From contig CADACC010000003.1 of the NCBI GenBank assembly GCA_902786275.1, forward strand, positions 1 to 63,200: a stretch of DNA of 63,200 nt, in the 5' to 3' direction. Positions within the stretch are counted from its first letter, which is position 1. Each line of letters opens with the position of its first letter. This stretch comes from an uncultured Erysipelotrichaceae bacterium (GTDB taxonomy: Bacteria > Bacillota_I > Bacilli_A > RF39 > UBA660). Made by a program: the position numbers and the translations under genes. The notes under the pieces are model-generated. The model had not been told where the DNA came from. It worked only from the letters and a program-made list of their open reading frames with translations, and ran no database searches. Below, piece by piece: positions 1 to 63,200 of this stretch.

Positions 1-1
1 T

Positions 2-406
2 ATGAACTATGACAAAATAGGTGAGTTCATATCTGAAAAAAGAAAAGAAAAAAATTTAACACAATTAGATCTTGCTAAAAAACTAGGTGTAACTGATAAG
101 GCAGTATCTAAATGGGAAAGAGGTCTTGGTTGCCCTGATATATCTATTTTAGAAGTTCTTGCTAAAGAACTTGATGTATCAGTATTGGAACTTTTAAAAG
201 GGAGAAAAATTGAAAATGAAGTTATTAAGGTAACTGAAGCAGATGACTATGTTAAAGGTTCATTTCAAGTTTCTAATAAGATAAATACAGAAAAAAATAT
301 AAGAAATTATAGCATTATTATTTCAATCCTAATTATCTGTATTTCATCTTTTTTACTCATAACTAATTTTAGACATTATTTTGATGTTTCAAAGAAAGTT
401 ATCTAA
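2..406 (+). CDS. XRE-family HTH regulator with one TM helix; N-terminal part of a gene apparently split by a frameshift
   Basis: HTH motif NLTQLDLAKKLGVTDKAVSKWERG; TM segment YSIIISILIICISSFLLITNF. The first ~90 aa are near-identical to the 321-aa paralog at 1391..2356. The ORF stops in an A-rich run (caaagaaagtt, ~392-402). Confidence 0.6.
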   Translation: MNYDKIGEFISEKRKEKNLTQLDLAKKLGVTDKAVSKWERGLGCPDISILEVLAKELDVSVLELLKGRKIENEVIKVTEADDYVKGSFQVSNKINTEKNIRNYSIIISILIICISSFLLITNFRHYFDVSKKVI

Positions 407-848
407 AGAAGATTATGAAAACTTTAAGGAAAGTATGGACTATGTATATGAATATTATAAAAATGATGATTTTATAAGATTAAATACAAAATTAACTATG
501 TCAGAATTTTGGATATTATTTGATAATCACTTTGTTGGTACACCACCTATGGTCCCGAGTATTGTTCTACTCAATATGGATAAATCCGTCACATTTAAAA
601 ACCTACATGATCAATTTATATCTAGTAAAATGATTTTATTAACCGCTGGAAGAGCTTTTGATAATTTTTATAATAGTTATTTCTTTAAACCCTTAAATGC
701 AAGTTACGCTGTTTCTGGTAGTGCTTGGGAGCTCGATAATGATGTTTATATGGTTTATATAAATACTACTTGGGGAGATAGACAATATCTTAGTGCTATT
801 AACAACTTATTTGATGTATTATTTGAAGGTGGTGTAATTTATGAATAA
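381..848 (+). CDS. C-terminal (extracytoplasmic) part of the split HTH-TM-sensor gene; could be an independent ORF starting at ATG 384
   Basis: Open in the +1 frame relative to 2..406. Its length and position match the C-terminal domain of 1391..2356, and both end with a similar ...E(G/A)G..E tail. No convincing SD of its own. Confidence 0.4.
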   Translation: MMFQRKLSKEDYENFKESMDYVYEYYKNDDFIRLNTKLTMSEFWILFDNHFVGTPPMVPSIVLLNMDKSVTFKNLHDQFISSKMILLTAGRAFDNFYNSYFFKPLNASYAVSGSAWELDNDVYMVYINTTWGDRQYLSAINNLFDVLFEGGVIYE

Positions 849-1302
849 GTTTTTTAAATACTTGCGCATATTAATAATTATTACATTAACTGTATTTATC
901 TCGATATTTATGTTTAAAACAATAAGATGTGTTAAGAAAATTGAAGAATATAATATCTCATATCAAATTATTAGTTTATGTATTTGTTTTATTATTTATC
1001 TTGCTTTAAATATTAAAGATTTAATAAAAAGGGATAAAATAAATAATAATACTAGATATAATATATTGAGTTGTGTTGCGCTATTAATAATATCATTATT
1101 ATTTATTAGAGCATTATATGATCCATCGTTTATTGCTAATGTAAAAAATTATAAAGTTGGCCGAGTAGTAAATACTGGAAAAATATATTATAATTACTTT
1201 TTTCAATATAATATTATGTATATTGAATCTAATGTCATATATATTGATTTATTGTTAATACTATTAATTTTATATAGATTTGTTAATAGAAAAAAGCACT
1301 AA
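841..1302 (+). CDS. Small multi-pass membrane protein (unknown family)
   Basis: ATGA overlap with the upstream ORF; 4 predicted hydrophobic helices; paralog of 2359..2808 (shared N(T/I)RYN(I/L)L motif). Confidence 0.55.
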   Translation: MNKFFKYLRILIIITLTVFISIFMFKTIRCVKKIEEYNISYQIISLCICFIIYLALNIKDLIKRDKINNNTRYNILSCVALLIISLLFIRALYDPSFIANVKNYKVGRVVNTGKIYYNYFFQYNIMYIESNVIYIDLLLILLILYRFVNRKKH

Positions 1303-1316
1303 ATAGTGCTTTTTTA
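1291..1316 (+). terminator. Rho-independent terminator
   Basis: AAAAAGCACT aaat AGTGCTTTTT hairpin overlapping the stop codon, followed by a T-run. Confidence 0.75.
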
Positions 1317-1390
1317 TATGTAAATGAAGAATCGATTTACAAATTTGTATAAGTTTCTGTATAATCAAACTATAGAGTAGGAGGAAATAT

Positions 1391-2356
1391 ATGAACTATG
1401 ATAAAATAGGTGAGTTCATAAGTTTAAAAAGAAAAGAAAAAAATTTAACTCAAAGAGATTTAGCAAAAAAAATTGGTGTAACTGATAAAGCGGTTTCAAG
1501 ATGGGAAAGAGGTCTTGGTTGTCCTGATATATCTATTTTAGAAGTTCTTGCTAAAGAACTTGATGTATCAGTATTGGAACTTTTAAAGGGAAGAAAAATA
1601 GAAAATGAAGTTATTAAGGTAACTGAAGCAGATGACTACGTAAAAGAATCATTTAAAGTATCTAAAGATATAACTAGAAATAAATTTTTAAATATTATTT
1701 CAGAAGTTTTATTTTATCTTGTTGTATTTATTTCGGTATTCTTTATCGGCTTAAGTATTAAGAATTATCTAAATCTTTCGAAAAAAGAACAAGTTTATTT
1801 AATGGATATTAAAAACGACTCTTTTGAAAAAGCTTTAAAAGATTTAAAGCAAAACATTGAAATAATAAAAACGAATAGAGGAATATTAACTTTGGATGAG
1901 CAGCAGGTTTTAGTTAGGGACTTAGAAAAATTTGTTGATTATTATGAAAACGATTACTTTGTTTCTAAATTATCAGAAGGTAAATATACAATTAATGATA
2001 TTTTACTTTTATTCTTAGATGATATATATTCAACAAGATACCCAGTAGATTTGGTATCTGATATTGGATCAATTTATGAAAATCATAAATTAGAAAGTGG
2101 TTATTTTAGACATGCAATAATAAGTACAATGGTTAGAAGAAACATAATTGAAGAGGAATTATTTAATTATTATTTTGAAAAATTAAAGTATTTTGAATTT
2201 AGATCTTCAAACTCTCTTGAAGGGTATAACTATGAAGAATTTTCACCAGAAGACTTACCATTAACTAATATTATACTTGGATTTACAAGTGTTAATACTT
2301 ATTTTATTGATACATATAACTTATTAATTAAAACGATCATTGAGGCAGGTGAATAG
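1391..2356 (+). CDS. Membrane-anchored XRE-family HTH regulator with extracytoplasmic C-terminal domain
   Basis: SD AGGAGG upstream; HTH NLTQRDLAKKIGVTDKAVSRWERG; TM LFYLVVFISVFFIGLSI; ~190-aa C-terminal domain of unknown family. Confidence 0.7.
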   Translation: MNYDKIGEFISLKRKEKNLTQRDLAKKIGVTDKAVSRWERGLGCPDISILEVLAKELDVSVLELLKGRKIENEVIKVTEADDYVKESFKVSKDITRNKFLNIISEVLFYLVVFISVFFIGLSIKNYLNLSKKEQVYLMDIKNDSFEKALKDLKQNIEIIKTNRGILTLDEQQVLVRDLEKFVDYYENDYFVSKLSEGKYTINDILLLFLDDIYSTRYPVDLVSDIGSIYENHKLESGYFRHAIISTMVRRNIIEEELFNYYFEKLKYFEFRSSNSLEGYNYEEFSPEDLPLTNIILGFTSVNTYFIDTYNLLIKTIIEAGE

Positions 2357-2358
2357 TA

Positions 2359-2808
2359 ATGGATAAATTTATTAAAATAATTAAATATATATTACTTATA
2401 ACATTATTAGTTTTTATAGGATTATTTATATATAAATATTATTTAGAGTATCCTATGAAGAAAACGAATATTACTATAACTGCTGAAGTTGTTGTAATGT
2501 TTATATCACTAATAATATTATTTATTATTAATATATTAGATTTATTATCTAAAAAACATAAAGTGAGAAATATAAATAGGTATAATCTATTAACTGTTAT
2601 AAGCTTAGTTCCAATAAATCTTATATTCTTTAGAATGCTATTTGATAACACTCTTTTATCAAATGTTCAACCAACTCAATATATAACTAAGGAGTTCTTA
2701 CTTCAAAATGGTTATTTATTTATTGATAATAATTCGATTGTAATAATCATTATCGTTACACTTCTTTTAATTTATAGATGTATTAATCTTAAAAAAAGCA
2801 CTAAGTAG
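2359..2808 (+). CDS. Small multi-pass membrane protein (paralog of 841..1302)
   Basis: Starts 2 nt after the upstream stop; 4 hydrophobic helices; similar to 841..1302. Confidence 0.6.
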   Translation: MDKFIKIIKYILLITLLVFIGLFIYKYYLEYPMKKTNITITAEVVVMFISLIILFIINILDLLSKKHKVRNINRYNLLTVISLVPINLIFFRMLFDNTLLSNVQPTQYITKEFLLQNGYLFIDNNSIVIIIIVTLLLIYRCINLKKSTK

Positions 2809-2819
2809 TGCTTTTTTTT
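2791..2819 (+). terminator. Rho-independent terminator
   Basis: AAAAAAAGCACT aagt AGTGCTTTTTTT. Confidence 0.75.
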
Positions 2820-2842
2820 ATTGATTAATCATACACTTTATT

Positions 2843-4747
2843 ATGAACTATGAATCTATTTATAAAAGAGAAAGAATTGTTTTAATAGTTGTTATTATTA
2901 TTTTTATAAGTATTGCAGTAAAGATATTTTATGTAGAGTTTATTGATTATAAAAAAATCAATAAACTTGCTAATGACTTATGGAGTCGTAATTTACCTAT
3001 AACATCTGATAGAGGTTCAATTTTAGATCGTAATGGTAAAGTTTTAGCAGGCAATGTTACAACAACTTCTTTATATATAATTCCAAAGCAAGTTAAAGAT
3101 AAAGAATATACTGCTAAAAAGTTATCTGAAATACTAAATGTTTCTTATGGTGAAATATACAAGCATGTATCTAAAAATTCATCTATAGAAAAAGTTCATC
3201 CAGAAGGTAGAAGACTTGATGATAAAGTATCTAAAAAAATTGATAAATTGAAGCTTGATGGTGTTTATTTACTTAAAGAAAGTAAAAGATATTATCCATA
3301 TAAAAATACTTTATCTCATGTTCTTGGTTATGTTGGTATTGATAATCAAGGATTATCTGGGCTTGAATCTGTTTATAATAACTATTTAACGGGAACTAGT
3401 GGTGCTATTAAATATATTTCAGATGGAAAAGGTAATAAACTTAATTTAAGTGAGAAATATAATGAACCATATAATGGACTTAATCTTGTTTTAACAATTG
3501 ATTTAGATTTACAACTAGCAATAGAAAATGAGCTTGATATAGCAATGAGTAAATATAATCCAGATAATGCATTAATTGTTGCTATGAATCCTCAAACAGG
3601 AGAAGTTCTTGGTATGGGTTCTAGACCTTCTTTTGATTCTAATAATTATCAAAAATATGATATTGAAACTATTAATAGAAATTTACCGATATGGAAAACA
3701 TATGAACCTGGTTCTACTTTCAAAATAATTACATATGCTGCATCAATTGAAGAAAATGTTGTTAATATATTTGATGATACTTTTTATGATACAGGTAAAA
3801 TAAAAGTTGCAAATGCAACACTACATTGTTGGAAACATGAAGGTCATGGACTTCAAACATATTTGGAAGTAATTCAAAATTCATGTAATCCAGGTTTTGT
3901 TACTCTTGGTCAAAAACTTGGTAAAGAAAGACTCATGAAATATATTAAAAAATTTGGTTTTGGTGAAAAAACAGGGATTGATTTAAATGGTGAAGAAAAT
4001 GGTATTTTATTTAAAGAAGAGAAAATGGGTGAAGTAGAACTTGCAACTACAGCATTTGGTCAAGGTATATCAGTTACTCCAATACAACAAGTTAAAGCTG
4101 TAAGTGCTGCAATAAATGGAGGGAATTTATATACTCCTTATATTGTTAAAGGAATTGAAGAACCATTTTCACATGAATTTATTTATGAAAAGAAGAAAAA
4201 TTTAGAAAGAAAAGTAATAAGTAAAGAAACAAGTTCTTTACTAAGATATGCTCTTGAAACTGTAGTTGCATATGGTACAGGTCATAATGCATATTTAGAA
4301 GAATATAGAATAGGTGGAAAAACAGGAACGGCTCAAAAGGTAAAAAATGGCGTATATATGGATGGAAATTATATATTATCTTTTATTGGATTTATGCCTG
4401 CTGACGACCCTAAAATAGTATTATATGTTGCAATTGATCATCCTCATAATACTGTTCAGTATGGTGGTACTGTTGCTGCTCCAATTGCAAAAAACATTTT
4501 TAAAAGTGCAACTAAAATACTTGGTATTAAGAAAAGTAAGGATGCCTTACCAAAAGAGTACTCATGGCTTGATGAAAAATATGTTTTAGTTCCAGATGTT
4601 TTAAATTTAAATGTAAAAGAAGCTAAAAAGCTTCTTAAGAGTTTTAAAGTAAATTATGTTGGAACAGGTGATAGAGTTATAAATCAAATGCCTCATGCAA
4701 ATACTATGACTAAAGAATATGGAGATATAGTTTTATATTTAAACTAA
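2843..4747 (+). CDS. Class B penicillin-binding protein (FtsI/PBP2B/SpoVD type transpeptidase) with C-terminal PASTA domain
   Basis: N-terminal TM anchor; SxxK (GSTFK), SxN (NSCN) and KTG (GKTGTA) motifs; PASTA-like tail VPDVLNLNVKEAKKLL. Confidence 0.9.
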   Translation: MNYESIYKRERIVLIVVIIIFISIAVKIFYVEFIDYKKINKLANDLWSRNLPITSDRGSILDRNGKVLAGNVTTTSLYIIPKQVKDKEYTAKKLSEILNVSYGEIYKHVSKNSSIEKVHPEGRRLDDKVSKKIDKLKLDGVYLLKESKRYYPYKNTLSHVLGYVGIDNQGLSGLESVYNNYLTGTSGAIKYISDGKGNKLNLSEKYNEPYNGLNLVLTIDLDLQLAIENELDIAMSKYNPDNALIVAMNPQTGEVLGMGSRPSFDSNNYQKYDIETINRNLPIWKTYEPGSTFKIITYAASIEENVVNIFDDTFYDTGKIKVANATLHCWKHEGHGLQTYLEVIQNSCNPGFVTLGQKLGKERLMKYIKKFGFGEKTGIDLNGEENGILFKEEKMGEVELATTAFGQGISVTPIQQVKAVSAAINGGNLYTPYIVKGIEEPFSHEFIYEKKKNLERKVISKETSSLLRYALETVVAYGTGHNAYLEEYRIGGKTGTAQKVKNGVYMDGNYILSFIGFMPADDPKIVLYVAIDHPHNTVQYGGTVAAPIAKNIFKSATKILGIKKSKDALPKEYSWLDEKYVLVPDVLNLNVKEAKKLLKSFKVNYVGTGDRVINQMPHANTMTKEYGDIVLYLN

Positions 4748-4834
4748 TGTCAATAACTGTAAAATATTTTTTAAGGTAAAGTAATAAGGATGGTATTTAT
4801 AGTATAATAAGGAGTACAAAGGAAGAGGTGTAAT

Positions 4835-5827
4835 ATGCTTATTTTAGCTAAAGCAGCACTTGCTATGATGCTGGGATTCGGTATATCTATTATTTCTGGA
4901 TTAATAATTGTTCCTTTATTAAAAAAATATAAAATGGGTCAAAATGTTAGTCATACAGTTGGTGAAAGACATATAAGAAAACAAGGAACACCAACTATGG
5001 GTGGATTAATATTTATTATTCCAACTTTACTTGCAATGCTCTTTTTATATTTGCATGGAAGTATTTCTTATAGTCACAATTTACTTATTTTAATATTTGT
5101 ATTTATATCTTACGCTGTACTAGGTGGAGTAGATGATTATATCAAAATAAAACAAAAGAATAATAAAGGTATTTCAATATTTACTAAGTTCTTATTACAA
5201 ATGGTAATAGCTTTAGTATTTTTCTACATCTTTATGAAAAATGGTGGAGAACCAACACTTACTATTTCATTTTTACATTTAGAAATACCTATGGGTTGGA
5301 CATTTGGTTTATTTATATTATTTTTACTTGTTGGTTCATCAAATGCAGTTAATATAACTGATGGTCTTGATGGACTTGCTGGTGGACTTTCTGCTATAGC
5401 TTTTGTTGCATTTGGTATTATTGCATGGAATACAACATGGATGGAAGGTTATCAAGAAGTCGGAGTTTTTTCATTTTGTTTAGTTGGAAGTTTACTTGGA
5501 TTTTTAATATTTAATACTCATCCTGCTAAAGTATTTATGGGTGATTTAGGTTCTCTTGCACTTGGTGGTGCACTTGCAACTATTGCTGTAATTACAAGAC
5601 ATGAAATATCACTTGCTTTAATTGGTGGTATATTTGTTGTTGAAACTTTATCATCGCTTATTCAAATTATTGCAATTACTAAGTTTCATAGAAAAGTATT
5701 CTTAAGAGCTCCACTTCATCACCATTTTGAAGTACTAGGATGGGATGAAAGAGACATTGTTAAAATGTTTTGGACAATTGGACTTCTTCTTGCTATGGCT
5801 GCAATAACATATGGAGTATGGTTATAA
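4835..5827 (+). CDS. mraY: Phospho-N-acetylmuramoyl-pentapeptide transferase
   Basis: 10-TM protein with NAVNITDGLDGLA, GDLGSLALGG and PLHHHFE motifs. Confidence 0.95.
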   Translation: MLILAKAALAMMLGFGISIISGLIIVPLLKKYKMGQNVSHTVGERHIRKQGTPTMGGLIFIIPTLLAMLFLYLHGSISYSHNLLILIFVFISYAVLGGVDDYIKIKQKNNKGISIFTKFLLQMVIALVFFYIFMKNGGEPTLTISFLHLEIPMGWTFGLFILFLLVGSSNAVNITDGLDGLAGGLSAIAFVAFGIIAWNTTWMEGYQEVGVFSFCLVGSLLGFLIFNTHPAKVFMGDLGSLALGGALATIAVITRHEISLALIGGIFVVETLSSLIQIIAITKFHRKVFLRAPLHHHFEVLGWDERDIVKMFWTIGLLLAMAAITYGVWL

Positions 5828-5967
5828 GATACATCCTCAGATGTCAGATATTTTAATTTATTTTTAAGATGTAATATTGAAGGAAATAGATTATTAAGAT
5901 AGGAAGCATTTATGAACGAAATGAATTTCTAATTAAAATATCTGACATCTCAAAATGTATCTTTTTT
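5828..5967 (+). repeat. Long imperfect inverted repeat (31-nt arms, ~72-nt spacer) followed by a T-run; an oversized terminator, a structured RNA or a MITE-like relic
   Basis: gatacatcctcagatgtcagatattttaatt (5828-5858) versus aattaaaatatctgacatctcaaaatgtatc (5931-5961). 27/31 positions are complementary, then TTTTTTT. Confidence 0.6.
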
Positions 5968-6051
5968 TGATGTCTTGAAAGGTATTATAGTTTTAAAAAA
6001 ATATAATTCAATAGATTCGACAAAACATATCAAAATATTCTTGCATTAATT

Positions 6052-6080
6052 AAAAAAGAAACCTTTAAATAAGGTTTCTT
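6052..6080 (-). terminator. Rho-independent terminator of the minus-strand glycan genes
   Basis: AGAAACC tttaaataa GGTTTCT hairpin; on the minus strand it is followed by TTTTTT. Confidence 0.7.
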
Positions 6081-7394
6081 TTATTCTGTAAGATATTTTT
6101 CATTTACAAGTAGAGTAATTATTAATGCAACAAATATACTTGCTGTTGGGGCATTTATAATGTGACCTGAAAATACTGCAAGAAGCATTGTTAAAATAAT
6201 ACTTAATTTCATTTCTTTTGCTATTAAATCTTTATTTCTATCTTTAAATGCTTTAATAATAAATGAAATAAAGATGCTAAAATAAATTATTGAACCAATA
6301 AGACCATGTCTTAATAAGATATCAAAATAATCTATTTCAATAGTTTTTAAACTTATGTTATCTTTTCCATAGTTTTCAATATATCCCATACCTGCAATTT
6401 TTTCTTGGATAGGAGTTTTCTTAAAGTTTTTAAATGAATCATTTAAAAATGTTAATCTTTGACTAAATATAAAGTGATCAACTAAATGATAACTTGTAAA
6501 TACTTCAGTGTAGTGATTAATTCCTAAGAATTTTTTATGTATTTCTATATTCTTATAAAACGAAGTTTTAGGAACTACGATTATGCCTGATATTAAACAT
6601 ATAATAAGAGCTGATAAACCAATACCAATGAATTTATATTTTTTCTCTTTTATCCATTTAATTAAATAATATATTGCGTGGTATATAACTACAATAGCTA
6701 TTCCAAGTATTGGAACTTTAGTTCCAATACTAAATGATACATAAAGAGTAGATATTGTGATAAATAGTTTTATAAGGATGTTTGATTTAGATTTTATTAT
6801 ATAGTAAATAATAAATGGCATTAATATACATAAAATATTTCCAACTGCATTAGCACTTAAGAACCAACCAACTGATCCAACTTTAGAGTGATAATAACTT
6901 TTAAAACCTGTGTGGGTTAAGTTAGGAATCATTACTAAAATAATGTAAGTTAAAAATATATATAATATTGTTTTAATATCTATTTTTATATCTTCTTCTT
7001 TAATTACACTATTTAAAAATAGTAGTTCAAATATGATGTAGTAGGTATTTATTGCATTTTTCATTTCATACGAAAATGCAGGAGTACCTTTATCAACTAA
7101 TATGATAAATCCAAATAATCCTAGATAAAGAATTGTTAGGATTATTTTTTTAATATTTTTTTCTTTACTAATAAATACTGTATAGTACACTGAAAATATT
7201 AAAAATAATAATCTAATTATTGAACCTACTGAATAATTTGTTACTTTATATGATATTTGAAGGGAAGATATGATATCGATTACTGGTTGACTAAATAAAA
7301 AAATGAGTAAAATAAGTTTAATGTTTTTCTTTAAAAAACGATTAATTCTTTCCATATTTTTCCTCATTAAATTTTTTCCATGCCATTTCTTCAT
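6081..7394 (-). CDS. O-antigen ligase/polymerase-like (Wzy_C family) polytopic membrane protein
   Basis: About 11 hydrophobic helices. KVGSVGWFLSANAVGNILCILMP resembles the R..G.f.npN.lg motif of the O-antigen ligase family. The true start may be the MERINRF Met at 7355. Confidence 0.55.
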   Translation of the reverse strand: MKKWHGKNLMRKNMERINRFLKKNIKLILLIFLFSQPVIDIISSLQISYKVTNYSVGSIIRLLFLIFSVYYTVFISKEKNIKKIILTILYLGLFGFIILVDKGTPAFSYEMKNAINTYYIIFELLFLNSVIKEEDIKIDIKTILYIFLTYIILVMIPNLTHTGFKSYYHSKVGSVGWFLSANAVGNILCILMPFIIYYIIKSKSNILIKLFITISTLYVSFSIGTKVPILGIAIVVIYHAIYYLIKWIKEKKYKFIGIGLSALIICLISGIIVVPKTSFYKNIEIHKKFLGINHYTEVFTSYHLVDHFIFSQRLTFLNDSFKNFKKTPIQEKIAGMGYIENYGKDNISLKTIEIDYFDILLRHGLIGSIIYFSIFISFIIKAFKDRNKDLIAKEMKLSIILTMLLAVFSGHIINAPTASIFVALIITLLVNEKYLTE

Positions 7395-7872
7395 CCATAT
7401 CTGGAGATTCTTTTCTCATTTTTATATATTCATCAAATTTTCCAATTACTTTAGCAGGAACTCCAGCAACAACTGAATTTTCAGGAACATCTTTTGTTAC
7501 AACAGAACCAGCGCCAATAATAGCATTAGGTCCTATTTTAACTCCTGATAAAATAGTTGAATTTGAACCAATAAATACATTATCTAATACTTCAATACAT
7601 CCACACATATATCCCGCATAACCATCATTCATATTATTTATTACATTATGTATTAAATCGTGATTAATAAATGTAACACCAGATGCAACGGATACGTTAT
7701 TATGAAATTTAATTAATTCTGGGTCTGATGGTATAAGTCTAGGTTGATAAAAAAAGTTTTCACCAACTTCTTTGAAAATATTATGTTTTACGATATATTT
7801 TGTTCTTTTTTTGCTATCAAAAATTAATGCAATACGTAATCTTTTTAGTTGTTTTTTCTTATAAGTTTTCAT
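7342..7872 (-). CDS. Hexapeptide-repeat (LbH) sugar O-acetyltransferase
   Basis: NVFIGSNSTILSGVKIGPNAIIGAGSVVTKDVPENSVVAGVPAKVI left-handed beta-helix repeats. Confidence 0.8.
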   Translation of the reverse strand: MKTYKKKQLKRLRIALIFDSKKRTKYIVKHNIFKEVGENFFYQPRLIPSDPELIKFHNNVSVASGVTFINHDLIHNVINNMNDGYAGYMCGCIEVLDNVFIGSNSTILSGVKIGPNAIIGAGSVVTKDVPENSVVAGVPAKVIGKFDEYIKMRKESPDMDEEMAWKKFNEEKYGKN

Positions 7873-7962
7873 TTATATCGACTCCAATATTTCTTTATAA
7901 TTTTATCATAAGTAGACTTTTGATACAATCATATATTTTGGTCTTATTTAATACGATTTATT

Positions 7963-9051
7963 ATGGAAAAAGAGAAGAAAATAATAATAGGTGTATCAAT
8001 AGTTTTATCATTGCTAGGACTTTTTATGATTTATTCATCTAGTTATGTATGGTCAGAGTTTAAATTTGGTAATAAATATCACTATGCATTATACCAAGGT
8101 ATATTTTTACTTATTGGTTTAGTTATTTATAGACTCATTTTAAACATTAATTTGGATTTTATTAAGAAAAATATTAATAAATTATTACTAGTTGGTATTA
8201 TTATGCTTATACTAGTCTCGATTCCTGGAATAGGGGTTTTAAGGAATGGATCAAGATCATGGTTTAAATTAGGCCCTTTTAGTTTTCAACCAAGTGAGTT
8301 TATAAAAATAGTTTTAATTATATTTACATCAAAGTACTTAGAAAAATATCATACAAAAATAAATAATATAAAATCATATTTACTGCCAATTTTATTTATG
8401 TTATTTTTTATAATTCTTTTAATTATGCTTGAACCAGACTTTGGTAGTTCTTTTATTATTATTTCTACTATTGCATTAATGATATTTATTTCAGGACTTA
8501 AAAGTAAAATTATTTTGTATTCTGTTTTATTTGCACTTTTTGGGTTTGCTGGTTTAATTATTGCAGCACCATATAGAGTACTTAGAATAATATCTTTTAT
8601 TAATCCATGGAGTGATCCTTTAGGGTCAGGTTATCAAATTATACAATCACTTTATGCAATATCTCCAGGAGGACTTTTTGGTCAAGGATTATTTTTATCA
8701 AGACAAAAACATTTTTATTTACCTGAACCACAAACTGATTTTATATTTTCTATTATTTGTGAAGAATTAGGTATTATTACTGCAGTTTTAATTTTAATTT
8801 TATTTTTTTTGTTAATTTATAATATTTTTAAAGTTAGCTATAAACAAAGTAATCTATTTTATAAATTCTTATCTTTTGGAATAGGGGCAGTTTTATCTGT
8901 TCAAACCTTAATTAATCTATCTGTTGTGGTTGGTAATATACCTGTTACTGGGGTTACACTTCCATTTTTTAGTTATGGTGGATCAAGTTTAATTACAACA
9001 ATTGTTTGCATAAGTATTATTATTAATATAATAAATAGAACAAATGTTTGA
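7963..9051 (+). CDS. ftsW: SEDS-family peptidoglycan glycosyltransferase (FtsW/RodA/SpoVE)
   Basis: 10-TM protein; motifs EPDFGS, PEPQTDFIFS and LPFFSYGGSS. Confidence 0.85.
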   Translation: MEKEKKIIIGVSIVLSLLGLFMIYSSSYVWSEFKFGNKYHYALYQGIFLLIGLVIYRLILNINLDFIKKNINKLLLVGIIMLILVSIPGIGVLRNGSRSWFKLGPFSFQPSEFIKIVLIIFTSKYLEKYHTKINNIKSYLLPILFMLFFIILLIMLEPDFGSSFIIISTIALMIFISGLKSKIILYSVLFALFGFAGLIIAAPYRVLRIISFINPWSDPLGSGYQIIQSLYAISPGGLFGQGLFLSRQKHFYLPEPQTDFIFSIICEELGIITAVLILILFFLLIYNIFKVSYKQSNLFYKFLSFGIGAVLSVQTLINLSVVVGNIPVTGVTLPFFSYGGSSLITTIVCISIIINIINRTNV

Positions 9052-9067
9052 CCTTATATGTTAAAAG

Positions 9068-9076
9068 TGCTATAAT
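9068..9076 (+). promoter_or_regulatory. Extended -10 promoter element (TGCTATAAT) for the LRR/HD gene pair
   Basis: TGCTATAAT sits 30 nt upstream of the ATG at 9106. Confidence 0.45.
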
Positions 9077-9105
9077 ATTTCGCGATGTAAGGGGTGGTCT
9101 TACAT

Positions 9106-10200
9106 ATGAAGGATTTTAGTACATATCAAGCACGAAATGCATTAGAACTTAGTCAATTTTCTCCAGTTGCTAAATCACTACAATCAATTGAACTAAGTAC
9201 TATAACTGATTTAACTGAATTAAGTAGATTCACATCACTTAAACATTTAAAAGTTTATGCAATGAGTCTTATAGAACTATATGAAGACAATATAATTGAT
9301 ACTTCAACTCTTTCGTGTCTGCCAAATTTACAAAGTTTTGTTTTAGAAAATGATGACCATGTTAGAGAGTTATGCTTACGTAATAAAAAAGAATTAAAAA
9401 CTTTATCTATTACGTCTTGTCATAATTTACGAACAATACCTGGTCTAAAATCCTTAACTAACTTACAAGAATTAGTAATATATGATACCCCTAATATAGA
9501 TTTAGACTTTTTAACAAGTTTAGTTGAATTTATTAATGAACACCCTAATTTAAATAGAATTGTTTTAGATATAAACTTTTTTAACTTTTTTGATCCAAGA
9601 CAACTTGAAATTTTAAGATTTAATGGTGTTTGTTTTGCTGAGAAAATTGGAATTAGAGATAACTATATTTTTTCATTTAATATGATGAAAGAATATAATA
9701 AACGAATTTTAAAAGTGTATGAAGAAATACATTCAAGATGTAAAAAATCTGATGATATTTTATTTGCTATATATGAGTATGTTAAAAATACGGATTATGA
9801 TGATGAATCTCTTTTAAATAGACATAGATATCTTGAAAATGGTGGAAAAATATATCGATTTGATAACAGATATAAATCTGTTAATTCATCATATAGTGCA
9901 CTTATTAGAAAAAAAGCTGTTTGTGAAGGTTACGTAAATCTGTTAAAATATTTTTATAAGCTAGAAGGCGTAGATTTATATCCAGTTATTTGTGAATATA
10001 AAGAGCAATCACATGTTGCTGCTAAAGCTCTGATTAATGGAATTGAGTTATACTTTGATCCTGAGCTTGACCATAGATTTAATAACCACAATAATTATGG
10101 TATAAGTAAAGATGAGTTTTTAAGAAATCATGATATTTCATTTTATCGTGATAATTTTGATCACTTATCTACTAATTCTGGAGATGCAAGGAAAAGATAA
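9106..10200 (+). CDS. Leucine-rich-repeat protein fused to a transglutaminase-like cysteine protease core
   Basis: LRR-type periodicity (LKHLKV, LPNLQSFVL, LKTLSITSCHNL, LTNLQELVI, NLNRIVL). C-terminal Cys-His-Asp triad context: KAVCEGY ... SHVAAKA ... YFDPELD. No signal peptide. The ATG at 9106 has a better SD (AAGGGG) than the GTG at 9094. Confidence 0.6.
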   Translation: MKDFSTYQARNALELSQFSPVAKSLQSIELSTITDLTELSRFTSLKHLKVYAMSLIELYEDNIIDTSTLSCLPNLQSFVLENDDHVRELCLRNKKELKTLSITSCHNLRTIPGLKSLTNLQELVIYDTPNIDLDFLTSLVEFINEHPNLNRIVLDINFFNFFDPRQLEILRFNGVCFAEKIGIRDNYIFSFNMMKEYNKRILKVYEEIHSRCKKSDDILFAIYEYVKNTDYDDESLLNRHRYLENGGKIYRFDNRYKSVNSSYSALIRKKAVCEGYVNLLKYFYKLEGVDLYPVICEYKEQSHVAAKALINGIELYFDPELDHRFNNHNNYGISKDEFLRNHDISFYRDNFDHLSTNSGDARKR

Positions 10201-10202
10201 TT

Positions 10203-11864
10203 ATGAAAAAATTTTTACAAGAATATTTAGAAAATAATAAAGTTGATGTTCCTATTGAAACTAGGTTAGAAGATGGAACTACATATACAAGTATAATTAG
10301 TTATTTTAATTATAATGGAGATTACTTTAATATATCTGATATTAATAAATATATTGATGATATTGATCCTAAGTTTTTATATGAGGTAAATTTCCATGGT
10401 TTATATCATTCACAAAAGGTTACTTTTTTTGCATATTTAATTGGTAAAAAGTTAAACCTTTCCCAAGAAGATATGAGAATATTAATGGATGCGGCTAGAT
10501 ATCATGACTGCGGAAGAAAAAGTGATTTTGAAGAAGATTTACATGGCTTAGCGTCTGCTAATAGAATACATGAGAAGATTCATTATGAGAATCCAAATGA
10601 TATGTACTTATTAAAGGCTATAGTTGAAGCTCATAATCATGATGACTGTGATGATCAAAAGGTTTTTAATAACTGGGTTTTTGAAAAAGAAACAGCTGAG
10701 CTTAAAACTAATATTCCTTCATTACCACTTAGTTTCGATAGATTTAAACGTTTAAGCGACATTTTAAAAGATGCTGACGCTTTAGATAGACTTAGATTTA
10801 AAAACTGTTCAGCTGTATTAAATGAAAAATATCTAAGAATAGATTATTCAAAAACTTTGGTTAAATTATCTAAAGAATTAAATGAATATTATCTACGTAG
10901 AGAAGTGGAAGAATCCTATGCAAGTGAGAGTAAAAAACATGAAGTAGGAACTTTTGATAAGAAACTTTGTTATCATAGTATTGGCTTTGATTTTTTCAAA
11001 TTACAGGGTATTTTAAAGCATGGAATAGTATCTCATTATAATGCAATTATGAATGATATTCCAATTTCAAGAAACTTTAACGGTAATAATGGTGAGTTCT
11101 GGATATCGGTGGTTGATGCAGATTCAGAACTTCCAAATAAAAATGCATATGAAACTTATGTAAAAAATAAGATTAGTTTTTTATGCTACGTTGATGAACT
11201 TAATGAAGGTGTTGATAGAGCTAGAGAAAATGGTTCTTTAGATCCTAGAAAATCACCTGAGTATCCAGATGAAAAATTTGTATTTGATAAAATACCTCTT
11301 GAGTGTATTCAGTTTTTATCCATTCCAAGACATTTAGTTAATAAAAGTGTTATGGATCCTGAATTTGACTATATTTTCTGTAATTCTCAATATGAAATGG
11401 TGAAACTTAATGTTGAAAATTATATGGTTGAACTTGAAAAACTATGTGATATTAGAATTAACCGAGGAAAAATAAATGATATTCTTGAGGATATGAAAAA
11501 AGAACAATATGAGTACAATAGCTTAAGTAGAGGCGAAGCTCAAATAATTAAAAAAATGTATCTTGATCAAATGGATGCAGACAAAGCCAAACTAAATTCA
11601 ATTATAAGATATTACATGCAAATTGGTTTTGCTCAACTTTTAGATAAAAAACCTGATGATTTAATAACTTTAGGTGAAGTTATTGATTATCTTTTAAAAG
11701 AATATGGTATTGAATATATACCAGTTGATGAGCTTGAAAAGGTTCCATATAATGAAGATGATATTAAATTTCCATTCATGCATGATAATGATTCATACCT
11801 TTTAAGATTATCGACATTTGATTTAACCAAAAATATAAATGAAAATAATGGAAGCGCTAGATAG
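10203..11864 (+). CDS. HD-domain phosphohydrolase fused to a ~300-aa C-terminal region of unknown function
   Basis: HD motif: HSQKVTFFAYLIG...AARYHDCGR...DADALDR. Starts 2 nt after the upstream stop, so the two genes are probably translationally coupled. Confidence 0.6.
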   Translation: MKKFLQEYLENNKVDVPIETRLEDGTTYTSIISYFNYNGDYFNISDINKYIDDIDPKFLYEVNFHGLYHSQKVTFFAYLIGKKLNLSQEDMRILMDAARYHDCGRKSDFEEDLHGLASANRIHEKIHYENPNDMYLLKAIVEAHNHDDCDDQKVFNNWVFEKETAELKTNIPSLPLSFDRFKRLSDILKDADALDRLRFKNCSAVLNEKYLRIDYSKTLVKLSKELNEYYLRREVEESYASESKKHEVGTFDKKLCYHSIGFDFFKLQGILKHGIVSHYNAIMNDIPISRNFNGNNGEFWISVVDADSELPNKNAYETYVKNKISFLCYVDELNEGVDRARENGSLDPRKSPEYPDEKFVFDKIPLECIQFLSIPRHLVNKSVMDPEFDYIFCNSQYEMVKLNVENYMVELEKLCDIRINRGKINDILEDMKKEQYEYNSLSRGEAQIIKKMYLDQMDADKAKLNSIIRYYMQIGFAQLLDKKPDDLITLGEVIDYLLKEYGIEYIPVDELEKVPYNEDDIKFPFMHDNDSYLLRLSTFDLTKNINENNGSAR

Positions 11865-11879
11865 CGCTTCTATTTTTTT
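11851..11879 (+). terminator. Rho-independent terminator
   Basis: GAAGCGCT agat AGCGCTTC followed by TATTTTTTT. Confidence 0.8.
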
Positions 11880-11968
11880 ATGTTTTACGTAAATACTACT
11901 TAGGATTTAACATTATTTATGTAATTTATAGTATAATTTAATGTAAGAAAAAGAAAGGAAAGATTTAT

Positions 11969-13045
11969 ATGAAAGTAATCGTTTCCGCTGGAGGTACAGG
12001 TGGTCATATTTATCCTGCACTTGCAATTATAGATATATTAAAAAAGATGTATAAAGATTTAGACATTTTATATATAGGTACTCACAATAGAATGGAAAAA
12101 GATATTATTCCTGAAAAGGGTATAAAGTATGAAGCTATTGAAATATATGGATTTAATAAAAAAAGAGTATTAACTAATATTAAAAACTTATATCTTATCG
12201 CTAAAGCTTTTGTTAAATGTAAAAAGATAATGAAAGAGTTTAAACCTGATTTAGTTATAGGAGCTGGAGGATATGTAACATTTCCTGTTTTAAAAACTGC
12301 TCAAAAATTAGGTATTAAAACTTTTATTCATGAACAAAATAGTTTTTCTGGTAAAACTAATGTGGCTTTAGGAAAGAATGCTGACTTAATTGGTGTATCT
12401 TTTGAAAAATCAATGGATGACTATAAAAATACTAAGGGTAAAGTTTTCTTAATGGGTAATCCATGTGGTAAAAGAGCTTTAGAAATTAAACAAATAAAAA
12501 AATCTGAAGTTGGATTTAAAGAGGATTTACCACTTGTTGTTGCTGTTGCTGGTTCTCTTGGTAGTGTCACAGTAAATAATGCAATGAAAGATGTTTTAAA
12601 AAGTGTCGGAGATAAAAAATATCAACTTTTATACATAACAGGACAAGCTCACTATGATAGTTTTGTTAATGGTGAAACATTTCCTAAAAATGTAAAAGTA
12701 GTTCCATATTTTAATAATTTATCTGGTTTACTTAAATCTACTGATGTGTTAGTTTCAAGATCTGGAGCAAGTACTATGAGTGAGGTAATTGCACTTAATG
12801 TTCCAACCATATTTATCCCATCACCATATGTTGCAAATAACCATCAGTATTATAATGCACTTGACTTAGTTAATAAAAAAGCAGCTCTTATGATAGAAGA
12901 AAAGGAATTTTCTAAAGATAAGATGCTTAAATCTATTGATAAGTTACTTGAAAATAATAAAGAAATAAAAAATAATTTAAAAAATATTTCCTTAGTTGAT
13001 TCTGAAGAAGTATTTACTAAAGAAATTAAGGAGTTATTAAAATGA
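11969..13045 (+). CDS. murG: Lipid II synthase: undecaprenyl-PP-MurNAc-pentapeptide GlcNAc transferase
   Basis: SAGGTGGHIYPALAI N-terminus; C-terminal SRSGASTMSE motif. Confidence 0.95.
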   Translation: MKVIVSAGGTGGHIYPALAIIDILKKMYKDLDILYIGTHNRMEKDIIPEKGIKYEAIEIYGFNKKRVLTNIKNLYLIAKAFVKCKKIMKEFKPDLVIGAGGYVTFPVLKTAQKLGIKTFIHEQNSFSGKTNVALGKNADLIGVSFEKSMDDYKNTKGKVFLMGNPCGKRALEIKQIKKSEVGFKEDLPLVVAVAGSLGSVTVNNAMKDVLKSVGDKKYQLLYITGQAHYDSFVNGETFPKNVKVVPYFNNLSGLLKSTDVLVSRSGASTMSEVIALNVPTIFIPSPYVANNHQYYNALDLVNKKAALMIEEKEFSKDKMLKSIDKLLENNKEIKNNLKNISLVDSEEVFTKEIKELLK

Positions 13046-13932
13046 AAGAAGAATTATTAAAGTTTGGTAAAGTAAAAGAAAATGTTGATTTAAGAAACTA
13101 TAATACATATAAAGTTTCAACAACTGCTAATTATTTGGTTGATATTAAAAATGAAGAATCACTTGTTGGATTAATTTCTTATTTAAAAGAAAATCATATA
13201 AAATATTTAATACTAGGTAATGGATCAAATATTGTTTTACCTAATAGTAATTTTAATGGTGTTATTGTTAGAATAAACGAACTTAATACTATTGACATTG
13301 ATGATGATGAAGTTACAGTTGGAGCAGGTGTTATGCTTCCAAAACTAGTTAATGAGGTAGTTGATAACTGTTTAACTGGGCTTGAATGGGCCGCTGGTAT
13401 TCCTGGTACAGTAGGTGGAGCTGTTGTTGGTAATGCTGGTGCGTATTTATCTGATATTTATACTTACATTTTATCAGTAAGAGTTCTTGATAAAGATTTA
13501 AACATAAAAGAAATAAATAAAGATGAAATTAAATATTCATATAGATACTCTTCTTTTAAGGATAATAAAGATTTAATTATCTTAAGTGTTAAATTAAAAC
13601 TTGAAAAAGGAAGTTCTGATGAGTCTTTAGCAATTATGAAAAAAAGACTTGATCGAAGAATTGAGTCTCAACCACTTGAGTATCCTAGTGCTGGTAGTGT
13701 TTTTAGAAATCCTGAAGGTGATTATGCTGGAAGACTTATTGAAGCGTGTGGCCTTAAAGGAAAAACAATCGGTGGAGCTATGGTATCTGAAAAGCATGCT
13801 AATTTTATAATTAATTATAATAATGCTTCTCCTCAAGATGTAAGAGATTTAATAAAACTTGTACATGATACAGTTTTAAAAGAAACTGGAATAGATTTAA
13901 TTTTAGAACAAGAATTAATAGATTGGGAGTAA
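13042..13932 (+). CDS. murB: UDP-N-acetylenolpyruvoylglucosamine reductase
   Basis: FAD-binding LGNGSN; AAGIPGTVGGAVVGNAGAYL; GSVFRNP; ATGA overlap with murG. Confidence 0.95.
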   Translation: MKEELLKFGKVKENVDLRNYNTYKVSTTANYLVDIKNEESLVGLISYLKENHIKYLILGNGSNIVLPNSNFNGVIVRINELNTIDIDDDEVTVGAGVMLPKLVNEVVDNCLTGLEWAAGIPGTVGGAVVGNAGAYLSDIYTYILSVRVLDKDLNIKEINKDEIKYSYRYSSFKDNKDLIILSVKLKLEKGSSDESLAIMKKRLDRRIESQPLEYPSAGSVFRNPEGDYAGRLIEACGLKGKTIGGAMVSEKHANFIINYNNASPQDVRDLIKLVHDTVLKETGIDLILEQELIDWE

Positions 13933-13936
13933 TTTT

Positions 13937-14674
13937 ATGGAAAAGAAGAAGGAACGTAAAATTAATATAATTGGTTTAATAGTAATTATTTTAGTAGTTT
14001 ACCTAACTGCTTCTTTTGTGTATTATTTAATGACTCTTCCAATTAAGAATATTTATATTTATGGAAATAATTTTGTAAGTGATGCTGAAATTATTGAAAC
14101 TGCTGGAATCAAAAAGTATCCTTCAATGATTAAAGTTGGAAGAAATAAGCTTAAGAAAAAATTGCTTAAAAATGCCTTTATTGATGGGGTTAAAATTAAG
14201 AAGAAATTAAATGGAACTATAAAAATTACAATAAATGAAAGTAAGCCACTTTTTTATAATAGAAATACTAATAAAATAGTTTTATTAAATGGAAAAGAAG
14301 TTGATTCTAAATTATCATATAAGGTTCCATCACTTATTAATATTGTTCCAAATGATTTGTATAAAAAGTTAGTTAATGCATTTAGTAAAGTTAACTATGA
14401 TATTATTCTACAAATAAGTGAAATAGAATATTCACCTGATGTTATAAATGGTAAAACTATAGATTCTGATAGATTTTTACTTCGTATGATTGATGGTAAT
14501 AGTGTATATATAAATCCTGTTAATATTAAAAGATTAAATAATTATTTTGATGTTTATGATAGACTTCCAGATAACGTAAAAGGAACTTTATATTTTGATT
14601 CAAATAGTGATAACAACATGTTTAAAATATATGGTCAAAGTGAAGTAAGTGAGGTTTCACAAAATGAAAACTAA
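13937..14674 (+). CDS. divIB: Cell division protein DivIB/FtsQ (TM + POTRA)
   Basis: N-terminal TM followed by a POTRA-like segment (IKNIYIYGNNFVSDAEIIETAGI); position downstream of murB. Confidence 0.7.
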   Translation: MEKKKERKINIIGLIVIILVVYLTASFVYYLMTLPIKNIYIYGNNFVSDAEIIETAGIKKYPSMIKVGRNKLKKKLLKNAFIDGVKIKKKLNGTIKITINESKPLFYNRNTNKIVLLNGKEVDSKLSYKVPSLINIVPNDLYKKLVNAFSKVNYDIILQISEIEYSPDVINGKTIDSDRFLLRMIDGNSVYINPVNIKRLNNYFDVYDRLPDNVKGTLYFDSNSDNNMFKIYGQSEVSEVSQNEN

Positions 14675-15278
14675 CTATAACTTAGTTATGAAAGATATTA
14701 TTAATAATCTTGATAATACTCCTAGATTACTTCTTCATTCATGTTGTGGCCCTTGTTCAACTACAGTTATAAATATTTTAAGTAAATATTTTGTTGTTGA
14801 TGTTTTATACTATAATCCTAATATTGAACCTGAAGAAGAATACTTAAAAAGAAAACATGAACAAATAAAATTCATTAATGAATTTAAGGGAGATAATCCT
14901 GTTAATTTAATTGATGCTGATTATGATAATGAAGATTTTATGGAAGATCTTCATCCACTTAAAGATGAAAAAGAGGGTGGAGCAAGATGTGCAGTATGTA
15001 TTAAAAAGAGAATGGAATATACTGCTAAAAAAGCTAAAGAACTTGGTTACGACTTTTTCACAACAACTCTTACAGTAAGCCCTCACAAAAATAGTGAAAT
15101 GATTAATAAAATAGGAGCATCTTTAGAAGAAAAATATAATATTAAATTTTTATATAGTGATTTTAAAAAAGAAGATGGCTACTTAAAAAGTATTAAATAT
15201 GCTAAAGAATATGATTTATATAGACAAAACTACTGTGGATGTAGATATTCAATTTATGATGATATTGATGGTGATTAA
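14664..15278 (+). CDS. queH: Epoxyqueuosine reductase QueH (DUF208)
   Basis: LLLHSCCGPCS, GGARCAVCIKKR, LTVSPHKNS and NYCGCRYS motifs. ATG at 14664 is preferred over the GTG at 14649. Confidence 0.85.
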   Translation: MKTNYNLVMKDIINNLDNTPRLLLHSCCGPCSTTVINILSKYFVVDVLYYNPNIEPEEEYLKRKHEQIKFINEFKGDNPVNLIDADYDNEDFMEDLHPLKDEKEGGARCAVCIKKRMEYTAKKAKELGYDFFTTTLTVSPHKNSEMINKIGASLEEKYNIKFLYSDFKKEDGYLKSIKYAKEYDLYRQNYCGCRYSIYDDIDGD

Positions 15279-15291
15279 TATCATCATTTTT
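15257..15291 (+). terminator. Rho-independent terminator overlapping the queH stop
   Basis: GATGATATT ... AATATCATC 9-bp stem followed by ATTTTTT. Confidence 0.7.
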
Positions 15292-15292
15292 T

Positions 15293-15321
15293 ATTGAAAT
15301 TAAGCATAATATTTGATAAAA
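15293..15321 (+). promoter_or_regulatory. Sigma-A type promoter of rpsB-tsf
   Basis: TTGAAA (15293-15298), 17-nt spacer, TGaTAAAAT (15313-15321). Confidence 0.6.
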
Positions 15322-15444
15322 TACTATTGGCCTTAAAAAAAGGAAAAATACACATTAATGGGGATTATTTATATCGAGTGCCACTTGTGGTGTTATAGAT
15401 AAGTAGATCCATTAAGCGGAAAAAAACGAAGGAGGATGAAATTT

Positions 15445-16413
15445 ATGGCTGTAGTTTCTATGAGTTATTTATTAGAAGCTGGGGTTCATTTCGGTCATCA
15501 AACAAAAAGATGGAACCCTAAAATGAAGGAGTATATTTATACTTCTAGAGATGATATTTATATTATCGATTTACAAAAAACACAAGCTTTAATCGAAGAA
15601 GCTTATGCAGAAATTAAAAGTATCGCAGATAACGGAGGAAGTTTCTTATTTGTTGGTACTAAAAAACAAGCTAGCGAAGTAGCTAAGGAAGAAGCAATAA
15701 GATCTGAATCTTATTACGTAACTGAAAGATGGTTAGGTGGTACACTTACAAACTTCAGAACTATCAGAAGTCGTGTTAAGAGAATGGAACAAATTGAAAA
15801 AATGGAAGCAGATGGTAAATTTGATTTACTTCCTAAGAAAGAAGTTATCGGTCTTAAAAAAGAACATGATAAACTTGAAAAAATCTTAGGTGGTATCCGT
15901 GAAATGGTTAAACTTCCACAAGCAATAATTATTGTTGATCCAAAGAAGGAAGCTAACGCTATCCATGAAGCAAGAAAATTAAATATACCTGTATTTGGTA
16001 TTGTTGATACAAACTGTGATCCAGATGATGTAGACTATGTTATTCCTGGCAATGACGATGCTGTTAGATCAGTTAAAGTTATTCTTGGAGTTTTAGCAAA
16101 TGCTATTTGTGAATCTAAAGGATTAGAAATTGTTGATTATGTAACTGAAGATGAAACTAAAGTAAAAGCTCAAAAAGCTGAAAAAACTGAAGCTAAAGAA
16201 GAAGTTAAAGAAGAAAAGAAAGCTGCTAAAAAAGAAGTAGTTAAAGAAGAAGCTAAAGCTGAAGAAAAACCAGCTAAAAAAGAAACTAAAAAAGAAGAAA
16301 AAGAAGATTTATCTTCTAAAACTTTAACTGAACTTAAAGCTATCGCTAAAGAAAAAGGCGTTAAAGGTTACTCAACAATGAAAAAAGATGAACTTGTTAA
16401 AGTTCTTGGATAA
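15445..16413 (+). CDS. rpsB: 30S ribosomal protein S2 with KE-rich C-terminal extension and terminal Rho_N/SAP-like helix-extended-helix domain
   Basis: [19 protein letters not shown]..., [16 protein letters not shown] lies 9 nt upstream of the ATG at 15445. Tail: [21 protein letters not shown]...[28 protein letters not shown]. Confidence 0.95.
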
Positions 16414-16441
16414 TTAATAATATAAGAAAGGGATTTTAATT

Positions 16442-17323
16442 ATGGAAATAACTGCTAGTATGGTTAAAGAATTACGTGAAGCTACTGGTGCTGGTATGAT
16501 GGATTGTAAAAAAGCCCTTAGCGAATGTAATGGAGATATGAATGAAGCTGGTAACTGGCTTCGTGAAAAAGGTATTGCTAAATCAGCTAAAAAAGAATCA
16601 AGAATTGCTGCTGAAGGTTTAGCTAATATCTATATTGAAGGAAATAAAGCTGTTGTTGTTGAAGTAAACTCTGAAACAGACTTCGTTTCTAAGAATGATG
16701 AATTTAAAGCAATGATCGATGAAATCGGAAATGCTATATTAAAAGGTTCTGCAAAAACTATGGATGAAGCTTTAGCTCTTCCATCAAGTGAAGGAACTAT
16801 TCAAGATTTAATTGTTGCTAAAGTTTCTAAAATTGGTGAAAAACTATCTTTCAGAAGATTTGAAGTAGTTGAAAAAACTGATGCTGACAACTTTGGAGCA
16901 TATTTACATATGGGTGGAAAAATTGCTGTTTTAGTTGTAACTGAAGGAGCTACTGAAGAAGTTGCTAAAGATGTTGCAATGCAAGCTGCAGCTATGAAAC
17001 CTAAATATGTATTTGTTGAAGATGTACCAGCTGAAGTACTTGAAGAAGAAAAGAAAGTATTAAAAGAACAAGCTATGAATGAAGGTAAACCTGCTGAAAT
17101 AGCTGAAAAAATGGTTACTGGTAGAATTAATAAATTCTATAAAGAAATTTGTTTAACTAAACAAGCATTCATCAAAGATGGTGACATCGATGTTGAAACT
17201 TATGTTAAAAATAATAAAGGTACTATTAAATCAATGGTACGTTACGAAGTAGGCGAAGGAATGCAAAAAAGAGAAGAAAACTTTGCTGAAGAAGTAATGA
17301 ACCAAGTTAACGGTACTAACTAA
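16442..17323 (+). CDS. tsf: Elongation factor Ts
   Basis: ITASMVKELREATGAGMMDCKKAL UBA-like N-terminus; SETDFVSKN motif. Confidence 0.95.
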   Translation: MEITASMVKELREATGAGMMDCKKALSECNGDMNEAGNWLREKGIAKSAKKESRIAAEGLANIYIEGNKAVVVEVNSETDFVSKNDEFKAMIDEIGNAILKGSAKTMDEALALPSSEGTIQDLIVAKVSKIGEKLSFRRFEVVEKTDADNFGAYLHMGGKIAVLVVTEGATEEVAKDVAMQAAAMKPKYVFVEDVPAEVLEEEKKVLKEQAMNEGKPAEIAEKMVTGRINKFYKEICLTKQAFIKDGDIDVETYVKNNKGTIKSMVRYEVGEGMQKREENFAEEVMNQVNGTN

Positions 17324-17333
17324 TAAATTAATT

Positions 17334-17362
17334 AGACACTTTACTAGTAAAGTGTCTTTTTA
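17334..17362 (+). terminator. Rho-independent terminator after tsf
   Basis: AGACACTTT actagt AAAGTGTCT followed by TTTTTATTT. Confidence 0.8.
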
Positions 17363-17415
17363 TTTCTTTATAAAAAATATTCAAAATAGTATAATAAATG
17401 GTATAGGTGATATCT

Positions 17416-17991
17416 ATGAAAAGATTAGTGCAAGTTATAGTTTTTATACTTTTAATAGCTGCTTTTATTTATCTTGGTTCAAGAGATTATAAAGATAAAG
17501 TTAAACAAAATAAAAAAAGTAATGATCCAAGAGATGTACTTATTAGTGATGATACTGTATTTATAGAAACAAATCATTCTAAAATACTATCTAAACTATC
17601 TACTAATTCTAGTTTTATTTTATATGCATGTATTAATGAGAATAAACTTTGTTCTAAGTATGGAATGCTTATAGATGAAATAGCTAAGAATTATGAAATT
17701 AATGATGTTTATTATTATGACTTTAAACAAGATAGAGATAATAATAATGGAACATACCAAAAAATAATATCTAAGCTTGATAAGTATTTACTTACAGATG
17801 ATTTAGGAGAACAAGACTTACACGCTCCAACACTTATTTTCGTTAAGAATGGAAGTATTTATGCTTTTGATGATAGTTTATCAAGTTATCATGGAAATAA
17901 AAAATTAGATGATGTATGGAATGAAGAAACTATCAACTATAAAAGGGAGTTTTTAATTGATACTATGGAGGGATATTTGTTAAATGAATAG
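17416..17991 (+). CDS. Membrane-anchored thioredoxin-fold-like protein lacking a CxxC site
   Basis: N-terminal TM. ILYAC(x6)C...YYYDF...APTLIFVKNGSIYAF follows the Trx beta-alpha-beta and cis-Pro pattern but has no CxxC. ATG at 17416 follows the AGGTGA SD. Confidence 0.4.
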   Translation: MKRLVQVIVFILLIAAFIYLGSRDYKDKVKQNKKSNDPRDVLISDDTVFIETNHSKILSKLSTNSSFILYACINENKLCSKYGMLIDEIAKNYEINDVYYYDFKQDRDNNNGTYQKIISKLDKYLLTDDLGEQDLHAPTLIFVKNGSIYAFDDSLSSYHGNKKLDDVWNEETINYKREFLIDTMEGYLLNE

Positions 17992-18757
17992 AAGTTTAGA
18001 AAGGAAAAAAGACTTAATAGGTGGGATACTTTTTATAAGTTTTGTTTTATTCTTAATTATTGGTGGATATTTTTTAACAAGATATATGACTAGTGATAAA
18101 GAAAAAGAAAAGGCTGCTAAAAATGAGGTTAACCAATTTAAGATTGATGATAAAAAAGATTTAGTTTATTTTGATAATGAAGAAGTTGTAAGTGATGCAA
18201 TTGATTTAGTTTATAAAGACGTTATTATCAATTTAAAAGAAGCAGATACTGTTAATGAGTTATTAAAATCACAAATGGATGAAATTAGAAAATCTGTTAA
18301 GAAAACTAGTGAAAATCAAGTTGATACAACTAGAGAAATACAATTTGATAATTCTGATATATTTTCTGCTAAGGAAAGAGATTATGTTTCCTATGAATCA
18401 GCAAACTATATTAGTTTAGTTGTAACTGATAGTGATTTTGATATATATACTGGTAGTAAAATAACTAATCAAGAATCTTACACATTTAGTTTATCTAATG
18501 GAAAAAGATTATCAAATGAAACACTACTTGGTTATAATAATTTAACACTTGATATGGTTAAAGAAAAAATTAGAGTTAAATTAACTGATGATCAAACAGA
18601 AATTAATGATGGAACTAATATTTTAGTTGATGATACTATTAATGCTATAAATGGTGAAAATGCTGTTTTATATGTTAATAGATCAGGAAAATTATGCTTA
18701 AGTTTTATTGTAAAAACATCAAATGAAAGTTATAATGATAACATAGAACTTAATTAA
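17984..18757 (+). CDS. Membrane-anchored extracytoplasmic protein, possibly DUF3298/RsiV-PdaC-like
   Basis: N-terminal TM. YTGSKITNQESYTFSLSNGKRLSNETLL resembles the DUF3298 core. 8-nt overlap with the upstream gene. Confidence 0.3.
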   Translation: MNRSLERKKDLIGGILFISFVLFLIIGGYFLTRYMTSDKEKEKAAKNEVNQFKIDDKKDLVYFDNEEVVSDAIDLVYKDVIINLKEADTVNELLKSQMDEIRKSVKKTSENQVDTTREIQFDNSDIFSAKERDYVSYESANYISLVVTDSDFDIYTGSKITNQESYTFSLSNGKRLSNETLLGYNNLTLDMVKEKIRVKLTDDQTEINDGTNILVDDTINAINGENAVLYVNRSGKLCLSFIVKTSNESYNDNIELN

Positions 18758-18771
18758 AGGAGGTTTTATAT

Positions 18772-19305
18772 ATGAATAATGATTATGAAAGTAAAATGAT
18801 TAAAGCTGTAGAAACTATGGATTCTAGACTTTTAAATATAAGAGCTGGTCGTGCTAATCCTGCAATGCTTAATGGTATTGTTGCTGAATATTATGGAACA
18901 CCAACACCAATCCAATCTCTTGCAAATATAACTGTTCCAGAAGCTAGACAACTATTTATTAAACCTTTTGATAAATCAGCTTTAAAAGAAATAGAAAGAG
19001 CTATTAATGAAGCTAATTTAGGTATTACACCAACTAACAATGGAGAAATAATAATTTTAACTATTCCTGAACTTAATGAAGAGAGAAGAAGAGAATATGT
19101 TAAACAAGCTAAACAAATTGGTGAAGAAGGAAAAGTTGCTGTTAGAAATGTTAGACAAGATGCTAACAATGATATTAAAAAACAAGAACTTCCTGAAGAT
19201 GAAGAAAAACTTTATCTAGAAGATATTCAAGAACTTACTAATAAATATAATAAAATTATTGATGATAAGATAAAAGAAAAAGAAGAAGAACTAATGCAAG
19301 TTTAG
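18772..19305 (+). CDS. frr: Ribosome recycling factor
   Basis: RAGRANPAMLNGI..., PELNEERRREYVKQAK; AGGAGG SD. Confidence 0.95.
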   Translation: MNNDYESKMIKAVETMDSRLLNIRAGRANPAMLNGIVAEYYGTPTPIQSLANITVPEARQLFIKPFDKSALKEIERAINEANLGITPTNNGEIIILTIPELNEERRREYVKQAKQIGEEGKVAVRNVRQDANNDIKKQELPEDEEKLYLEDIQELTNKYNKIIDDKIKEKEEELMQV

Positions 19306-19315
19306 TTCTTTTTTA
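19287..19315 (+). terminator. Rho-independent terminator overlapping the frr stop
   Basis: GAACTAA tgcaagt TTAGTTC followed by TTTTTT. Confidence 0.7.
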
Positions 19316-19371
19316 TTGACTTAATAACTATATTATTATAGTATATTGCTCTAACTAAGGGTGAATTGTTT

Positions 19372-19905
19372 ATGAGTAAATATAGACTAGTTGTAAAAAC
19401 TATTAATGAAGTAAATGATCCTGTTAAAAGAAAGACACTTTATTATTTTAGAAGTAGATTTTCTTCTATATTTTTTGATGCTGAAAATGTGAAGTTAACT
19501 TTTAGTTATGTTGAATGCTCTAATGCTTATTACAGAGATAAACTTCACATGAAATCAAGTATGCCAATTGTTGTTTATGTTACTAATGAAGGTATGTTTG
19601 ATACGATAACAAAAAGAAGAATTGATATAAGTAGTGAATATGTTAAACTTGATGCTTTATCTGATGAAGAATTTGAAAAAATGGTTACTACTATGAGTGA
19701 AAATGATTTATTAATGTATAGGGAATCACTTAATGAACTTGCAAGAATTGCTGATGAAACTAGAATAAAATATTTTCAGTTTAGAAGTGAATATAATTTA
19801 GAAAGTCAATTAAAGCCATATAAAGATGAAGCAAAAGAAGAAAAACCATCAATAAGAACAAGATTTAAATCTATATTTAGAAGAGGAACTAATAAAAAAA
19901 ATTAG
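19372..19905 (+). CDS. Hypothetical cytoplasmic protein
   Basis: ORF with an SD-like AAGGGTG upstream of the ATG at 19372; basic C-terminal tail; no recognisable motif. Confidence 0.4.
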   Translation: MSKYRLVVKTINEVNDPVKRKTLYYFRSRFSSIFFDAENVKLTFSYVECSNAYYRDKLHMKSSMPIVVYVTNEGMFDTITKRRIDISSEYVKLDALSDEEFEKMVTTMSENDLLMYRESLNELARIADETRIKYFQFRSEYNLESQLKPYKDEAKEEKPSIRTRFKSIFRRGTNKKN

Positions 19906-19916
19906 TTCTTTTTTTA
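19885..19916 (+). terminator. Rho-independent terminator
   Basis: GAACTAAT aaaaaaa ATTAGTTC followed by TTTTTTT. Confidence 0.65.
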
Positions 19917-19998
19917 CGCGTTTTTCATATAATAATCTATATTGAAAATTTGATAAAAATATGGTATATTTTTCTTATAGAAATAGGAGGATGATTTT

Positions 19999-20553
19999 AT
20001 GCCAACATGGCTAATTATTGTACTAGCAGTTGTTGCTGTATTAGTATTATGGATTATTGGTTCATATAATGGACTTGTAAGACTAAGAAACAGAGTTAGA
20101 GATCAATGGGCTCAAATCGATGTTCAACTTAAAAGAAGATTTGATTTAATTCCAAATTTAGTAGAAACAGTTAAAGGATATGCAAAACATGAAAGTGATA
20201 CTTTAGAAAATGTAGTTAAAGCTCGTAACACTTATTTAAGTGCAACTACACCAGAAGCTCAAATGGAAGCTAATGGAGAGTTAACTCAAGCTATTTCTAA
20301 ATTATTTGCTTTAGCTGAAGCATACCCAGATTTAAAAGCAAATACTAACTTTGTTAAAATGCAAGAAGATTTAAAGGAAACAGAAGATAAGATATCTTAC
20401 GCAAGACAATTTTATAACGATACAGTACTTCAATATAATAATAAAGTTGAAGTTATTCCAACAAATATTATTGCAGGAATGTTTGGATTTAAGAAAGAAG
20501 CTTTCTTTGAAGCACAAGGTGCTGAAAGAGAAAACGTTCAAGTTAAATTCTAA
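19999..20553 (+). CDS. lemA: LemA family membrane protein
   Basis: N-terminal TM + YNGLVRLRNRVRDQWAQIDVQLKRRFDLIPNLVETVKGYAKHE, a canonical LemA signature. Confidence 0.9.
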   Translation: MPTWLIIVLAVVAVLVLWIIGSYNGLVRLRNRVRDQWAQIDVQLKRRFDLIPNLVETVKGYAKHESDTLENVVKARNTYLSATTPEAQMEANGELTQAISKLFALAEAYPDLKANTNFVKMQEDLKETEDKISYARQFYNDTVLQYNNKVEVIPTNIIAGMFGFKKEAFFEAQGAERENVQVKF

Positions 20554-20581
20554 GCTTACAGAATCTGTAAGCTTTTTTTTC
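20552..20581 (+). terminator. Hairpin + T-run between lemA and the DUF2207 gene (terminator or attenuator)
   Basis: AAGCTTACAG aat CTGTAAGCTT followed by TTTTTT. Confidence 0.65.
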
Positions 20582-20599
20582 TAGAAGGGATAAGGCTAT

Positions 20600-22543
20600 A
20601 TGAAAAAGATATTTTTATTTGTTATTTCTTTTTTAATTTTACCAGTTATTTCTTATGCAGCATCTCCTGTTAATAATGTTAACTATAAAATTAAGCAAGA
20701 TTATATTGAAGCTTATATTCAACCAAATGGAGATGTAAAAGTTAAACAACTTTTAGTATATGATGGTTCCTTTAATGGTGTATTTGCAAAAATAGTTTAC
20801 GATAATCCTGGTTTATCAACTAGTTCTTTAAATTATGAAAATAATGATATTTATAATTTTGATGGAGTTAATGATTTTAAATTATCTGCAAAAAGTGTAA
20901 ATAGAGTTTCTTTTGATACATTTAATGAAGGTGGATTTGAAAGATTTGATAAAGTAAGTTATGCATCAAAGGGTGATCAATATAAATATGTTGTTGATGA
21001 TCCTTACGGATACTATAAATATACAATTTATCACGCAACTCATAATGATAAAGTAGCTTTTTTACTTGAATATACTTTAGATAATGCAGTTGTTATGCAT
21101 CCTGATGTTGCAGAACTTTACTGGCAAATACTTGATGATGATCCTGATAAAGATGAAGAATCTGATGTTAGAGTAAGAGTTTATTTACCAGAAAGTGATA
21201 CAAAAGAAACATTTAGAATTTGGACACATGATATATTATCATCTAATATTAATTATATTGAAAAAAATGGTGAATTAATTGGTTTTGAAGCATCTGCTGA
21301 TAAAGTAGGTCATGGTGATCAATTTGATGTTAGAACAACATTTAATAAAGATTTAATAACTGATTCATCTTCACTTGATTACTTCGATGGTGAAGGATTT
21401 AGTGGAATTTTAAAAGTTGAAGAAAAAAGAGCTGAAGAAGCTAACCAAGAAAGAGCAAGACTTAGAAGAATTTATAATTTCTTTAAAGTTGTTGCAAAAG
21501 TATTACTTGGAGCAATAGGAGCTGGATTCTTATTTATTTTATATTTACTTAGAAAACCAAAAGTTGATTTTAATGGTGTTCAATATTATCGTGAATTTAT
21601 AGATGACTATAACGTAGAAGTAATTGACTATTTATTTAATAAGCAATTAACTCCTAATGCACTTTCTGCTGCTATTATGAATTTAATATATTTAAAGAAA
21701 GTAACTGTAGAAGAAGTAAAAGACGAAAAGAAAAAATTACTTGATAAGAGTAAAGATTATAAATTTACTTTAATTGATAGAGAAGGATTAGATGAGTCTA
21801 ATACTAAACTTGTTGAATTCTTATTTGATAAAGTTGGAAATGGAACTGAATTTACAACTAAAGGATTAAAGAAATATGCATCTAGTTTATCTACTGGTAG
21901 TAAATTTAATACTAGTTATACATCATGGAACAAGGAAGTTATTTCTCAAGGTAAAAAACAAGAGTTTTATAGATCTAAATCTACACCTACAATAATTGCT
22001 ATAGTTTTATTACTATTATCAATTTTATTTGTAGCTTTAGGTGCTGGTCAAGGTGTTGATTACTGGTTACTATATTTAACTTTACCTGCAGCATTTGTTC
22101 TTGTTATATATGTTGCAGCTGCTAAAGCGTATAGTGAAAAAGGAACTCTACATTTAAAGAAATGGAAAGCATTTAAGAACTTCTTAAATGACTTTGGATC
22201 TTTTGATATTAAAGAGTTACCTGAAGTTGCTTTATGGGAAAGATATTTAGTATACGCAGTTATTTTTGGACTTGCAAAAAAAGTTCAAAAAGACATGAAT
22301 GTTAAAATTAAAGAGTTAGAAGATATGGGTCAATCATTTGATTCAATGTCTACATTTACTAATATTTATATTTATGATTCAATAAGATCAAGCTTCGCAA
22401 GAGCTGTTACAGATGGAAGAAGAAGTTATGCTGCTTCTCGTGCTAATGCTTATTCATCTTCATCATCTGGTGGAGGCTTTGGTGGAGGCGGATCCTTTGG
22501 TGGAGGCTTCGGCGGAGGCGGCGGAAGTCACGGAGGATTCTAA
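20600..22543 (+). CDS. DUF2207-family membrane protein with glycine-rich C-terminal tail
   Basis: Signal peptide; large extracellular N-domain; 3 TM helices; WERYLVYAVIFGLAKKV motif; tail SSSSGGGFGGGGSFGGGFGGGGGSHGGF. LemA-DUF2207 is a classic gene pair. Confidence 0.8.
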   Translation: MKKIFLFVISFLILPVISYAASPVNNVNYKIKQDYIEAYIQPNGDVKVKQLLVYDGSFNGVFAKIVYDNPGLSTSSLNYENNDIYNFDGVNDFKLSAKSVNRVSFDTFNEGGFERFDKVSYASKGDQYKYVVDDPYGYYKYTIYHATHNDKVAFLLEYTLDNAVVMHPDVAELYWQILDDDPDKDEESDVRVRVYLPESDTKETFRIWTHDILSSNINYIEKNGELIGFEASADKVGHGDQFDVRTTFNKDLITDSSSLDYFDGEGFSGILKVEEKRAEEANQERARLRRIYNFFKVVAKVLLGAIGAGFLFILYLLRKPKVDFNGVQYYREFIDDYNVEVIDYLFNKQLTPNALSAAIMNLIYLKKVTVEEVKDEKKKLLDKSKDYKFTLIDREGLDESNTKLVEFLFDKVGNGTEFTTKGLKKYASSLSTGSKFNTSYTSWNKEVISQGKKQEFYRSKSTPTIIAIVLLLLSILFVALGAGQGVDYWLLYLTLPAAFVLVIYVAAAKAYSEKGTLHLKKWKAFKNFLNDFGSFDIKELPEVALWERYLVYAVIFGLAKKVQKDMNVKIKELEDMGQSFDSMSTFTNIYIYDSIRSSFARAVTDGRRSYAASRANAYSSSSSGGGFGGGGSFGGGFGGGGGSHGGF

Positions 22544-22550
22544 TATAATT

Positions 22551-22578
22551 AAAAAAGGTATTTTAAATACCTTTTTTT
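22551..22578 (+). terminator. Rho-independent terminator (AGGTAT..ATACCT family)
   Basis: AAAAAAGGTATTT taa AAATACCTTTTTTT, followed by TGTATAAT. Confidence 0.75.
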
Positions 22579-22622
22579 AGTGTATAATATATCTTGTCAC
22601 TTTAAATCAGGAGGTATGATTT

Positions 22623-23165
22623 ATGGGTTATGATTTATTTAAAGATTTACAAAAGAAGTATGGAATTCCATGTCCACAAGTATATTCAAGTTTATTTAAG
22701 AATGTTAAGTTTATGCCTGGTACTATTGAATCAACTATAACTGAGGAAAATACAAATAGTTCTGATGTTGTTTCAATATATGCAAGAGATGTAGCTTTTT
22801 TTGGAGATATGGTTAAAGTAAATATTTTGACTGAAAAAACATTTTTTGCAAATCATGTAGTTGATAAGATTTATTATGCTCTTAATTTTAATTATTTTGT
22901 AATATCTAATATTCATATTATAGAATCAGGTGTTGTTTTTGATTATGAATGTTATGATAGTGATGCATTTAAAGAGGTAAGTCATGAACATAATGATGGT
23001 AATCCAAAGCCAGAAATGTTTGCAGCAGCTAATATAAAACCATTTTATAAAGATACAGGATTTATAGGTTATAAAGAAAAAAATCATGCAATAAATTACA
23101 TATTAGTTAAGTTTTTCGAAGCTAAAGCAAAAAATATAATGGATACATCTAGGGATAGAACATAA
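22623..23165 (+). CDS. Hypothetical protein
   Basis: AGGAGG SD; 180 aa; no recognisable motif. Confidence 0.45.
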   Translation: MGYDLFKDLQKKYGIPCPQVYSSLFKNVKFMPGTIESTITEENTNSSDVVSIYARDVAFFGDMVKVNILTEKTFFANHVVDKIYYALNFNYFVISNIHIIESGVVFDYECYDSDAFKEVSHEHNDGNPKPEMFAAANIKPFYKDTGFIGYKEKNHAINYILVKFFEAKAKNIMDTSRDRT

Positions 23166-23170
23166 AAAAT

Positions 23171-23196
23171 AAAAGGTATATTAATACCTTTTTTTT
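23171..23196 (+). terminator. Rho-independent terminator (AGGTAT..ATACCT family)
   Basis: AAAAGGTAT atta ATACCTTTTTTTT, followed by TGCTATAAT. Confidence 0.75.
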
Positions 23197-23231
23197 ATGC
23201 TATAATTATTTTTAGTAGGATGTGATAACTT

Positions 23232-24446
23232 GTGAAAACAAAGAGAATAAGAACTAAAAAAGAAAAAACAATATTAATACTAGATATTATTGTTCTTGCA
23301 ATATGTGTTATTAGAGTGGCTCCTAACTTTAGATTTTTTACTGGTGCTATTGAAGGCTTTTTAGCATATAAAAGTGGACCACTAACTTTATTTTTGATGA
23401 TTTTTTATATGATATGGGCAATGCTTTTAATGCTATTTATTAAAAACTTTTTAATTATAGCCATATATATGGCATATAGAATTCCAAAATCAAGAATGAT
23501 TAAAGAAAATACTAAGTATGAGGTTATAGAAAATATAGATTATTATAGAGAAAGATTTAAAAATATTACTCCTGCTGAGATTAGTTTATTAACTGATCTT
23601 GAAATAGAAACTAAAAAAGATATTTCAGCTTCTATATTAAATTTATATAATAAAAAAGTTTTATCATTTGATGGGTCAGGGAAAATGATAGTTGATGCAA
23701 ATGCTGATATATCAAATTTAAAGAATAGTGATAAATATTTATTTAGTTTAATAACAAATAATAATTTAAATACAGTAAGCATTAATGAATGGAAAAGTAT
23801 AGCTGAAAAAGAAGCTATTGAAGATGGTTATATAGTTGATAAAAATGCTCCTAAAACTGGTAGTTTTGTAAGTTCAATTAATACATTTGCAAAATTAATG
23901 ATGGTATTATTTGCATCTGCTTTAATTGGTGGAGCTTATTTAGTTACTCCTGTAGGTCAGAAATTAATGAATGAATTCGAAGAATACGATAAAATAGCAG
24001 ATGAAAAGAGTAACGAAGAAATAACAGAATTAATTAAAACTGATAAGGATTTTAGTAAACTTACTTATGATTTATATGTTAGATCTATTCCAATTGCTAT
24101 TGTTGGAACATTTACAGTAACATCACTATTTTTATTATTTGCAATGCCACTTTATGCTAAAGCAAGAAGTGTTACATATAAAATGGTTGATGAAAATGAT
24201 AAATATGAAAGAAGTTCTGAAGGAAAACTTCTTGTTGAACAAATTGCAGGTATGAAAAACTTTATTCATGATTTTAGTAATTTATCGCAAAGTGAAAAAG
24301 AACAAGTTGTTTTATGGAATGACTTTATAATTTATGCAATTTTACTTGAAGAGAATGAGAAAATTATAAATGAAATATTCCAAGTTAAAAATATGAATAT
24401 AAATGTTTTAAATAGTGCTAATATAAGTACTAATAAATTAATATAA
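23232..24446 (+). CDS. Polytopic membrane protein with DUF2207-C-terminal-like motif
   Basis: Several TM helices. VVLWNDFIIYAILLEE parallels VALWERYLVYAVIFGL of the DUF2207 protein. GTG start. Confidence 0.45.
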   Translation: MKTKRIRTKKEKTILILDIIVLAICVIRVAPNFRFFTGAIEGFLAYKSGPLTLFLMIFYMIWAMLLMLFIKNFLIIAIYMAYRIPKSRMIKENTKYEVIENIDYYRERFKNITPAEISLLTDLEIETKKDISASILNLYNKKVLSFDGSGKMIVDANADISNLKNSDKYLFSLITNNNLNTVSINEWKSIAEKEAIEDGYIVDKNAPKTGSFVSSINTFAKLMMVLFASALIGGAYLVTPVGQKLMNEFEEYDKIADEKSNEEITELIKTDKDFSKLTYDLYVRSIPIAIVGTFTVTSLFLLFAMPLYAKARSVTYKMVDENDKYERSSEGKLLVEQIAGMKNFIHDFSNLSQSEKEQVVLWNDFIIYAILLEENEKIINEIFQVKNMNINVLNSANISTNKLI

Positions 24447-24479
24447 AAAGGTATGTAAATACCTTTTTTATTTGATATA
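24446..24479 (+). repeat. 34-nt terminator-promoter module, copy 1 (AAAAGGTATGTAAATACCTTTTTTATTTGATATA)
   Basis: Identical to 25079..25112. AGGTAT gtaa ATACCT hairpin + T6, then a TGATATA(G/A)T extended -10-like element. Confidence 0.8.
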
Positions 24480-24529
24480 GTATGCAAAATAAGTTATAAT
24501 AACCATCAATTAGTTTGGAGGTTTTGTGA

Positions 24530-25072
24530 ATGACTTCTCATGATAAAAAATATAAAGAATCACAAGATTCATTTAAAGCAACGTTTCAAATGCAGTATGC
24601 AGGCCAAATGCTTCAAAATGTGAATATTGATTATGATAAATTCTATGGTTGTATAGATAAGACTTTTGGTCAGCATGCAAAAATCGAAAGCTATGTAAAA
24701 TTAAGTTTCAAATTTGATGATAAATTTTTTGATGGTAATGTTTATTTTCGTTCAACAGAATTTGATCATTACTATAATTCAACTTTAGTTCGTGAGATAT
24801 GTTTTAAGTTTGAAGAGAAATACTATTTAATCAGAGTAGCTAGTATCTCATACGAAGAAGGAAAACGTTTATGTCGATGCTATGTTGATGTATATAATGA
24901 GGAGACTGTTTCAGAAAAAGTACAATATCCAAACGATCTTGTCTCTTTAATAGATAATAACGAAGTTCATTATGATTTCTATAAATATTATCATGAAATA
25001 GAACTAAGTGCTGATGCCAATATAATTGGTGAAGTTATTAAAAATGTAAGTAGAGATCTAATTCAAAGATAA
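24530..25072 (+). CDS. Hypothetical protein
   Basis: GGAGG SD; 180 aa; bracketed by the two identical 34-nt modules. Confidence 0.45.
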   Translation: MTSHDKKYKESQDSFKATFQMQYAGQMLQNVNIDYDKFYGCIDKTFGQHAKIESYVKLSFKFDDKFFDGNVYFRSTEFDHYYNSTLVREICFKFEEKYYLIRVASISYEEGKRLCRCYVDVYNEETVSEKVQYPNDLVSLIDNNEVHYDFYKYYHEIELSADANIIGEVIKNVSRDLIQR

Positions 25073-25078
25073 TTTAAT

Positions 25079-25112
25079 AAAAGGTATGTAAATACCTTTT
25101 TTATTTGATATA
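25079..25112 (+). repeat. 34-nt terminator-promoter module, copy 2
   Basis: Perfect repeat of 24446..24479. Confidence 0.8.
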
Positions 25113-25135
25113 ATTATTTGTAAGAGGGATTAATT

Positions 25136-25774
25136 ATGACTGTTGAAATTAATGGCATAGATGTTAATGTTGTAATTGAAAAAAAGAAAAATAAAAATAT
25201 GTATTTTCGTTTTTTAGATGCAACTACTTTACAAGTTACTTGTCCCTTTTTAATGACTAATTCTTTTGTAATTTCATCAATTAATAAAAATATAAGAGCC
25301 TTATCAAAAATGCAAAAAAGAGCTGAGGAAAATAGTGAATCTGATGAATATTTTTGTTTTCAAGGTAAAAGATATATTAGAGTTTTTGATGAGTCATTAA
25401 ATAAGGTAACTTTTGATCAAGATTTTGTATATGCAAAGGACGAAAAATCTCTAGATAGATTTATTAAAAAATATACTAAAGAGTATTTTGAATTAGAAGT
25501 AAATTATATAAAAGAATACTTTCATGATATACCAGAGTTTAAACTTCGAATTAGAAAGATGAAAACAAGATGGGGAGTATGTAATCGAACTGATAAAGTA
25601 GTTACACTTAATAGTGAACTTATTAAAAGAACGAAAGAAGAACTTGATTACGTAATTATTCATGAACTTTGTCATTTTTATGAAGGCAATCATTCAAATA
25701 GATTTTGGGCGCATGTATCAAGATACTGTCCAAATTATAAAATAATTAGAAAAACAATGAAGGAGGCTATCTAA
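25136..25774 (+). CDS. YgjP-like (DUF45/M48-related) zinc metallopeptidase
   Basis: RWGVCN...VTLN...IIHELCHFYEGNHSNRFW (HExxH in the WLM/SprT-like context). Confidence 0.75.
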   Translation: MTVEINGIDVNVVIEKKKNKNMYFRFLDATTLQVTCPFLMTNSFVISSINKNIRALSKMQKRAEENSESDEYFCFQGKRYIRVFDESLNKVTFDQDFVYAKDEKSLDRFIKKYTKEYFELEVNYIKEYFHDIPEFKLRIRKMKTRWGVCNRTDKVVTLNSELIKRTKEELDYVIIHELCHFYEGNHSNRFWAHVSRYCPNYKIIRKTMKEAI

Positions 25775-25775
25775 A

Positions 25776-26504
25776 ATGTTAATTACGTCTGTTAATAATG
25801 AAAAAATAAGAGAATTATCTAAACTTCAAATTAAAAAATATCGCGATATTCAAAATAAGTTTTTAGTTGAAGGAGATCACTTAGTAAATGAAGCTTATAA
25901 AAGTGGATATTTACTTGAAGTCTTTGTTTTAGATGAAAATAAATATGATTTTAATAATGTAGATAAGATTATTGTTACACCTGAAGTTATGAAGAAATTA
26001 TCAGAACAAGAAACAACTCCAGATATTATTGGTGTATGTACTTATATTAATAATACTTTAAGTGATTCAAATAATTTACTTATTTTAGATGGCATTCAAG
26101 ATCCTGGTAATTTAGGAACAATAATAAGAAGTGCTGTTGCTTTTAATTTTGATATCTTACTTGGTAGTAATACAGTTGATATATATAATAGTAAAACTAT
26201 TAGATCTACTGAAGGTATGATTTTTCATATTAATTTTGTAAAAGATAATATTCAGTCTTTTGTAATGTATAATGACAAGTATGATTATTATATTGCTGAT
26301 ATGAATAAAGGTGTAAATATTAAAGATTTTAATCGTGCTGGTAAAATGGTTGCAGTTATTATGGGAAACGAAGGCAATGGTGTATCTGATGCAACTAGAA
26401 ACATTATTAATAATTATGTTCATATTGGTGAATCTGATAAATGTGAGAGCTTAAATGTTGGAGTTGCTGCATCTATTATTATGTATGAATTAGGTGATAA
26501 ATAA
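25776..26504 (+). CDS. TrmH/SpoU-family RNA 2'-O-methyltransferase
   Basis: LDGIQDPGNLGTIIRSA, MGNEGNGVS and LNVGVAASIIMYE motifs. Confidence 0.8.
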   Translation: MLITSVNNEKIRELSKLQIKKYRDIQNKFLVEGDHLVNEAYKSGYLLEVFVLDENKYDFNNVDKIIVTPEVMKKLSEQETTPDIIGVCTYINNTLSDSNNLLILDGIQDPGNLGTIIRSAVAFNFDILLGSNTVDIYNSKTIRSTEGMIFHINFVKDNIQSFVMYNDKYDYYIADMNKGVNIKDFNRAGKMVAVIMGNEGNGVSDATRNIINNYVHIGESDKCESLNVGVAASIIMYELGDK

Positions 26505-26995
26505 TGGATAAGATATATATTGGAAAAGTAATTGGTACTCATGGTATTAAAGGTGAAATTAAAATATTATCTGACGTTGAGGTAAGCGATAAAGCTTTTA
26601 AATCTGGAAATATTTTATATTTTGAAAATGAAAGTAATGGATATATTATTGATTCTGTTAGAGTTCATAAGGGTGCATATTTAGTATTGCTTAAAGGATT
26701 TAATAATATTAATGATGTGTTATTTTTAAATAAGAAAAAAACTTATATTGATAGAAGTGCTGTACTTACTAATAGTGAGTACGTTTTAGAAGAATTATTA
26801 GATTTTACTGTATGTGATGAAAACAACAATAATCTAGGTTTAATTAAAGATTATGAGTTTAATGGATCATATGCTACATTTTTAGTTGATGGAGATAAGA
26901 AATTCTATCTTCCTAATGTTGAAAACTACGTTACAAAGATTGATTTAGAAAATAAAAAAGTTTATACTAAAAACGTAGGGGATTTGATGTTATGA
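26504..26995 (+). CDS. rimM: 16S rRNA processing protein RimM
   Basis: IGKVIGTHGIKGEIKI PRC-barrel/RimM N-terminus; position upstream of trmD. Confidence 0.85.
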   Translation: MDKIYIGKVIGTHGIKGEIKILSDVEVSDKAFKSGNILYFENESNGYIIDSVRVHKGAYLVLLKGFNNINDVLFLNKKKTYIDRSAVLTNSEYVLEELLDFTVCDENNNNLGLIKDYEFNGSYATFLVDGDKKFYLPNVENYVTKIDLENKKVYTKNVGDLML

Positions 26996-27654
26996 GAATT
27001 GACGTTTTAACTTTATTTCCAGATTCTATCAAAGGCTTTTTGGATGAATCAATTATTAAAAGAGCTATTAGTTCTGGTAAAGTAGAAATAAACTTAATAA
27101 ATTTTAGAGATTATTCACCACTTAATAATAATCAAGTAGATGATACGCCTTATGGTGGTGGAGCAGGTATGGTTCTTAGATGTGAACCAATCTTTAATGC
27201 AATTGAAGATATTAAAACTGATGATTCATATGTCATAATGTTAACTCCAGAAGGAAAAACTTATAAACAAGCTAAAGCTAAAGAACTTTTAAATAAAAAA
27301 CATATTATACTTCTTTGTGGACACTATGAGGGTTTTGATGAACGAATCAAAACTTTAGTTGATGAAGAAATATCCATTGGTGATTTTATTTTAACTGGTG
27401 GAGAGATTGCAGCAACAGCAATAATAGATTCAGTTGTAAGACTAATAGATGGAGTCATAACTAAAGAAAGTTTAGATTCAGAAAGTTTTAATGACAACTT
27501 ACTAGATTATCCAACTTACACTAAACCTGCTGAATATAAAGGTTTAAAAGTTCCAGATGTTCTTATAAGTGGAAATCATGAACTTATTAATAAATGGAGA
27601 GAAGAAGAAAGAATTAAAAAAACCAAAGAAAAAAGACCAGATTTACTAGATTAG
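26992..27654 (+). CDS. trmD: tRNA (guanine37-N1)-methyltransferase
   Basis: IDVLTLFP, DDTPYGGGAGMVL, LLCGHYEGFDERI and SIGDFILTGGE motifs. Confidence 0.95.
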   Translation: MRIDVLTLFPDSIKGFLDESIIKRAISSGKVEINLINFRDYSPLNNNQVDDTPYGGGAGMVLRCEPIFNAIEDIKTDDSYVIMLTPEGKTYKQAKAKELLNKKHIILLCGHYEGFDERIKTLVDEEISIGDFILTGGEIAATAIIDSVVRLIDGVITKESLDSESFNDNLLDYPTYTKPAEYKGLKVPDVLISGNHELINKWREEERIKKTKEKRPDLLD

Positions 27655-27665
27655 AGGTGATTATT

Positions 27666-28106
27666 ATGAAGTATAAAATATATCGTCGTAAAAAAAGATT
27701 AAAAGGTGTTGTTACATATAGTAAAAAAGAACCGTATGTATTTAATCCGGCATATAGAAAAAGTGATAAGATTATCGATATTGATAAATTATCTTTATAT
27801 AATAGTGATATGACAAATAATATATTAGTAAAAAAATATATTAAAAGATATAAACATCTTTTAAAGATGGTATATTTACTTTTTAATAATGAAATTCCAA
27901 CAGGAGATGGAACACCTGCTGTATTAAGTGAAATTGATAAGATGCGTGGTATTATTAATGATAAATATCATAAATATATTACTTTAGAAAATGAAAGGTT
28001 ATTCTTAAAAGAACTTGATTACATAGAAAAAGAACTTAAACAAAATTATATTGAAAGAGTTTTATTTGAAAAACGAGTTATAGGTAATCAAAATCTTATG
28101 AGATAG
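27666..28106 (+). CDS. Hypothetical basic protein
   Basis: ORF directly after trmD; no motif recognised. Confidence 0.4.
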   Translation: MKYKIYRRKKRLKGVVTYSKKEPYVFNPAYRKSDKIIDIDKLSLYNSDMTNNILVKKYIKRYKHLLKMVYLLFNNEIPTGDGTPAVLSEIDKMRGIINDKYHKYITLENERLFLKELDYIEKELKQNYIERVLFEKRVIGNQNLMR

Positions 28107-28117
28107 GGTTTTATTAT

Positions 28118-28942
28118 ATGGTTATTGTTACTCAAAGAGAGAAACTATTTGATTTACTTAGAAAATATATAAACGATGATTATTCTATTGGGTTTCATGG
28201 TGTTGCTAAATATAGATTAGATGGTAAAACACATACAAGCATTTCATACGTTATTGAAAACGTTATGAAAGATGGTCTTAATATTAATGATCAAAGGACT
28301 TTATTAGGTACAACACAGTTTCTTGATGATAATTATTTTACAGATGAACAAGATTTTGTTACGAGGTATAAGTATGGAGATGTTAAAGAGTATATAGTTG
28401 TTGCTCTTCCTAAATTTATAACTAACAGTAAAGGCGACAAACTATATTTAGGTCATCCCACATATAAGGAAACTAACCAACCTCAAGGTTATCAAATTAC
28501 ATCACTGGCTGATTTATTGTTACCAATTTATTCTTCTGAACAATCAATACTTCCTACAGAGTTTATTTTAGGAAAACTTGATATAGGAAGTGCATGTAGA
28601 TTTAAACCTAATCCTAATCATATGTCTTTAAATGGTACCGGTAATAAGGTATCAGATGAATTTTTTAATAAATGTTTATCTATGTTAAATAAGGCTAATA
28701 ATTTTTATGGGGTAGATGAATCATTTCAAGTAACTGATAAAGAAGATGCATTATTAAATGTTGAAATCATAGAAGAAGAATATGATAGATTACAAAAATT
28801 AACTGGTTCAGAATTGATGGAAAAAGAAGATAAACTTCAAAAATTAGATTATCAAACTAGAATGGTAATCACAGCTTATCCAAACGCAATTAGAAATACA
28901 TTTGATGAATATATAAAAGAAAATAATAATAAAAAAAGATAA
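28118..28942 (+). CDS. Hypothetical protein; its N-terminal half shares a short motif set with the central region of the HD protein at 10203..11864
   Basis: YSIGFHG / NVMKDGL / KEYIVV versus YHSIGF / GILKHGI / EKFVF in ORF 10203; coiled-coil-like acidic C-terminus. Confidence 0.4.
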   Translation: MVIVTQREKLFDLLRKYINDDYSIGFHGVAKYRLDGKTHTSISYVIENVMKDGLNINDQRTLLGTTQFLDDNYFTDEQDFVTRYKYGDVKEYIVVALPKFITNSKGDKLYLGHPTYKETNQPQGYQITSLADLLLPIYSSEQSILPTEFILGKLDIGSACRFKPNPNHMSLNGTGNKVSDEFFNKCLSMLNKANNFYGVDESFQVTDKEDALLNVEIIEEEYDRLQKLTGSELMEKEDKLQKLDYQTRMVITAYPNAIRNTFDEYIKENNNKKR

Positions 28943-28947
28943 ATATT

Positions 28948-28979
28948 AGTACAAGTTAAATAAAACTTGTACTTTTTTA
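28948..28979 (+). terminator. Rho-independent terminator
   Basis: AGTACAAGTT aaataa AACTTGTACT followed by TTTTTT. Confidence 0.8.
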
Positions 28980-28986
28980 TTCATTA

Positions 28987-28995
28987 TGTTATAAT
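28987..28995 (+). promoter_or_regulatory. Extended -10 element (TGTTATAAT) of rplS
   Basis: TGTTATAAT sits 82 nt upstream of the rplS ATG and leaves an ~75-nt leader. Confidence 0.5.
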
Positions 28996-29076
28996 CTTTT
29001 TGACCCAAAAAATGTAATCCGCCTAATGTTATATTAATGATTACAGGTTAATATATTTTATAGAAAGGAAATTGTT

Positions 29077-29418
29077 ATGGCTAATTTAGTTGATAAGATT
29101 AATGAAAAGCACATAAGAAAAGACATTCCTGAATTTCAAGTTGGTGACACAGTTCGTGTTGATGTATGGGTTAAAGAAGGAAAAAAAGAAAGAATTCAAG
29201 CATTTGAAGGCCTAGTAATCGGTAAGAAAAATGGCGGCGTATCTGAAACTTTTTCAGTTCGTAAAAAATCAAGTGGTATTGGAGTTACAAGAATTTTCCC
29301 AGTAAACTCTCCAACAATCGATAAGATCACTGTTATTAAAAAGGGTAGTGTTCGTCGTGCTAAACTTAACTTCATCAAGAAGATGACAAAAGAATATAAA
29401 GTTAAAGAAAGAAATTAA
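29077..29418 (+). CDS. rplS: 50S ribosomal protein L19
   Basis: FQVGDTVRVDVWVKEGKKERIQAFEGLVI...GIGVTRIFPVNSP. Confidence 0.95.
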   Translation: MANLVDKINEKHIRKDIPEFQVGDTVRVDVWVKEGKKERIQAFEGLVIGKKNGGVSETFSVRKKSSGIGVTRIFPVNSPTIDKITVIKKGSVRRAKLNFIKKMTKEYKVKERN

Positions 29419-29440
29419 GGTTTAGTCCTTAATTTTTTCT
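29413..29440 (+). terminator. Weak hairpin + T-run after rplS
   Basis: ATTAAGG tttagt CCTTAAT followed by TTTTTT. Confidence 0.5.
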
Positions 29441-29473
29441 TTAATAAAAATGAAAGTGTGATTAATAGTGGAT

Positions 29474-29962
29474 ATGTTTAAAGGTATATTAAAAAGTTAT
29501 GGACCATATGTTCTTGTTATATTAATTGTTGTACTTATTAGAACATTTTTATTTACTCCTGTTATTGTTCAAGGAACAAGTATGGTACCAACATTAAAAG
29601 ATGGTAATATAATGATTTTAAATAAGGTTGCTAAGATTGATAGATTTGATATAGTTGTTATCAAAAGTAAAAAAACAAGCAGCACACTTATTAAAAGAGT
29701 TATTGGTATGCCAGGTGAGACAATCTCTATAAGTGATGGACATGTTTATATTAATGGTAAAAAAATCAATACTCATCATAATGATGATTTAACTATTGAT
29801 TTTCCTGAAACAATTATAGGTAAGGATGAATACTTTGTTTTAGGTGATAATAGACCTGTATCTGCTGATAGTCGTATTTATGGTACATTTAAGAAAAGTG
29901 AAATAAAGGGAACTACAAGACTTCGTATATTTCCTTTTACAAAAATCAAATTAGTAAAATAG
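29474..29962 (+). CDS. lepB: Signal peptidase I
   Basis: GTSMVPTL (catalytic Ser), IKRVIGMPGE (Lys box), GDNRPVSADSR. Confidence 0.9.
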   Translation: MFKGILKSYGPYVLVILIVVLIRTFLFTPVIVQGTSMVPTLKDGNIMILNKVAKIDRFDIVVIKSKKTSSTLIKRVIGMPGETISISDGHVYINGKKINTHHNDDLTIDFPETIIGKDEYFVLGDNRPVSADSRIYGTFKKSEIKGTTRLRIFPFTKIKLVK

Positions 29963-29989
29963 ATTAATTAATAATTAATCTATTTTTTT
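29961..29989 (+). terminator. AT-rich hairpin + T-run after lepB
   Basis: AGATTAATT ... AATTAATCT followed by ATTTTTTT. Confidence 0.5.
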
Positions 29990-30077
29990 GTTTTTAAAAT
30001 ACTTAATATGTGTTAATATATATTTATGATATAAGAAGGTAAATAACTGGTATTGTTATATGAAAAGGAGTGTTAAT

Positions 30078-31358
30078 ATGAGTTATAAAAAAACTTTAAT
30101 TTTTGTTATTGCTGTATCTATTATATTTATCGGACTTGATGTTACTTACATCATCTTAGATAAAAAGAATTCAAATGGTGGAGATAATCCTCCAATAGTA
30201 AAACCATCTAAAAAGTTACCAAAACTTCCTAAACCAGAAGTAACTGGTGGAGAAAGAGGAAAATTAGGTATTGATAAAAATATTAATGAATCTACTATAG
30301 ATAAATATTTAGGTAGAGAAGATTCTGTATATAGAGATATGAGAATGCTTGAAGATCCAGCAAACTATGAAGCAATAGGTGGAGATTCTTATCTATCTGG
30401 TTATGTTAAAGGATTTGAGGTTGTACCTCTTCCATATATATTTGAAGTAACAGGGCTTCCTGAAGAAGTAGGTTATACATATAGTGGAGATACATTATTC
30501 CTAACAAAAAGTGATGGAACATATGTAGCTAATTATAAAGAATCTATGGATATTATTGAAGAGTTGTTCCCAAGAAATAAATATATATTCTTAATGTGTG
30601 GTGGCGGTGGATATGCCGGCATGATGAAAAATTTCTTAGTATCACTTGGCTACGATAAAGATAGAATATATGTAGTTGGTGGATATTGGTATTATGAAGG
30701 TAAAAATAATGTTGTAGTTAAACACAAAGAAAAAGATAAAATTACTTATGATTTTGAATCTGTTCCATATCATGATTTTAAATTTGAAGAATTAACTCCA
30801 AATAAATATGTTCCTGATGCAGATAAACCAATCAGTTTATCTAAAAAGTATTATAATTCAACTAAAAATGATGGTTATGAATCTAAACCAGCAGAGTATC
30901 AAAAGAAAATAGATGCTTATTATGATGAAATAAGTAAACTTTATGATGATTATGATAAGAATAAAGATAAAATTAATGAAATAGATGTTAAAATTGATAA
31001 TTTATATGAAGAAATAAAAGAATTTAAAGCTAATTATATTAATGGTATTGTGGATGATAAAGAGTCTTTTGTTTTATATACTTATATTCCATCAGAATGT
31101 GGTGATGATGAAGAAACTGTTAGACATAGAGCAGAGGATTTAGCTAAAAAATATAAAATATATTTTTATGATGTTCCATTTGAAGTATTTAAGAAAACTT
31201 CATTATATGGAGATGTTAAATATGGACCAAGTGTTATTGTAGTTAATAAAGGTAAAGTATATGCTTATACTGATGCTGAAAGTGATGAAGATTTAGAACT
31301 TGGTAAATCAAATGAAAAATTTGAAAAATGGTTTAAAAAGTATGTTAATTTAAAATAA
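30078..31358 (+). CDS. Membrane-anchored rhodanese-like domain + coiled-coil + thioredoxin-fold-like domain fusion
   Basis: TM anchor. YIFLMCGGGGYAGMMKNFLVSLGYDKDRIYVVGGYWYYEG matches the rhodanese active-site loop and C-terminal GG.W pattern. The C-terminal FVLYTY...YFYDV...GPSVIVVNKGKVYAY parallels ORF 17416. ATG at 30078 follows AAAGGAG. Confidence 0.45.
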   Translation: MSYKKTLIFVIAVSIIFIGLDVTYIILDKKNSNGGDNPPIVKPSKKLPKLPKPEVTGGERGKLGIDKNINESTIDKYLGREDSVYRDMRMLEDPANYEAIGGDSYLSGYVKGFEVVPLPYIFEVTGLPEEVGYTYSGDTLFLTKSDGTYVANYKESMDIIEELFPRNKYIFLMCGGGGYAGMMKNFLVSLGYDKDRIYVVGGYWYYEGKNNVVVKHKEKDKITYDFESVPYHDFKFEELTPNKYVPDADKPISLSKKYYNSTKNDGYESKPAEYQKKIDAYYDEISKLYDDYDKNKDKINEIDVKIDNLYEEIKEFKANYINGIVDDKESFVLYTYIPSECGDDEETVRHRAEDLAKKYKIYFYDVPFEVFKKTSLYGDVKYGPSVIVVNKGKVYAYTDAESDEDLELGKSNEKFEKWFKKYVNLK

Positions 31359-31389
31359 TTTAAATTAACTATAGGGGTAGTAATGTAGT

Positions 31390-32784
31390 ATGAAGAAAAA
31401 AATCATTATAGGAAGCGCTATATTATTTATTTTAATCGTTATTATAATAATTATTTTAATATTTACTAATAATAAAATAACGGTTGTTTTAAATGGCAAA
31501 GAAACTGAAAAAATAGAAGTTCTTTCTTCTTATAATGATAAAAGTATTCATGTAAAAAAAGGTAAGAAATTACTTTCTAAAAATAAATATAAAGTTAGTA
31601 TTAAAAGTAATGTCGATACTAGTAAAATTGGTAAATACAATGTTATATATAGTATTAAAGTTAATGGTAAAAAGTATGATTTAAATAGAGAAGTTGATGT
31701 TGTTGATACAACATCACCAGAAATAGTTTTAAGTGCAACTGAAGTTGAAAGAGACTATTGTACTAAAAAAGACAAAGTTCCAATTACTTATACAGTAACT
31801 GATAACTTTGATCAAGATATTAATGATAAAGTTGTTATAGAAGAAAAAGATGATAAACTTATATATAAGGTATCTGACTCTAGTGGTAACACTACTGAAA
31901 AAGAAGTAGTTATTAAATATGGAGAGATACCAAGTAATAAGTTTACTTTAAATGGTAAAAGTAAAGTAAGAGTTATAGTTAATAAAGAATATAAGGAACA
32001 AGGTGCATCTTATACTGATGGATGTGGAAATAAAATCGATGCTAAGATAACTATTTCTGGTAACGTTAATACAAATGTAGAAGGAACATATACATTAACA
32101 TATAAAGTAGATGGTATGGATTCTATAAATAGAACTGTTGTTGTAACACATTATGATCCTAAAAATATATATTTAACATTTGATGATGGACCTGGTGCTT
32201 ACACAAGAAAAGTTTTATCAGAACTTGATAGGTATGGTGTTAAAGCTACATTCTTTGTAACTAACCAATTTCCTGGATATCAAAACTTAATAAAAGAAGA
32301 GCACGATAAAGGTCATAAAATAGCAGTTCATACTTATTCTCATAGGTATAAAGAAGTTTATACAAGTGTTGATAATTATATTAATGACTTTAACAAGATG
32401 AATGAAATAATAAATGAAAAAACTGGATCTTATTCTAAATTATTTAGGTTTCCAGGAGGTTCTTCAAATACTGTAAGTCGTAAATTTAAAGAAGGAGTTG
32501 TAACTGAGATTGCAAGTGAAATGACAAATCGAGGTTATATATATGTTGATTGGAATTTATCATCTGGTGATGCAGATGTAAAATCAAATAGTGAAAAAAT
32601 AATTAGTAATGTTGTTGATAGAGTAGATAGTTGTAATTATAACTGTGTTATCTTATTTCATGATTATAAAAAAACTACTGCTAATGCAATAGGACCAATA
32701 CTTGAAGAACTTACATCACGTGGTTATACATTTAGTACACTTGATGAAAATAGTCCAACAGTTCACTTTAAGATAGCCAATTAA
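31390..32784 (+). CDS. Membrane-anchored polysaccharide deacetylase (NodB domain) with Ig-like (DUF5011-type) repeats
   Basis: VDTTSPEIVL Ig-like module; NodB motifs IYLTFDDGPG, HKIAVHTYSH, FRFPGGS. Confidence 0.85.
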   Translation: MKKKIIIGSAILFILIVIIIIILIFTNNKITVVLNGKETEKIEVLSSYNDKSIHVKKGKKLLSKNKYKVSIKSNVDTSKIGKYNVIYSIKVNGKKYDLNREVDVVDTTSPEIVLSATEVERDYCTKKDKVPITYTVTDNFDQDINDKVVIEEKDDKLIYKVSDSSGNTTEKEVVIKYGEIPSNKFTLNGKSKVRVIVNKEYKEQGASYTDGCGNKIDAKITISGNVNTNVEGTYTLTYKVDGMDSINRTVVVTHYDPKNIYLTFDDGPGAYTRKVLSELDRYGVKATFFVTNQFPGYQNLIKEEHDKGHKIAVHTYSHRYKEVYTSVDNYINDFNKMNEIINEKTGSYSKLFRFPGGSSNTVSRKFKEGVVTEIASEMTNRGYIYVDWNLSSGDADVKSNSEKIISNVVDRVDSCNYNCVILFHDYKKTTANAIGPILEELTSRGYTFSTLDENSPTVHFKIAN

Positions 32785-32802
32785 AAATATATATTAAGTG
32801 TT

Positions 32803-32829
32803 AAGCATAGGTGTAACTATGCTTTTTTT
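32803..32829 (+). terminator. Rho-independent terminator
   Basis: AAGCATAG gtgtaa CTATGCTT followed by TTTTT. Confidence 0.8.
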
Positions 32830-32875
32830 AATGTATTCATATATGATATAATATATTTATATTGAAGGTGAGTTT

Positions 32876-34207
32876 ATGAACCATAGTTTTGATGAACTTA
32901 GAAGTACATATAATGAAATAATATATAGAAGTTATAATGCTAGTTTTGATGGTGAAGAAATTAAAATAAGTTTTAATTTTGAAATACCTAATTTAGTTTC
33001 TTTTAATCCATCAATATCTTTTAATAAAAGTATAGTTACTAATAAAAATATTGATGACAAATTGTTAAATGCTATTGTATTTAGAATAGGTTTAGTTGAG
33101 TTGATTAGTTATTATAAAGTATGCTGTCCTAAGAACATTATTCTTGAAGCTGGCTATATAGATGAAGATGAGCAAAAATGGTTTAAAAAACTATTTTATA
33201 ATGGCTTAGGTGAGTTCTTTTATAAAAATAATATAGAAGTTTCTGAAGATGAATTATTTACATTTATTAATAAGGGTGAAAAAATTGTAATTGATAATGT
33301 TACATATAATGGTGAAGGTAACTTGATTCCAATAGGTGGTGGGAAAGACTCTATTGTTACATTTGAACTTCTTAAAGGTTTTGATAATAAAACTGTTACA
33401 ATGAACCCTAAAGATGAACACTATAAATGCTCAAATGGTGTTGATTTAATTGCTATTAAAAGAAACTTTGATAGAGAAAAACTTATGGATTTAAATAGTA
33501 AAGGTTATTTAAATGGTCATATACCTTTTAGTGCAGTCGTTGCATTTGTTACATATTTAGTTGCTTTTTTATCAAATAGAAAATATATAGTACTTTCAAA
33601 TGAAGGTAGTGCAAATGAATCAACAGTTATTGGAACAAATATAAATCATCAGTATTCTAAGTCATATGAATTTGAAAGAGATTTTTATGATTATACAAAA
33701 AAATATTTTAAAATTGATATAAATTACTTTAGTTTACTTAGACCAATTAAAGAAATACAAATAGCTTATTTATTTTCTAAGCTTGATAATTATCATAAGA
33801 TATTTAAAAGCTGTAATTTAGGTTCTAAAGAAAATCCTTGGGTATGGTGCTGTAAGTGCCCTAAATGCTTGTTTGTATATATTATATTAAGAGCATTCTT
33901 ACCACAAGATAAGTTAATAGATATATTTGGAACAAATATGCTTGATGATAAAGAATTAGAAAATTATTTTCTTGAACTTATTGGTGAAGCTGAAACTAAA
34001 CCATTTGAATGTGTCGGAACTATTGATGAAGTTAAGTATGCACTAAATAAAATTATTGAAGATAATGATAATTCATATTTAGTTAATTTATATAAAGCTA
34101 AGTATTATAAAGCAGTTGATATAGATATACATAAGCTTTATTATGAACATAATGTTCCTGATGAATATTTAAATATATTAAAAGAGGCTATAGAAAATGC
34201 AAAGTAA
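32876..34207 (+). CDS. PP-loop (adenine nucleotide alpha-hydrolase-like) protein with CxxC pair; candidate MurL-type UDP-MurNAc-L-Ala-L-Glu epimerase
   Basis: IPIGGGKDSIVT PP-loop; WCCKCPKCLFVY cysteine cluster; 11-nt overlap with the downstream murD-type ligase. Confidence 0.4.
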   Translation: MNHSFDELRSTYNEIIYRSYNASFDGEEIKISFNFEIPNLVSFNPSISFNKSIVTNKNIDDKLLNAIVFRIGLVELISYYKVCCPKNIILEAGYIDEDEQKWFKKLFYNGLGEFFYKNNIEVSEDELFTFINKGEKIVIDNVTYNGEGNLIPIGGGKDSIVTFELLKGFDNKTVTMNPKDEHYKCSNGVDLIAIKRNFDREKLMDLNSKGYLNGHIPFSAVVAFVTYLVAFLSNRKYIVLSNEGSANESTVIGTNINHQYSKSYEFERDFYDYTKKYFKIDINYFSLLRPIKEIQIAYLFSKLDNYHKIFKSCNLGSKENPWVWCCKCPKCLFVYIILRAFLPQDKLIDIFGTNMLDDKELENYFLELIGEAETKPFECVGTIDEVKYALNKIIEDNDNSYLVNLYKAKYYKAVDIDIHKLYYEHNVPDEYLNILKEAIENAK

Positions 34208-35546
34208 AATTATTGAAGAATTACAAAAATATAGTAATATTGCTATTTTAGGTTTTGGTAAAGAAGGAAGATCAACTTATAACTATATAAGAAAGTATGA
34301 TACTTCTTTAAAACTTACTATTCTTGATGCTAAAGATATTACTTTAGAAGATAATAATGTATCTATTAAAAAATATAATAATACCTTAGATGAACTACTT
34401 CCATATGATTTAATCATTAAAACTCCAGGTATTGCTTTTGCATCATTTGATCAAAAAAGAGTAGAAGAAGAACTTAAAAGTAAGATTACATCACAGATGG
34501 AACTACTTTTAAAATTTAATCGTAAGAATGTTATTGGTATTACTGGAACTAAAGGCAAATCAACAACATCAACTCTTCTATATAATGTGTTAAAAGATCA
34601 ACTTGATAATGTCTTTTTAGTTGGTAATATCGGAATTCCTGTATTTGATAAATTAGATGAATTTAATGATGGTATTATAGTTGCTGAAATGAGTTCTCAT
34701 CAACTTGAGTTTATTGATGAATCTCCGCATATTGGTATTATTTTAAATTTATTTGTTGATCACTTAGATCATACTGATTCAGTTGATGCATATCATAATG
34801 CTAAAATAAATATTATTAGATACCAAGATGAAGATGATTATGCTATATACGATAAAGATAATAAGTTTATAAAAGAAAAAGATTTTTCATTATTTAAAGG
34901 TAAAAAACTTACAGTAAGTAATGAAGAAGAAGCAAGTATATATATAGATAAAGAATTAAATATATATGCTCAAGGAGAGTTCTTATTTCATAAACATGAC
35001 ATTATTACACAACTTCAAGGAGATCATAATTTAAAAAATATTATGTTTGTTTTAATGGTTGCTAAACTATATAATTTAGATATGCTTAAAGTACTAGATT
35101 CAATTAGAAACTTTAAACCACTAGAACACAGAATGGAATACTTTGGTACTTATGAAGGTATAGCATTTTATGAAGATGCTATTGCAACAATACCTGAGGC
35201 AACAATTAATGCATGTAATACATTAAAAGATGTTGATACACTTATATTTGGTGGTATGGATAGAAATATAGATTATTATTTACTTATTCAATATTTACAA
35301 TCATCTAGTATTAATCATTTTATATGTATGCCTGAGACTGGATATAAAATTGCAGAATTTTTAGATGAAGATAAAGTTATAAAATGTGAAACTTTAGAAG
35401 AGGCAGTTGATCAAGCATTTAAAGTGACTGCAAAGGGTAAAGTATGTATTTTATCTCCAGCAGCATCTAGTTATAATCAATTTGCTAATTTTGAAGAAAA
35501 AGGTAATAGATTTAAAGAACTAGTTAAAAATCATGTAAGTAATTAA
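34197..35546 (+). CDS. murD: MurD-type Mur ligase (UDP-MurNAc-L-Ala : glutamate ligase)
   Basis: N-terminal Rossmann ILGFGKEGRS; P-loop GITGTKGKSTTSTLL; Mur ligase middle and C-terminal domains (LEHRME, SPAASSYNQFANFEEKGNRF). Confidence 0.8.
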   Translation: MQSKIIEELQKYSNIAILGFGKEGRSTYNYIRKYDTSLKLTILDAKDITLEDNNVSIKKYNNTLDELLPYDLIIKTPGIAFASFDQKRVEEELKSKITSQMELLLKFNRKNVIGITGTKGKSTTSTLLYNVLKDQLDNVFLVGNIGIPVFDKLDEFNDGIIVAEMSSHQLEFIDESPHIGIILNLFVDHLDHTDSVDAYHNAKINIIRYQDEDDYAIYDKDNKFIKEKDFSLFKGKKLTVSNEEEASIYIDKELNIYAQGEFLFHKHDIITQLQGDHNLKNIMFVLMVAKLYNLDMLKVLDSIRNFKPLEHRMEYFGTYEGIAFYEDAIATIPEATINACNTLKDVDTLIFGGMDRNIDYYLLIQYLQSSSINHFICMPETGYKIAEFLDEDKVIKCETLEEAVDQAFKVTAKGKVCILSPAASSYNQFANFEEKGNRFKELVKNHVSN

Positions 35547-35556
35547 TAAAGTAAAG

Positions 35557-35588
35557 AAAATGTATTTATTTATAAATACATTTTTTTA
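35557..35588 (+). terminator. Rho-independent terminator after murD
   Basis: AAAATGTATTTA ttta TAAATACATTTT followed by a T-run. Confidence 0.7.
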
Positions 35589-35591
35589 TTA

Positions 35592-35600
35592 TGTTATAAT
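35592..35600 (+). promoter_or_regulatory. Extended -10 element (TGTTATAAT) of the hydrolase-HAD-HAD-TIR operon
   Basis: TGTTATAAT sits 29 nt upstream of the ATG at 35629; the SD AGGAG lies between them. Confidence 0.5.
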
Positions 35601-35628
35601 TATAAATATGTAGAATAGGAGTATTTAT

Positions 35629-36255
35629 ATGCCATCACTTTTAATACATTTAGCTGTAGGAAAAAAAGTAAATGATAAATTGTGTAAGAAAGAAGAACCA
35701 TTTTTAACTGGATGTATTGCACCAGATTTAGCAAAGATGGTTGGTATAAAAAGAGAGGTATCTCATTTTGAAGATGAAGAAGGTAATTGTCATTTAGATC
35801 AATTTTTAGATAAATATAGAGAATATTTTAATAATGAATACGTTCTTGGTTATTACGTTCATTTATATACAGATTATTTATGGTATAAATATTTTACATC
35901 TGAATTTATGGGCGATGATTATGTTATAAAAAAAGATGGAACTAAGGTTAAATGCATTAGTGAGAATATGGAAAAACTTTATATATATAATGATTATTCT
36001 AATTTGAATATGGATATAATTAATGAGTACGGTTTGGATCTAGAGTTCTTTCATCGAAATGAATACTATTCTAATAACATTATTGAAGAAGTACCTTATG
36101 ATAAAATGAATATTTTAATAGATGAAACAATAAGATATTTAACTAAAAAGAATTATGAGCATAATTTTACTTTTGATTTTAATGATGTAAAACAATTTAT
36201 TGATATAATTGTTGATTATATTATTGCTCATTTAAAAGAAGAAAAGTTAATATAG
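35629..36255 (+). CDS. Putative metal-dependent hydrolase (zinc phospholipase C-like / His-rich fold); family uncertain
   Basis: N-terminal SLLIHLAVG, CIAPDL, SHF and YYVHLYTDYLWY His/Asp-containing motifs. Confidence 0.25.
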   Translation: MPSLLIHLAVGKKVNDKLCKKEEPFLTGCIAPDLAKMVGIKREVSHFEDEEGNCHLDQFLDKYREYFNNEYVLGYYVHLYTDYLWYKYFTSEFMGDDYVIKKDGTKVKCISENMEKLYIYNDYSNLNMDIINEYGLDLEFFHRNEYYSNNIIEEVPYDKMNILIDETIRYLTKKNYEHNFTFDFNDVKQFIDIIVDYIIAHLKEEKLI

Positions 36256-36268
36256 GAACTGATCATAT

Positions 36269-36931
36269 ATGAAATATAAATATGTAATTTTAGATTTTGG
36301 TAAAGTAGTTGCGGGCCCACTTAATGAAATGTGGGACTTTACTCCAAAGTTTGTTGAACTTATAGATACAAGTAAAATTGATAAGATTAAATATAAAAAG
36401 TTAAGAAGTGAGATAGAACATATTTTATATGAAAAAGTATTAACTTTAGATGAAGAGTATAATATGTTTTATAATTTTTACGAATATATTTTAAGTAGAT
36501 TAAATATAGATAATTATTCATCAAAAATGGTAGAAGAAATTGCTTATGATAGAACATATAATAATGATAAATACTATTTATATCCAGAGATATATGATGA
36601 ACTTGAATATTTAAGTTCTAAATATAAGTTATTAATGTTATCAGATAACTGGCCTTGTGGAATTGAATACATGAAAAAACATAATCTTGATAAATATTTT
36701 GATAAGATATATATTTCATCTTTATATGGATTTTTAAAGCAGGATAAGATTTTTTTTGATTATTTAATTAATGATTATGACATTAAACCAGGTGAAGCTT
36801 TATTTATTGATGATATTGAATCTAATTTGGATGTTGGAAAAGAAAAAGGCTTGGACTGCATTTTGATGGATAGATATAATACCGGTATAATTTCAAAATA
36901 TAAAATAATAAATACTTTACTAGATATTTAA
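36269..36931 (+). CDS. HAD-superfamily hydrolase (subfamily IA-like)
   Basis: Motif I variant VILDFGKV; motif III/IV K...FIDDIESNLDVGKEKG. Confidence 0.6.
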   Translation: MKYKYVILDFGKVVAGPLNEMWDFTPKFVELIDTSKIDKIKYKKLRSEIEHILYEKVLTLDEEYNMFYNFYEYILSRLNIDNYSSKMVEEIAYDRTYNNDKYYLYPEIYDELEYLSSKYKLLMLSDNWPCGIEYMKKHNLDKYFDKIYISSLYGFLKQDKIFFDYLINDYDIKPGEALFIDDIESNLDVGKEKGLDCILMDRYNTGIISKYKIINTLLDI

Positions 36932-36949
36932 ATTAAGGAGAATAAAGTA

Positions 36950-37576
36950 ATGATTAAAAATATAATATTTGATATAGGAAATGTTATAGCTTACTATAAT
37001 ATGAAAGAAGCTATTAAGATGTTTACAAAAAATGAAGAAGATGAAAAGTTTTTATATGATAATGTTTATCAGTCACCTGAATGGATTGGATCAGCTTTAA
37101 TAGATTCTGGCTTTTTATCATATGAAGATATAGCAACTATTATTTGCGATCGAACTAATCATGTTAAGGATGAACTTATAACTAATTTTTTAGTTAATCA
37201 TTTGAAAGGTTTTAGAATTAATCAAGACATAGTTGATTTAATGAAAAAACTAAAAACAAATGGATATAAAGTTTATATACTTTCTAACACTAATCAAAGA
37301 GCAATCGATTATTTATCAAGTTTATCTGATTTTATTAGTATTGCAGATGGACATGTATTTTCATTTGAAAATCATAGTTTAAAACCTCATGTTGGTATTT
37401 ATAAAGAATTAATAAATAAATATAACTTAAATCCTGAAGAGTCAATGTTTATTGATGATGTTGAAGAAAATATGAAAACTGCTAATAAACTTGGAATTAA
37501 GGGTAGATTTGTTTTAAAAGATGATTATAATAGTGTTATATCAAGTTTAAAGGAACAAGGCATTAATATAGATTAA
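36950..37576 (+). CDS. HAD-superfamily phosphatase (subfamily IA variant)
   Basis: IIFDIGNV, ILSNTN, KP...IY and FIDDVEENMKTANKLGI motifs. Confidence 0.75.
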   Translation: MIKNIIFDIGNVIAYYNMKEAIKMFTKNEEDEKFLYDNVYQSPEWIGSALIDSGFLSYEDIATIICDRTNHVKDELITNFLVNHLKGFRINQDIVDLMKKLKTNGYKVYILSNTNQRAIDYLSSLSDFISIADGHVFSFENHSLKPHVGIYKELINKYNLNPEESMFIDDVEENMKTANKLGIKGRFVLKDDYNSVISSLKEQGINID

Positions 37577-37590
37577 GGTTGTGATTATTT

Positions 37591-39999
37591 ATGGATAAAG
37601 AATTTAAATATGATGCTTTTATAAGTTATAGGCATTGTGACTTAGATAAGTTTGTTGCTGAAAATTTACATAAAGTATTAGAAACATATGAACTTCCCAA
37701 AAATGTTAAAGAAAAATTAGGTATTACTGGAAGAACTATTAAAAGAGTATTTAGAGATCAAGATGAACTTCCGCTTTCAAGTAATCTAGAAGATCCAATC
37801 GTAGATGCATTAAATAATTCTAAATATTTAATAGTTATATGTTCACCTAGATTAAAGGATTCTATGTGGTGTAAGAAAGAAATAGAAACTTTTAAAAAGG
37901 TTAGAGGTAGAAAGAATATTTTCTGCGTATTAATTGAGGGTGAACCTGTTGATTCTTTTCCAGAAGAAGTTTGCTTTGATGAAGTTGAAACTAAAGATAA
38001 AAATGGAAAGAAAAAGATAGAAAGAATACCTGTTGAACCGCTAGCTGCTGATGTTAGAGGAGAAAATAAAAAAGAAGTATTAAAGAAAATAAAAGAAGAA
38101 AAATTAAGATTAATTGCTCCAATGTATAATCTTGATTATGATGATTTGAAACAAAGACATAAATTAAGAAAAATGCATCAAATGATTGTTACATCTGTAT
38201 GTGTTACAGCATTTTGTTTACTATTTGCAATATATTCTACATTTATGTTTTTAAAGATAAATAGTCAGCAAAAGAAGCTTAAGCTTAATCAAGCAATAAA
38301 TTTATCTAAAGAGTCAGTAAATAAATTAAATAATGATAGTCGTACTGCAGCTGTAAAAAAAGCATATCAATCCCTAACAAAATATAATGGCGTTAAAATG
38401 CCATATACATCTGATGCTGAATATGCTTTAACTGAGGCTCTAGGAGTATATGATGTTGGTATTACAAATAAAGCTGCAGGTGAATATAAAACAAAAGGTG
38501 TAGTTGATTTTATTAAGTCATCGCCTAATCACAAATATGCTTTAGTTTATGATGAAGCTGAAGAACTTACTTTAATTGATTCAAATAAACTTAAAAAAAT
38601 AAATACATATGGTAATATTAATGGCTTTTTATTTAATAAAGAATCATTTACATTTATAGGTGATTCTAAAATAGCATATATTGATAATAATGGATCTGTG
38701 TTAGTATATGATATTAAATCGGGTAAAAAAGTAAAAGAGTTTAAAAAAGATAAAGCTAGTTTTATATCTATAAATAGTGATTATAACGGTAAATACCTTA
38801 TTTTAAATAATTCTTACAAGACTTATATATATGATACAGATAAGTTTAATAAATTAGGTGAATTTGATGCATCTGGTCAAGCTATATCAAGTGAAATGAG
38901 ATTTACTGATGATGCTAAATATGTTTTTATTGGAACTAATAAAGACTCTATTATTTTAGGTGAAGATGATAATATTACAATGCATGTTTTAAATACATCT
39001 AATCTAAAAGAAGAAGATAAGTTTTCTATTAACGCTAAATATATATCTGATATTGTAGATAATGGTAAAGGAAATATATTTGTTCTTTCTAATCAGTCTT
39101 ATAAAAATTATATGAGTATGGAAGTTTATTCTTATAGTTATAAGAATAAAAAAGTAAACTGGCATAAATCTTTTGAAGATATATGGGGTAAGTATATTCA
39201 ATTAAGTTTATATGATGAGGTAAGTAACTTGGCTTTAGTTAATACAAGTAATGTTAGAGTTTTAAGTCAAGAAGATGGATCATTTATAAGTTCATTTAAT
39301 TTAAAAAGTGAAGCTGTTGGAATCCTAGCATCTTATACTTCTGATTTATATGTTGCCTTTACTAAAGAGGGTAATGTTAATTTTCTAAATCTAAAAAACG
39401 GTGAGAATTATATAAATCCAGATTTATTTAATTTAAAACTTAAAAATTATAATAACGTAGTTCAAAATGAAAAAGGTTATTTACTTACTGCTAAGAATGA
39501 TAATAGAGTTATAAGTTATACTAAACATAAAGCTAAAATATTAAAAGAAGAAGAGAAAAAAGATAATAAATATATAACTGATGACTCTATAAGTGTTAAT
39601 AAATTTGATGAAGTAAAAAAAGAGTATAACATTGAAAAGAAGAACTTAGTTGATAGAATGCTATTTGATAATAAGAAAAAGATATTATTTGTTACTTATA
39701 AAGATAGTACTTTAGGTATTTATGATGCTAAAAACAAAAAATTAATTAAAATGATTAATGATGTTACATCAATTGAACACTACTTTGGTAAAGATAAATA
39801 TGGAAGAACTTATGTAGGTGATTTATCTAATTCTTATATTTTAGATAAAGACTATAATAAAGTAGGTCATATTAAATCGTTATCAAAACTTGATAGTAAA
39901 AATAATCAAGTTATAGTAACTTATAATGGTGTAAATTATACTCTTCCAATTTATACATTAGATGATTTACTTAAAGAAGCTAAAGCTTATTTAAAATAA
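37591..39999 (+). CDS. TIR domain - single TM helix - beta-propeller repeat protein (receptor-like)
   Basis: TIR: YDAFISYRHCD...RVFRDQDELP...YLIVICSPRLKDSMWCKKEIE. Basic KQRHKLRKMHQ + TM IVTSVCVTAFCLLFAIYSTFMFL. About 580 aa of blade-like repeats follow (GSVLVYDIKSGKKVKEF, TYIYDTDKFNKLGEF, STLGIYDAKNKKLIKMI). Confidence 0.75.
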   Translation: MDKEFKYDAFISYRHCDLDKFVAENLHKVLETYELPKNVKEKLGITGRTIKRVFRDQDELPLSSNLEDPIVDALNNSKYLIVICSPRLKDSMWCKKEIETFKKVRGRKNIFCVLIEGEPVDSFPEEVCFDEVETKDKNGKKKIERIPVEPLAADVRGENKKEVLKKIKEEKLRLIAPMYNLDYDDLKQRHKLRKMHQMIVTSVCVTAFCLLFAIYSTFMFLKINSQQKKLKLNQAINLSKESVNKLNNDSRTAAVKKAYQSLTKYNGVKMPYTSDAEYALTEALGVYDVGITNKAAGEYKTKGVVDFIKSSPNHKYALVYDEAEELTLIDSNKLKKINTYGNINGFLFNKESFTFIGDSKIAYIDNNGSVLVYDIKSGKKVKEFKKDKASFISINSDYNGKYLILNNSYKTYIYDTDKFNKLGEFDASGQAISSEMRFTDDAKYVFIGTNKDSIILGEDDNITMHVLNTSNLKEEDKFSINAKYISDIVDNGKGNIFVLSNQSYKNYMSMEVYSYSYKNKKVNWHKSFEDIWGKYIQLSLYDEVSNLALVNTSNVRVLSQEDGSFISSFNLKSEAVGILASYTSDLYVAFTKEGNVNFLNLKNGENYINPDLFNLKLKNYNNVVQNEKGYLLTAKNDNRVISYTKHKAKILKEEEKKDNKYITDDSISVNKFDEVKKEYNIEKKNLVDRMLFDNKKKILFVTYKDSTLGIYDAKNKKLIKMINDVTSIEHYFGKDKYGRTYVGDLSNSYILDKDYNKVGHIKSLSKLDSKNNQVIVTYNGVNYTLPIYTLDDLLKEAKAYLK

Positions 40000-40002
40000 T
40001 GT

Positions 40003-40033
40003 AAAAACCGATAACAAATTATCGGTTTTTTTT
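40003..40033 (+). terminator. Rho-independent terminator after the TIR gene
   Basis: AAAACCGAT aacaaatt ATCGGTTTT followed by TTTT. Confidence 0.85.
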
Positions 40034-40041
40034 GTTATAAT
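40033..40041 (+). promoter_or_regulatory. Extended -10 element (TGTTATAAT) of the NUDIX-NADAR operon
   Basis: TGTTATAAT directly abuts the terminator T-run, 28 nt upstream of the ATG at 40069. Confidence 0.5.
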
Positions 40042-40068
40042 AAAGTTTAATTAATGAGGAATATTTAT

Positions 40069-40605
40069 ATGAAGACAGTAGAGCTAAATGATAATAATTT
40101 AACTTTAAATGATATAAGTAAGTTTGAACATAAAAGTAGAGCTATACTTATGCAAGGTGATATGATTCTTGTTGCAAGCTATGGTGGAGTATTTTTACTT
40201 CCTGGTGGTAAAGTTGATGAAGATAAAAATGAATCATCTAAACTTGCATTAATTAGAGAGTTAAAAGAGGAAACTGGTGTTAATTATACTTTAGATGAAT
40301 TAACTCAAGTTTTAACTTTAAGATGGTTTCAATCAAGTTATCCAACTAGAAGTAAAGATGTAATTAATAGATATTTAGAAACTGATTATTTTATAGCTGA
40401 TTTTAAAGGAATAGATTTAAATAATGTTCATAGAACTGAAAAAGAATTAAAGGATGGATTTTCACTTAAACTAATATCAATTGAGGAATTTGCTAAGACA
40501 TTATCTGTTGGTTCTGATAATCCTCGAAAGAAATTTTTTGATAAAGAAAATGAAATAGTAATAGATACTATTAGATCTATTAGAGAAAGTAGAGGGCGAA
40601 AATGA
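40069..40605 (+). CDS. NUDIX hydrolase
   Basis: Nudix box: LPGGKVDEDKNESSKLALIRELKEETGV (E-x7-REUxEExGU). The ATG at 40069 is preceded by GAGG. Confidence 0.75.
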   Translation: MKTVELNDNNLTLNDISKFEHKSRAILMQGDMILVASYGGVFLLPGGKVDEDKNESSKLALIRELKEETGVNYTLDELTQVLTLRWFQSSYPTRSKDVINRYLETDYFIADFKGIDLNNVHRTEKELKDGFSLKLISIEEFAKTLSVGSDNPRKKFFDKENEIVIDTIRSIRESRGRK

Positions 40606-41081
40606 TTAAATTATTTGATAAAGATATGAACGAAATAAAATTTAGTATTCCTGATTATCAATTAAAATTATTCCCATTAGATAATTTTTCATCATTTGGT
40701 TTAAATATGGACAATGAATATTTTCAAACTAGTGAACATGCTTTTCAGTATTTAAAGTTTATTGATAATAATACTAATATAGCTAATAAGATAAAAGAAT
40801 CTTATTCACCAGATGATGCTAGAAGAATAGCTCATGAAAATAAAGAATATAGATTATCTAATTGGTCAGATATTAAATATATAAACATGGAAAAAGTATT
40901 AAGGTTAAAAGTTAATCAAAATCCAATTGTAAAAAAATGTTTACTTGATACAAAAGATTATATTATTGCAGAGGTATGTATAGATGAAGATACAGACTGG
41001 GGTCTTGATAATAATAATCAAGGAAATAATAATTTAGGTAAAATATGGATGAAAATAAGAGAGGATTTAAAGGGTAAATAA
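40602..41081 (+). CDS. NADAR (YbiA/DUF1768) domain protein
   Basis: FQTSEHAFQYLKF ... DARRIAHE ... WSDIKYINMEKVLRLKVNQNP ... DTDWGLD ... NNLGKIWMKIRE; ATGA overlap with the upstream NUDIX gene. Confidence 0.7.
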   Translation: MIKLFDKDMNEIKFSIPDYQLKLFPLDNFSSFGLNMDNEYFQTSEHAFQYLKFIDNNTNIANKIKESYSPDDARRIAHENKEYRLSNWSDIKYINMEKVLRLKVNQNPIVKKCLLDTKDYIIAEVCIDEDTDWGLDNNNQGNNNLGKIWMKIREDLKGK

Positions 41082-41872
41082 TGAAAAGTTTAATTAGCAT
41101 TAATTATAAGTTTATGGAAGTAAGTCCTAAAGAACTTGCAAAACTTATTAATTTATCTAAATATACAAAAGGTGTAGAGATTAATGTAGATGTAAATAAA
41201 GATGAAGAAATGAAATATTTAAACGATTTAGTTTTTGAACTTAAGAAAAATGATTTAATACTTCAAGTTCATGGTGAAGTTACTTTAGAATTAGATAAGC
41301 AAATAGAATTTATGAAGTTAATTGAAAATTATTCAGATTATCTAGGTTATCCTATTGTTGTTACAATGCATACTATTTATGACGAAGATGAAAATATATC
41401 TATATCTAAAACAATTAATTATATATCTAGTTTGTTAACTAAAATTAATAAGAACAAAATAGTACTTTGTTTAGAAAATTTAAATGACATTAGAGGTTTT
41501 AACAATAGATTAAATAAAGAAGATATAAAACCTTTAGTTTTAAATGATGAAAAATTATATTTTACATATGATATAGGTCATGAAATTGCTGACTATGGAC
41601 CTATTGTAAATCTTGATGGTTATATGTTTAGCGATATACGAAATGTACACTTACATTCATATAATGATCAAGGAGTTGACCATATTCCTATTTATAAAAA
41701 TGATAGACATTATCAAGATATTATTAAAGCTTTAGAGTTTTTAATAATAAATCATTATGAATATAATATAGTTTATGAATATGGTCTTGAATATTGTGCT
41801 GGAAATACAACTATTGATAAAATTAAAGAATATTTAAACTCCATTGATCTAGTGAGTGAAAAATATAATTAA
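41081..41872 (+). CDS. Xylose isomerase-like / AP endonuclease 2 family TIM-barrel protein
   Basis: CLENLN, YDIGHE and HLHSYN...DHIPI metal-ligand pattern; TAATG overlap with the NADAR gene. Confidence 0.45.
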   Translation: MKSLISINYKFMEVSPKELAKLINLSKYTKGVEINVDVNKDEEMKYLNDLVFELKKNDLILQVHGEVTLELDKQIEFMKLIENYSDYLGYPIVVTMHTIYDEDENISISKTINYISSLLTKINKNKIVLCLENLNDIRGFNNRLNKEDIKPLVLNDEKLYFTYDIGHEIADYGPIVNLDGYMFSDIRNVHLHSYNDQGVDHIPIYKNDRHYQDIIKALEFLIINHYEYNIVYEYGLEYCAGNTTIDKIKEYLNSIDLVSEKYN

Positions 41873-41931
41873 TATAGCAATACTAAGAAAAGAAATAATG
41901 AAAATAGCAATAGATAAGGAAGAAATATAAT

Positions 41932-42450
41932 ATGGAATTATTAGATGTAGTAGATGAAAATGGAAAATTTACTGGAGAGGTTATGGAGCGAGAAAATGTC
42001 CATGATCTTAATTTACTGCACTGGGAGATAGCTGTATTTATTGTAAATAAAAATAATCAAGTTTTACTTCAAAAAAGATCTCCTAATAAGAGATTTAATC
42101 CTAATAAATGGGGATTATGTGCAGGACATGTAGATAGTGGAGAAACATTAGAAGATACTGCTTTAAGAGAAGTAGAAGAAGAAATAGGTATTAAATATAA
42201 TATTAGTGATTTACATATTTTAGAAGAAATGGAAGTTAATAAAAGGGAATCTAATTCTCATATAGTTAGATATTATTATATTTATTGTGCTGAGAATAGC
42301 TTTTATATACAAACTGAAGAGTTATCTGAAGTTAGATGGTTTGATATTGATGATGTAATAAATATGGTAAAAAATAATGATGATTCATTAGTAATTAAAG
42401 AAGATAGACTTTATCTACTTGAAAGATTAAAAGATTTACTTAAGAATTAA
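41932..42450 (+). CDS. NUDIX hydrolase (Idi-like subgroup)
   Basis: Perfect Nudix box GHVDSGETLEDTALREVEEEIGI; paralog of 45315..45854. Confidence 0.85.
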   Translation: MELLDVVDENGKFTGEVMERENVHDLNLLHWEIAVFIVNKNNQVLLQKRSPNKRFNPNKWGLCAGHVDSGETLEDTALREVEEEIGIKYNISDLHILEEMEVNKRESNSHIVRYYYIYCAENSFYIQTEELSEVRWFDIDDVINMVKNNDDSLVIKEDRLYLLERLKDLLKN

Positions 42451-42480
42451 TGATAGATTAATAAAATTATAATTTAAATA

Positions 42481-42508
42481 AAGAAGATGCATATGCCTTC
42501 TTTTTTAA
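42481..42508 (+). terminator. Probable terminator
   Basis: AAGAAG..GCATATGC..CTTCTT followed by TTTT. Confidence 0.5.
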
Positions 42509-42573
42509 TTGATATACATATAGAATAATGATATCATTACTATGGAATACTATAGAAAAGGTAAACGGTTTAT

Positions 42574-45246
42574 ATGAAGAGAGTATTAAATCTTTTAGTA
42601 ATAATTTTATCTATATTTGTATTTAATGTAACTTCTGCATCTGCAGAGGTGCCTGCTGATGCCGTTTACGAAGTTAATGGTAATTATAAAAGTAAATTTT
42701 CAGATATTTTAAAATTTGTACCTAATGATACAAAAACAACTATAACTTTACTTAAAGATCAAAATGAAGCAATAACTATACCAAACGGAAAGAATATTGT
42801 ATTAGATTTAAATCAACATACATTAAGTGTACTTGATAATAAAAATGTTATTAGTAATAATGGTATATTAGAAATTATTAATGGTACTGTTACATCTGAT
42901 GTTGCATCAGGTATGATTAATAATAATCAAACAGGTACACTATATTTAAATGAAGGTACTTATAAAGCAACTGGTAAAAGACAAGCTATATATAATGATG
43001 GTGGTACTTTATATATATCTGGTAGTGCTGCACTTGAGTCTGCTTCTACAGAAAGAGCAACTGTTCATAATAGAAGAAGCGGAAAAATATATATTACTGG
43101 TGGAACAATTACATCTACTGGTTTGTATGCTATTTATAATGAAAATGGTTCTATTGATATTGGAACTAAAGATAATAAGTTTGATAAGAGTAAGCCAATT
43201 ATTCAAGGTAAAACATTTGGTGTAGCAGCTAATAATACTTTTAATTTTTATGATGGTATTATTAGAGGTTTAGAAGCTCCTGTTGGTAAAACATCTAATA
43301 CTGGTAATACACCTAATGTTACTGAAGACAAAGATCAAACTAAAGTAAATGATATTGAAGTAGATGCTGAGAAAAAAACACTAACAAATGATGATGGATA
43401 TAAAGAATTTTATTATTTTATTGATGAATCAAAAATAAAAATAACATTTGATCCAACTGGTGGAGAAGTGTCTCCAACGTATATAAAAATCACTATTGGT
43501 GATGCACTTGGAACACTACCTGTTCCTTCAAGAGTAGATTATTCATTTGATGGATGGTTTACTGATGAAACTGGCGGAGTAAAAATTACTGAATATACAA
43601 CACCAATAATGGCTTCTACATATTATGCACACTGGACATATGTCGATCCAAATTCTGTTGCTACCGTTGAAGGTGTAGGAGATATGTCTTTAAAAGAGGC
43701 ATTCCTACAAGGTGGTAATATTACTCTTAATAAAGATGTTATAATTACTGAACCACTTGCAATGCCTAAAGAAGCAACTCTTAATTTAAATGGTCATACA
43801 ATTACTTTAAATGATAATTATATTATGATTGAAGATAAAGTAAAAATAACTGATTTAACAGATGAACAAAAAGGAAAAATTACATCTACAGATGATTTTA
43901 CAATTTATGTTGGTTACAAAACTAATTATCCTGATGCTTCCTTAACACTTGAAGGTGGAACTATTGAAGGCTTAGGAATATACGGAGCTATATGGAACTA
44001 TGAAACAACAATAATTGATGGGGGAACAGTTACTGGTACAGCATCTACTCCAAGCGAGTATGAAGGACAAGTAATTTATAATACAAAGAATTTGATTATG
44101 AAATCTGGTACTGTATATTCATCAAATGGACATGCAGTTCAAGTTTATAAAAACTCAACATTTACTATGGATGGCGGACTATTAAAAAGTGATGCTACAA
44201 ATGATCAAACATTAAATTTATGGGGTGATTGTTCAGCAACTATTAATGGTGGAACTATTGAAGGATTAGAAGAAGAAACTGCTGGTATTGCAATGTTTGG
44301 AAATACTAATCTAACAATAAATGGTGGAACTATTATAGGACACTCTATGGCTGTTGCTGGTAATGGTAATGCTAAAAGTTCTAATGCTAATATTACTATT
44401 AATGGTGGAGATTTAATATCACTTCATGGTGTTGGAATTTATTATCCTCAAAGAGATAGTGTAGCTATTATTAATGGTGGTACTATTTCTGGACCTACAG
44501 GAATAGAGGTAAGATCATCTCAATTAATTGTTAATGATGGAACAATTATAGCTACTAGTGACACTTATAGTGTAAATCCTGAAACAAATGGTACAACATC
44601 AAAAGGTATTGCAATTGCTGTATCACAGCATACAACTCAAATGCCAATAGACGTTACTATCAATGGAGGAACATTAAAGGGAATTGTTCCATTAGTTGAA
44701 GTTAATCCACTTAATAATCCTGAAGAAGCTATCAATAAAATTAAGATCACTGTAAATAAAGGAAATTTTGTTTCAACTGGTGATAGAGTTATGGATATTC
44801 AAGATGAAATCCCAATATCTTTATCTGTTACTGGTGGTTTTTATACAACTGATCCTTCTCAATATGTTAGTGAAGGATATGGAGTTGTTAAACACTCTAA
44901 AAACCTATATGAAGTAACAAAAGTTCATAACATTATTATAGAACAAGGTGATATGAATATAGTGTCTGTTGATAGTGCTAAATATCCATATAAAGAAACA
45001 GTTTTATTTAATATTAAAGATGGTAATAAATATAGTGTTACAGTAACTGTTAAAGATGCTAATGGTAATACTATAAAGCTTAATAATAATTCATTTATAA
45101 TGCCTGATAGTGATGTTACTATTAGTGTTGAATATGAAAAGATTATTAATCCTACAACAAATGATAACATATCTAATTATATAATTATGTTAACTATAAG
45201 TTCACTTGGATTAATAATATTTACTAAAAAATTAATAAAAGCCTAA
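42574..45246 (+). CDS. Large surface protein: signal peptide, beta-helix-like G-rich repeats, Listeria-Bacteroides (Flg_new) repeat, sortase-B-like sorting signal
   Basis: SASA/EV signal cleavage site. FDPTGGEVSP...YSFDGWFTDETGG...YYAHW repeat. Reiterated INGGTI/LNGHTI turns. C-terminal NPTTN + hydrophobic IIMLTISSLGLIIF + KKLIKA. Confidence 0.7.
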   Translation: MKRVLNLLVIILSIFVFNVTSASAEVPADAVYEVNGNYKSKFSDILKFVPNDTKTTITLLKDQNEAITIPNGKNIVLDLNQHTLSVLDNKNVISNNGILEIINGTVTSDVASGMINNNQTGTLYLNEGTYKATGKRQAIYNDGGTLYISGSAALESASTERATVHNRRSGKIYITGGTITSTGLYAIYNENGSIDIGTKDNKFDKSKPIIQGKTFGVAANNTFNFYDGIIRGLEAPVGKTSNTGNTPNVTEDKDQTKVNDIEVDAEKKTLTNDDGYKEFYYFIDESKIKITFDPTGGEVSPTYIKITIGDALGTLPVPSRVDYSFDGWFTDETGGVKITEYTTPIMASTYYAHWTYVDPNSVATVEGVGDMSLKEAFLQGGNITLNKDVIITEPLAMPKEATLNLNGHTITLNDNYIMIEDKVKITDLTDEQKGKITSTDDFTIYVGYKTNYPDASLTLEGGTIEGLGIYGAIWNYETTIIDGGTVTGTASTPSEYEGQVIYNTKNLIMKSGTVYSSNGHAVQVYKNSTFTMDGGLLKSDATNDQTLNLWGDCSATINGGTIEGLEEETAGIAMFGNTNLTINGGTIIGHSMAVAGNGNAKSSNANITINGGDLISLHGVGIYYPQRDSVAIINGGTISGPTGIEVRSSQLIVNDGTIIATSDTYSVNPETNGTTSKGIAIAVSQHTTQMPIDVTINGGTLKGIVPLVEVNPLNNPEEAINKIKITVNKGNFVSTGDRVMDIQDEIPISLSVTGGFYTTDPSQYVSEGYGVVKHSKNLYEVTKVHNIIIEQGDMNIVSVDSAKYPYKETVLFNIKDGNKYSVTVTVKDANGNTIKLNNNSFIMPDSDVTISVEYEKIINPTTNDNISNYIIMLTISSLGLIIFTKKLIKA

Positions 45247-45262
45247 TAAGGCTTTTATTTTT
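45237..45262 (+). terminator. Rho-independent terminator
   Basis: AAAAGCCT aata AGGCTTTT followed by ATTTTTT. Confidence 0.75.
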
Positions 45263-45264
45263 TA

Positions 45265-45273
45265 TGTTATAAT
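45265..45273 (+). promoter_or_regulatory. Extended -10 element (TGTTATAAT)
   Basis: TGTTATAAT sits 42 nt upstream of the ATG at 45315. Confidence 0.45.
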
Positions 45274-45314
45274 TATTAGGGATAAGTAATTATTATTAGA
45301 TTCAAGGAGAAACT

Positions 45315-45854
45315 ATGATTGAATATTTTGATGTATTAAATGAAAAAGGTGAATTTACTAATCTAGTAAAAAGTAGAGAAGAATGTCATAAGGAAGGATT
45401 ATGGCATAAAGCTGTAGTCGTATTTATAATAAGCACTAATAATAAAAGAGTTTTATTACAGCAAAGAAGTTCAAATAAAAAATTATGGCCAAATCTATGG
45501 GATATAACTGCTGGTGGACATGTTTTAAAAGGTGAGTTTGGGTATCAAACTGTAATTAGAGAAACTAAAGAAGAAATTGGTATTGATATAGATAAAAAAG
45601 ATTTAGAATTTATCGGAGGTACGATTTCAGAAAATGTATCTGGAGATATAATTAACAGACATTTTAATGAGTTTTATATTGTACATAAAGATGTTGATAT
45701 AAAAGATATAGTTCTTCAAGAAGAGGAAGTTCAAGATATAAAATGGTTTGATAAAGAAGATCTTATAAATAAAATTAATAATAATTATGACACTTTAACT
45801 GATAAAGTTGGTTGTTGGAATTATTTATTAAAATATTTAGAAATAAATAAATAA
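45315..45854 (+). CDS. NUDIX hydrolase (Idi-like subgroup)
   Basis: GGHVLKGEFGYQTVIRETKEEIGI Nudix box; the N-terminus parallels 41932..42450. Confidence 0.85.
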   Translation: MIEYFDVLNEKGEFTNLVKSREECHKEGLWHKAVVVFIISTNNKRVLLQQRSSNKKLWPNLWDITAGGHVLKGEFGYQTVIRETKEEIGIDIDKKDLEFIGGTISENVSGDIINRHFNEFYIVHKDVDIKDIVLQEEEVQDIKWFDKEDLINKINNNYDTLTDKVGCWNYLLKYLEINK

Positions 45855-45876
45855 AAAATTTTTAATAGGTGAAATT

Positions 45877-46443
45877 ATGACTGTAGAAGAGAAAATATAT
45901 GAAGAAGTAAAAAATAGATGTGAAAAGCCAACAAATGCATATGGTATAGGAGCTTGGGATCATCATATAAAGATTGTTTATGATCTTGTAAAAAAATATG
46001 CAAAAGAATATGGTGCTGATCAAGAAATTGTTTCTATTGCAGCTCTTCTTCATGATATTGCTAGTGTAACAGATGTAAGTTATACAGAGGAACATCATAT
46101 TATTGGTGCTGATATTGCTGAAAAACTTTTAATTAATGAGAATTATTCTAAAGAAAAAATTAAATTGATCAAAAATTGTATTTTGAATCATAGAGGTAGT
46201 AGATTAGCTAGTAAAACTACACCTGAAGAAATATGTATTGCTGATTGTGATGCTATGGCACACTTTTATAGTATTCCATCACTTTTAAGTATGGTGTATA
46301 AAGAGAAGGGTCTATCTATTGATGATGGAAGCAAATTTGTTATGGATAAGCTTGATAGAAGTTATAACAAAATGTCTGAAAAGGGTAAGATTTTAGTTAG
46401 TAAACAGTATGAGTCTGCTAAAAACATTTTAAAAAATGATTAA
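45877..46443 (+). CDS. HD-domain phosphohydrolase
   Basis: HHIKIVYDLV...AALLHDIAS...ILNHRG...DCDAMAH. Confidence 0.8.
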   Translation: MTVEEKIYEEVKNRCEKPTNAYGIGAWDHHIKIVYDLVKKYAKEYGADQEIVSIAALLHDIASVTDVSYTEEHHIIGADIAEKLLINENYSKEKIKLIKNCILNHRGSRLASKTTPEEICIADCDAMAHFYSIPSLLSMVYKEKGLSIDDGSKFVMDKLDRSYNKMSEKGKILVSKQYESAKNILKND

Positions 46444-46461
46444 TTAAGTATAGGTGAAATT

Positions 46462-47043
46462 ATGAATAAAATATATATTGTACATTGCTGGGATGGAACT
46501 AAAGATGATGGTTGGTATCCTTGGCTTGATGAAAAATTAACAAATGAAAATAACAAAGTTTTTAGATTTAACATGCCAAATACTGCTAATCCTAAAATAG
46601 GTGAATGGGTATCTTTCCTTGATCAACAAATTGATAATTTAGATGAAAATACTTATTTTGTTGGACATAGTATTGGATGCCAAACTATACTTAGATATTT
46701 ACAATCAAAAGATGTAACAAAAATTGGTGGAGTGCTTCTTGTTGCACCTTGGCTTGATTTACTTGATTATGCTATAGAAGATGAAGAGTCATATGATACT
46801 GCTATGCCTTGGTTAACAGAGAAAATAGATTTTGAAAAAGTTAAAAAATTTACAGATAATATTCACTGTATTTTCTCCGATAATGATTATTTTGTTTCAA
46901 TAGATCAAAAGGATAAATTTGAAAAACTACTTGATGCAAAAACTCTTGTTGTATCAGGCAAGGGTCACATATCTGGAGAAGATAACGTATATGAACTTAA
47001 AGAGATTCTTGATGAATGTAATAAAATGATAAGTGAAAAATAA
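46462..47043 (+). CDS. RBBP9/YdeN-like serine hydrolase (alpha/beta fold)
   Basis: IYIVHCWDG...WYPWL...FVGHSIGCQ...D..V...GH catalytic triad pattern. Confidence 0.7.
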   Translation: MNKIYIVHCWDGTKDDGWYPWLDEKLTNENNKVFRFNMPNTANPKIGEWVSFLDQQIDNLDENTYFVGHSIGCQTILRYLQSKDVTKIGGVLLVAPWLDLLDYAIEDEESYDTAMPWLTEKIDFEKVKKFTDNIHCIFSDNDYFVSIDQKDKFEKLLDAKTLVVSGKGHISGEDNVYELKEILDECNKMISEK

Positions 47044-47070
47044 TAACTATATTTTGGGAAGGATTTTTTT

Positions 47071-47631
47071 ATGTCTTTAAAAGATACAATTGAGAGTTAT
47101 GTTCCTCTTGATGAACAAGAAGAAAAAGATAAAGAACAAATGCTTATGTTTATTGATAATTTTGATGATGTTTTAACAAGAAATAATGTTGTTGGTCATT
47201 TTTCAGCATCTGCATTTGTTGTTAATAAAGAGAGAACGAAGATGGCCTCTGTTTATCATATAATATCTGATGGGTGGACATATCCTGGTGGTCACGCTGA
47301 TGGAGAAGAAGATTTGCTTAAAGTAGCTTTAAGAGAATGTGAAGAAGAAACAGGATTAAAAGCAAAAGTATTAAGTGATAAACCAATTTTAATATCTTCA
47401 AATTATGTTAAGTCACATATTAAACGTGGGAAGCTTGTTTCATCACATTTACATTTTGATTTTTTATATTTAATGGAAGCAGATGAAAATATAGAATTAA
47501 CATATAGAGAAGATGAATCTAAAGGTGTAAAGTGGATTTCATTTGATGATATTGAAAATGAAAATATGGTTGATTTTGTTAAACCAATTGTTCTTAAGTT
47601 AAGCAAAAAAGTAAAAAGCATGAAATTATAA
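47071..47631 (+). CDS. NUDIX hydrolase
   Basis: GGHADGEEDLLKVALRECEEETGL Nudix box. Confidence 0.85.
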   Translation: MSLKDTIESYVPLDEQEEKDKEQMLMFIDNFDDVLTRNNVVGHFSASAFVVNKERTKMASVYHIISDGWTYPGGHADGEEDLLKVALRECEEETGLKAKVLSDKPILISSNYVKSHIKRGKLVSSHLHFDFLYLMEADENIELTYREDESKGVKWISFDDIENENMVDFVKPIVLKLSKKVKSMKL

Positions 47632-47657
47632 TAAAAACTTTTTTAAGGATGATGTAA

Positions 47658-48185
47658 ATGAAAATATATTTAGTTAGACATGGTCAGTGTGATTCTAATG
47701 TTATAGGTAGATATAACTTTATAAATGAAGATATTAACGAAACAGGAATTAAGCAAGCAGAAGATTTAAGAGAAAAGATAAATGTTATAAATTATGATGT
47801 GGTAATATCTTCACCATTAGTTAGGTCGCTTCATACTGCAAAGATTATTAATACTCATAATAAAGATATAATTACAGATGAAAGATTAGTGGAAAGAAAG
47901 CACGGTTCTTTAGAAGGTAAATCAATTGATGTTACTGATAGAGAAGAATATTGGAATTATTTTACTGATGTTAAATATGGTACTGAAGAAAGAATTCCTG
48001 ATTTATGTAATAGAGTAAAAGAATTTTTAGATGAACTTAAAACAAAAGATTATAATAGTGTATTAATAGTAGCGCATAGTGGTGTTTCAAAAGCTTTTTA
48101 TGTTTATTTTAACGGTATTCCTAAAGATGGTAAAATGCTAAACTTAGGTCTTAAAAATACTGAAGTAAAAGAATATGAACTTTAA
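47658..48185 (+). CDS. Histidine phosphatase (phosphoglycerate mutase-like) family protein
   Basis: IYLVRHGQCDSN (RHG motif), SPLVRSLHTA, VAHSG. Confidence 0.85.
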   Translation: MKIYLVRHGQCDSNVIGRYNFINEDINETGIKQAEDLREKINVINYDVVISSPLVRSLHTAKIINTHNKDIITDERLVERKHGSLEGKSIDVTDREEYWNYFTDVKYGTEERIPDLCNRVKEFLDELKTKDYNSVLIVAHSGVSKAFYVYFNGIPKDGKMLNLGLKNTEVKEYEL

Positions 48186-48198
48186 AGGAGAATGATAT

Positions 48199-48894
48199 AT
48201 GAAAAAAGTTTTAATAATAGGTGGAGGCTCTGGTATAGGGTTAGAAATAGCCAAAACTTTAGATTCAAATAATTGTGATGTAACATGTGTGGGAAGAAAA
48301 GATAGAAATAATTTTGATTATAACTATGTTAAATGTGACGTTTCCAAAAGTGAAGAAGTTATAAAATTATTTAGTGATAATGTTTATGATGTTTTAGTAT
48401 ATTGTGCTGGAATTATATCAAGTGAAGAAGAATCCCATAACTATTCTGAAGATGAAGTAAATAGTATTATTGATATTAATTTAAAGGGCTGTATTAGATG
48501 TAATCAGTTATTTATTGATAAATGTTTAGAAAATAGTATTTCTGGAAAAATAATAAATATTTCTTCAATATCAAATAGAGGTTCTAAATATTTTCCAATA
48601 TATGCATCTTCTAAAGCGGGCATTCTTACATATACAAAAAGTATAGCCAGTAGATATGAAAATATAAAAGCTAATGTTATTTCACCTGGCGTAATAAAAA
48701 CAGATATGTCATATCATGAAACACCAAATTTTGATGATTATATTCCGTCTATAATTGAAAATACTCCAGCTAAAAGGTTAGGTAATACAACTGATATTGC
48801 TAATATGGTAGAGTATTTATTATCTGATAAAGCTGATTTTATAACAGGACAAGAATTTGTTATAGATGGTGGATATACATTGCCAAAAGAATAG
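48199..48894 (+). CDS. Short-chain dehydrogenase/reductase
   Basis: IIGGGSGIGLE, NISS and YASSKAG (YxxxK) motifs. Confidence 0.85.
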   Translation: MKKVLIIGGGSGIGLEIAKTLDSNNCDVTCVGRKDRNNFDYNYVKCDVSKSEEVIKLFSDNVYDVLVYCAGIISSEEESHNYSEDEVNSIIDINLKGCIRCNQLFIDKCLENSISGKIINISSISNRGSKYFPIYASSKAGILTYTKSIASRYENIKANVISPGVIKTDMSYHETPNFDDYIPSIIENTPAKRLGNTTDIANMVEYLLSDKADFITGQEFVIDGGYTLPKE

Positions 48895-48948
48895 TATAAA
48901 AAATATGTAATTTGATGAGTGATAATTTTATAAAAAGAGGTGGATATT

Positions 48949-49452
48949 ATGTATAATAAAATATATATTATTGGACCTGTTGGTAGTGGTAAAACAACAT
49001 TATCTAAAATATTATCCAAAAAATATAATATAGAAAGATATGAATTAGATAAAGTAGTATGGAATGATGATAATGGTAATGTTAAAAGAACAGAAGAAGA
49101 AATAAAAATATTATTCAATAAAATTATTAGTACTAAATCTTGGATAATAGAAGATGTTGGAAGAAATAAGTTTATAGATGGAATTAAAAAAGCAGATATA
49201 ACTTATTATATAGATTTACCAAGAATAACAATTTATAAAAGATGTATTAGTAGATGGGTAAAACAAAAATTTGGTAGAGAAAAATACAATTATAAACCAA
49301 CATTAAAAAGTTTATTTGAAATGTTAAAATGGGCAAAGCAAGATATAAAAAATAAAAAAGTGAAAATTGAACGAATTAGAAACAATTCAAAAAAATATAA
49401 GATTTTGAAAAGTAAAGATTTAAAGATGTTAGAGGTTGATCAAAATGAATGA
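48949..49452 (+). CDS. P-loop NTPase, adenylate-kinase/topology-modulation-protein-like
   Basis: IYIIGPVGSGKTTLSK Walker A; small size; the ATG at 48949 follows GAGGTGG. Confidence 0.6.
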   Translation: MYNKIYIIGPVGSGKTTLSKILSKKYNIERYELDKVVWNDDNGNVKRTEEEIKILFNKIISTKSWIIEDVGRNKFIDGIKKADITYYIDLPRITIYKRCISRWVKQKFGREKYNYKPTLKSLFEMLKWAKQDIKNKKVKIERIRNNSKKYKILKSKDLKMLEVDQNE

Positions 49453-49894
49453 TGAACAATTTATTGATATAGCAATTGAGATTAGTAAAAAATCTAAATA
49501 TCCATACGGAGCAATTGTTGTTAAAGACGGAGAAATAATTGGTAGAAGTGACGATAATACTTTAATGGAAACAAGTATGTATTCTCATGCTGAATTAGAA
49601 GCTATAGAAAGTGCTTCTAAAAACAAAAATTTGTATGGTGATTTAAAAGGAGCAACTATGTATGTATCTTGTGAACCATGTATGATGTGTATGGGAGCTA
49701 TCCTTTATGAAGAATTTTCAAAAATAGTTTATGCTGCAACACTTCAAGATAGTAATGATAACTATTGCCATGAAATGATTACTGATATAGATGTATTATC
49801 AAAGTATGCTAATAATAAAATAGAAATTATTAAAGAACTTCACCGTGACAAAGCAGTAGAAGTAATAAAAAATGCGGCCGAAAATTGTGAATAA
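49445..49894 (+). CDS. CMP/dCMP-type zinc deaminase (guanine/nucleoside deaminase or TadA-like)
   Basis: HAELEAI and CEPCMMC zinc ligand motifs; 8-nt overlap with the upstream P-loop gene. Confidence 0.8.
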   Translation: MNDEQFIDIAIEISKKSKYPYGAIVVKDGEIIGRSDDNTLMETSMYSHAELEAIESASKNKNLYGDLKGATMYVSCEPCMMCMGAILYEEFSKIVYAATLQDSNDNYCHEMITDIDVLSKYANNKIEIIKELHRDKAVEVIKNAAENCE

Positions 49895-49932
49895 TGAAAA
49901 TAAAACTAATATAAGTAGGTTGGTGATAATAT

Positions 49933-50556
49933 ATGTTGTTTAATGATGAGATTAATGAGTTAGAAAGTTTAAAGTTTGACGAAGATTATATTATTAGAAA
50001 AGGTACTCTTCCAATTCTTTTTACTGCACCTCATACAATGGAACAAATTAAAGAGGATGGCAGTATCAAACCAAGTGAGTTATTTACAAAGGGTATTGCA
50101 TTGTACTTAAATAAGCATTTTGATGTAAGCTGTATGATAAAAATAAAAGATACAGGATTAGATGCTAATAGAGATAATAGAGATGAATTTAAAAAAGAAC
50201 TTATTAGATTTGTTAAAAATAATAATATAAGATTAGTGATTGATTTACATGGTTCTAAACGAGATAGAGATTATGATGTTGAATTTGGAACATTAAATAA
50301 TCTATCAGCAGATTTTTCTACAATTATGGAATTAGAGGAAAGTTTTATTGAAAATGGGATTAATAATATAGTACATAATGATCCTTTTAAAGGTGGAGCA
50401 ATTACACAATGTGTTTATGGCCAAAATGATGTCGATGTTATACAATTGGAAATAAATAATAGATTAAGAGATAATAAAAATATTGATAAATTAGAAAAAC
50501 TTTGTAAAAGTTTAGGGGATTTTATAAAACAGTATAAGGAATATATAAATAGATAA
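49933..50556 (+). CDS. Possible N-formylglutamate amidohydrolase-family protein
   Basis: ILFTAPHT...DANRD...VIDLHGS pattern only. Confidence 0.3.
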   Translation: MLFNDEINELESLKFDEDYIIRKGTLPILFTAPHTMEQIKEDGSIKPSELFTKGIALYLNKHFDVSCMIKIKDTGLDANRDNRDEFKKELIRFVKNNNIRLVIDLHGSKRDRDYDVEFGTLNNLSADFSTIMELEESFIENGINNIVHNDPFKGGAITQCVYGQNDVDVIQLEINNRLRDNKNIDKLEKLCKSLGDFIKQYKEYINR

Positions 50557-50571
50557 AAAAGAGGTGAAATT

Positions 50572-51453
50572 ATGATTGATTTATTATATGAATATACAGA
50601 TGATAATTTAATGCTGCAAGGTACTTATTTTGATTCTAATAAGAAAGATATTTGTATATTGTTTGTTCATGGTCAAGCTCAAAGTATTTTAGAAAACGAA
50701 TTTGCTTATAAATGGGGTAAATATTTTTCTTCAAATGGGATTAGTTTCTTATATGGACATAATAGAGGGTATGATTTTATTAATTGTATGTTTGATAGAA
50801 ACGGAAATTTTGTGTATAATGGAGCAACATTCGAATTATTTGAAGATTCATTAAAAGATATACAAGTATGGGTAAATAAAATACGAAAATTAGGATATAA
50901 GAAAATAATTTTACTTGGTCATAGCTTTGGATGTAATAAAGCACTTTATTATTTATCTAAATATCAAAATGATATTGATGGTGTCATTTTTGCTTCAGCT
51001 CCAGATATGGTTGGAATAACTAAGTTGGAAGAAGCTAATTTTGATGAATTATATAACGAATCGATTGATTGTAGTGAGAATAAAATTTTGAGTAAGCTCG
51101 TATGTGGTACTGATTATATTAGTGCTAAGACTTTTATTAATCAAACTACTGAAAATACTCCGATAGATAATTTTCCTTTGGAAAGAAATCCAGAAACATT
51201 TGAACAATTATCAAAAATATCTATTCCAATTTTATCTTTTTGCGGATCTGATGAGTATCCAACATATTTAAAACAGGAGTTATTAAAAGAAAAAGCAACA
51301 AGTTGTAATGATTATTCATTTAAAATAGTTGAAAATACAAATCATTTTTATGTAAATAAAGAAGATGAAGTATCTGAAATGATTAAACAATGGGTAAGCG
51401 AAAGATTTTTGTTAAATAAAGTCGATTCTCATGAAATGAGAATAAGAAACTAA
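50572..51453 (+). CDS. Alpha/beta hydrolase
   Basis: LFVHG, nucleophile elbow LLGHSFGCN, C-terminal NHFY. Confidence 0.7.
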   Translation: MIDLLYEYTDDNLMLQGTYFDSNKKDICILFVHGQAQSILENEFAYKWGKYFSSNGISFLYGHNRGYDFINCMFDRNGNFVYNGATFELFEDSLKDIQVWVNKIRKLGYKKIILLGHSFGCNKALYYLSKYQNDIDGVIFASAPDMVGITKLEEANFDELYNESIDCSENKILSKLVCGTDYISAKTFINQTTENTPIDNFPLERNPETFEQLSKISIPILSFCGSDEYPTYLKQELLKEKATSCNDYSFKIVENTNHFYVNKEDEVSEMIKQWVSERFLLNKVDSHEMRIRN

Positions 51454-51504
51454 TATCAACTGCTTGGCATTGACGGTTAAACTTTTAATAAGGAGAATAT
51501 ATCT

Positions 51505-52047
51505 ATGAAAGAAAAATTAGAATTTAAAAGTGTACTTGAAAATAAAGAATTAGTTTCTGAAGTAACATATAATTGTATTTGTAATACATTTGCTGAAACT
51601 GAAAGTAAACTATTTAAAGTTGCTGAGATTAATCCTGAATATATGGATGGCGTTAAACTGTTTGAACATTATGATATTAACAACAAGCTAGGAGTTAATT
51701 GTTTGATTTGCGAATGTAAGCGTGGAGAAACTATAAATTATGCCGCCTTATTAGTCCCAACCGGATACAGGTATAATATGTCATCAACTGTTAGAAAACA
51801 CACAAATTCTAGAATGGTTTCTGTGGCACCGCTTGATTATGTTTTAGAAAAAACAAAAATGGAATATGGAAGTATTAATCCTATAGGATTACCTGTTGAT
51901 TGGAAAATATATATTGACCCTAAAATATTAGGGTCAGAAACAATAATTTGCGGAAGTGGATTACAAAAATCAAAGATATCATTCCCAAGTAAATTGTTAT
52001 TAAAACTTAAGAATATTGAAATATTAGAAGATTTAGCTAAGGAATAG
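51505..52047 (+). CDS. YbaK/prolyl-tRNA-synthetase-associated editing domain-like protein
   Basis: EYGSINPIGLP resembles the G-x-[VI]-[SN]-P-x-G motif of YbaK-type deacylases. Confidence 0.45.
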   Translation: MKEKLEFKSVLENKELVSEVTYNCICNTFAETESKLFKVAEINPEYMDGVKLFEHYDINNKLGVNCLICECKRGETINYAALLVPTGYRYNMSSTVRKHTNSRMVSVAPLDYVLEKTKMEYGSINPIGLPVDWKIYIDPKILGSETIICGSGLQKSKISFPSKLLLKLKNIEILEDLAKE

Positions 52048-52074
52048 TATAATAAAATAAAGGAGTTGATCCAA

Positions 52075-52916
52075 ATGAATGAAAATAAAACTAATATAAA
52101 TTGGTATCCAGGACATATGCAAAAAACTAAAAGATTAATTCAAGAAATGTCTGATCAAATAGATGTAATAATTGAATTAATTGACGCTAGATGTCCATTG
52201 ATAATGTAATTAAAAATAAACCTAGACTTTTAGTACTTACAAAAAAAGATTTATGTGATATTCATGAAACTAATGTATGGGTAAAACATTATAATAATGA
52301 AGGATATAATACAGTTTTAATATCGGGTACTAGTAATAGTGATTATAAAGTATTATTTGATAAACTTAAAGAAATGACTTCTAAGATTCAAGAAAAAAGA
52401 ATTAATAAAGGTTTAAAAGAAAAAGAAATTAGATGTTTAGTTATAGGTATACCTAATGTAGGTAAATCTACACTTATTAATAAGATGGTTGGTAAGAAGG
52501 TTGCATCTACTGGTAATAAACCTGGAATAACAACATCTTTAAACTGGCTTAAAACGAAATATGGAGTACTTCTTTTAGATTCTCCTGGTATTTTATGGCC
52601 TAAGTTTGATGAAGAGATAGTAGCTTTAAATTTAGCAGCTATTTCATCAATTAAATCTGAAGTAATAGATATAGATTCTGTTGCAGTTCATATTTTAAAA
52701 TTTTTAGATAAATACTATCCAGATATTTTACAGTCTAGATATAAAATATCTGACACAGAAGACATCATGGAAGTGTATAATAAAATAGGTAAGCAAATTG
52801 GTGCTTATAAAAATGGTGAGGCTGACTATGAAAGAGTTAGCTTAAGAATCATTAATGATGTAAAAGATGAACATATAAAAGGAATTACTTTAGACAGATG
52901 GAAAGAGATTTATTAA
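52075..52916 (+). pseudogene. rbgA: Ribosome biogenesis GTPase A (RbgA/YlqF) interrupted by an out-of-frame internal deletion
   Basis: The 44-codon ORF 52075..52209 encodes INWYPGHMQKTKRLIQEMSDQIDVIIELIDARCP then stops. ORF 52191..52916 (other frame) continues IDNVIKNKPRLLVLTKKDL...IGIPNVGKSTLIN...DSPGILWPKF. The conserved xSSRNPx segment between DAR.P and I(D/E).. is missing. Confidence 0.75.
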
Positions 52917-53530
52917 AATACGAAAAAGAATTATATAAACAAAATATTACTCTTATTGCAGGAGTAGATGAAGTAGGAAGAGGACCACTAGTTGGTCCTG
53001 TTGTTGCTGCTGCAGTAATCCTTCCAAAAAATTATAAATTAGAAGGATTAGATGATTCTAAAAAATTAACTGAGAAAAAAAGAGAAAAATTATATCCAAT
53101 TATAATGAAGGATGCTATCGCAGTTGGAATAGGTGAAGTATCTGCTAAAGAGATAGATGAAATAAATATTTATGAAGCATCTAGAAAAGCTATGATGAAG
53201 GCTATAGACAACTTAAAAGTAAAACCTGAATATATATTAGTTGATGCTATGCCACTATTTACAGAGATACCATTTAATGCTATAATTCATGGTGATGCAC
53301 TTAGTTTATCTATTGCTGCTGCAAGTGTTATTGCTAAAGTAACAAGAGATAAAATGATGATTGATCTAGATGAGAAATATCCTATGTATGGTTTTAAAAA
53401 ACATAAAGGATATCCAACAAAACTTCATTTAGAAAACTTAAAAAAATATGGTCCACTAGAAAACTATAGGTTTACTTATGGGCCTGTTCGTGATTTAATA
53501 TTAGAGGGAAGTTGTGATAAAAATGATTAA
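52898..53530 (+). CDS. rnhB: Ribonuclease HII
   Basis: IAGVDEVGRGPLVGPVVAAAV, DDSKKL, ASVIAKVTRD. Confidence 0.9.
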   Translation: MERDLLKYEKELYKQNITLIAGVDEVGRGPLVGPVVAAAVILPKNYKLEGLDDSKKLTEKKREKLYPIIMKDAIAVGIGEVSAKEIDEINIYEASRKAMMKAIDNLKVKPEYILVDAMPLFTEIPFNAIIHGDALSLSIAAASVIAKVTRDKMMIDLDEKYPMYGFKKHKGYPTKLHLENLKKYGPLENYRFTYGPVRDLILEGSCDKND

Positions 53531-55601
53531 AAGATTAAAGCAATTTAAGAAGACTACACTTTTTAGATATACACTAATTTTATTCGTTGGAATAATGTCA
53601 GGAGAATTAATTTTTAGAGCATGTGCACATATGCCTATTTTTTCTTATCCAACAATAAGAATAGTTTTATCAAGTTTATTTATAAGTTCATTTTTTGCTT
53701 ATCTTTTATCATTTACAAATAAAATATTTGCAAGAATAATGATTGGTTTAATCATTTTCTTAACAAACTTTTATGGATATATTCAACTTGGATTTAATAA
53801 TTTCTTAGGTGTTTATATGTCTTTTGGTACATCAAGTCAACTTGGTGCTGTAGTAGATTATATTAAAGACTTTTTACACTCTATTAAATTAATATACTAT
53901 ACAAACTTTATTCCATTTTTCTTAGTTGTTCTTTATTTAATATTTGTTGAAAAGAAACTATATAATCCTGATAGATTTAATATTACTAAAGAACATAAAA
54001 AATATAAATTTTATTTAAAGACTTTAAATTTAGTTGGTACTTCACTTGTTTTAGTATCATTATATTACCTAACAATTACTCTTGATTTTATGCAAAATAA
54101 ATTACAACTTACATCAAATAAAGATTTAATTGTAAACCCTAGTGTACCATCAACTGCTATTAATGAATTTGGTACAACTATGTTTGCTTTTGGTGATATA
54201 AGAGTTACTTTATTTCCAATGGATGAACAATTAACTTTCGAAAGAACTAATAAAAAACAAAATAAAGAAGTAGCTAAAGAATACGCTAGAGTTATTGATG
54301 ATGCTTCTTGGGAAAATGTAATTGCTAATGAAAAAAATAGTACTTATAATACTTTAAATAATTATTTTATTAGTCAAGATATAACAAGTAAAAATGATTT
54401 TACTGGTTTATTTAAAGGAAAAAATGTTATTGTTATAATGCTTGAATCAATCGATGATATGATTATTGATCCTGAACTTTTCCCTAACTTCTATAAAATG
54501 TATACAGAAGGATGGCACTGGGAAAATAATTACTCACCAAGAAACTCTTGTGCAACAGGTAACAATGAAATGAGTGGAATGCTTTCACTTTATACAATAA
54601 ATAATAACTGTACTGCAAATACTTATAAACGTAATACATATTATGAATCAATCTTTAATCTATTTAATAATGCTGGTTATAGAACAACATCTATGCATGA
54701 TTATACTGAAGCATATTATTATAGATCTACAATCCATAAAAATATGGGTTCTGGAAAATATTATGGTGTTAGAGATTTAGGTATTAGTTATTCAACTGAA
54801 TATGTTAACTGGGCATCTGATGATGACTTTATGAATAAAGCAGTTGATATATTAACTAATACAGATGATGAAAGACCATTTATGACATGGCTTACAACAG
54901 TATCAGCTCATCAACCATATTCATCATCTTCAATATTGGGAGATAAATATTTAAAAGATTTATCTAGTTATAAATATCCAACAGAACTTAAAAGATGGCT
55001 TTCTAAAGCTAAAGTTACTGATGATGGACTTGGAACATTAATGAGAAAACTTGAAGAAAAAGGTATTTTAGAAAATACAGTAATTGTTATGTATGGAGAT
55101 CATTATCCATATGGAATGAAAAAATCTACAATTAAAAATATTTTAACTTATGATCTAGATGATTATGAAGTTGAAAGAGTTCCATTTGTAATTTATACTC
55201 CAGGTATGGAAGCTAAATCATATACAGAATATACATCATATATCAATATTGTTCCAACTCTTGCAAATTTATTTGATTTAAGTTATGATCCTAGACTTTA
55301 TATGGGACATGATTTACTTTCTGATGATTATGAATCATTAGTTGTATTTGCTGATGGCTCTTGGAAAAATGAAAGAGCATATTATAATGCATCTAATGGT
55401 AGAGTTAAAAACTATACTGATAATCCATATTCTAATGAAGAAATAAAAGCTATTAATGAAAAAGTATCTTATAAAATGAAAATGAGTAGTTTAGCAATTA
55501 AAAATAATTACTTTAATTATCTAGAGAATGCTTTAGAAAAATATAAAGTAGAAAGTAATGTAGTTGCTCAAGCTAACGGAGATAACACTCAAGAAGGATA
55601 A
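53523..55601 (+). CDS. LtaS-like sulfatase-family membrane protein (lipoteichoic acid synthase / phosphoglycerol transferase family)
   Basis: 5 N-terminal TM helices + extracellular alkaline-phosphatase-superfamily domain (VIVIMLESIDD, SAHQPY, MYGDHYPYG). Confidence 0.8.
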   Translation: MIKRLKQFKKTTLFRYTLILFVGIMSGELIFRACAHMPIFSYPTIRIVLSSLFISSFFAYLLSFTNKIFARIMIGLIIFLTNFYGYIQLGFNNFLGVYMSFGTSSQLGAVVDYIKDFLHSIKLIYYTNFIPFFLVVLYLIFVEKKLYNPDRFNITKEHKKYKFYLKTLNLVGTSLVLVSLYYLTITLDFMQNKLQLTSNKDLIVNPSVPSTAINEFGTTMFAFGDIRVTLFPMDEQLTFERTNKKQNKEVAKEYARVIDDASWENVIANEKNSTYNTLNNYFISQDITSKNDFTGLFKGKNVIVIMLESIDDMIIDPELFPNFYKMYTEGWHWENNYSPRNSCATGNNEMSGMLSLYTINNNCTANTYKRNTYYESIFNLFNNAGYRTTSMHDYTEAYYYRSTIHKNMGSGKYYGVRDLGISYSTEYVNWASDDDFMNKAVDILTNTDDERPFMTWLTTVSAHQPYSSSSILGDKYLKDLSSYKYPTELKRWLSKAKVTDDGLGTLMRKLEEKGILENTVIVMYGDHYPYGMKKSTIKNILTYDLDDYEVERVPFVIYTPGMEAKSYTEYTSYINIVPTLANLFDLSYDPRLYMGHDLLSDDYESLVVFADGSWKNERAYYNASNGRVKNYTDNPYSNEEIKAINEKVSYKMKMSSLAIKNNYFNYLENALEKYKVESNVVAQANGDNTQEG

Positions 55602-55632
55602 AAAAATATAACTTACTAGAAAGGAATACTTT

Positions 55633-57657
55633 ATGAAGAAAGTTGTTATAGTGGAATCACCTGCTAAAAGTAAAACAATAGAGAAGTATCTAGGTAGTGA
55701 GTTTGAAGTTGTATCAAGCAAAGGTCACATTCGTGACCTTGCTACTTCTGGTAAATTTGGACTAGGAGTAGATATTGATCATGATTTTACTCCTAAATAT
55801 ATTATTATTAAGGGTAAGAATAAAGATGTTACTCAATTAAAGAAGCTAACTGATAAAGCTGACATGGTTTATCTTGCAACAGATCCAGACCGTGAAGGAG
55901 AAGCTATTAGTTGGCATCTTTTTGATGAATTAAAAATACCAGAGGATAAATATGAAAGAGTAGTTTTTAATGAAATCACTAAAGATGTTGTTAAAGATGC
56001 AATTAATAATCCTCGTAAAATTGATATGGATTTAGTTCATAGTCAAGAAACTAGAAGAATTTTAGATAGAATTATTGGTTTTAGATTATCTAAATTAATG
56101 CAATCTAAAACTGGTGGTAAATCTGCTGGTCGTGTTCAAAGTGTTGCTTTAAAGATTATTGTAGATAGGGAAAGAGAAATTGATGCATTTAATCCTGAAG
56201 AATACTGGACTATTAAAGCATCATTTGGTTCTTTTGAAGCCACTTTAGAAAAATATCATGGTAAAAATATAGAAATTAAAAATGAAGTAGAAGCAAATGA
56301 AATACTTAATAAGCTTTCAAATTCATTTGATATTGATGATATTCAAGAACAAGAGAAAAATAAAAAGAGTAAAGAAGTATTTAGAACTTCTACTTTACAA
56401 CAAGCTGCATATAACAAATATGGTTTTGATTCATCTAAAACAATGCGTATAGCTCAAAAGTTATATGAAGGTATTGATTTAGGTGATGAGACAGTTGGTT
56501 TAATTACATATATGAGAACAGACTCAGTTAGAATATCACCTGAATTTACATCATCTGCTTTTGGTTATATTAAGGGTAAATATGGTCCTGAATATGTAGG
56601 TGTTGTAAAACAAGGTAAGAAACAAGAAAACATTCAAGATGCTCATGAAGGTATTAGACCTACAAGCATAAATAGAAATCCTGAAGATATTAAAACTTAT
56701 CTTTCACCAGATGAATATAAATTATATAAATTGATTTATTATAGAGCTTTAGCATCTTTAATGGCTGATTCAAAATATTTATCTACATCTGTTAGTTTAG
56801 ATAATAATGGATATTTATTTAAAGCAAATGGATCAGTAATGACATTTGATGGATATTTAAAAGTTTATAGTGATTTTGAAGATAAAGAAGATGTTGTTTT
56901 ACCTGATTTTAAAAATTATAAGAGTAAAACTTTAGTTTGTGATGAAATAGAAAAAGAACAACACTTTACTAAAGCACCAGCTAGATATACAGAGTCTTCT
57001 TTAATTAAAGAACTTGAAGCTTTAGGAATTGGTAGACCATCTACTTATGCAACTATTATGCAAACTATTAAAGCTAGAGGTTATGTTACTTTAGAGGAAA
57101 AAAGATTTGTTCCAACAAAGATTGGTTTTGAAACAAATGATAAACTTCAAGAGTATTTTGATTCTTTAATTAATGTAGAATATACTGCTAATATGGAAAA
57201 AGACTTAGATGAAATAGCTGATGATAAAAAAGATTCAGTTAAAGTATTAAAAGATTTTTACAGTAGTTTTGAACCTCTACTTGAAAAAGCTTTTAATGAG
57301 ATGGAGAAAAAGCAAGCAGAAGAAACTGGAGAGATGTGTCCTAACTGTGGAAGCCCACTAGTTATTAGAAATGGACGTTTTGGTGAATTTGTTGCGTGTT
57401 CAAATTATCCAACATGTAAATATATTAAACAAGAAGAAAGAGAAATTAAAACAGTTTGTAAATGCCCAAAATGTGGTGGAGATATAGTTGAAAAAAGAAC
57501 AAGAAAAGGTAAAATTTTCTATGGATGTTCAAATTATCCTAAATGTGATACTGCTTTTTGGAATAAACCTATTGATAGAAAATGTCCAGAGTGTGGGAAC
57601 TTGCTAACTGAAAAGGGTAAGAAAATAGTTTGTTCATCATGTGATTATAGTGAATAA
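55633..57657 (+). CDS. topA: DNA topoisomerase I
   Basis: TOPRIM VVIVESPAKSKTIEKYLG, ATDPDREGEAISWH, active-site region GLITYMRTDS, three C4 zinc ribbons at the C-terminus. Confidence 0.95.
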   Translation: MKKVVIVESPAKSKTIEKYLGSEFEVVSSKGHIRDLATSGKFGLGVDIDHDFTPKYIIIKGKNKDVTQLKKLTDKADMVYLATDPDREGEAISWHLFDELKIPEDKYERVVFNEITKDVVKDAINNPRKIDMDLVHSQETRRILDRIIGFRLSKLMQSKTGGKSAGRVQSVALKIIVDREREIDAFNPEEYWTIKASFGSFEATLEKYHGKNIEIKNEVEANEILNKLSNSFDIDDIQEQEKNKKSKEVFRTSTLQQAAYNKYGFDSSKTMRIAQKLYEGIDLGDETVGLITYMRTDSVRISPEFTSSAFGYIKGKYGPEYVGVVKQGKKQENIQDAHEGIRPTSINRNPEDIKTYLSPDEYKLYKLIYYRALASLMADSKYLSTSVSLDNNGYLFKANGSVMTFDGYLKVYSDFEDKEDVVLPDFKNYKSKTLVCDEIEKEQHFTKAPARYTESSLIKELEALGIGRPSTYATIMQTIKARGYVTLEEKRFVPTKIGFETNDKLQEYFDSLINVEYTANMEKDLDEIADDKKDSVKVLKDFYSSFEPLLEKAFNEMEKKQAEETGEMCPNCGSPLVIRNGRFGEFVACSNYPTCKYIKQEEREIKTVCKCPKCGGDIVEKRTRKGKIFYGCSNYPKCDTAFWNKPIDRKCPECGNLLTEKGKKIVCSSCDYSE

Positions 57658-57662
57658 AAAAA

Positions 57663-57690
57663 GTACATCAAAAAATTGATGTATTTTTTT
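57663..57690. terminator. Bidirectional Rho-independent terminator (topA on +; candidate toxin mRNA on -)
   Basis: TACATCAA aaaa TTGATGTA flanked by an A-run on the left and a T-run on the right. Confidence 0.8.
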
Positions 57691-57698
57691 ATTCAATT

Positions 57699-57707
57699 TG
57701 ATATAAT
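57699..57707 (+). promoter_or_regulatory. Extended -10 element (TGATATAAT) of the candidate antitoxin sRNA
   Basis: TGATATAAT sits 9 nt after the topA terminator T-run. Confidence 0.4.
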
Positions 57708-57713
57708 TAATAT

Positions 57714-57786
57714 GTAAGTGTTACCTAGTCGGGTGGCGCCTACTTGTGTTTCAACGCCACACACTAAGTGCTGGCGTCATTTTTAT
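57714..57786 (+). ncRNA. Candidate ~70-nt antisense sRNA (type I antitoxin) ending in its own intrinsic terminator
   Basis: Starts ~7 nt after the TGATATAAT element. Hairpin ACGCCAcaC acuaa GUGcUGGCGU (57754-57777) followed by CAUUUUUAU. Fully complementary to the 3' UTR/stop region of the minus-strand sORF transcript. Ends are approximate. Confidence 0.3.
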
Positions 57787-57851
57787 GTTAATCGTAATAT
57801 AACTATTATTAACATAATTATTATGATATAAAGTATCGCACTTCTTGTCAT
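57783..57851 (-). CDS. Candidate type I toxin: 22-aa hydrophobic peptide MTRSAILYIIIIMLIIVILRLT
   Basis: ATG at 57851 is preceded by AAGGGAG at 8-nt spacing. A single TM-like core is flanked by Arg residues; stop TAA at 57785-57783. Not in the supplied ORF track because it is too short. Confidence 0.35.
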   Translation of the reverse strand: MTRSAILYIIIIMLIIVILRLT

Positions 57852-57951
57852 AACTCCAACTCCCTTCGAATACCTCCCCATGGTTATTCACGAATACAAA
57901 AGTATTTAGTAGATATTGAAGTAGATCCACAGACGTAGGTAACAAGTCTCT

Positions 57952-57979
57952 ATTATATTAATCAAGATTTAGATTTCAA
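57952..57979 (-). promoter_or_regulatory. Near-consensus sigma-A promoter on the minus strand (TTGAAA-16 nt-TATAAT) for the candidate toxin mRNA
   Basis: The reverse complement of 57974-57979 is TTGAAA and of 57952-57957 is TATAAT. The predicted start falls at the 5' arm of the long-range stem (~57943-57946). Confidence 0.45.
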
Positions 57980-58064
57980 TTGTTTCGACATACGTTCTAC
58001 TTATTCGACTACATCAAGAATAAAGTATTTACATTTTTATAGTGTAAATGAGTGTAAAATTGCA

Positions 58065-58070
58065 TATAAT
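58065..58070 (+). promoter_or_regulatory. Possible -10 box (TATAAT) of ppdK
   Basis: TGCATATAAT sits 64 nt upstream of the ppdK ATG; tandem AGTGTAAA octamers lie just upstream. Confidence 0.35.
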
Positions 58071-58133
58071 TTATTGCCTTAAAATATGGTATTAGTTATA
58101 ATAATTTTTGTGAAAAATAGGAGGAATAAAAAT

Positions 58134-60770
58134 ATGACTAAATATGTATACTTATTTAGTGAAGGTAATGCTGATATGAGAAACCTTCTTGGTGGTAAAG
58201 GTGCTAACCTTGCTGAAATGACTAACATTGGTCTTCCAGTACCACAAGGTTTTACAATCACTACTGAAGCTTGTACTAAGTATTACGAAGATGGAAGAGA
58301 AATTAACTCTGAAATCCAAGAACAAATTAACGAATACATCGTTAAGATGGAAGAAATTACAGGAAAGAAATTTGGAGATGTTGAAAATCCATTATTAGTA
58401 TCAGTTAGATCTGGTGCTAGAGCATCAATGCCCGGTATGATGGATACTATTTTAAACTTAGGTTTAAATGAAGAAGTAGTTGAATCAATTGCTAAACAAT
58501 CTAATAATCCAAGATGGGCATGGGATTGTTATAGAAGATTCATTCAAATGTATTCTGACGTAGTTATGGAAGTTGGAAAGAAATACTTTGAAGAATTAAT
58601 TGATAAAATGAAAGAAGCTAAGGGAGTTAAACAAGACGTTGAACTTTCTGCTGAAGATTTAAAAGAATTAGCTAATCAATTTAAAGCTGAATATAAAGAA
58701 AAAATAGGAACAGACTTCCCAACTGATCCTAAAGAACAATTAATGGGAGCTATTAAAGCTGTATTTAGATCTTGGGATAATCCTAGAGCTAACGTATATA
58801 GACGTGATAACGATATTCCATATTCATGGGGAACTGCTGTAAATGTTCAATCTATGGCATTTGGTAATATGGGAGATGACTGTGGTACAGGTGTTGCCTT
58901 TACTCGTGACCCTGCAACAGGTGAAAAAGGTTTGTTTGGTGAATTCTTAACTAATGCACAAGGTGAAGATGTTGTTGCTGGTGTTAGAACTCCAATGCAC
59001 ATAACTGAAATGGAAGAAAAATTCCCAGAAGCATTTAAACAATTTAAAGAAGTATGTCAAACTCTTGAATCTCATTATAGAGACATGCAAGATATGGAAT
59101 TTACAGTTGAACATGGTAAACTTTATATGCTTCAAACAAGAAATGGTAAAAGAACTGCTAAAGCAGCTTTAAAAATAGCTTGCGATTTAGTAGATGAAGG
59201 AATGCGTAGTGAAGAAGAAGCTGTAGCTATGATTGATCCAAGAAACTTAGATACACTTCTACATCCACAATTTGATGCAACAGCACTTAAAAATGCATCA
59301 GTTTTAGGTAAAGGTTTAGGAGCATCTCCTGGAGCTGCTTGTGGACAAATCGTATTTACTGCTGAAGATGCTGTTAAATGGCATGAAGATGGTAAAAAAG
59401 TTGTTTTAGTTAGACTTGAAACTTCACCAGAAGATATTACTGGTATGAAAGCATCTCAAGGTATTTTAACTGTTCGTGGCGGTATGACATCACACGCTGC
59501 AGTAGTTGCTCGTGGTATGGGTACTTGCTGTGTATCTGGTTGTGGTGATATCGCAATGGATGAAGCTAATAAACAATTTACACTTAATGGTAAAACATTC
59601 CATGAAGGTGATGAAATTTCTATTGATGGTACAACTGGTAATATTTATGATGGATTAGTTCCAACAGTTGATGCAACTATCTCTGGTGAATTTGGTCGTG
59701 TTATGGAATGGGCTGATAAATTTAGAACTCTAAAGGTTAGAACTAATGCTGATACTCCAAGAGATGCTAAAAAAGCTCATGAACTAGGAGCTGAAGGTAT
59801 AGGCTTATGTAGAACAGAACACATGTTCTTCGAAGAAGATAGAATTGCTGCATTTAGAGAAATGATTTGTGCAGATACTGTTGAAGAAAGAGAAGCTGCA
59901 CTTGATAAAATTCTTCCATATCAACAAGGTGATTTTGAAGAATTATATGAAGCACTTGAAGGTGATGGAGTAGTAGTTAGATACTTAGACCCACCTCTAC
60001 ATGAATTCGTTCCAACTGAAGAAGCTGATATTGAAAAGCTTGCTAAAGCTCAAGGTAAATCAGTTGAAAGAATTAAAGAAATTATTGCATCACTTCATGA
60101 ATTTAACCCAATGATGGGTCATAGAGGATGTCGTTTAGCTGTTACTTATCCAGAAATTGCTAAGATGCAAACTAAAGCTGTTATTAGAGCTGCTATCAAC
60201 GTTTCTAAAAAACATCCTGATTGGAATATAGTTCCAGAAATTATGATTCCTTTAACAGGAGAAGTTAAAGAACTTAAGTATGTTAAAGATATTGTAGTAG
60301 CAACTGCTGATGAAGAAATTAAAGCTGCTGGTGTTGAAATGAAATACCAAGTTGGTACTATGATTGAAATTCCAAGAGCTGCTTTAACTGCTGATGAAAT
60401 TGCTAAAGAAGCTGAATTCTTCTCATTTGGTACTAATGATTTAACTCAAATGACATTTGGTTTCTCAAGAGATGATGCTGGTAAATTCTTACCTGCATAC
60501 TATGAAAAGAAAATCTATGAAGAAGATCCATTTAAAACACTTGATCAAAAAGGTGTTGGTCAATTAATTAAAATGGCTGCTGAAAAAGGTAAAGCTACTA
60601 GACCTAATATTCATTTAGGAGTATGTGGTGAAACTGGTGGAGATCCTAAATCTATCGAATTCTATAATGCTGTTGGACTAGATTATGTATCTTGTTCTCC
60701 ATTTAGAGTTCCAGTTGCTAGACTTGCTGCTGCACAAGCCGCAATAAAGTCTGGAACTAAAAAGAACTAG
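58134..60770 (+). CDS. ppdK: Pyruvate, phosphate dikinase
   Basis: MTKYVYLFSEGNADMRNLLGGKGANLAEM; phospho-His region GGMTSHAAVVARGMG; C-terminal PEP-utilising TIM barrel (GLCRTEHMF, FFSFGTNDLTQ, VCGE). AGGAGG SD 7 nt before the ATG at 58134. Confidence 0.95.
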   Translation: MTKYVYLFSEGNADMRNLLGGKGANLAEMTNIGLPVPQGFTITTEACTKYYEDGREINSEIQEQINEYIVKMEEITGKKFGDVENPLLVSVRSGARASMPGMMDTILNLGLNEEVVESIAKQSNNPRWAWDCYRRFIQMYSDVVMEVGKKYFEELIDKMKEAKGVKQDVELSAEDLKELANQFKAEYKEKIGTDFPTDPKEQLMGAIKAVFRSWDNPRANVYRRDNDIPYSWGTAVNVQSMAFGNMGDDCGTGVAFTRDPATGEKGLFGEFLTNAQGEDVVAGVRTPMHITEMEEKFPEAFKQFKEVCQTLESHYRDMQDMEFTVEHGKLYMLQTRNGKRTAKAALKIACDLVDEGMRSEEEAVAMIDPRNLDTLLHPQFDATALKNASVLGKGLGASPGAACGQIVFTAEDAVKWHEDGKKVVLVRLETSPEDITGMKASQGILTVRGGMTSHAAVVARGMGTCCVSGCGDIAMDEANKQFTLNGKTFHEGDEISIDGTTGNIYDGLVPTVDATISGEFGRVMEWADKFRTLKVRTNADTPRDAKKAHELGAEGIGLCRTEHMFFEEDRIAAFREMICADTVEEREAALDKILPYQQGDFEELYEALEGDGVVVRYLDPPLHEFVPTEEADIEKLAKAQGKSVERIKEIIASLHEFNPMMGHRGCRLAVTYPEIAKMQTKAVIRAAINVSKKHPDWNIVPEIMIPLTGEVKELKYVKDIVVATADEEIKAAGVEMKYQVGTMIEIPRAALTADEIAKEAEFFSFGTNDLTQMTFGFSRDDAGKFLPAYYEKKIYEEDPFKTLDQKGVGQLIKMAAEKGKATRPNIHLGVCGETGGDPKSIEFYNAVGLDYVSCSPFRVPVARLAAAQAAIKSGTKKN

Positions 60771-60864
60771 TTCATAAAACCTTTATTTACCTATATTCAA
60801 GGGAATATTCAATAAATCCATAGAATATATAAAGGCACAAAGAATTAAAATTTATATAAAAAAT

Positions 60865-60908
60865 TAAGACTAAGATGACTAATATGTCGTACATCTTAGT
60901 CTTTTTTT
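60865..60908 (+). terminator. Strong hairpin + T-run ~95 nt downstream of ppdK
   Basis: AAGACTAAGATG (14-nt loop) CATCTTAGTCTT followed by TTTTT. Confidence 0.7.
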
Positions 60909-60942
60909 AATGTTGTGCGATAGGGAAATGGAGGAATTGAAT

Positions 60943-61416
60943 ATGCGAATAATGTATATGAAACCAGAACTAAACGATTTATCTCAAGGATCTAGAATTG
61001 CTTTTGCAAGACAATTTAGATTTATGTCTCAAGATGAAGTATCAGATAAATTAGGATTAACTGGTGAATGTAAAAGAAGAACTATGACAAGATATGAAAG
61101 AGGAAATAGAAATCCTAAAGATAAAAGATTAATGGAAATAGCAAACATATTGAATATTAATGTTAATTCTATAAGAGAATATGATTTTAGAAAGCAGATT
61201 GATTTATTTTATATATTAATGTGGATGGAAGAAATAATACCTAAATATCAAATTGATTTATCTAAAATTCCAAATATAAATGAAGAGAATATTATTATTT
61301 TCAAAAAATTTATGGATGATTGGGATATGATGAGAGAAAAACGAAATAAGCGAGAAATATCATATGAAGAATATATTGAATGGAAATTAAATTATGAGGT
61401 AAAAGCTTATGAGTGA
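60943..61416 (+). CDS. XRE-like HTH DNA-binding protein (mobile-element regulator)
   Basis: GSRIAFARQFRFMSQDEVSDKLGL...MTRYERGNRNP HTH pattern; GGAGG SD before the ATG at 60943. Confidence 0.6.
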   Translation: MRIMYMKPELNDLSQGSRIAFARQFRFMSQDEVSDKLGLTGECKRRTMTRYERGNRNPKDKRLMEIANILNINVNSIREYDFRKQIDLFYILMWMEEIIPKYQIDLSKIPNINEENIIIFKKFMDDWDMMREKRNKREISYEEYIEWKLNYEVKAYE

Positions 61417-62281
61417 TATTAAAAAGATTAAGTTAGAAGATATAGATACTTTTGAAAATCATCCATTCAAGGTAAATAATGATGAATCGCTTCAAGAATT
61501 AGCAGAAAGTATTAGAATTAACGGTTTATTAAATCCATTAACAGTTAGAAAAAAAGAAAATGGTAGATATGAATTAATATCTGGTCATAGAAGAAAATTA
61601 GCTATGGAATTAAATGGAATGAAAGAAGCTAATGCTTATATAAAAGAGTTATCAAATGATGAAGCTGTTATTGAAATGGTAGATTCTAATATGTATAGAG
61701 ATAAAATTTTACCATCAGAGAAAGCTTTTGCATATAAAATGAAATTAGATGCAATGAAACATCAAGGAAAGAAAATTTCCCCTAAGGGAACAAAGTCACT
61801 GTCCATTAATGAAATAGATGATACTAAAACACAAATATATAGATATGTAAGATTAACAAATCTTATACCTGAACTACTAAAATTAGTAGATGATACTGTT
61901 TTAAAAGATAAGAGAACTGTTCTAACAATGGGATTAAAACCAGCTGTAGAATTATCCTATTTAAATAAGGAAGAACAAAAATTAGTATATATGGGAATTA
62001 CATATGAAGATGTAACTCCTAGTCATGGACAAGCTATAAAAATTAGAGAACTTTCTAAGAATAAAAAATTAACTTTTGATTCTTTGGAAGAAATACTATG
62101 TCAGCAAAAAGGAAATCAAAAAGAAAGAATATCATTTAATAAAGATAAAATTGAAAAAGCGCTTCCAAGTGAATTGTTGAAAAGAGATAAAAGATATATA
62201 GAACAATATATAATTAATGCAATTGAAAGTTATAAGAAACAAGAACTTGAAAGGGGTGATGCGTATGAACTAGATATGTAG
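61409..62281 (+). CDS. ParB/Srx-like N-terminal nuclease domain protein
   Basis: NHPFKV...SIRINGLLNPLTVRKKENGRYELISGHRRKLA, the canonical ParB N-terminal domain; 8-nt overlap with the HTH gene. Confidence 0.8.
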   Translation: MSDIKKIKLEDIDTFENHPFKVNNDESLQELAESIRINGLLNPLTVRKKENGRYELISGHRRKLAMELNGMKEANAYIKELSNDEAVIEMVDSNMYRDKILPSEKAFAYKMKLDAMKHQGKKISPKGTKSLSINEIDDTKTQIYRYVRLTNLIPELLKLVDDTVLKDKRTVLTMGLKPAVELSYLNKEEQKLVYMGITYEDVTPSHGQAIKIRELSKNKKLTFDSLEEILCQQKGNQKERISFNKDKIEKALPSELLKRDKRYIEQYIINAIESYKKQELERGDAYELDM

Positions 62282-62335
62282 CACCATATAACAATATTTA
62301 TTTTTATGATAGAATAATAATAGAGGTGAAATAGA

Positions 62336-62947
62336 ATGAAAAAAATATTGATTTTAATAATTACAGTAATTCTTATTTCTATCGGTATTGTTTCTTGTTT
62401 ATACATCAATAATAGAAATAAAGAAACACAAAAGGAAATTATCAAAAATTCTAAAATAGAAGAGGAGATTAATAAGAATGAACCAATTCAAGAAGATATT
62501 AAAGATGATGATAATAATACTGAAAACATCATTGATAGCGATGATAATACTAATAAGAGTAATATGGAGAGCAATTCTTCAAGTAACTCTAATGTCATAA
62601 ATAATAAAAAACAAGAGAATGTTAAACAAGAAAAAGAGGAAAAGCACGAGAAAGAATCTAAACCAGTAATTCAAGAATCTAAACCTGTAGTAACTCAAGA
62701 ACCTCCTAAGAAGGAAGAAACAGAATGGGAAAAATTAGGAATTAGTGAATATGATTACTATAATAAACCAATGTGGAATTGGGCTAGAATTGATTACTCG
62801 GTTAAAGATTATGGAAACTTTGAGCGAACACATCAAGCCTGTATTGATGCAGGAAATCAATTAGAAAATATAGTTAGCTTTTCTTGTACAAACATTAATA
62901 GTTATTCTGGTGCTTATTTAGGAGACATGCTCAAAGTTAAATATTAA
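62336..62947 (+). CDS. Membrane-anchored/secreted protein with acidic, low-complexity linker
   Basis: N-terminal TM/signal ILILIITVILISIGIVSC; KE/N/S-rich linker; Cys-containing globular C-terminus. Confidence 0.5.
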   Translation: MKKILILIITVILISIGIVSCLYINNRNKETQKEIIKNSKIEEEINKNEPIQEDIKDDDNNTENIIDSDDNTNKSNMESNSSSNSNVINNKKQENVKQEKEEKHEKESKPVIQESKPVVTQEPPKKEETEWEKLGISEYDYYNKPMWNWARIDYSVKDYGNFERTHQACIDAGNQLENIVSFSCTNINSYSGAYLGDMLKVKY

Positions 62948-62963
62948 TGAAAGGAAAATAATT

Positions 62964-63200
62964 ATGAAATCAAAAATTTTAAAGTGTGCTATGATGAGCA
63001 TGCTTTTTTTATTGTCAATTTTTACTGTTCAAACTGTTCATGCAGAACAATATAATGGAACAGTAACTGAAAAAGAATGGATTAGTAATATCTATGTAAA
63101 AAAAGATATACCTGGTCGAAGTAAGTATGAGCAATCAAGATTTATTAGAAGAAGTAGTGATAATCAATTTGTATATTGTATTCAACCTTTTTCTGGAATA
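62964..63200 (+). CDS. Secreted protein, 5' fragment (runs off the window); possible thioester-domain (TED) adhesin
   Basis: My own translation: MKSKILKCAMMSMLFLLSIFTVQTVHA/EQYNG... signal peptide. FVYCIQP fits the [YFL]-C-hydrophobic-[DNEQ] thioester Cys motif. Confidence 0.4.
   Translation, partial: MKSKILKCAMMSMLFLLSIFTVQTVHAEQYNGTVTEKEWISNIYVKKDIPGRSKYEQSRFIRRSSDNQFVYCIQPFSGI

Follow-up and report, generated by a model that had tools for sequence, protein, structure and literature searches.

Background

TIR proteins of Escherichia coli that bear transmembrane (TM) segments have been found to protect against phage (PMC11350192), and the survey of E. coli TIR proteins indicated that a TM helix with repeats, as in Toll-like receptors (TLRs), seems to be absent from bacterial TIR systems (PMC11350192). 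Cytoplasmic bacterial conflict proteins of the Aravind type, TIR-STAND-WD40/TPR, carry a TIR domain and WD40-type repeats on the same polypeptide chain (PMC7159879, PMC8195603).

We analyzed a window of 63,200 nucleotides, by which we mean the whole stretch of DNA, and followed up a gene for an 802-aa protein in which a TIR domain, one TM helix and a WD40-like propeller are joined. The initial annotation had described this protein as a TLR-like receptor feeding a neighboring NAD+/ADP-ribose (ADPR) pathway. The type II receptor architecture, in which a single TM helix joins a cytoplasmic TIR to a repeat sensor outside the cell, was supported by Pfam, AF2 and charge bias, and the reported absence of a STAND/NTPase module from the protein was upheld. 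The coherent NAD+/ADPR neighborhood was not supported, as gene-neighborhood comparison showed that the linkage to NUDIX, NADAR and HAD genes is not conserved.

Gene organization

An ORF check reproduced all ORF coordinates of the initial annotation. The features of the locus are as follows.

35592..35600, + strand: TGTTATAAT, extended -10-like element 5' of the four-gene unit (sequence)
35629..36255, + strand: 208-aa protein, first gene of the unit (sub-threshold Zn_dep_PLPC match)
36269..36931, + strand: HAD1, HAD-IA phosphatase (Pfam HAD_2/Hydrolase; NCBIfam HAD-IA variant 3-like, under equivalog cutoffs)
36950..37576, + strand: HAD2, HAD-IA phosphatase, YihX-like (Pfam, NCBIfam); in the close subclade, its position is immediately 5' of the TIR gene
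37591..39999, + strand: TIR-TM-tandem-propeller receptor gene, 802 aa (ORF, Pfam, AF2, Foldseek)
37591..38130, + strand: predicted cytoplasmic TIR, aa 1-180 (Pfam TIR_2, phmmer to L6/L7 TIR, Foldseek, invariance)
38182..38250, + strand: predicted transmembrane helix, aa 198-220 (hydropathy, AF2 secondary structure, K+R bias)
38254..38454, + strand: predicted membrane-proximal extracellular helical stalk, aa 222-288 (AF2, family conservation)
38455..39996, + strand: predicted extracellular all-beta region, aa 289-802, ~44 strands, WD40-like (AF2, Foldseek)
40003..40030, + strand: intrinsic terminator closing the four-gene unit (12-pair stem, then T-run)
40033..40041, + strand: second TGTTATAAT, preceding the NUDIX-NADAR-TIM-NUDIX unit (sequence)
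40054..42450, + strand: adjoining unit of NUDIX (40054-40605), NADAR (40602-41081), TIM barrel (41081-41872) and NUDIX (41932-42450) genes (domains)

The spacers in the four-gene unit measured 13, 18 and 14 nt, in agreement with the 13-18 nt claimed before, and the ATGA (40602/40605) and TAATG (41081) overlaps in the NUDIX-NADAR-TIM barrel genes were both found. The TGTTATAAT element was found at 35592-35600 and again at 40033-40041, and the terminator annotated at 40003 was located as a 12-bp stem. An AT-rich hairpin with a T-run (35557-35587) lies just before the first TGTTATAAT. The window contains six copies of TGTTATAAT, which is no excess over shuffles (4.4 +/- 2.3), and position is the one feature that suggests a promoter role.

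Pfam recognized HAD domains in both upstream genes that had been called HAD phosphatases, and backed the NUDIX (40054, 41932) and NADAR (40602, E 6e-22) calls. Two further calls held only in part: the "His-rich hydrolase" encoded by the first gene has as its sole basis one sub-threshold match to Zn_dep_PLPC (20.8 bits; cutoff 26.8), and the TIM barrel likewise scored below its Pfam cutoff (26.7 vs 31.1 bits). The orthologue of the 208-aa protein in L080 is 75% identical, conservation is limited to the closest subclade, and no match was found in 79 GTDB loci.

The TIR domain

Pfam TIR_2 matched aa 10-119 (E 2e-10), and the TIR spans aa 7-178 in the AF2 model, with an inserted beta-hairpin (aa 129-147). 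The S-x-W-C-x-x-E motif noted previously is present as S91-x-W93-C94-x-x-E97 and is invariant among relatives; the codon of W93 is at 37867-37869 and that of the catalytic-type E97 at 37879-37881. The alignment by phmmer placed W93 and E97 in register with W131 and E135 of flax L6, which agreed with the assignment of the catalytic Glu. In AbTir, the E208A substitution of the corresponding Glu is inactive, and W204A is without cyclisation (bioRxiv 10.1101/2022.05.07.491051). The best Foldseek matches of the TIR were RUN1, Roq1, RPP1, SARM1 and AbTir. We concluded that the N-terminus of the 802-aa protein is a bona fide TIR fold with the WxxxE catalytic pair.

W93 and E97 make up the WxxxE motif known from TIRs that cleave NAD+; they were invariant in 71/71 relatives, and about 30 further TIR residues were invariant too (71 members, two Firmicutes classes). 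The sequence of the BB-loop (aa 59-69) does not vary, but the AF2 model is of low confidence there. Alignment with TLR2 showed that W-C-x-x-E is kept in scaffold-type TLR TIRs as well, therefore conservation of the motif does not prove NADase activity. A non-enzymatic TIR, serving as a scaffold as in classical TLR adaptors, would recruit a conserved cytoplasmic partner with no nucleotide product, and the protein might have a role in the assembly of the envelope, in division or in adhesion. Besides the motif shared with TLRs, this would fit the invariance that reaches far beyond the active site, for example into EPLAADxRG and DYDDLxQR (juxtamembrane), and the presence of cell-wall genes (polysaccharide deacetylase, MurL/MurD2-like, LepB) close to the TIR gene in the window subclade. 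We regard it as improbable, however, because both WxxxE residues are invariant in all 71 sequences, the nearest structural matches are enzymatic TIRs, and a nucleotide phosphoesterase is paired with the TIR gene in Lachnospiraceae, as described below.

Membrane topology and ectodomain

As annotated, the protein has one TM helix: the single hydrophobic segment is aa 198-220 (Kyte-Doolittle 2.24; runner-up in the protein 0.78), and it lies inside one long helix predicted by AF2 (aa 183-247). The positive-inside argument for the orientation was weak in the 802-aa protein alone (5 vs 4 K/R) but held over 71 family members, in which the K+R bias is 5.45 on the N side and 2.73 on the C side of the TM; this charge bias across the family places the N-terminus inside. 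Inspection by eye recognized no N-terminal signal peptide in the 802-aa protein, and its ectodomain is free of Cys (0 in 581 residues).

The AF2 model (pLDDT 88.8) is all-beta at aa 289-800. WD40/beta-propeller families of Pfam matched aa 286-485 and 664-723, and in Foldseek the ectodomain best matched tandem double propellers, with Utp21, Pwp2 and WD-repeat proteins of the axonemal doublet microtubule among the matches (E ~1e-16). The "~580 aa" of propeller was thus correct as to the propeller-type fold but too long, since the propeller proper covers ~510 aa (289-800) and follows a helical stalk of ~65 aa, in which I223, Q226, R251, A254, P271-Y272-T273, L280 and Y287 are conserved family-wide. 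The predictions show a single-pass membrane protein with the TIR inside, a TM helix, a conserved stalk and a large WD40-like propeller outside.

Distribution and inheritance of the family

The TIR query retrieved 1,575 representative 50%-identity clusters at E<=1e-30, nearly all of 760-1060 aa with the TIR N-terminal. Word-index matches exceeded 3,000, of which the best 120 were all full length, and 535 family stretches were confirmed in GTDB species genomes. The hosts are small-genome gut/rumen Bacilli and Lachnospiraceae. Identity of relatives to the window protein was 52-87% in the TIR and 15-44% in the ectodomain, showing that the constraint on the cytoplasmic TIR is far above that on the ectodomain.

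In the Bacilli lineage the TIR gene is set in the core block rimM-trmD-rplS ... ylqF-rnhB-topA, and its neighbors in Lachnospiraceae include pur, trp and GlnRS genes. The GC content of the gene matches its surroundings, and the gene is kept on ~1 Mb contigs of apparently small genomes. A search of 50,697 phage genomes and 2.9 M IMG/VR contigs found no relatives, and the family is nearly absent from plasmids. These results show a very large, uncharacterised family of fixed architecture that is vertically inherited.

The inheritance bears on whether the protein is a stand-alone anti-phage (abortive infection) sentinel, whose propeller would detect phage adsorption or envelope breach and whose TIR assembly would deplete NAD+ and stop the infected cell. 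Such a role would agree with the full NADase signature of the TIR, the much faster evolution of the ectodomain, the arrays of 2-3 diverged tandem paralogues in Lachnospiraceae, the phage defence by TM-bearing E. coli TIR proteins (PMC11350192), and weak PADLOC matches to the TIR portions of SAVED-TIR and PDC-S66. Physiological sensing explains the fast divergence of the ectodomain no better than an arms race does, and the same is true of the paralogue arrays. The placement of the gene in the same housekeeping block throughout the Bacilli lineage, the pur/trp/GlnRS flanks in Lachnospiraceae, the absence from phage and viral collections and near absence from plasmids, and the retention in apparently small genomes, however, all argue against it. 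PADLOC matched no defence system, and at loci with Pfam-annotated genes the TIR gene was not seen next to an integrase, a restriction-modification gene or any other defence gene. We consider the sentinel rather unlikely.

Neighboring genes

In the initial annotation, the TIR receptor, the HADs and the NUDIX-NADAR-TIM-NUDIX unit formed one membrane-triggered pathway of NAD+/ADPR production and processing. The tight packing of the 208-aa, HAD, HAD and TIR genes from promoter-like element to terminator is consistent with this, as is the HAD at -1 conserved in five closely related loci. In 13 other Bacilli loci, HD and NUDIX genes made up 6/26 of the +-1 neighbors (4 HD, 2 NUDIX) and 5/110 of the genes at +-2 to 6 (3 HD, 2 NUDIX), and L009 has a NUDIX at -1 and, eight genes downstream, a NADAR that is 76% identical. 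The modest HD/NUDIX excess suggests that some coupling to nucleotide hydrolases is possible in Bacilli.

The comparison of loci, however, made the single pathway very doubtful. The NADAR is directly beside the TIR gene only in the window, and it scored over the curated cutoff of TIGR02464, a YbiA-type riboflavin-intermediate N-glycosidase (74.7 vs 73.7 bits). In the four close relatives examined (L080, L085, L086 and L087), the TIR gene has no NUDIX-NADAR pair beside it, and an orthologue of the TIM barrel is at +2 to +4. HAD2 or its orthologue directly precedes the TIR gene (-1) in the window and these four, and is at -2 to -9 in L010, L026 and L084; a HAD at -1 is conserved in the closest subclade only. 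Orthologues of NUDIX, HD and HAD drift between -9 and +10 in a hydrolase-rich syntenic block, therefore they reflect regional synteny and no operon linkage. The window region is hydrolase-rich overall, and this drift largely amounts to the generic hydrolase-rich context that the initial annotation had named as the alternative. At 55 Lachnospiraceae-type loci, none of the 110 flanking genes belonged to the NUDIX, NADAR, HD or HAD families, and in the window the TIR and NUDIX units are divided by a terminator. We judged the NUDIX-NADAR-TIM-NUDIX unit (40054-42450) to be outside the TIR system.

The one robust conserved partner of the TIR gene is a DHH/DHHA1 phosphoesterase of 506 aa in Lachnospiraceae, where the two genes form a tight operon. 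It flanks the TIR gene at 31 of the 55 Lachnospiraceae-type loci, at -1 in all except one. When DHH homologues were picked independently, the TIR gene was next in 3/3; the flanking contexts differed, and the two genes overlapped by 20 nt in one case and by 4 nt in another, and were 14 nt apart in the third. The N-terminal 300 aa of the DHH protein contain DHH and GGGH motifs and have NrnA/PDE-type enzymes as best PDB sequence matches; the C-terminal ~200 aa gave no Pfam or PDB sequence match. The DHH/DHHA1 gene is absent from the window and Bacilli loci. In the window's lineage, no conserved TIR partner, no ligand and no downstream reader of a TIR-derived nucleotide were found.

Proposed mechanism

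From the sequences and models, we propose, with about even confidence, that the protein is a type II (N-in) receptor enzyme that may belong to core physiology, such as envelope or environment sensing, rather than to a mobile defence module. A surface or extracellular cue would bind or cluster the ectodomain, and the cytoplasmic TIRs would be drawn together via the long juxtamembrane/TM helix. Because active sites form only between assembled TIRs, this assembly would switch on NAD+ cleavage or cyclisation, and the intracellular output might be ADPR or a nucleotide of cADPR type, or else a local fall in NAD+. Handling of the output would differ by lineage, with Lachnospiraceae using the translationally coupled DHH/DHHA1 phosphoesterase. 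The HAD genes here would be co-transcribed with the TIR gene merely via subclade-level synteny, and the NUDIX-NADAR-TIM-NUDIX unit would serve a separate housecleaning metabolism.

Comparison with known systems

The 802-aa protein is like the enzymatic TIRs (L6/L7/RUN1/RPP1, SARM1, AbTir, ThsB-type) in TIR fold, WxxxE register and flexible BB-loop, and activation by TIR-TIR assembly is expected for it as well. It differs in that its TIR continues into a TM helix, which tethers it to the membrane, and from there into an extracellular propeller, that it adds the beta-hairpin insert (aa 129-147) and the family-specific EPLAADxRG, and that it lacks NB-ARC/STAND, SAM/ARM, coiled-coil and a ThsA partner.

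Animal Toll-like/IL-1 receptors likewise span the membrane once, with a repeat-type sensor on the outside and a TIR on the inside, and clustering is the likely activation logic. The 802-aa protein, however, is oppositely oriented (type II, with an N-terminal TIR), and its ectodomain is a WD40-like propeller, neither LRR nor Ig. We know of no MyD88-like adaptor for the TIR-TM-propeller family. The likeness is architectural and does not imply shared descent of the whole protein.

The pairing of TIR and WD40-type repeats is shared with the TIR-STAND-WD40/TPR proteins, but the 802-aa protein has no NTPase, its TM splits the TIR from the repeats, which are predicted to be extracytoplasmic, and its gene is core-like and syntenic, unlike a diversifying island gene. 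The Lachnospiraceae DHH partner resembles the stand-alone DHH/DHHA1 phosphodiesterases (NrnA, Pde2, TM1595, Rv2837c) in its N-terminal 300 aa, and differs from them in the extra C-terminal domain of ~200 aa and in the translational coupling to the TIR receptor.

The same topology, with an N-terminal cytoplasmic catalytic domain, a juxtamembrane region, one TM and an extracellular sensor, is found in the PknD/PknB-type receptor Ser/Thr kinases (extracellular beta-propeller/PASTA), for which activation by dimerisation is the model. In the 802-aa protein, Pfam gave no Pkinase match, and the catalytic module is instead a TIR.

Locus organization and domain architecture of the TIR protein

The window has a GC content of ~25%, and nearly all of its genes are placed on the + strand. 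The ORF coordinates claimed in the initial annotation were all reproduced exactly. The gene of the 802-aa protein, which combines a TIR domain, a transmembrane (TM) helix and a propeller, closes the first of two units.

Features of the two units in the window
35592, +: copy of TGTTATAAT, an extended -10-like motif, upstream of the first unit
35629-36255, +: 208-aa gene (ORF call)
36269-36931, +: HAD gene 1 (Pfam HAD)
36950-37576, +: HAD gene 2 (Pfam HAD)
37591-39999, +: TIR-TM-propeller gene, 802 aa (Pfam TIR_2 at aa 10-119 and WD40/beta-propeller families)
40003-40030: strong terminator with a 12-pair stem, splitting the TIR unit from the NUDIX unit
40033, +: copy of TGTTATAAT, upstream of the second unit
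40054-40605, +: NUDIX gene (Pfam)
40602-41081, +: NADAR gene (Pfam)
41081-41872, +: TIM-barrel gene (sub-threshold match)
41932-42450, +: second NUDIX gene (Pfam)

The first four genes were tightly packed as described, with spacers of 13, 18 and 14 nt, and the overlaps claimed within the NUDIX-NADAR-TIM unit were 4 nt and 1 nt. Pfam confirmed both HAD labels, both NUDIX labels and the NADAR label, while the "His-rich hydrolase" and the TIM barrel gave only sub-threshold Pfam matches. By NCBIfam, the NUDIX protein at 41932 was similar to IPP-isomerase/YfcD-type Nudix proteins, and the TIM barrel showed weak likeness to CbiR. TGTTATAAT was present in six copies in the window, all on the coding (+) strand (28987, 35592, 40033, 43737, 45265 and 54431); four of the six are just 5' of genes, and two of those four directly follow terminators. 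Since six copies are not above the 4.4 +/- 2.3 found in dinucleotide shuffles, TGTTATAAT was rejected as an enriched promoter motif, and its putative promoter role is suggested by position.

Further downstream, five small hydrolase genes stand in a row at 45315-48185 (NUDIX, HD, Ser_hydrolase, NUDIX, His_Phos_1), 3' of a terminator/TGTTATAAT pair at 45234-45273, and the rplS-ylqF interval in the window is unusually hydrolase-rich throughout. A surface protein of ~890 aa, which has a Listeria-Bacteroides repeat and is hydrophobically anchored at its C-terminus, is coded at 42574-45246 in the window and at 6521-9211 in the related locus L001; at least two Bacilli genomes have it close to the TIR gene.

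An AF2 model of the 802-aa protein, built on 95 orthologues (pLDDT 88.8), placed the TIR domain at aa 7-178 with a beta-hairpin insert at 129-147. It is followed by an unbroken helix (183-247) that includes the sole hydrophobic segment (198-220, Kyte-Doolittle 2.24), then by two to three short helices up to ~aa 288 and ~44 beta-strands up to aa 800. The TIR_2 profile scored 41.4 bits against a cutoff of 28, which assigns the domain to the TIR (flavodoxin-like) fold. In Foldseek, a separate model of aa 1-250 matched the TIR domains of RUN1, Roq1, RPP1, L7, SARM1, TLR and AbTir, and the ectodomain matched the tandem WD40 double propellers of Utp21, Pwp2 and axonemal doublet-microtubule WD-repeat proteins (E ~1e-16). 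The TIR domain, single TM helix and propeller expected from the first inspection were thus all recovered. The claim of a receptor layout lacking a STAND/NTPase module also held, as only a single helix and a stalk lie between TIR and propeller, and no NTPase, SAVED, STING, SLOG or Macro domain was found in the protein by Pfam, PADLOC or NCBIfam.

The catalytic glutamate was retained as claimed: a phmmer search against PDB sequences paired "DSMWCKKEIE" with "DSKWCLMELA" of L6, so that W93 and E97 of the WxxxE motif, with the glutamate in the alpha-C helix, correspond to W131 and E135 of L6. WCxxE is also found in TLR TIRs, and the domain may instead be purely scaffolding. For AbTir, E208A was reported to be inactive, and W204A to lose cyclisation (bioRxiv 10.1101/2022.05.07.491051).

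The positive-inside rule, from which the topology had originally been deduced, was barely visible in the window protein by itself (5 vs 4 K/R), but became clear across 71 family members (5.45 K/R on the N side vs 2.73 on the C side). Because of this family-wide bias, the single TM segment and the lack of an N-terminal signal peptide recognisable by inspection of the sequence, the TIR domain is predicted to face the cytoplasm and the propellers to lie outside it. The window ectodomain has no cysteine in 581 residues and the cytoplasmic part five in 196, but cysteine depletion was rejected as a general topology marker: Bacilli members have 0-2 cysteines, but Lachnospiraceae members 6-20.

Family size and asymmetric conservation

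Membrane-spanning TIR proteins with a large, predicted extracellular sensor form a common family of more than 1,500 sequence clusters, in which the TIR domain is almost frozen. A word-indexed search gave more than 3,000 matches; the best 120 were all full length (783-825 aa, 48-99% identity) and carried no annotation more specific than "TIR domain-containing protein [Bacilli bacterium]". With the TIR domain alone as query, an exhaustive phmmer search gave 12,097 representative clusters at E<=1e-3, of which 1,575 reached E<=1e-30; nearly all of the best 150 were proteins of 760-1060 aa whose TIR occupies residues 1-195. The 802-aa protein is not covered by any NCBIfam family.

In GTDB species genomes, 535 stretches were confirmed. 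Those in gut and rumen MAGs labelled Bacilli, Tenericutes or Erysipelotrichaceae were 48-54% identical to the window protein, and those in many Lachnospiraceae, mostly MAGs, 29-36% (including Acetatifactor, Wujia, Butyrivibrio and the isolate NC2008); Blautia is likewise among the Lachnospiraceae carriers, with Butyrivibrio and Acetatifactor.

Conservation was strongly asymmetric. TIR identity to the window protein was 74-87% in close Bacilli, 63-66% in a few divergent MAGs and 52-63% in Lachnospiraceae-type members, against ectodomain identities of 37-44% in close Bacilli and 15-25% in the Lachnospiraceae type. W93 and E97 were invariant in 71 of 71 relatives, and about 30 TIR residues were invariant or nearly so in the 71 sequences, including D8, F10, S12, H15, FRD54-56, E59, L60, C84, S91, GEP117-119, A152, R156, R173 and R189. 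The BB-loop was invariant in sequence and modelled with low confidence, a pattern that would fit ordering of the loop on assembly. In the predicted extracellular part, conservation was limited to the stalk next to the membrane and to a few blade residues with a structural role. A serious rival explanation, that the receptor is an anti-phage sentinel, is favoured by this fast-evolving ectodomain.

Synteny and inheritance

In the window, SpoU-RimM-TrmD (25.8-27.6 kb), L19 and LepB (29.1-30.0 kb), a polysaccharide deacetylase and a MurL/MurD2-like pair precede 208aa-HAD-HAD-TIR, and YlqF, RNase HII and TopA come later (52-57 kb). In the close Bacilli relatives L080, L085, L086 and L087 (56-73% identity), the order deacetylase-208aa-HAD-TIR is kept and the downstream genes differ. 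In the more distant L082-L084, the immediate neighbours differ, and YlqF is kept 4-8 kb downstream, then RNase HII and TopA where the locus reaches them. The contigs of relatives, up to 1.03 Mb, suggest small genomes.

The TIR gene has the GC content of its surroundings, and searches of 50,697 phage genomes and of 2.9 M IMG/VR contigs turned up no relatives. A mobile origin was ruled against by this lack of phage and IMG/VR relatives and by the single full-length plasmid match, on a 243-kb replicon of Butyrivibrio fibrisolvens. Housekeeping synteny, matching GC, the lack of phage relatives and the lack of a PADLOC system are together what a core-like gene passed on vertically would show, unlike a mobile defence module.

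The plasmid member (WP_167562754.1, 87800-90244 of pNP243 in the cultured rumen isolate B. fibrisolvens D1) lies without a DHH partner beside an EAL-domain protein on a non-mobilisable replicon; the isolate is a possible experimental host. Several other features of these regions were observed. Two genes 5' of the TIR unit (32876-35546) look like a MurL-type epimerase and a MurD2-like Mur ligase: the L085 orthologue has PF26299/PF26298 (MurL), and window 34197-35546 has Mur_ligase_M/C. The pair would make up an alternative peptidoglycan route, in which L-Glu is added and then epimerised, in small-genome gut Bacilli. The ylqF/rbgA gene at 52075-52898 is apparently frameshifted, with residues 1-42 in one frame, a stop near 52200 and the rest from 52221; the break is due to an assembly error, or else this GTPase gene, normally essential, has become a pseudogene. 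In the same syntenic region, L080 (19097-19750) and L086 (10960-11634) have chromosomal metallo-beta-lactamase-fold genes matching the Anti-Pycsar Apyc1 Pfam family, with no counterpart in the window. LigA, the NAD+-dependent DNA ligase, is coded immediately 5' of the TIR receptor in L014 (7966-9951) and L049 (7784-9769), both from a divergent Bacilli subclade at 39% identity; this is probably a coincidence of synteny.

Association with NUDIX, NADAR and HAD genes

The initial annotation read the neighbourhood as coherent with a membrane-triggered NAD+/ADPR pathway. This reading was largely not borne out, as the linkage to NUDIX, NADAR and HAD genes is not conserved. When the window neighbours were compared with 79 loci by tblastn, almost no co-localisation was observed: just a few Bacilli loci had NUDIX or HAD close to the TIR gene, and Lachnospiraceae-type loci had neither close to it, the only matches there being NUDIX-like ones 6-7 kb downstream in L052 and L053. 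Pfam counts in 13 Bacilli loci gave HD 4, NUDIX 2, HAD 0 and NADAR 0 at +-1 (26 genes), and HD 3, NUDIX 2 and Metallophos 3 at +-2 to 6 (110 genes). This modest excess of HD and NUDIX at +-1 was absent from the Lachnospiraceae-type loci. An enrichment obtained by phmmer closure (16/42 vs 29/331) is biased by seed choice and shared ancestry; the +1 gene of L037, used as one seed, was in fact the C-terminal part of the TIR gene, split off by a frameshift. Two ADP-ribosylglycohydrolase matches were rejected as neighbours, neither being at +-1.

Orthologue tracking found the same HD, NUDIX and HAD orthologues at positions from -9 to +10 across genomes, indicating regional synteny in a hydrolase-rich block, not operon coupling. 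The downstream stretch of the window is likewise NUDIX/HD/Ser-hydrolase/NUDIX/His-phosphatase. NADAR was beside the TIR gene only in this window. The proposal that it acts on ADPR-derived substrates did not hold either: the protein at 40602 passed the YbiA-type model TIGR02464 "riboflavin biosynthesis intermediates N-glycosidase" (74.7 bits, cutoff 73.7) and fell far below the cutoff of the anti-phage NADAR model DS32_2 (57.9 bits, cutoff 240). We concluded that the NUDIX-NADAR-TIM-NUDIX unit serves housecleaning metabolism unrelated to the TIR protein, and that co-transcription of HAD with the TIR gene is a subclade feature.

A DHH/DHHA1 partner and receptor paralogues in Lachnospiraceae

In the sister lineage, the Lachnospiraceae, the same-strand gene directly 5' of the TIR gene codes a ~506-aa DHH/DHHA1 protein (30 of 56 upstream genes by Pfam, 36 loci by tblastn). 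DHH flanked the TIR gene in 31 of 55 loci, vs 1 of 687 at other positions. Three DHH homologues were picked by DHH similarity alone, two of them from MAGs (Blautia and Clostridium sp.) and one from a mouse-gut contig. In each case a TIR-TM-propeller gene comes immediately 3' of the DHH gene; two of the pairs overlap, by 20 nt and 4 nt, and one is separated by 14 nt. The pairs were flanked by pur genes and GlnRS in two cases, and by a trp operon and an EAL protein in one. Across L016-L073 and L088-L090, the DHH/DHHA1 -> TIR-TM-propeller two-gene operon recurs, often with overlapping genes, in varied flanks.

The N-terminal 300 aa of the DHH protein are similar to NrnA/PDE-type enzymes, with both the DHH and the GGGH motif intact, and the C-terminal 200 aa had no Pfam, PDB-sequence or NCBIfam match. 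The DHH/DHHA1 protein was absent from the window and the Bacilli loci, where a profile of its C-terminal domain had no match either.

Some Lachnospiraceae have two to three tandem receptor paralogues, 55-70% identical in the TIR and 28-36% in the ectodomain, as in the arrays at L018 9974-17499, L028 9974-17507 and L032 10001-15019. The arrays, too, would suit an anti-phage sentinel. In the middle copy of the three-copy arrays L018 and L028, the Trp of WxxxE is replaced by Met or Phe and the Glu is kept, which hints at putative heteromeric or regulatory receptor subunits.

Proposed function

In the proposed mechanism, engagement of the ectodomain would cluster the receptor and assemble the cytoplasmic TIRs into an active NAD+-cleaving state; the output would be the product as a signal, or NAD+ depletion. 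We tentatively consider, as a possible but rather doubtful further reading, that the protein is a prokaryotic outside-in TIR receptor, by which an extracellular cue on the propellers, for which a glycan, a wall fragment, or a host or phage component are candidates, is converted to a cytoplasmic NAD+-derived second messenger in the normal physiology of abundant gut Firmicutes, the Lachnospiraceae DHH/DHHA1 protein being its dedicated eraser or effector. If this further reading is true, TLR-like logic arose independently in bacteria, in a nucleotide-signalling pathway that is new and has no part in phage defence. An active TIR would allow external drive of TIR enzymology to be tested directly in culturable gut commensals, and would suggest that NAD+-derived signals belong to core bacterial physiology. 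The DHH/DHHA1 operon partner gives a concrete handle on the TIR product.

Comparison with known TIR systems

The bacterial TIR proteins described so far are cytoplasmic NADases or cyclases that act in phage defence, or virulence factors that are secreted. PADLOC on the window genes and the Lachnospiraceae DHH/TIR pairs gave only generic matches to the TIR portion, so known defence systems were rejected; the initial annotation had recognised no named system either. For Thoeris, ThsB_TIR matched at 24.8 bits (cutoff 21.2), overlapped by the stronger TIR_2, with no PADLOC ThsB match, and no SIR2, SLOG or Macro domain of a ThsA effector was found among neighbours in the window or related loci. CBASS, Pycsar and type III CRISPR TIR effectors have a sensor domain (SAVED, STING or cNMP-binding) fused to the TIR and a cyclase gene close by, whereas here there was no SAVED or STING domain and no cyclase neighbour; a SAVED-TIR model matched weakly, to its TIR part only (E 5e-6). 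STAND/NLR-like TIR-NTPase-WD40 proteins have a central NB-ARC, NACHT or AP-ATPase, whereas no NTPase was found in the window protein by Pfam or NCBIfam.

The layout is analogous to that of Toll-like receptors, with one TM helix predicted between an extracellular sensor and a cytoplasmic TIR, but it is inverted: Toll-like receptors (type I) have an N-terminal extracellular LRR and a C-terminal TIR, whereas the window protein has an N-terminal TIR and a WD40-like propeller, with no LRR match. Receptor kinases of the PknD/PknB type share the topology, the TIR here replacing the kinase. A 2024 survey of E. coli TIR proteins noted that a TLR-like TM-plus-repeat layout seems absent from bacterial TIR systems (PMC11350192), and our full-text literature search returned no description of a bacterial TIR-TM-propeller family or a DHH-TIR pair. 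An enzymatic-type TIR in a receptor-like, membrane-spanning format is of real interest to the field of TIR proteins and bacterial signalling.

What the first reader, a model, noticed from the sequence alone, without database searches (positions are those of the whole stretch)
57660..57985. Candidate type I toxin-antitoxin locus between topA and ppdK
This intergenic region is locally GC-enriched and highly structured.
Minus strand:
- It has a near-consensus promoter (TTGAAA-16-TATAAT, 57979-57952).
- The predicted 5' end (GUUACCUAcGUCuGUGGauCUACUU) pairs over ~21 bp with the distal 3' UTR (AAGUAGgcgCCACccGACUAGGUAAC, 57745-57720).
- A strong SD (AAGGGAG) sits 8 nt before an ATG at 57851.
- The ORF encodes MTRSAILYIIIIMLIIVILRLT, a 22-aa single-helix hydrophobic peptide flanked by Arg.
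- UUAUGA around the start codon can pair with UCAUAA inside the ORF.
- The transcript can end at the bidirectional topA terminator.
Plus strand:
- A TGATATAAT element (57699) would launch a ~70-nt RNA.
- That RNA ends in its own GC-rich hairpin + U-run (57754-57786).
- It is perfectly complementary to the toxin mRNA 3' UTR and stop-codon region.
Convergent 3'-overlapping toxin mRNA and antitoxin sRNA, a tiny hydrophobic peptide and a 5'-3' fold-back are the hallmarks of txpA/RatA-, bsrG/SR4- and hok/Sok-type type I systems. The antitoxin target coincides with the fold-back partner, so sRNA binding and 5'-3' closure would compete.
Basis: partly seen in the sequence, partly recalled or inferred. 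Interest (0 to 1): 0.7.

Follow-up and report, generated by a model that had tools for sequence, protein, structure and literature searches.

The report
New type I toxin-antitoxin-like family

Summary

**Comparative evidence**
- I found 20 full copies of the same ~340-bp module in related uncultured low-GC Bacilli, counting the window but not six further contigs whose copy is identical to it, plus 2 copies whose peptide gene is deleted. One locus has two copies in tandem.
- The copies sit in at least seven different chromosomal settings, next to topA/ppdK, leuS, polC/polA, dus, efp, greA and a Mur-ligase gene.
- 19 of the 20 full copies keep a 22-codon ORF with a Shine-Dalgarno sequence (SD). 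The codon changes look like coding sequence (pN/pS 0.45).

**RNA structure**
- The 5'-3' helix of 22 base pairs is paired in 93.5% of cells and shows compensatory changes.
- Both promoters sit at fixed spacing from the conserved RNA ends.
- The plus-strand RNA (two hairpins and a U-run) is conserved.

**Known families**
- Rfam, Pfam and NCBIfam give no match.
- Searches of phage, plasmid and viral sequence collections give no match.

**Verdict**
- Transcription of both strands, toxicity of the peptide and neutralisation by the RNA were not tested here.

The parts
57980..58012 (-). Conserved block just upstream of the -35 of the peptide-mRNA promoter. It contains GTCGAA repeats about 21 nt apart; in other members it reads GTTTTGACATGTTTTGTCGAA. 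It could be an UP-element-like sequence or an operator. Its role is unknown.
   Evidence: It travels with the module into unrelated genomic contexts.
57952..57979 (-). Promoter of the peptide (toxin-candidate) mRNA, TTGAAA-16-TATAAT. The predicted start is about 57946-57943.
   Evidence: One search gives 11 of 12 matches. All 16 members checked score 9-11 of 12, and the -10 ends exactly 8 nt before the 5' arm in 14 of 16.
57919..57943 (-). 5' arm of the long-distance 5'-3' helix (GUUACCUACGUCUGUGGAUCUACUU). It closely resembles the first 32 nt of the antisense RNA.
   Evidence: Minimum-free-energy folds. RNAalifold keeps 22 pairs. Cells paired are 93.5-95%, 6-7 pairs show changes on both sides, 0 of 500 shuffles reach the observed paired percentage or covariation score, and slid controls give 28-54%.
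57910..57920 (-). Anti-SD segment (UUCAAUAUCUA). It pairs with positions -4 to -14 upstream of the AUG.
   Evidence: A duplex forms in all 15 members. In a fixed register, 8-10 of 11 positions pair in 14 of 15. Cells paired are 77.6% against 60.4% in shuffles, and 9 of 11 pairs change on both sides.
57855..57866 (-). Ribosome-binding region: SD AAGGGAG at 57866-57860, plus the spacer that pairs with the anti-SD.
   Evidence: An SD-like motif lies upstream of the ATG in every member (core GGAG 4-12 nt away by reading; three members have only AAGG).
57783..57851 (-). sORF of 22 codons plus TAA: MTRSAILYIIIIMLIIVILRLT. It would form one hydrophobic helix flanked by basic residues at positions 3 and 20.
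   Evidence: 19 of 20 full copies have 22 codons. There are 15 distinct 22-residue peptides plus one 26-residue variant. Variable sites by codon position are 13/11/19 and pN/pS is 0.45.
57754..57777 (.). GC-rich hairpin. On the plus strand it is the intrinsic terminator of the antisense RNA, followed by UUUUU at 57780-57784. On the minus strand it is a 3'-UTR hairpin whose loop is complementary to the terminator loop.
   Evidence: Covariation: one stem pair is GC in 7 and AU in 7 members. Every member has a run of at least 4 U after the hairpin.
57720..57745 (-). 3' arm of the long-distance helix. It lies wholly inside the region complementary to the antisense RNA.
57699..57707 (+). Extended -10 promoter (TGaTATAAT) of the antisense RNA.
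   Evidence: A -10 box ends exactly 6 nt before the invariant GTAAGTG in 17 of 18 members, and most also have a TTGnnn -35.
57714..57785 (+). Antisense small RNA (antitoxin candidate) of about 71 nt. It has hairpin 1 (57714-57745), a linker, the terminator hairpin and a U-run. It is complementary to the peptide mRNA's 3' UTR and stop codon.
   Evidence: Fold. A 16-member alignment and consensus fold. It is retained in the two loci that lost the peptide gene (L090, L095).
57657..57690 (.). AT-rich hairpin flanked by an A-run and a T-run. It is the topA terminator and the probable terminator of the minus-strand mRNA in this genome. It is not part of the mobile module.
   Evidence: inverted repeat I4. 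Other members have different or no obvious terminators at this position.

Best explanation
This is a chromosomal type I toxin-antitoxin-like module of a new sequence family.

**Peptide mRNA (minus strand).** A near-consensus promoter makes an mRNA of about 230-290 nt for a 22-residue single-helix membrane peptide. Two helices hold the full-length mRNA in a closed, poorly translatable fold.
- A 22-bp helix joins its first 25 nt to the distal 3' UTR.
- The next 11 nt (the anti-SD) pair with the ribosome-binding region. The start codon is also paired.

**Antisense RNA (plus strand).** A convergent promoter makes a 71-nt RNA that ends at its own terminator. It is fully complementary to the 3' UTR and the stop codon, including the 3' arm of the long helix.

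**Proposed mechanism (inferred, not shown).**
1. Binding starts by loop-loop contact between the RNA's terminator loop and the complementary 3'-UTR hairpin loop. That hairpin is the only part of the target not buried in the long helix.
2. Pairing then spreads and displaces the mRNA's 5' end.
3. The result is a 71-bp duplex for RNase III and a freed 5' end open to 5' exonuclease.
4. The peptide mRNA is therefore destroyed rather than translated. Folding predicts that blocking the 3' 71 nt does not free the SD.

**Shown here:** the sequence features, their conservation and covariation, and the family's dispersal. **Not shown:** transcription, toxicity and the RNase steps.
For: **Features and fold.** Features are confirmed. 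Fold z-scores are -5.3 and -7.3.

**Family size and spread.**
- Twenty full and two truncated copies were found (window counted, its six identical contigs not). They came from sampling upstream of ppdK and from one metagenome pattern scan in which all 13 hits were true homologues.
- Flanking genes are housekeeping and differ between loci.
- L110 carries two tandem copies.

**Coding signal.** 22 codons in 19 of 20 full copies, an SD-like motif upstream of the ATG in every member, third-position excess (13/11/19 variable sites), pN/pS 0.45, and Arg20 coded by CGA or AGA.

**Long 5'-3' helix.** 93.5-95% of cells are paired, and 6-7 pairs carry compensatory changes, including in columns my search pattern did not constrain. 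None of 500 shuffles reaches the observed paired percentage or covariation score (3 of 500 reach the count of pairs changed on both sides). Slid controls give 28-54%. Many G-U pairs are valid only on this strand as RNA.

**Anti-SD helix.** 77.6% against 60.4% paired, with 9 of 11 pairs covarying. The AUG has an unpaired probability of 0.12 or less in 12 of 15 members.

**Antisense RNA.** Both hairpins and the U-run are conserved, and the terminator stem covaries. Both promoters sit at fixed distance from the conserved RNA ends.

**Decay pattern.** L090 and L095 lost the promoter, SD and 5' half of the ORF but kept the antisense RNA region.

**Fit to the class.** The architecture matches the class definition in PMC8594479. 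It also matches the 3'-overlapping B. subtilis systems in PMC6562991 and PMC3834814.
Against: - No expression data exist for either strand. There is no toxicity or rescue test.
- SD sequestration is only partial in thermodynamic predictions. The unpaired probability ranges from 0.00 to 0.75 across members.
- The shuffle control for the anti-SD duplex is significant at 0.05 or better in only 5 of 15 single sequences.
- No conserved terminator for the peptide mRNA is part of the module.
- Position 20 of the peptide is not always basic. It is Q, C or E in some members.
- Only one copy lies in the 63-kb window.
- Thirteen members were found with a pattern anchored on the antisense RNA. 'Peptide gene never without the RNA' is therefore not a test. 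The transitions allowed in that pattern also bias the hairpin-1 pair counts.
- The predicted fold gives no obvious route by which the peptide would ever be translated.
Confidence: 0.7

Rival explanations
1. This is a conserved small membrane protein gene under cis-antisense control that is not a toxin. Examples would be a 22-residue modulator of a transporter or a membrane complex. The antisense RNA would simply tune its level.
For: The coding signature and the RNA structures show a functional peptide and regulation. They do not show toxicity. Flanking genes are housekeeping genes, not prophage or plasmid genes. Many small membrane proteins are non-toxic (general knowledge).
Against: A housekeeping small protein would be expected to stay at one syntenic site beside a partner gene. 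This module carries its own two promoters and sits in at least seven unrelated contexts. It occurs in tandem, is patchy among sister species, and repeatedly loses the peptide gene while keeping the RNA. The double lock on translation (long helix plus anti-SD) is typical of mRNAs whose product must be kept off (PMC8594479).
Confidence: 0.2
2. The plus-strand small RNA is the real gene, a trans-acting regulator. The minus-strand transcript would be only its sponge or a by-product, and the sORF would not be translated.
For: The small RNA is the best conserved part and persists alone in L090 and L095.
Against: The ORF length is fixed at 22 codons. An SD sits at a suitable distance. Synonymous codon turnover and a conserved amino-acid core (IIIxLIxVIL) are seen across 15 distinct 22-residue peptides. 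In L090 the small RNA's own promoter looks decayed.
Confidence: 0.06
3. This is a miniature inverted-repeat mobile element or other selfish DNA repeat. The 'arms' would be terminal inverted repeats acting at the DNA level.
For: It is dispersed, about 340 bp long, and has an imperfect inverted repeat about 200 bp apart (I1). Flanks are exchanged between loci L100, L107 and L103.
Against: Conservation extends beyond both arms into two promoters. The arms keep pairing through G-U wobbles, which would be A-C mismatches on the other strand or in DNA. A coding ORF lies inside. No hits in phage, plasmid or viral collections and no transposase nearby.
Confidence: 0.03

Closest known systems
B. subtilis 3'-overlapping type I systems (txpA/RatA, bsrG/SR4, bsrE/SR5, yonT/SR6)
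   Same: [quoted passage not shown]
- The antitoxin acts mainly by promoting RNase III-initiated decay.
- The SD of bsrG lies in a double-stranded region.
- First contact in bsrG/SR4 uses the antitoxin's terminator loop (PMC6562991, PMC3834814). The geometry here allows the same contact.
   Different: - No sequence relationship: Pfam and NCBIfam give no match for the peptide, and Rfam gives none for the RNA.
- The peptide has 22 residues, against 38 for BsrG and 58 for YonT. It has no charged C-terminal tail (BsrG length and tail from my knowledge; YonT length).
- The antisense RNA is about 71 nt, against about 100 nt for SR6 and longer for SR4 and RatA (my knowledge).
- These copies lie between housekeeping genes, not in prophage-like elements.
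- The antitoxin target is itself one arm of a 5'-3' closing helix.
hok/Sok (plasmid R1) and aapA1/IsoA1 (Helicobacter pylori)
   Same: The full-length toxin mRNA is locked by a long-distance 5'-3' interaction together with SD sequestration. Local 5' hairpins can form before the 3' end is made (PMC8594479; PMC6733600 abstract). Here the freed 5' arm also folds into a local hairpin.
   Different: - In those systems the antisense RNA overlaps the 5' part of the mRNA, and 3' trimming activates translation (established knowledge).
- Here the antisense RNA covers the 3' arm.
- Here removal or blocking of the 3' 71 nt is not predicted to free the SD.
- There is no leader ORF of the mok type.
Ibs/Sib of E. 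coli
   Same: Very short hydrophobic toxins (18-19 residues) in several chromosomal copies, some of them in tandem (established knowledge). Tandem copies are seen here in L110.
   Different: Sib RNAs are antisense to the whole ibs ORF and RBS. This family is found in Gram-positive-type low-GC genomes. No sequence similarity was detected.
Fst/RNAII (par of pAD1, Enterococcus) and SprA1/SprA1as (Staphylococcus)
   Same: Convergent transcripts meet at the 3' end, and a 5' structure limits translation of a peptide of about 30 residues (established knowledge; family overview in PMC8594479).
   Different: Fst regulation also needs 5' direct-repeat pairing. No such repeats are found here, and there is no Fst-family match.

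Membership tests
Type I toxin-antitoxin systems (class, as defined in PMC8594479) | Small protein of 20-60 residues, usually one hydrophobic helix | tested here: met
   The peptide has 22 residues with about 16 consecutive hydrophobic residues. It is conserved in 19 of 20 full copies.
Type I toxin-antitoxin systems (class) | Short toxin mRNA (150-400 nt) with SD sequestration and/or a 5'-3' long-distance interaction | tested here: met
   The predicted mRNA is 230-290 nt. The 22-bp long helix and the 11-bp anti-SD helix both covary.
Type I toxin-antitoxin systems (class) | Cis-encoded antisense RNA of 60-200 nt with its own promoter and terminator, complementary to the toxin mRNA | tested here: met
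   By sequence only: a 71-nt unit, a -10 box 6 nt upstream in 17 of 18 members, and a terminator hairpin plus U-run in all. Transcription was not observed.
Type I toxin-antitoxin systems (class) | Expression of the protein is toxic, and the RNA prevents its synthesis | not testable with these tools
   This needs inducible expression with and without the small RNA. Only indirect hints exist: the peptide gene is lost while the RNA is kept in L090 and L095.
Known type I toxin families in Pfam and NCBIfam (from my knowledge these include Hok, Fst, Ldr, TisB and Ibs) | Profile match of the peptide | tested here: not met
   The only hit at E up to 10, for the window peptide and all 12 aligned members, is a chance-level DUF2116 match.
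Known antitoxin RNA families in Rfam (13 type I families according to PMC8594479) | Covariance-model match of the antisense RNA | tested here: not met
   No match at gathering score in the whole window. Only chance-level matches at E up to 10 in 57550-58200.
Housekeeping structured RNAs (6S, SRP, tmRNA, RNase P, riboswitches) | Rfam or ARAGORN match | tested here: not met
Miniature inverted-repeat transposable elements | Terminal inverted repeats at the element ends, no coding capacity, DNA-level complementarity | tested here: not met
   Conservation runs past the repeats into the promoters. G-U pairs are strand-specific. An ORF with a coding signature lies inside. Target-site duplications were not examined.

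The most novel reading that the evidence does not exclude
The first 25 nt of the peptide mRNA are a built-in copy of the antitoxin's 5' end. The mRNA would then carry its own 'cis-antitoxin', which occupies the antitoxin's target site. The trans RNA would work by strand displacement started at a kissing hairpin. That step would switch the mRNA from a nuclease-protected closed circle to an open, degradable form without ever exposing the SD. In addition, paralogous copies would act as recombination sites that reshuffle these small genomes. L100, L107 and L103 share flanks pairwise, and the topA-ppdK gap is hypervariable.
Probability: 0.3. Interest if true: 0.65.

Novelty: new member of a known kind. 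Interest (0 to 1): 0.5.

Why it matters
Type I systems are hard to find because the peptides fall below gene-calling limits. A recent paper states they are known from only three phyla (PMC12390103).

It includes a peptide near the lower size limit for such toxins, two covarying regulatory helices and a conserved antisense RNA. It occurs in uncultured, reduced-genome gut and rumen Bacilli, where almost nothing is known about RNA regulation.

It offers:
- a ready alignment for a covariance model to annotate these metagenome-assembled genomes;
- a compact RNA switch to test, in which 5'-end mimicry competes with antisense pairing;
- a marker for a rearrangement hot spot.

If the peptide is not toxic, it is still a new conserved small membrane protein under antisense control.

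Tried and rejected
1. **Anchoring on TopA in genome contigs.** The module seemed absent from the closest relatives. This was a false negative. The interval downstream of topA is variable and the module is linked to ppdK. Sampling PpdK homologues recovered it.
2. **tblastn hit in L033 (MIRLAILFL...).** It lies inside a 536-aa ORF in another frame, so it is spurious.
3. **Remnant of genes lost between topA and ppdK.** tblastn of the intervening genes of relatives against the window found nothing in 57658-58133.
4. **Known RNA or protein family.** Rfam, Pfam and NCBIfam were negative.
5. **Phage or plasmid origin.** blastn and tblastn against phages and plasmids, and three viral-contig scans, were negative. 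The tblastn runs may have been blinded by the low-complexity filter.
6. **Second copy in the window or in other fetched loci.** A 26-mer search, blastn and an nhmmer profile were negative, except for the tandem pair in L110.
8. **Genetic code 4.** Rejected: TGA ends 6 of 66 ORFs, several with ATGA overlaps.
9. **The 526-bp 'gap' at 28942-29468.** It holds a 113-aa ORF that looks like ribosomal protein L19 by my reading.
10. **Open-frame counting.** It is weak evidence here, because two other frames are also often open in this AT-rich stretch.

Full report
**The observation.** The window is a 26.4% GC stretch that is 94% coding. It uses genetic code 11, and 64 of its 66 large ORFs are on the plus strand. 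TopA-identical contigs come only from metagenome assemblies. The nearest named records are uncultured 'Bacilli', 'Tenericutes' or 'Mollicutes' genomes assembled from metagenomes. topA (55633-57657) and ppdK (58134-60770) are confirmed by Pfam. The 476-bp spacer between them is the largest non-coding stretch in the window. The minus-strand RNA folds far better than shuffles, with z-scores of -5.3 and -7.3, and the proposed 5'-3' pairing is in the minimum-free-energy structure. No Rfam family matches, and there are no tRNA or tmRNA genes.

**Finding relatives.** The first attempt anchored on TopA and suggested the element was absent from relatives. That result was misleading. The interval downstream of topA is a hot spot that carries different genes in each species. 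Anchoring on PpdK homologues of 93-97% identity recovered the element directly upstream of ppdK in six loci.
- Full copies are in L087, L089, L091, L108 and L109. L110 has two tandem copies.
- L090 has a truncated copy.
- L088, L092, L093 and L094 have none.

From the first five independent copies I derived a degenerate pattern for the antisense-RNA 5' region. One metagenome scan returned 13 loci, and every one contained the element. Twelve carried the whole module. One (L095) carried only the antisense half. Flanking genes differ between loci and are housekeeping genes: leuS, polC and polA, dus, efp, greA, a Mur-ligase gene, and topA/ppdK. Phage, plasmid and viral collections gave nothing. 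Together with the window, the family therefore has 20 full copies, not counting the six TopA-anchored contigs L001-L006 whose spacer is identical to the window's, and 2 truncated copies. It is chromosomal, dispersed, patchy among sister species and sometimes tandem.

**The peptide gene.** Nineteen of the 20 full copies have an ORF of exactly 22 codons, and L104 has 26.
- There are 15 distinct 22-residue peptides.
- They share the pattern M-x-[KR]-x4-[LYFW]-[IV]-I-[IE]-I-[ML]-L-I-x-[VI]-[IV]-L-[RK, rarely Q/C/E]-L-[ITV].
- An SD-like motif (GGAG, AGGAG or GGGAG; only AAGG in three members) lies upstream of the ATG in every member.
- Variable sites by codon position are 13/11/19, and mean pN/pS is 0.45.
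- Arg20 is coded by CGA or AGA, and Leu by TTA, TTG or CTA.
- The 32-aa extension from the ATG at 57881 is not conserved.

No Pfam or NCBIfam family matches any member.

**The peptide mRNA's structure.** RNAalifold on 15 transcripts keeps the long-distance helix.
- Over 19 sequences, four of them independent of my search pattern, its 22 pairs are paired in 93.5% of cells.
- Seven pairs change on both sides.
- None of 500 shuffles reaches the observed paired percentage or covariation score. Three of 500 reach the count of pairs changed on both sides.
- Sliding the partner by 1-3 columns drops pairing to 28-50%.
- Compensatory changes occur in columns the pattern left free.
- In the divergent L108 subtype the middle of both arms is rewritten (GGGUUAUGCCUAC with GUAGGCAUAACCC) while pairing is kept.
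- The many G-U pairs mean the helix exists as RNA on this strand, not as a DNA repeat.

The 11 nt that follow the 5' arm pair with positions -4 to -14 before the AUG, covering the SD.
- In a fixed register, 14 of 15 members pair at 8-10 of 11 positions.
- Cells paired are 77.6% against 60.4% in shuffles.
- 9 of 11 pairs change on both sides.

The AUG is also paired in most members. The full-length mRNA therefore looks translationally closed, as described for type I toxin mRNAs (PMC8594479).

**The antisense RNA.** In 17 of 18 copies a -10 box ends exactly 6 nt before an invariant GTAAGTG. Most copies also have a TTGnnn -35 box. The RNA has a 12-bp hairpin rich in G-U pairs, a short linker, a GC-rich hairpin whose stem covaries (GC in 7 members, AU in 7) and a U-run. 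Its 3' end overlaps the stop codon of the sORF. The hairpin-1 counts are biased, because my pattern allowed only transitions there. The pattern-independent copies still keep the hairpin (sequences).

The peptide mRNA's promoter is equally regular. It scores 9-11 of 12 matches, and the -10 box ends 8 nt before the 5' arm in 14 of 16 copies.

The peptide mRNA's 5' arm is a near copy of the antisense RNA's first 32 nt. The profile search even cross-hits between them.

**Likely mechanism (inferred).** In the closed mRNA, only the 3'-UTR hairpin at 57754-57777 within the target is free. Its loop is complementary to the antisense RNA's terminator loop. The initial contact in bsrG/SR4 likewise involves the antitoxin's terminator loop and a loop of the toxin mRNA (PMC3834814).
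1. Pairing would start at that loop and then invade the long helix.
2. This would give a 71-bp duplex.
3. The 3'-overlapping B. subtilis systems are cleaved by RNase III in this configuration (PMC6562991).
4. Folding with the last 71 nt blocked leaves the SD just as sequestered.

Antisense binding should therefore lead to decay, not activation. How the peptide ever gets translated is not explained by these folds.

**Evolutionary behaviour.** L110 has two divergent copies in tandem. L090 and L095 have lost the promoter, 5' UTR and first half of the ORF but keep the antisense unit, and in L090 that unit's promoter also looks decayed. L100 shares its left flank with L107 and its right flank with L103 at about 94% identity, so copies lie at rearrangement breakpoints. 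These behaviours fit a selfish toxin-antitoxin-like module better than a housekeeping small protein. They are still indirect evidence.

**Comparison and verdict.** The module meets every sequence-level criterion of the type I class and fails membership of every filed family (see the membership table). In mechanism it combines two known layouts:
- the 3'-overlap layout of txpA/RatA and bsrG/SR4;
- the 5'-3' closed mRNA of hok and aapA1.

I rate it a new member of a known kind. I put 0.7 on the type I toxin-antitoxin reading. About 0.2 goes to a non-toxic, antisense-regulated membrane peptide, and the small remainder to the other rivals. Interest is moderate (0.5). It is not surprising in kind, but it is an unusually well-supported new family in an unstudied lineage, with a testable RNA-mimicry switch.

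Noticed in passing
window 57980-58012 (minus strand); same position in L089, L091, L096-L101, L105, L107: A conserved block about 35 nt long lies upstream of the -35 of the peptide-mRNA promoter. Its consensus is GTTTTGACATGTTTTGTCGAA, with phased T-tracts and TCGAA repeats about 10 or 21 nt apart. It moves with the module into unrelated contexts. It could be an UP element or a regulator binding site.
   Followed up: partly
window 58028-58059; also L087-L091 and L108-L110 upstream of ppdK: A palindrome, TTTACA-N9-TGTAAA, is followed by a further TGTAAAA about 75-105 nt upstream of the ppdK start. It is conserved even in relatives that lack the module (L088, L090). It is probably an operator for ppdK regulation.
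   Followed up: no
window 57658-58133 versus L007, L020, L031, L032, L038, L039, L049, L071/L087, L088-L090: The interval from topA to ppdK is a hypervariable hot spot. Distant relatives carry two to five genes there, including a XerC-like recombinase in L049 and L032 and thymidine kinase in L049. Close relatives carry an ABC-type ATPase, an HTH/CYTH protein or unknown ORFs. The window has none of these.
   Followed up: partly
L110 420-655 and 757-993: Two divergent copies of the module lie in tandem, in the same orientation, between topA and ppdK. The intergenic region is 848 bp.
   Followed up: yes
L090 2758-2865; L095 3396-3517: These are orphan copies. The antisense-RNA unit and the last 11-14 codons of the sORF remain, but the promoter, 5' UTR, SD and start codon are deleted. 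In L090 the stop codon is also mutated and the small-RNA promoter looks decayed.
   Followed up: yes
L100 versus L107 and L103/L099: L100 shares its left flank (dus) with L107 and its right flank (a zinc-ribbon protein gene) with L103 and L099, each at about 94% identity. The join lies inside the module. This suggests recombination between paralogous copies, or possibly assembly chimeras.
   Followed up: partly
window 57872-57885 (minus strand): A conserved 5'-UTR motif, AACCAGGGGGUUU (AACCAUGGGGAGGU in the window), lies between the anti-SD and the SD. It is nearly invariant in the family. None of the helices I tested explains it.
   Followed up: no
window, whole: Gene orientation is extremely biased: 64 of 66 ORFs of at least 120 aa are on the plus strand. 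The sORF is one of the very few minus-strand genes. No tRNA or Rfam-recognised RNA lies in the 63 kb.
   Followed up: partly
window 60910-62281: An HTH_3 protein (168 aa) and a protein with a ParB N-terminal domain (290 aa) lie directly downstream of ppdK. The pair is conserved in L090. Its function here is unknown.
   Followed up: no
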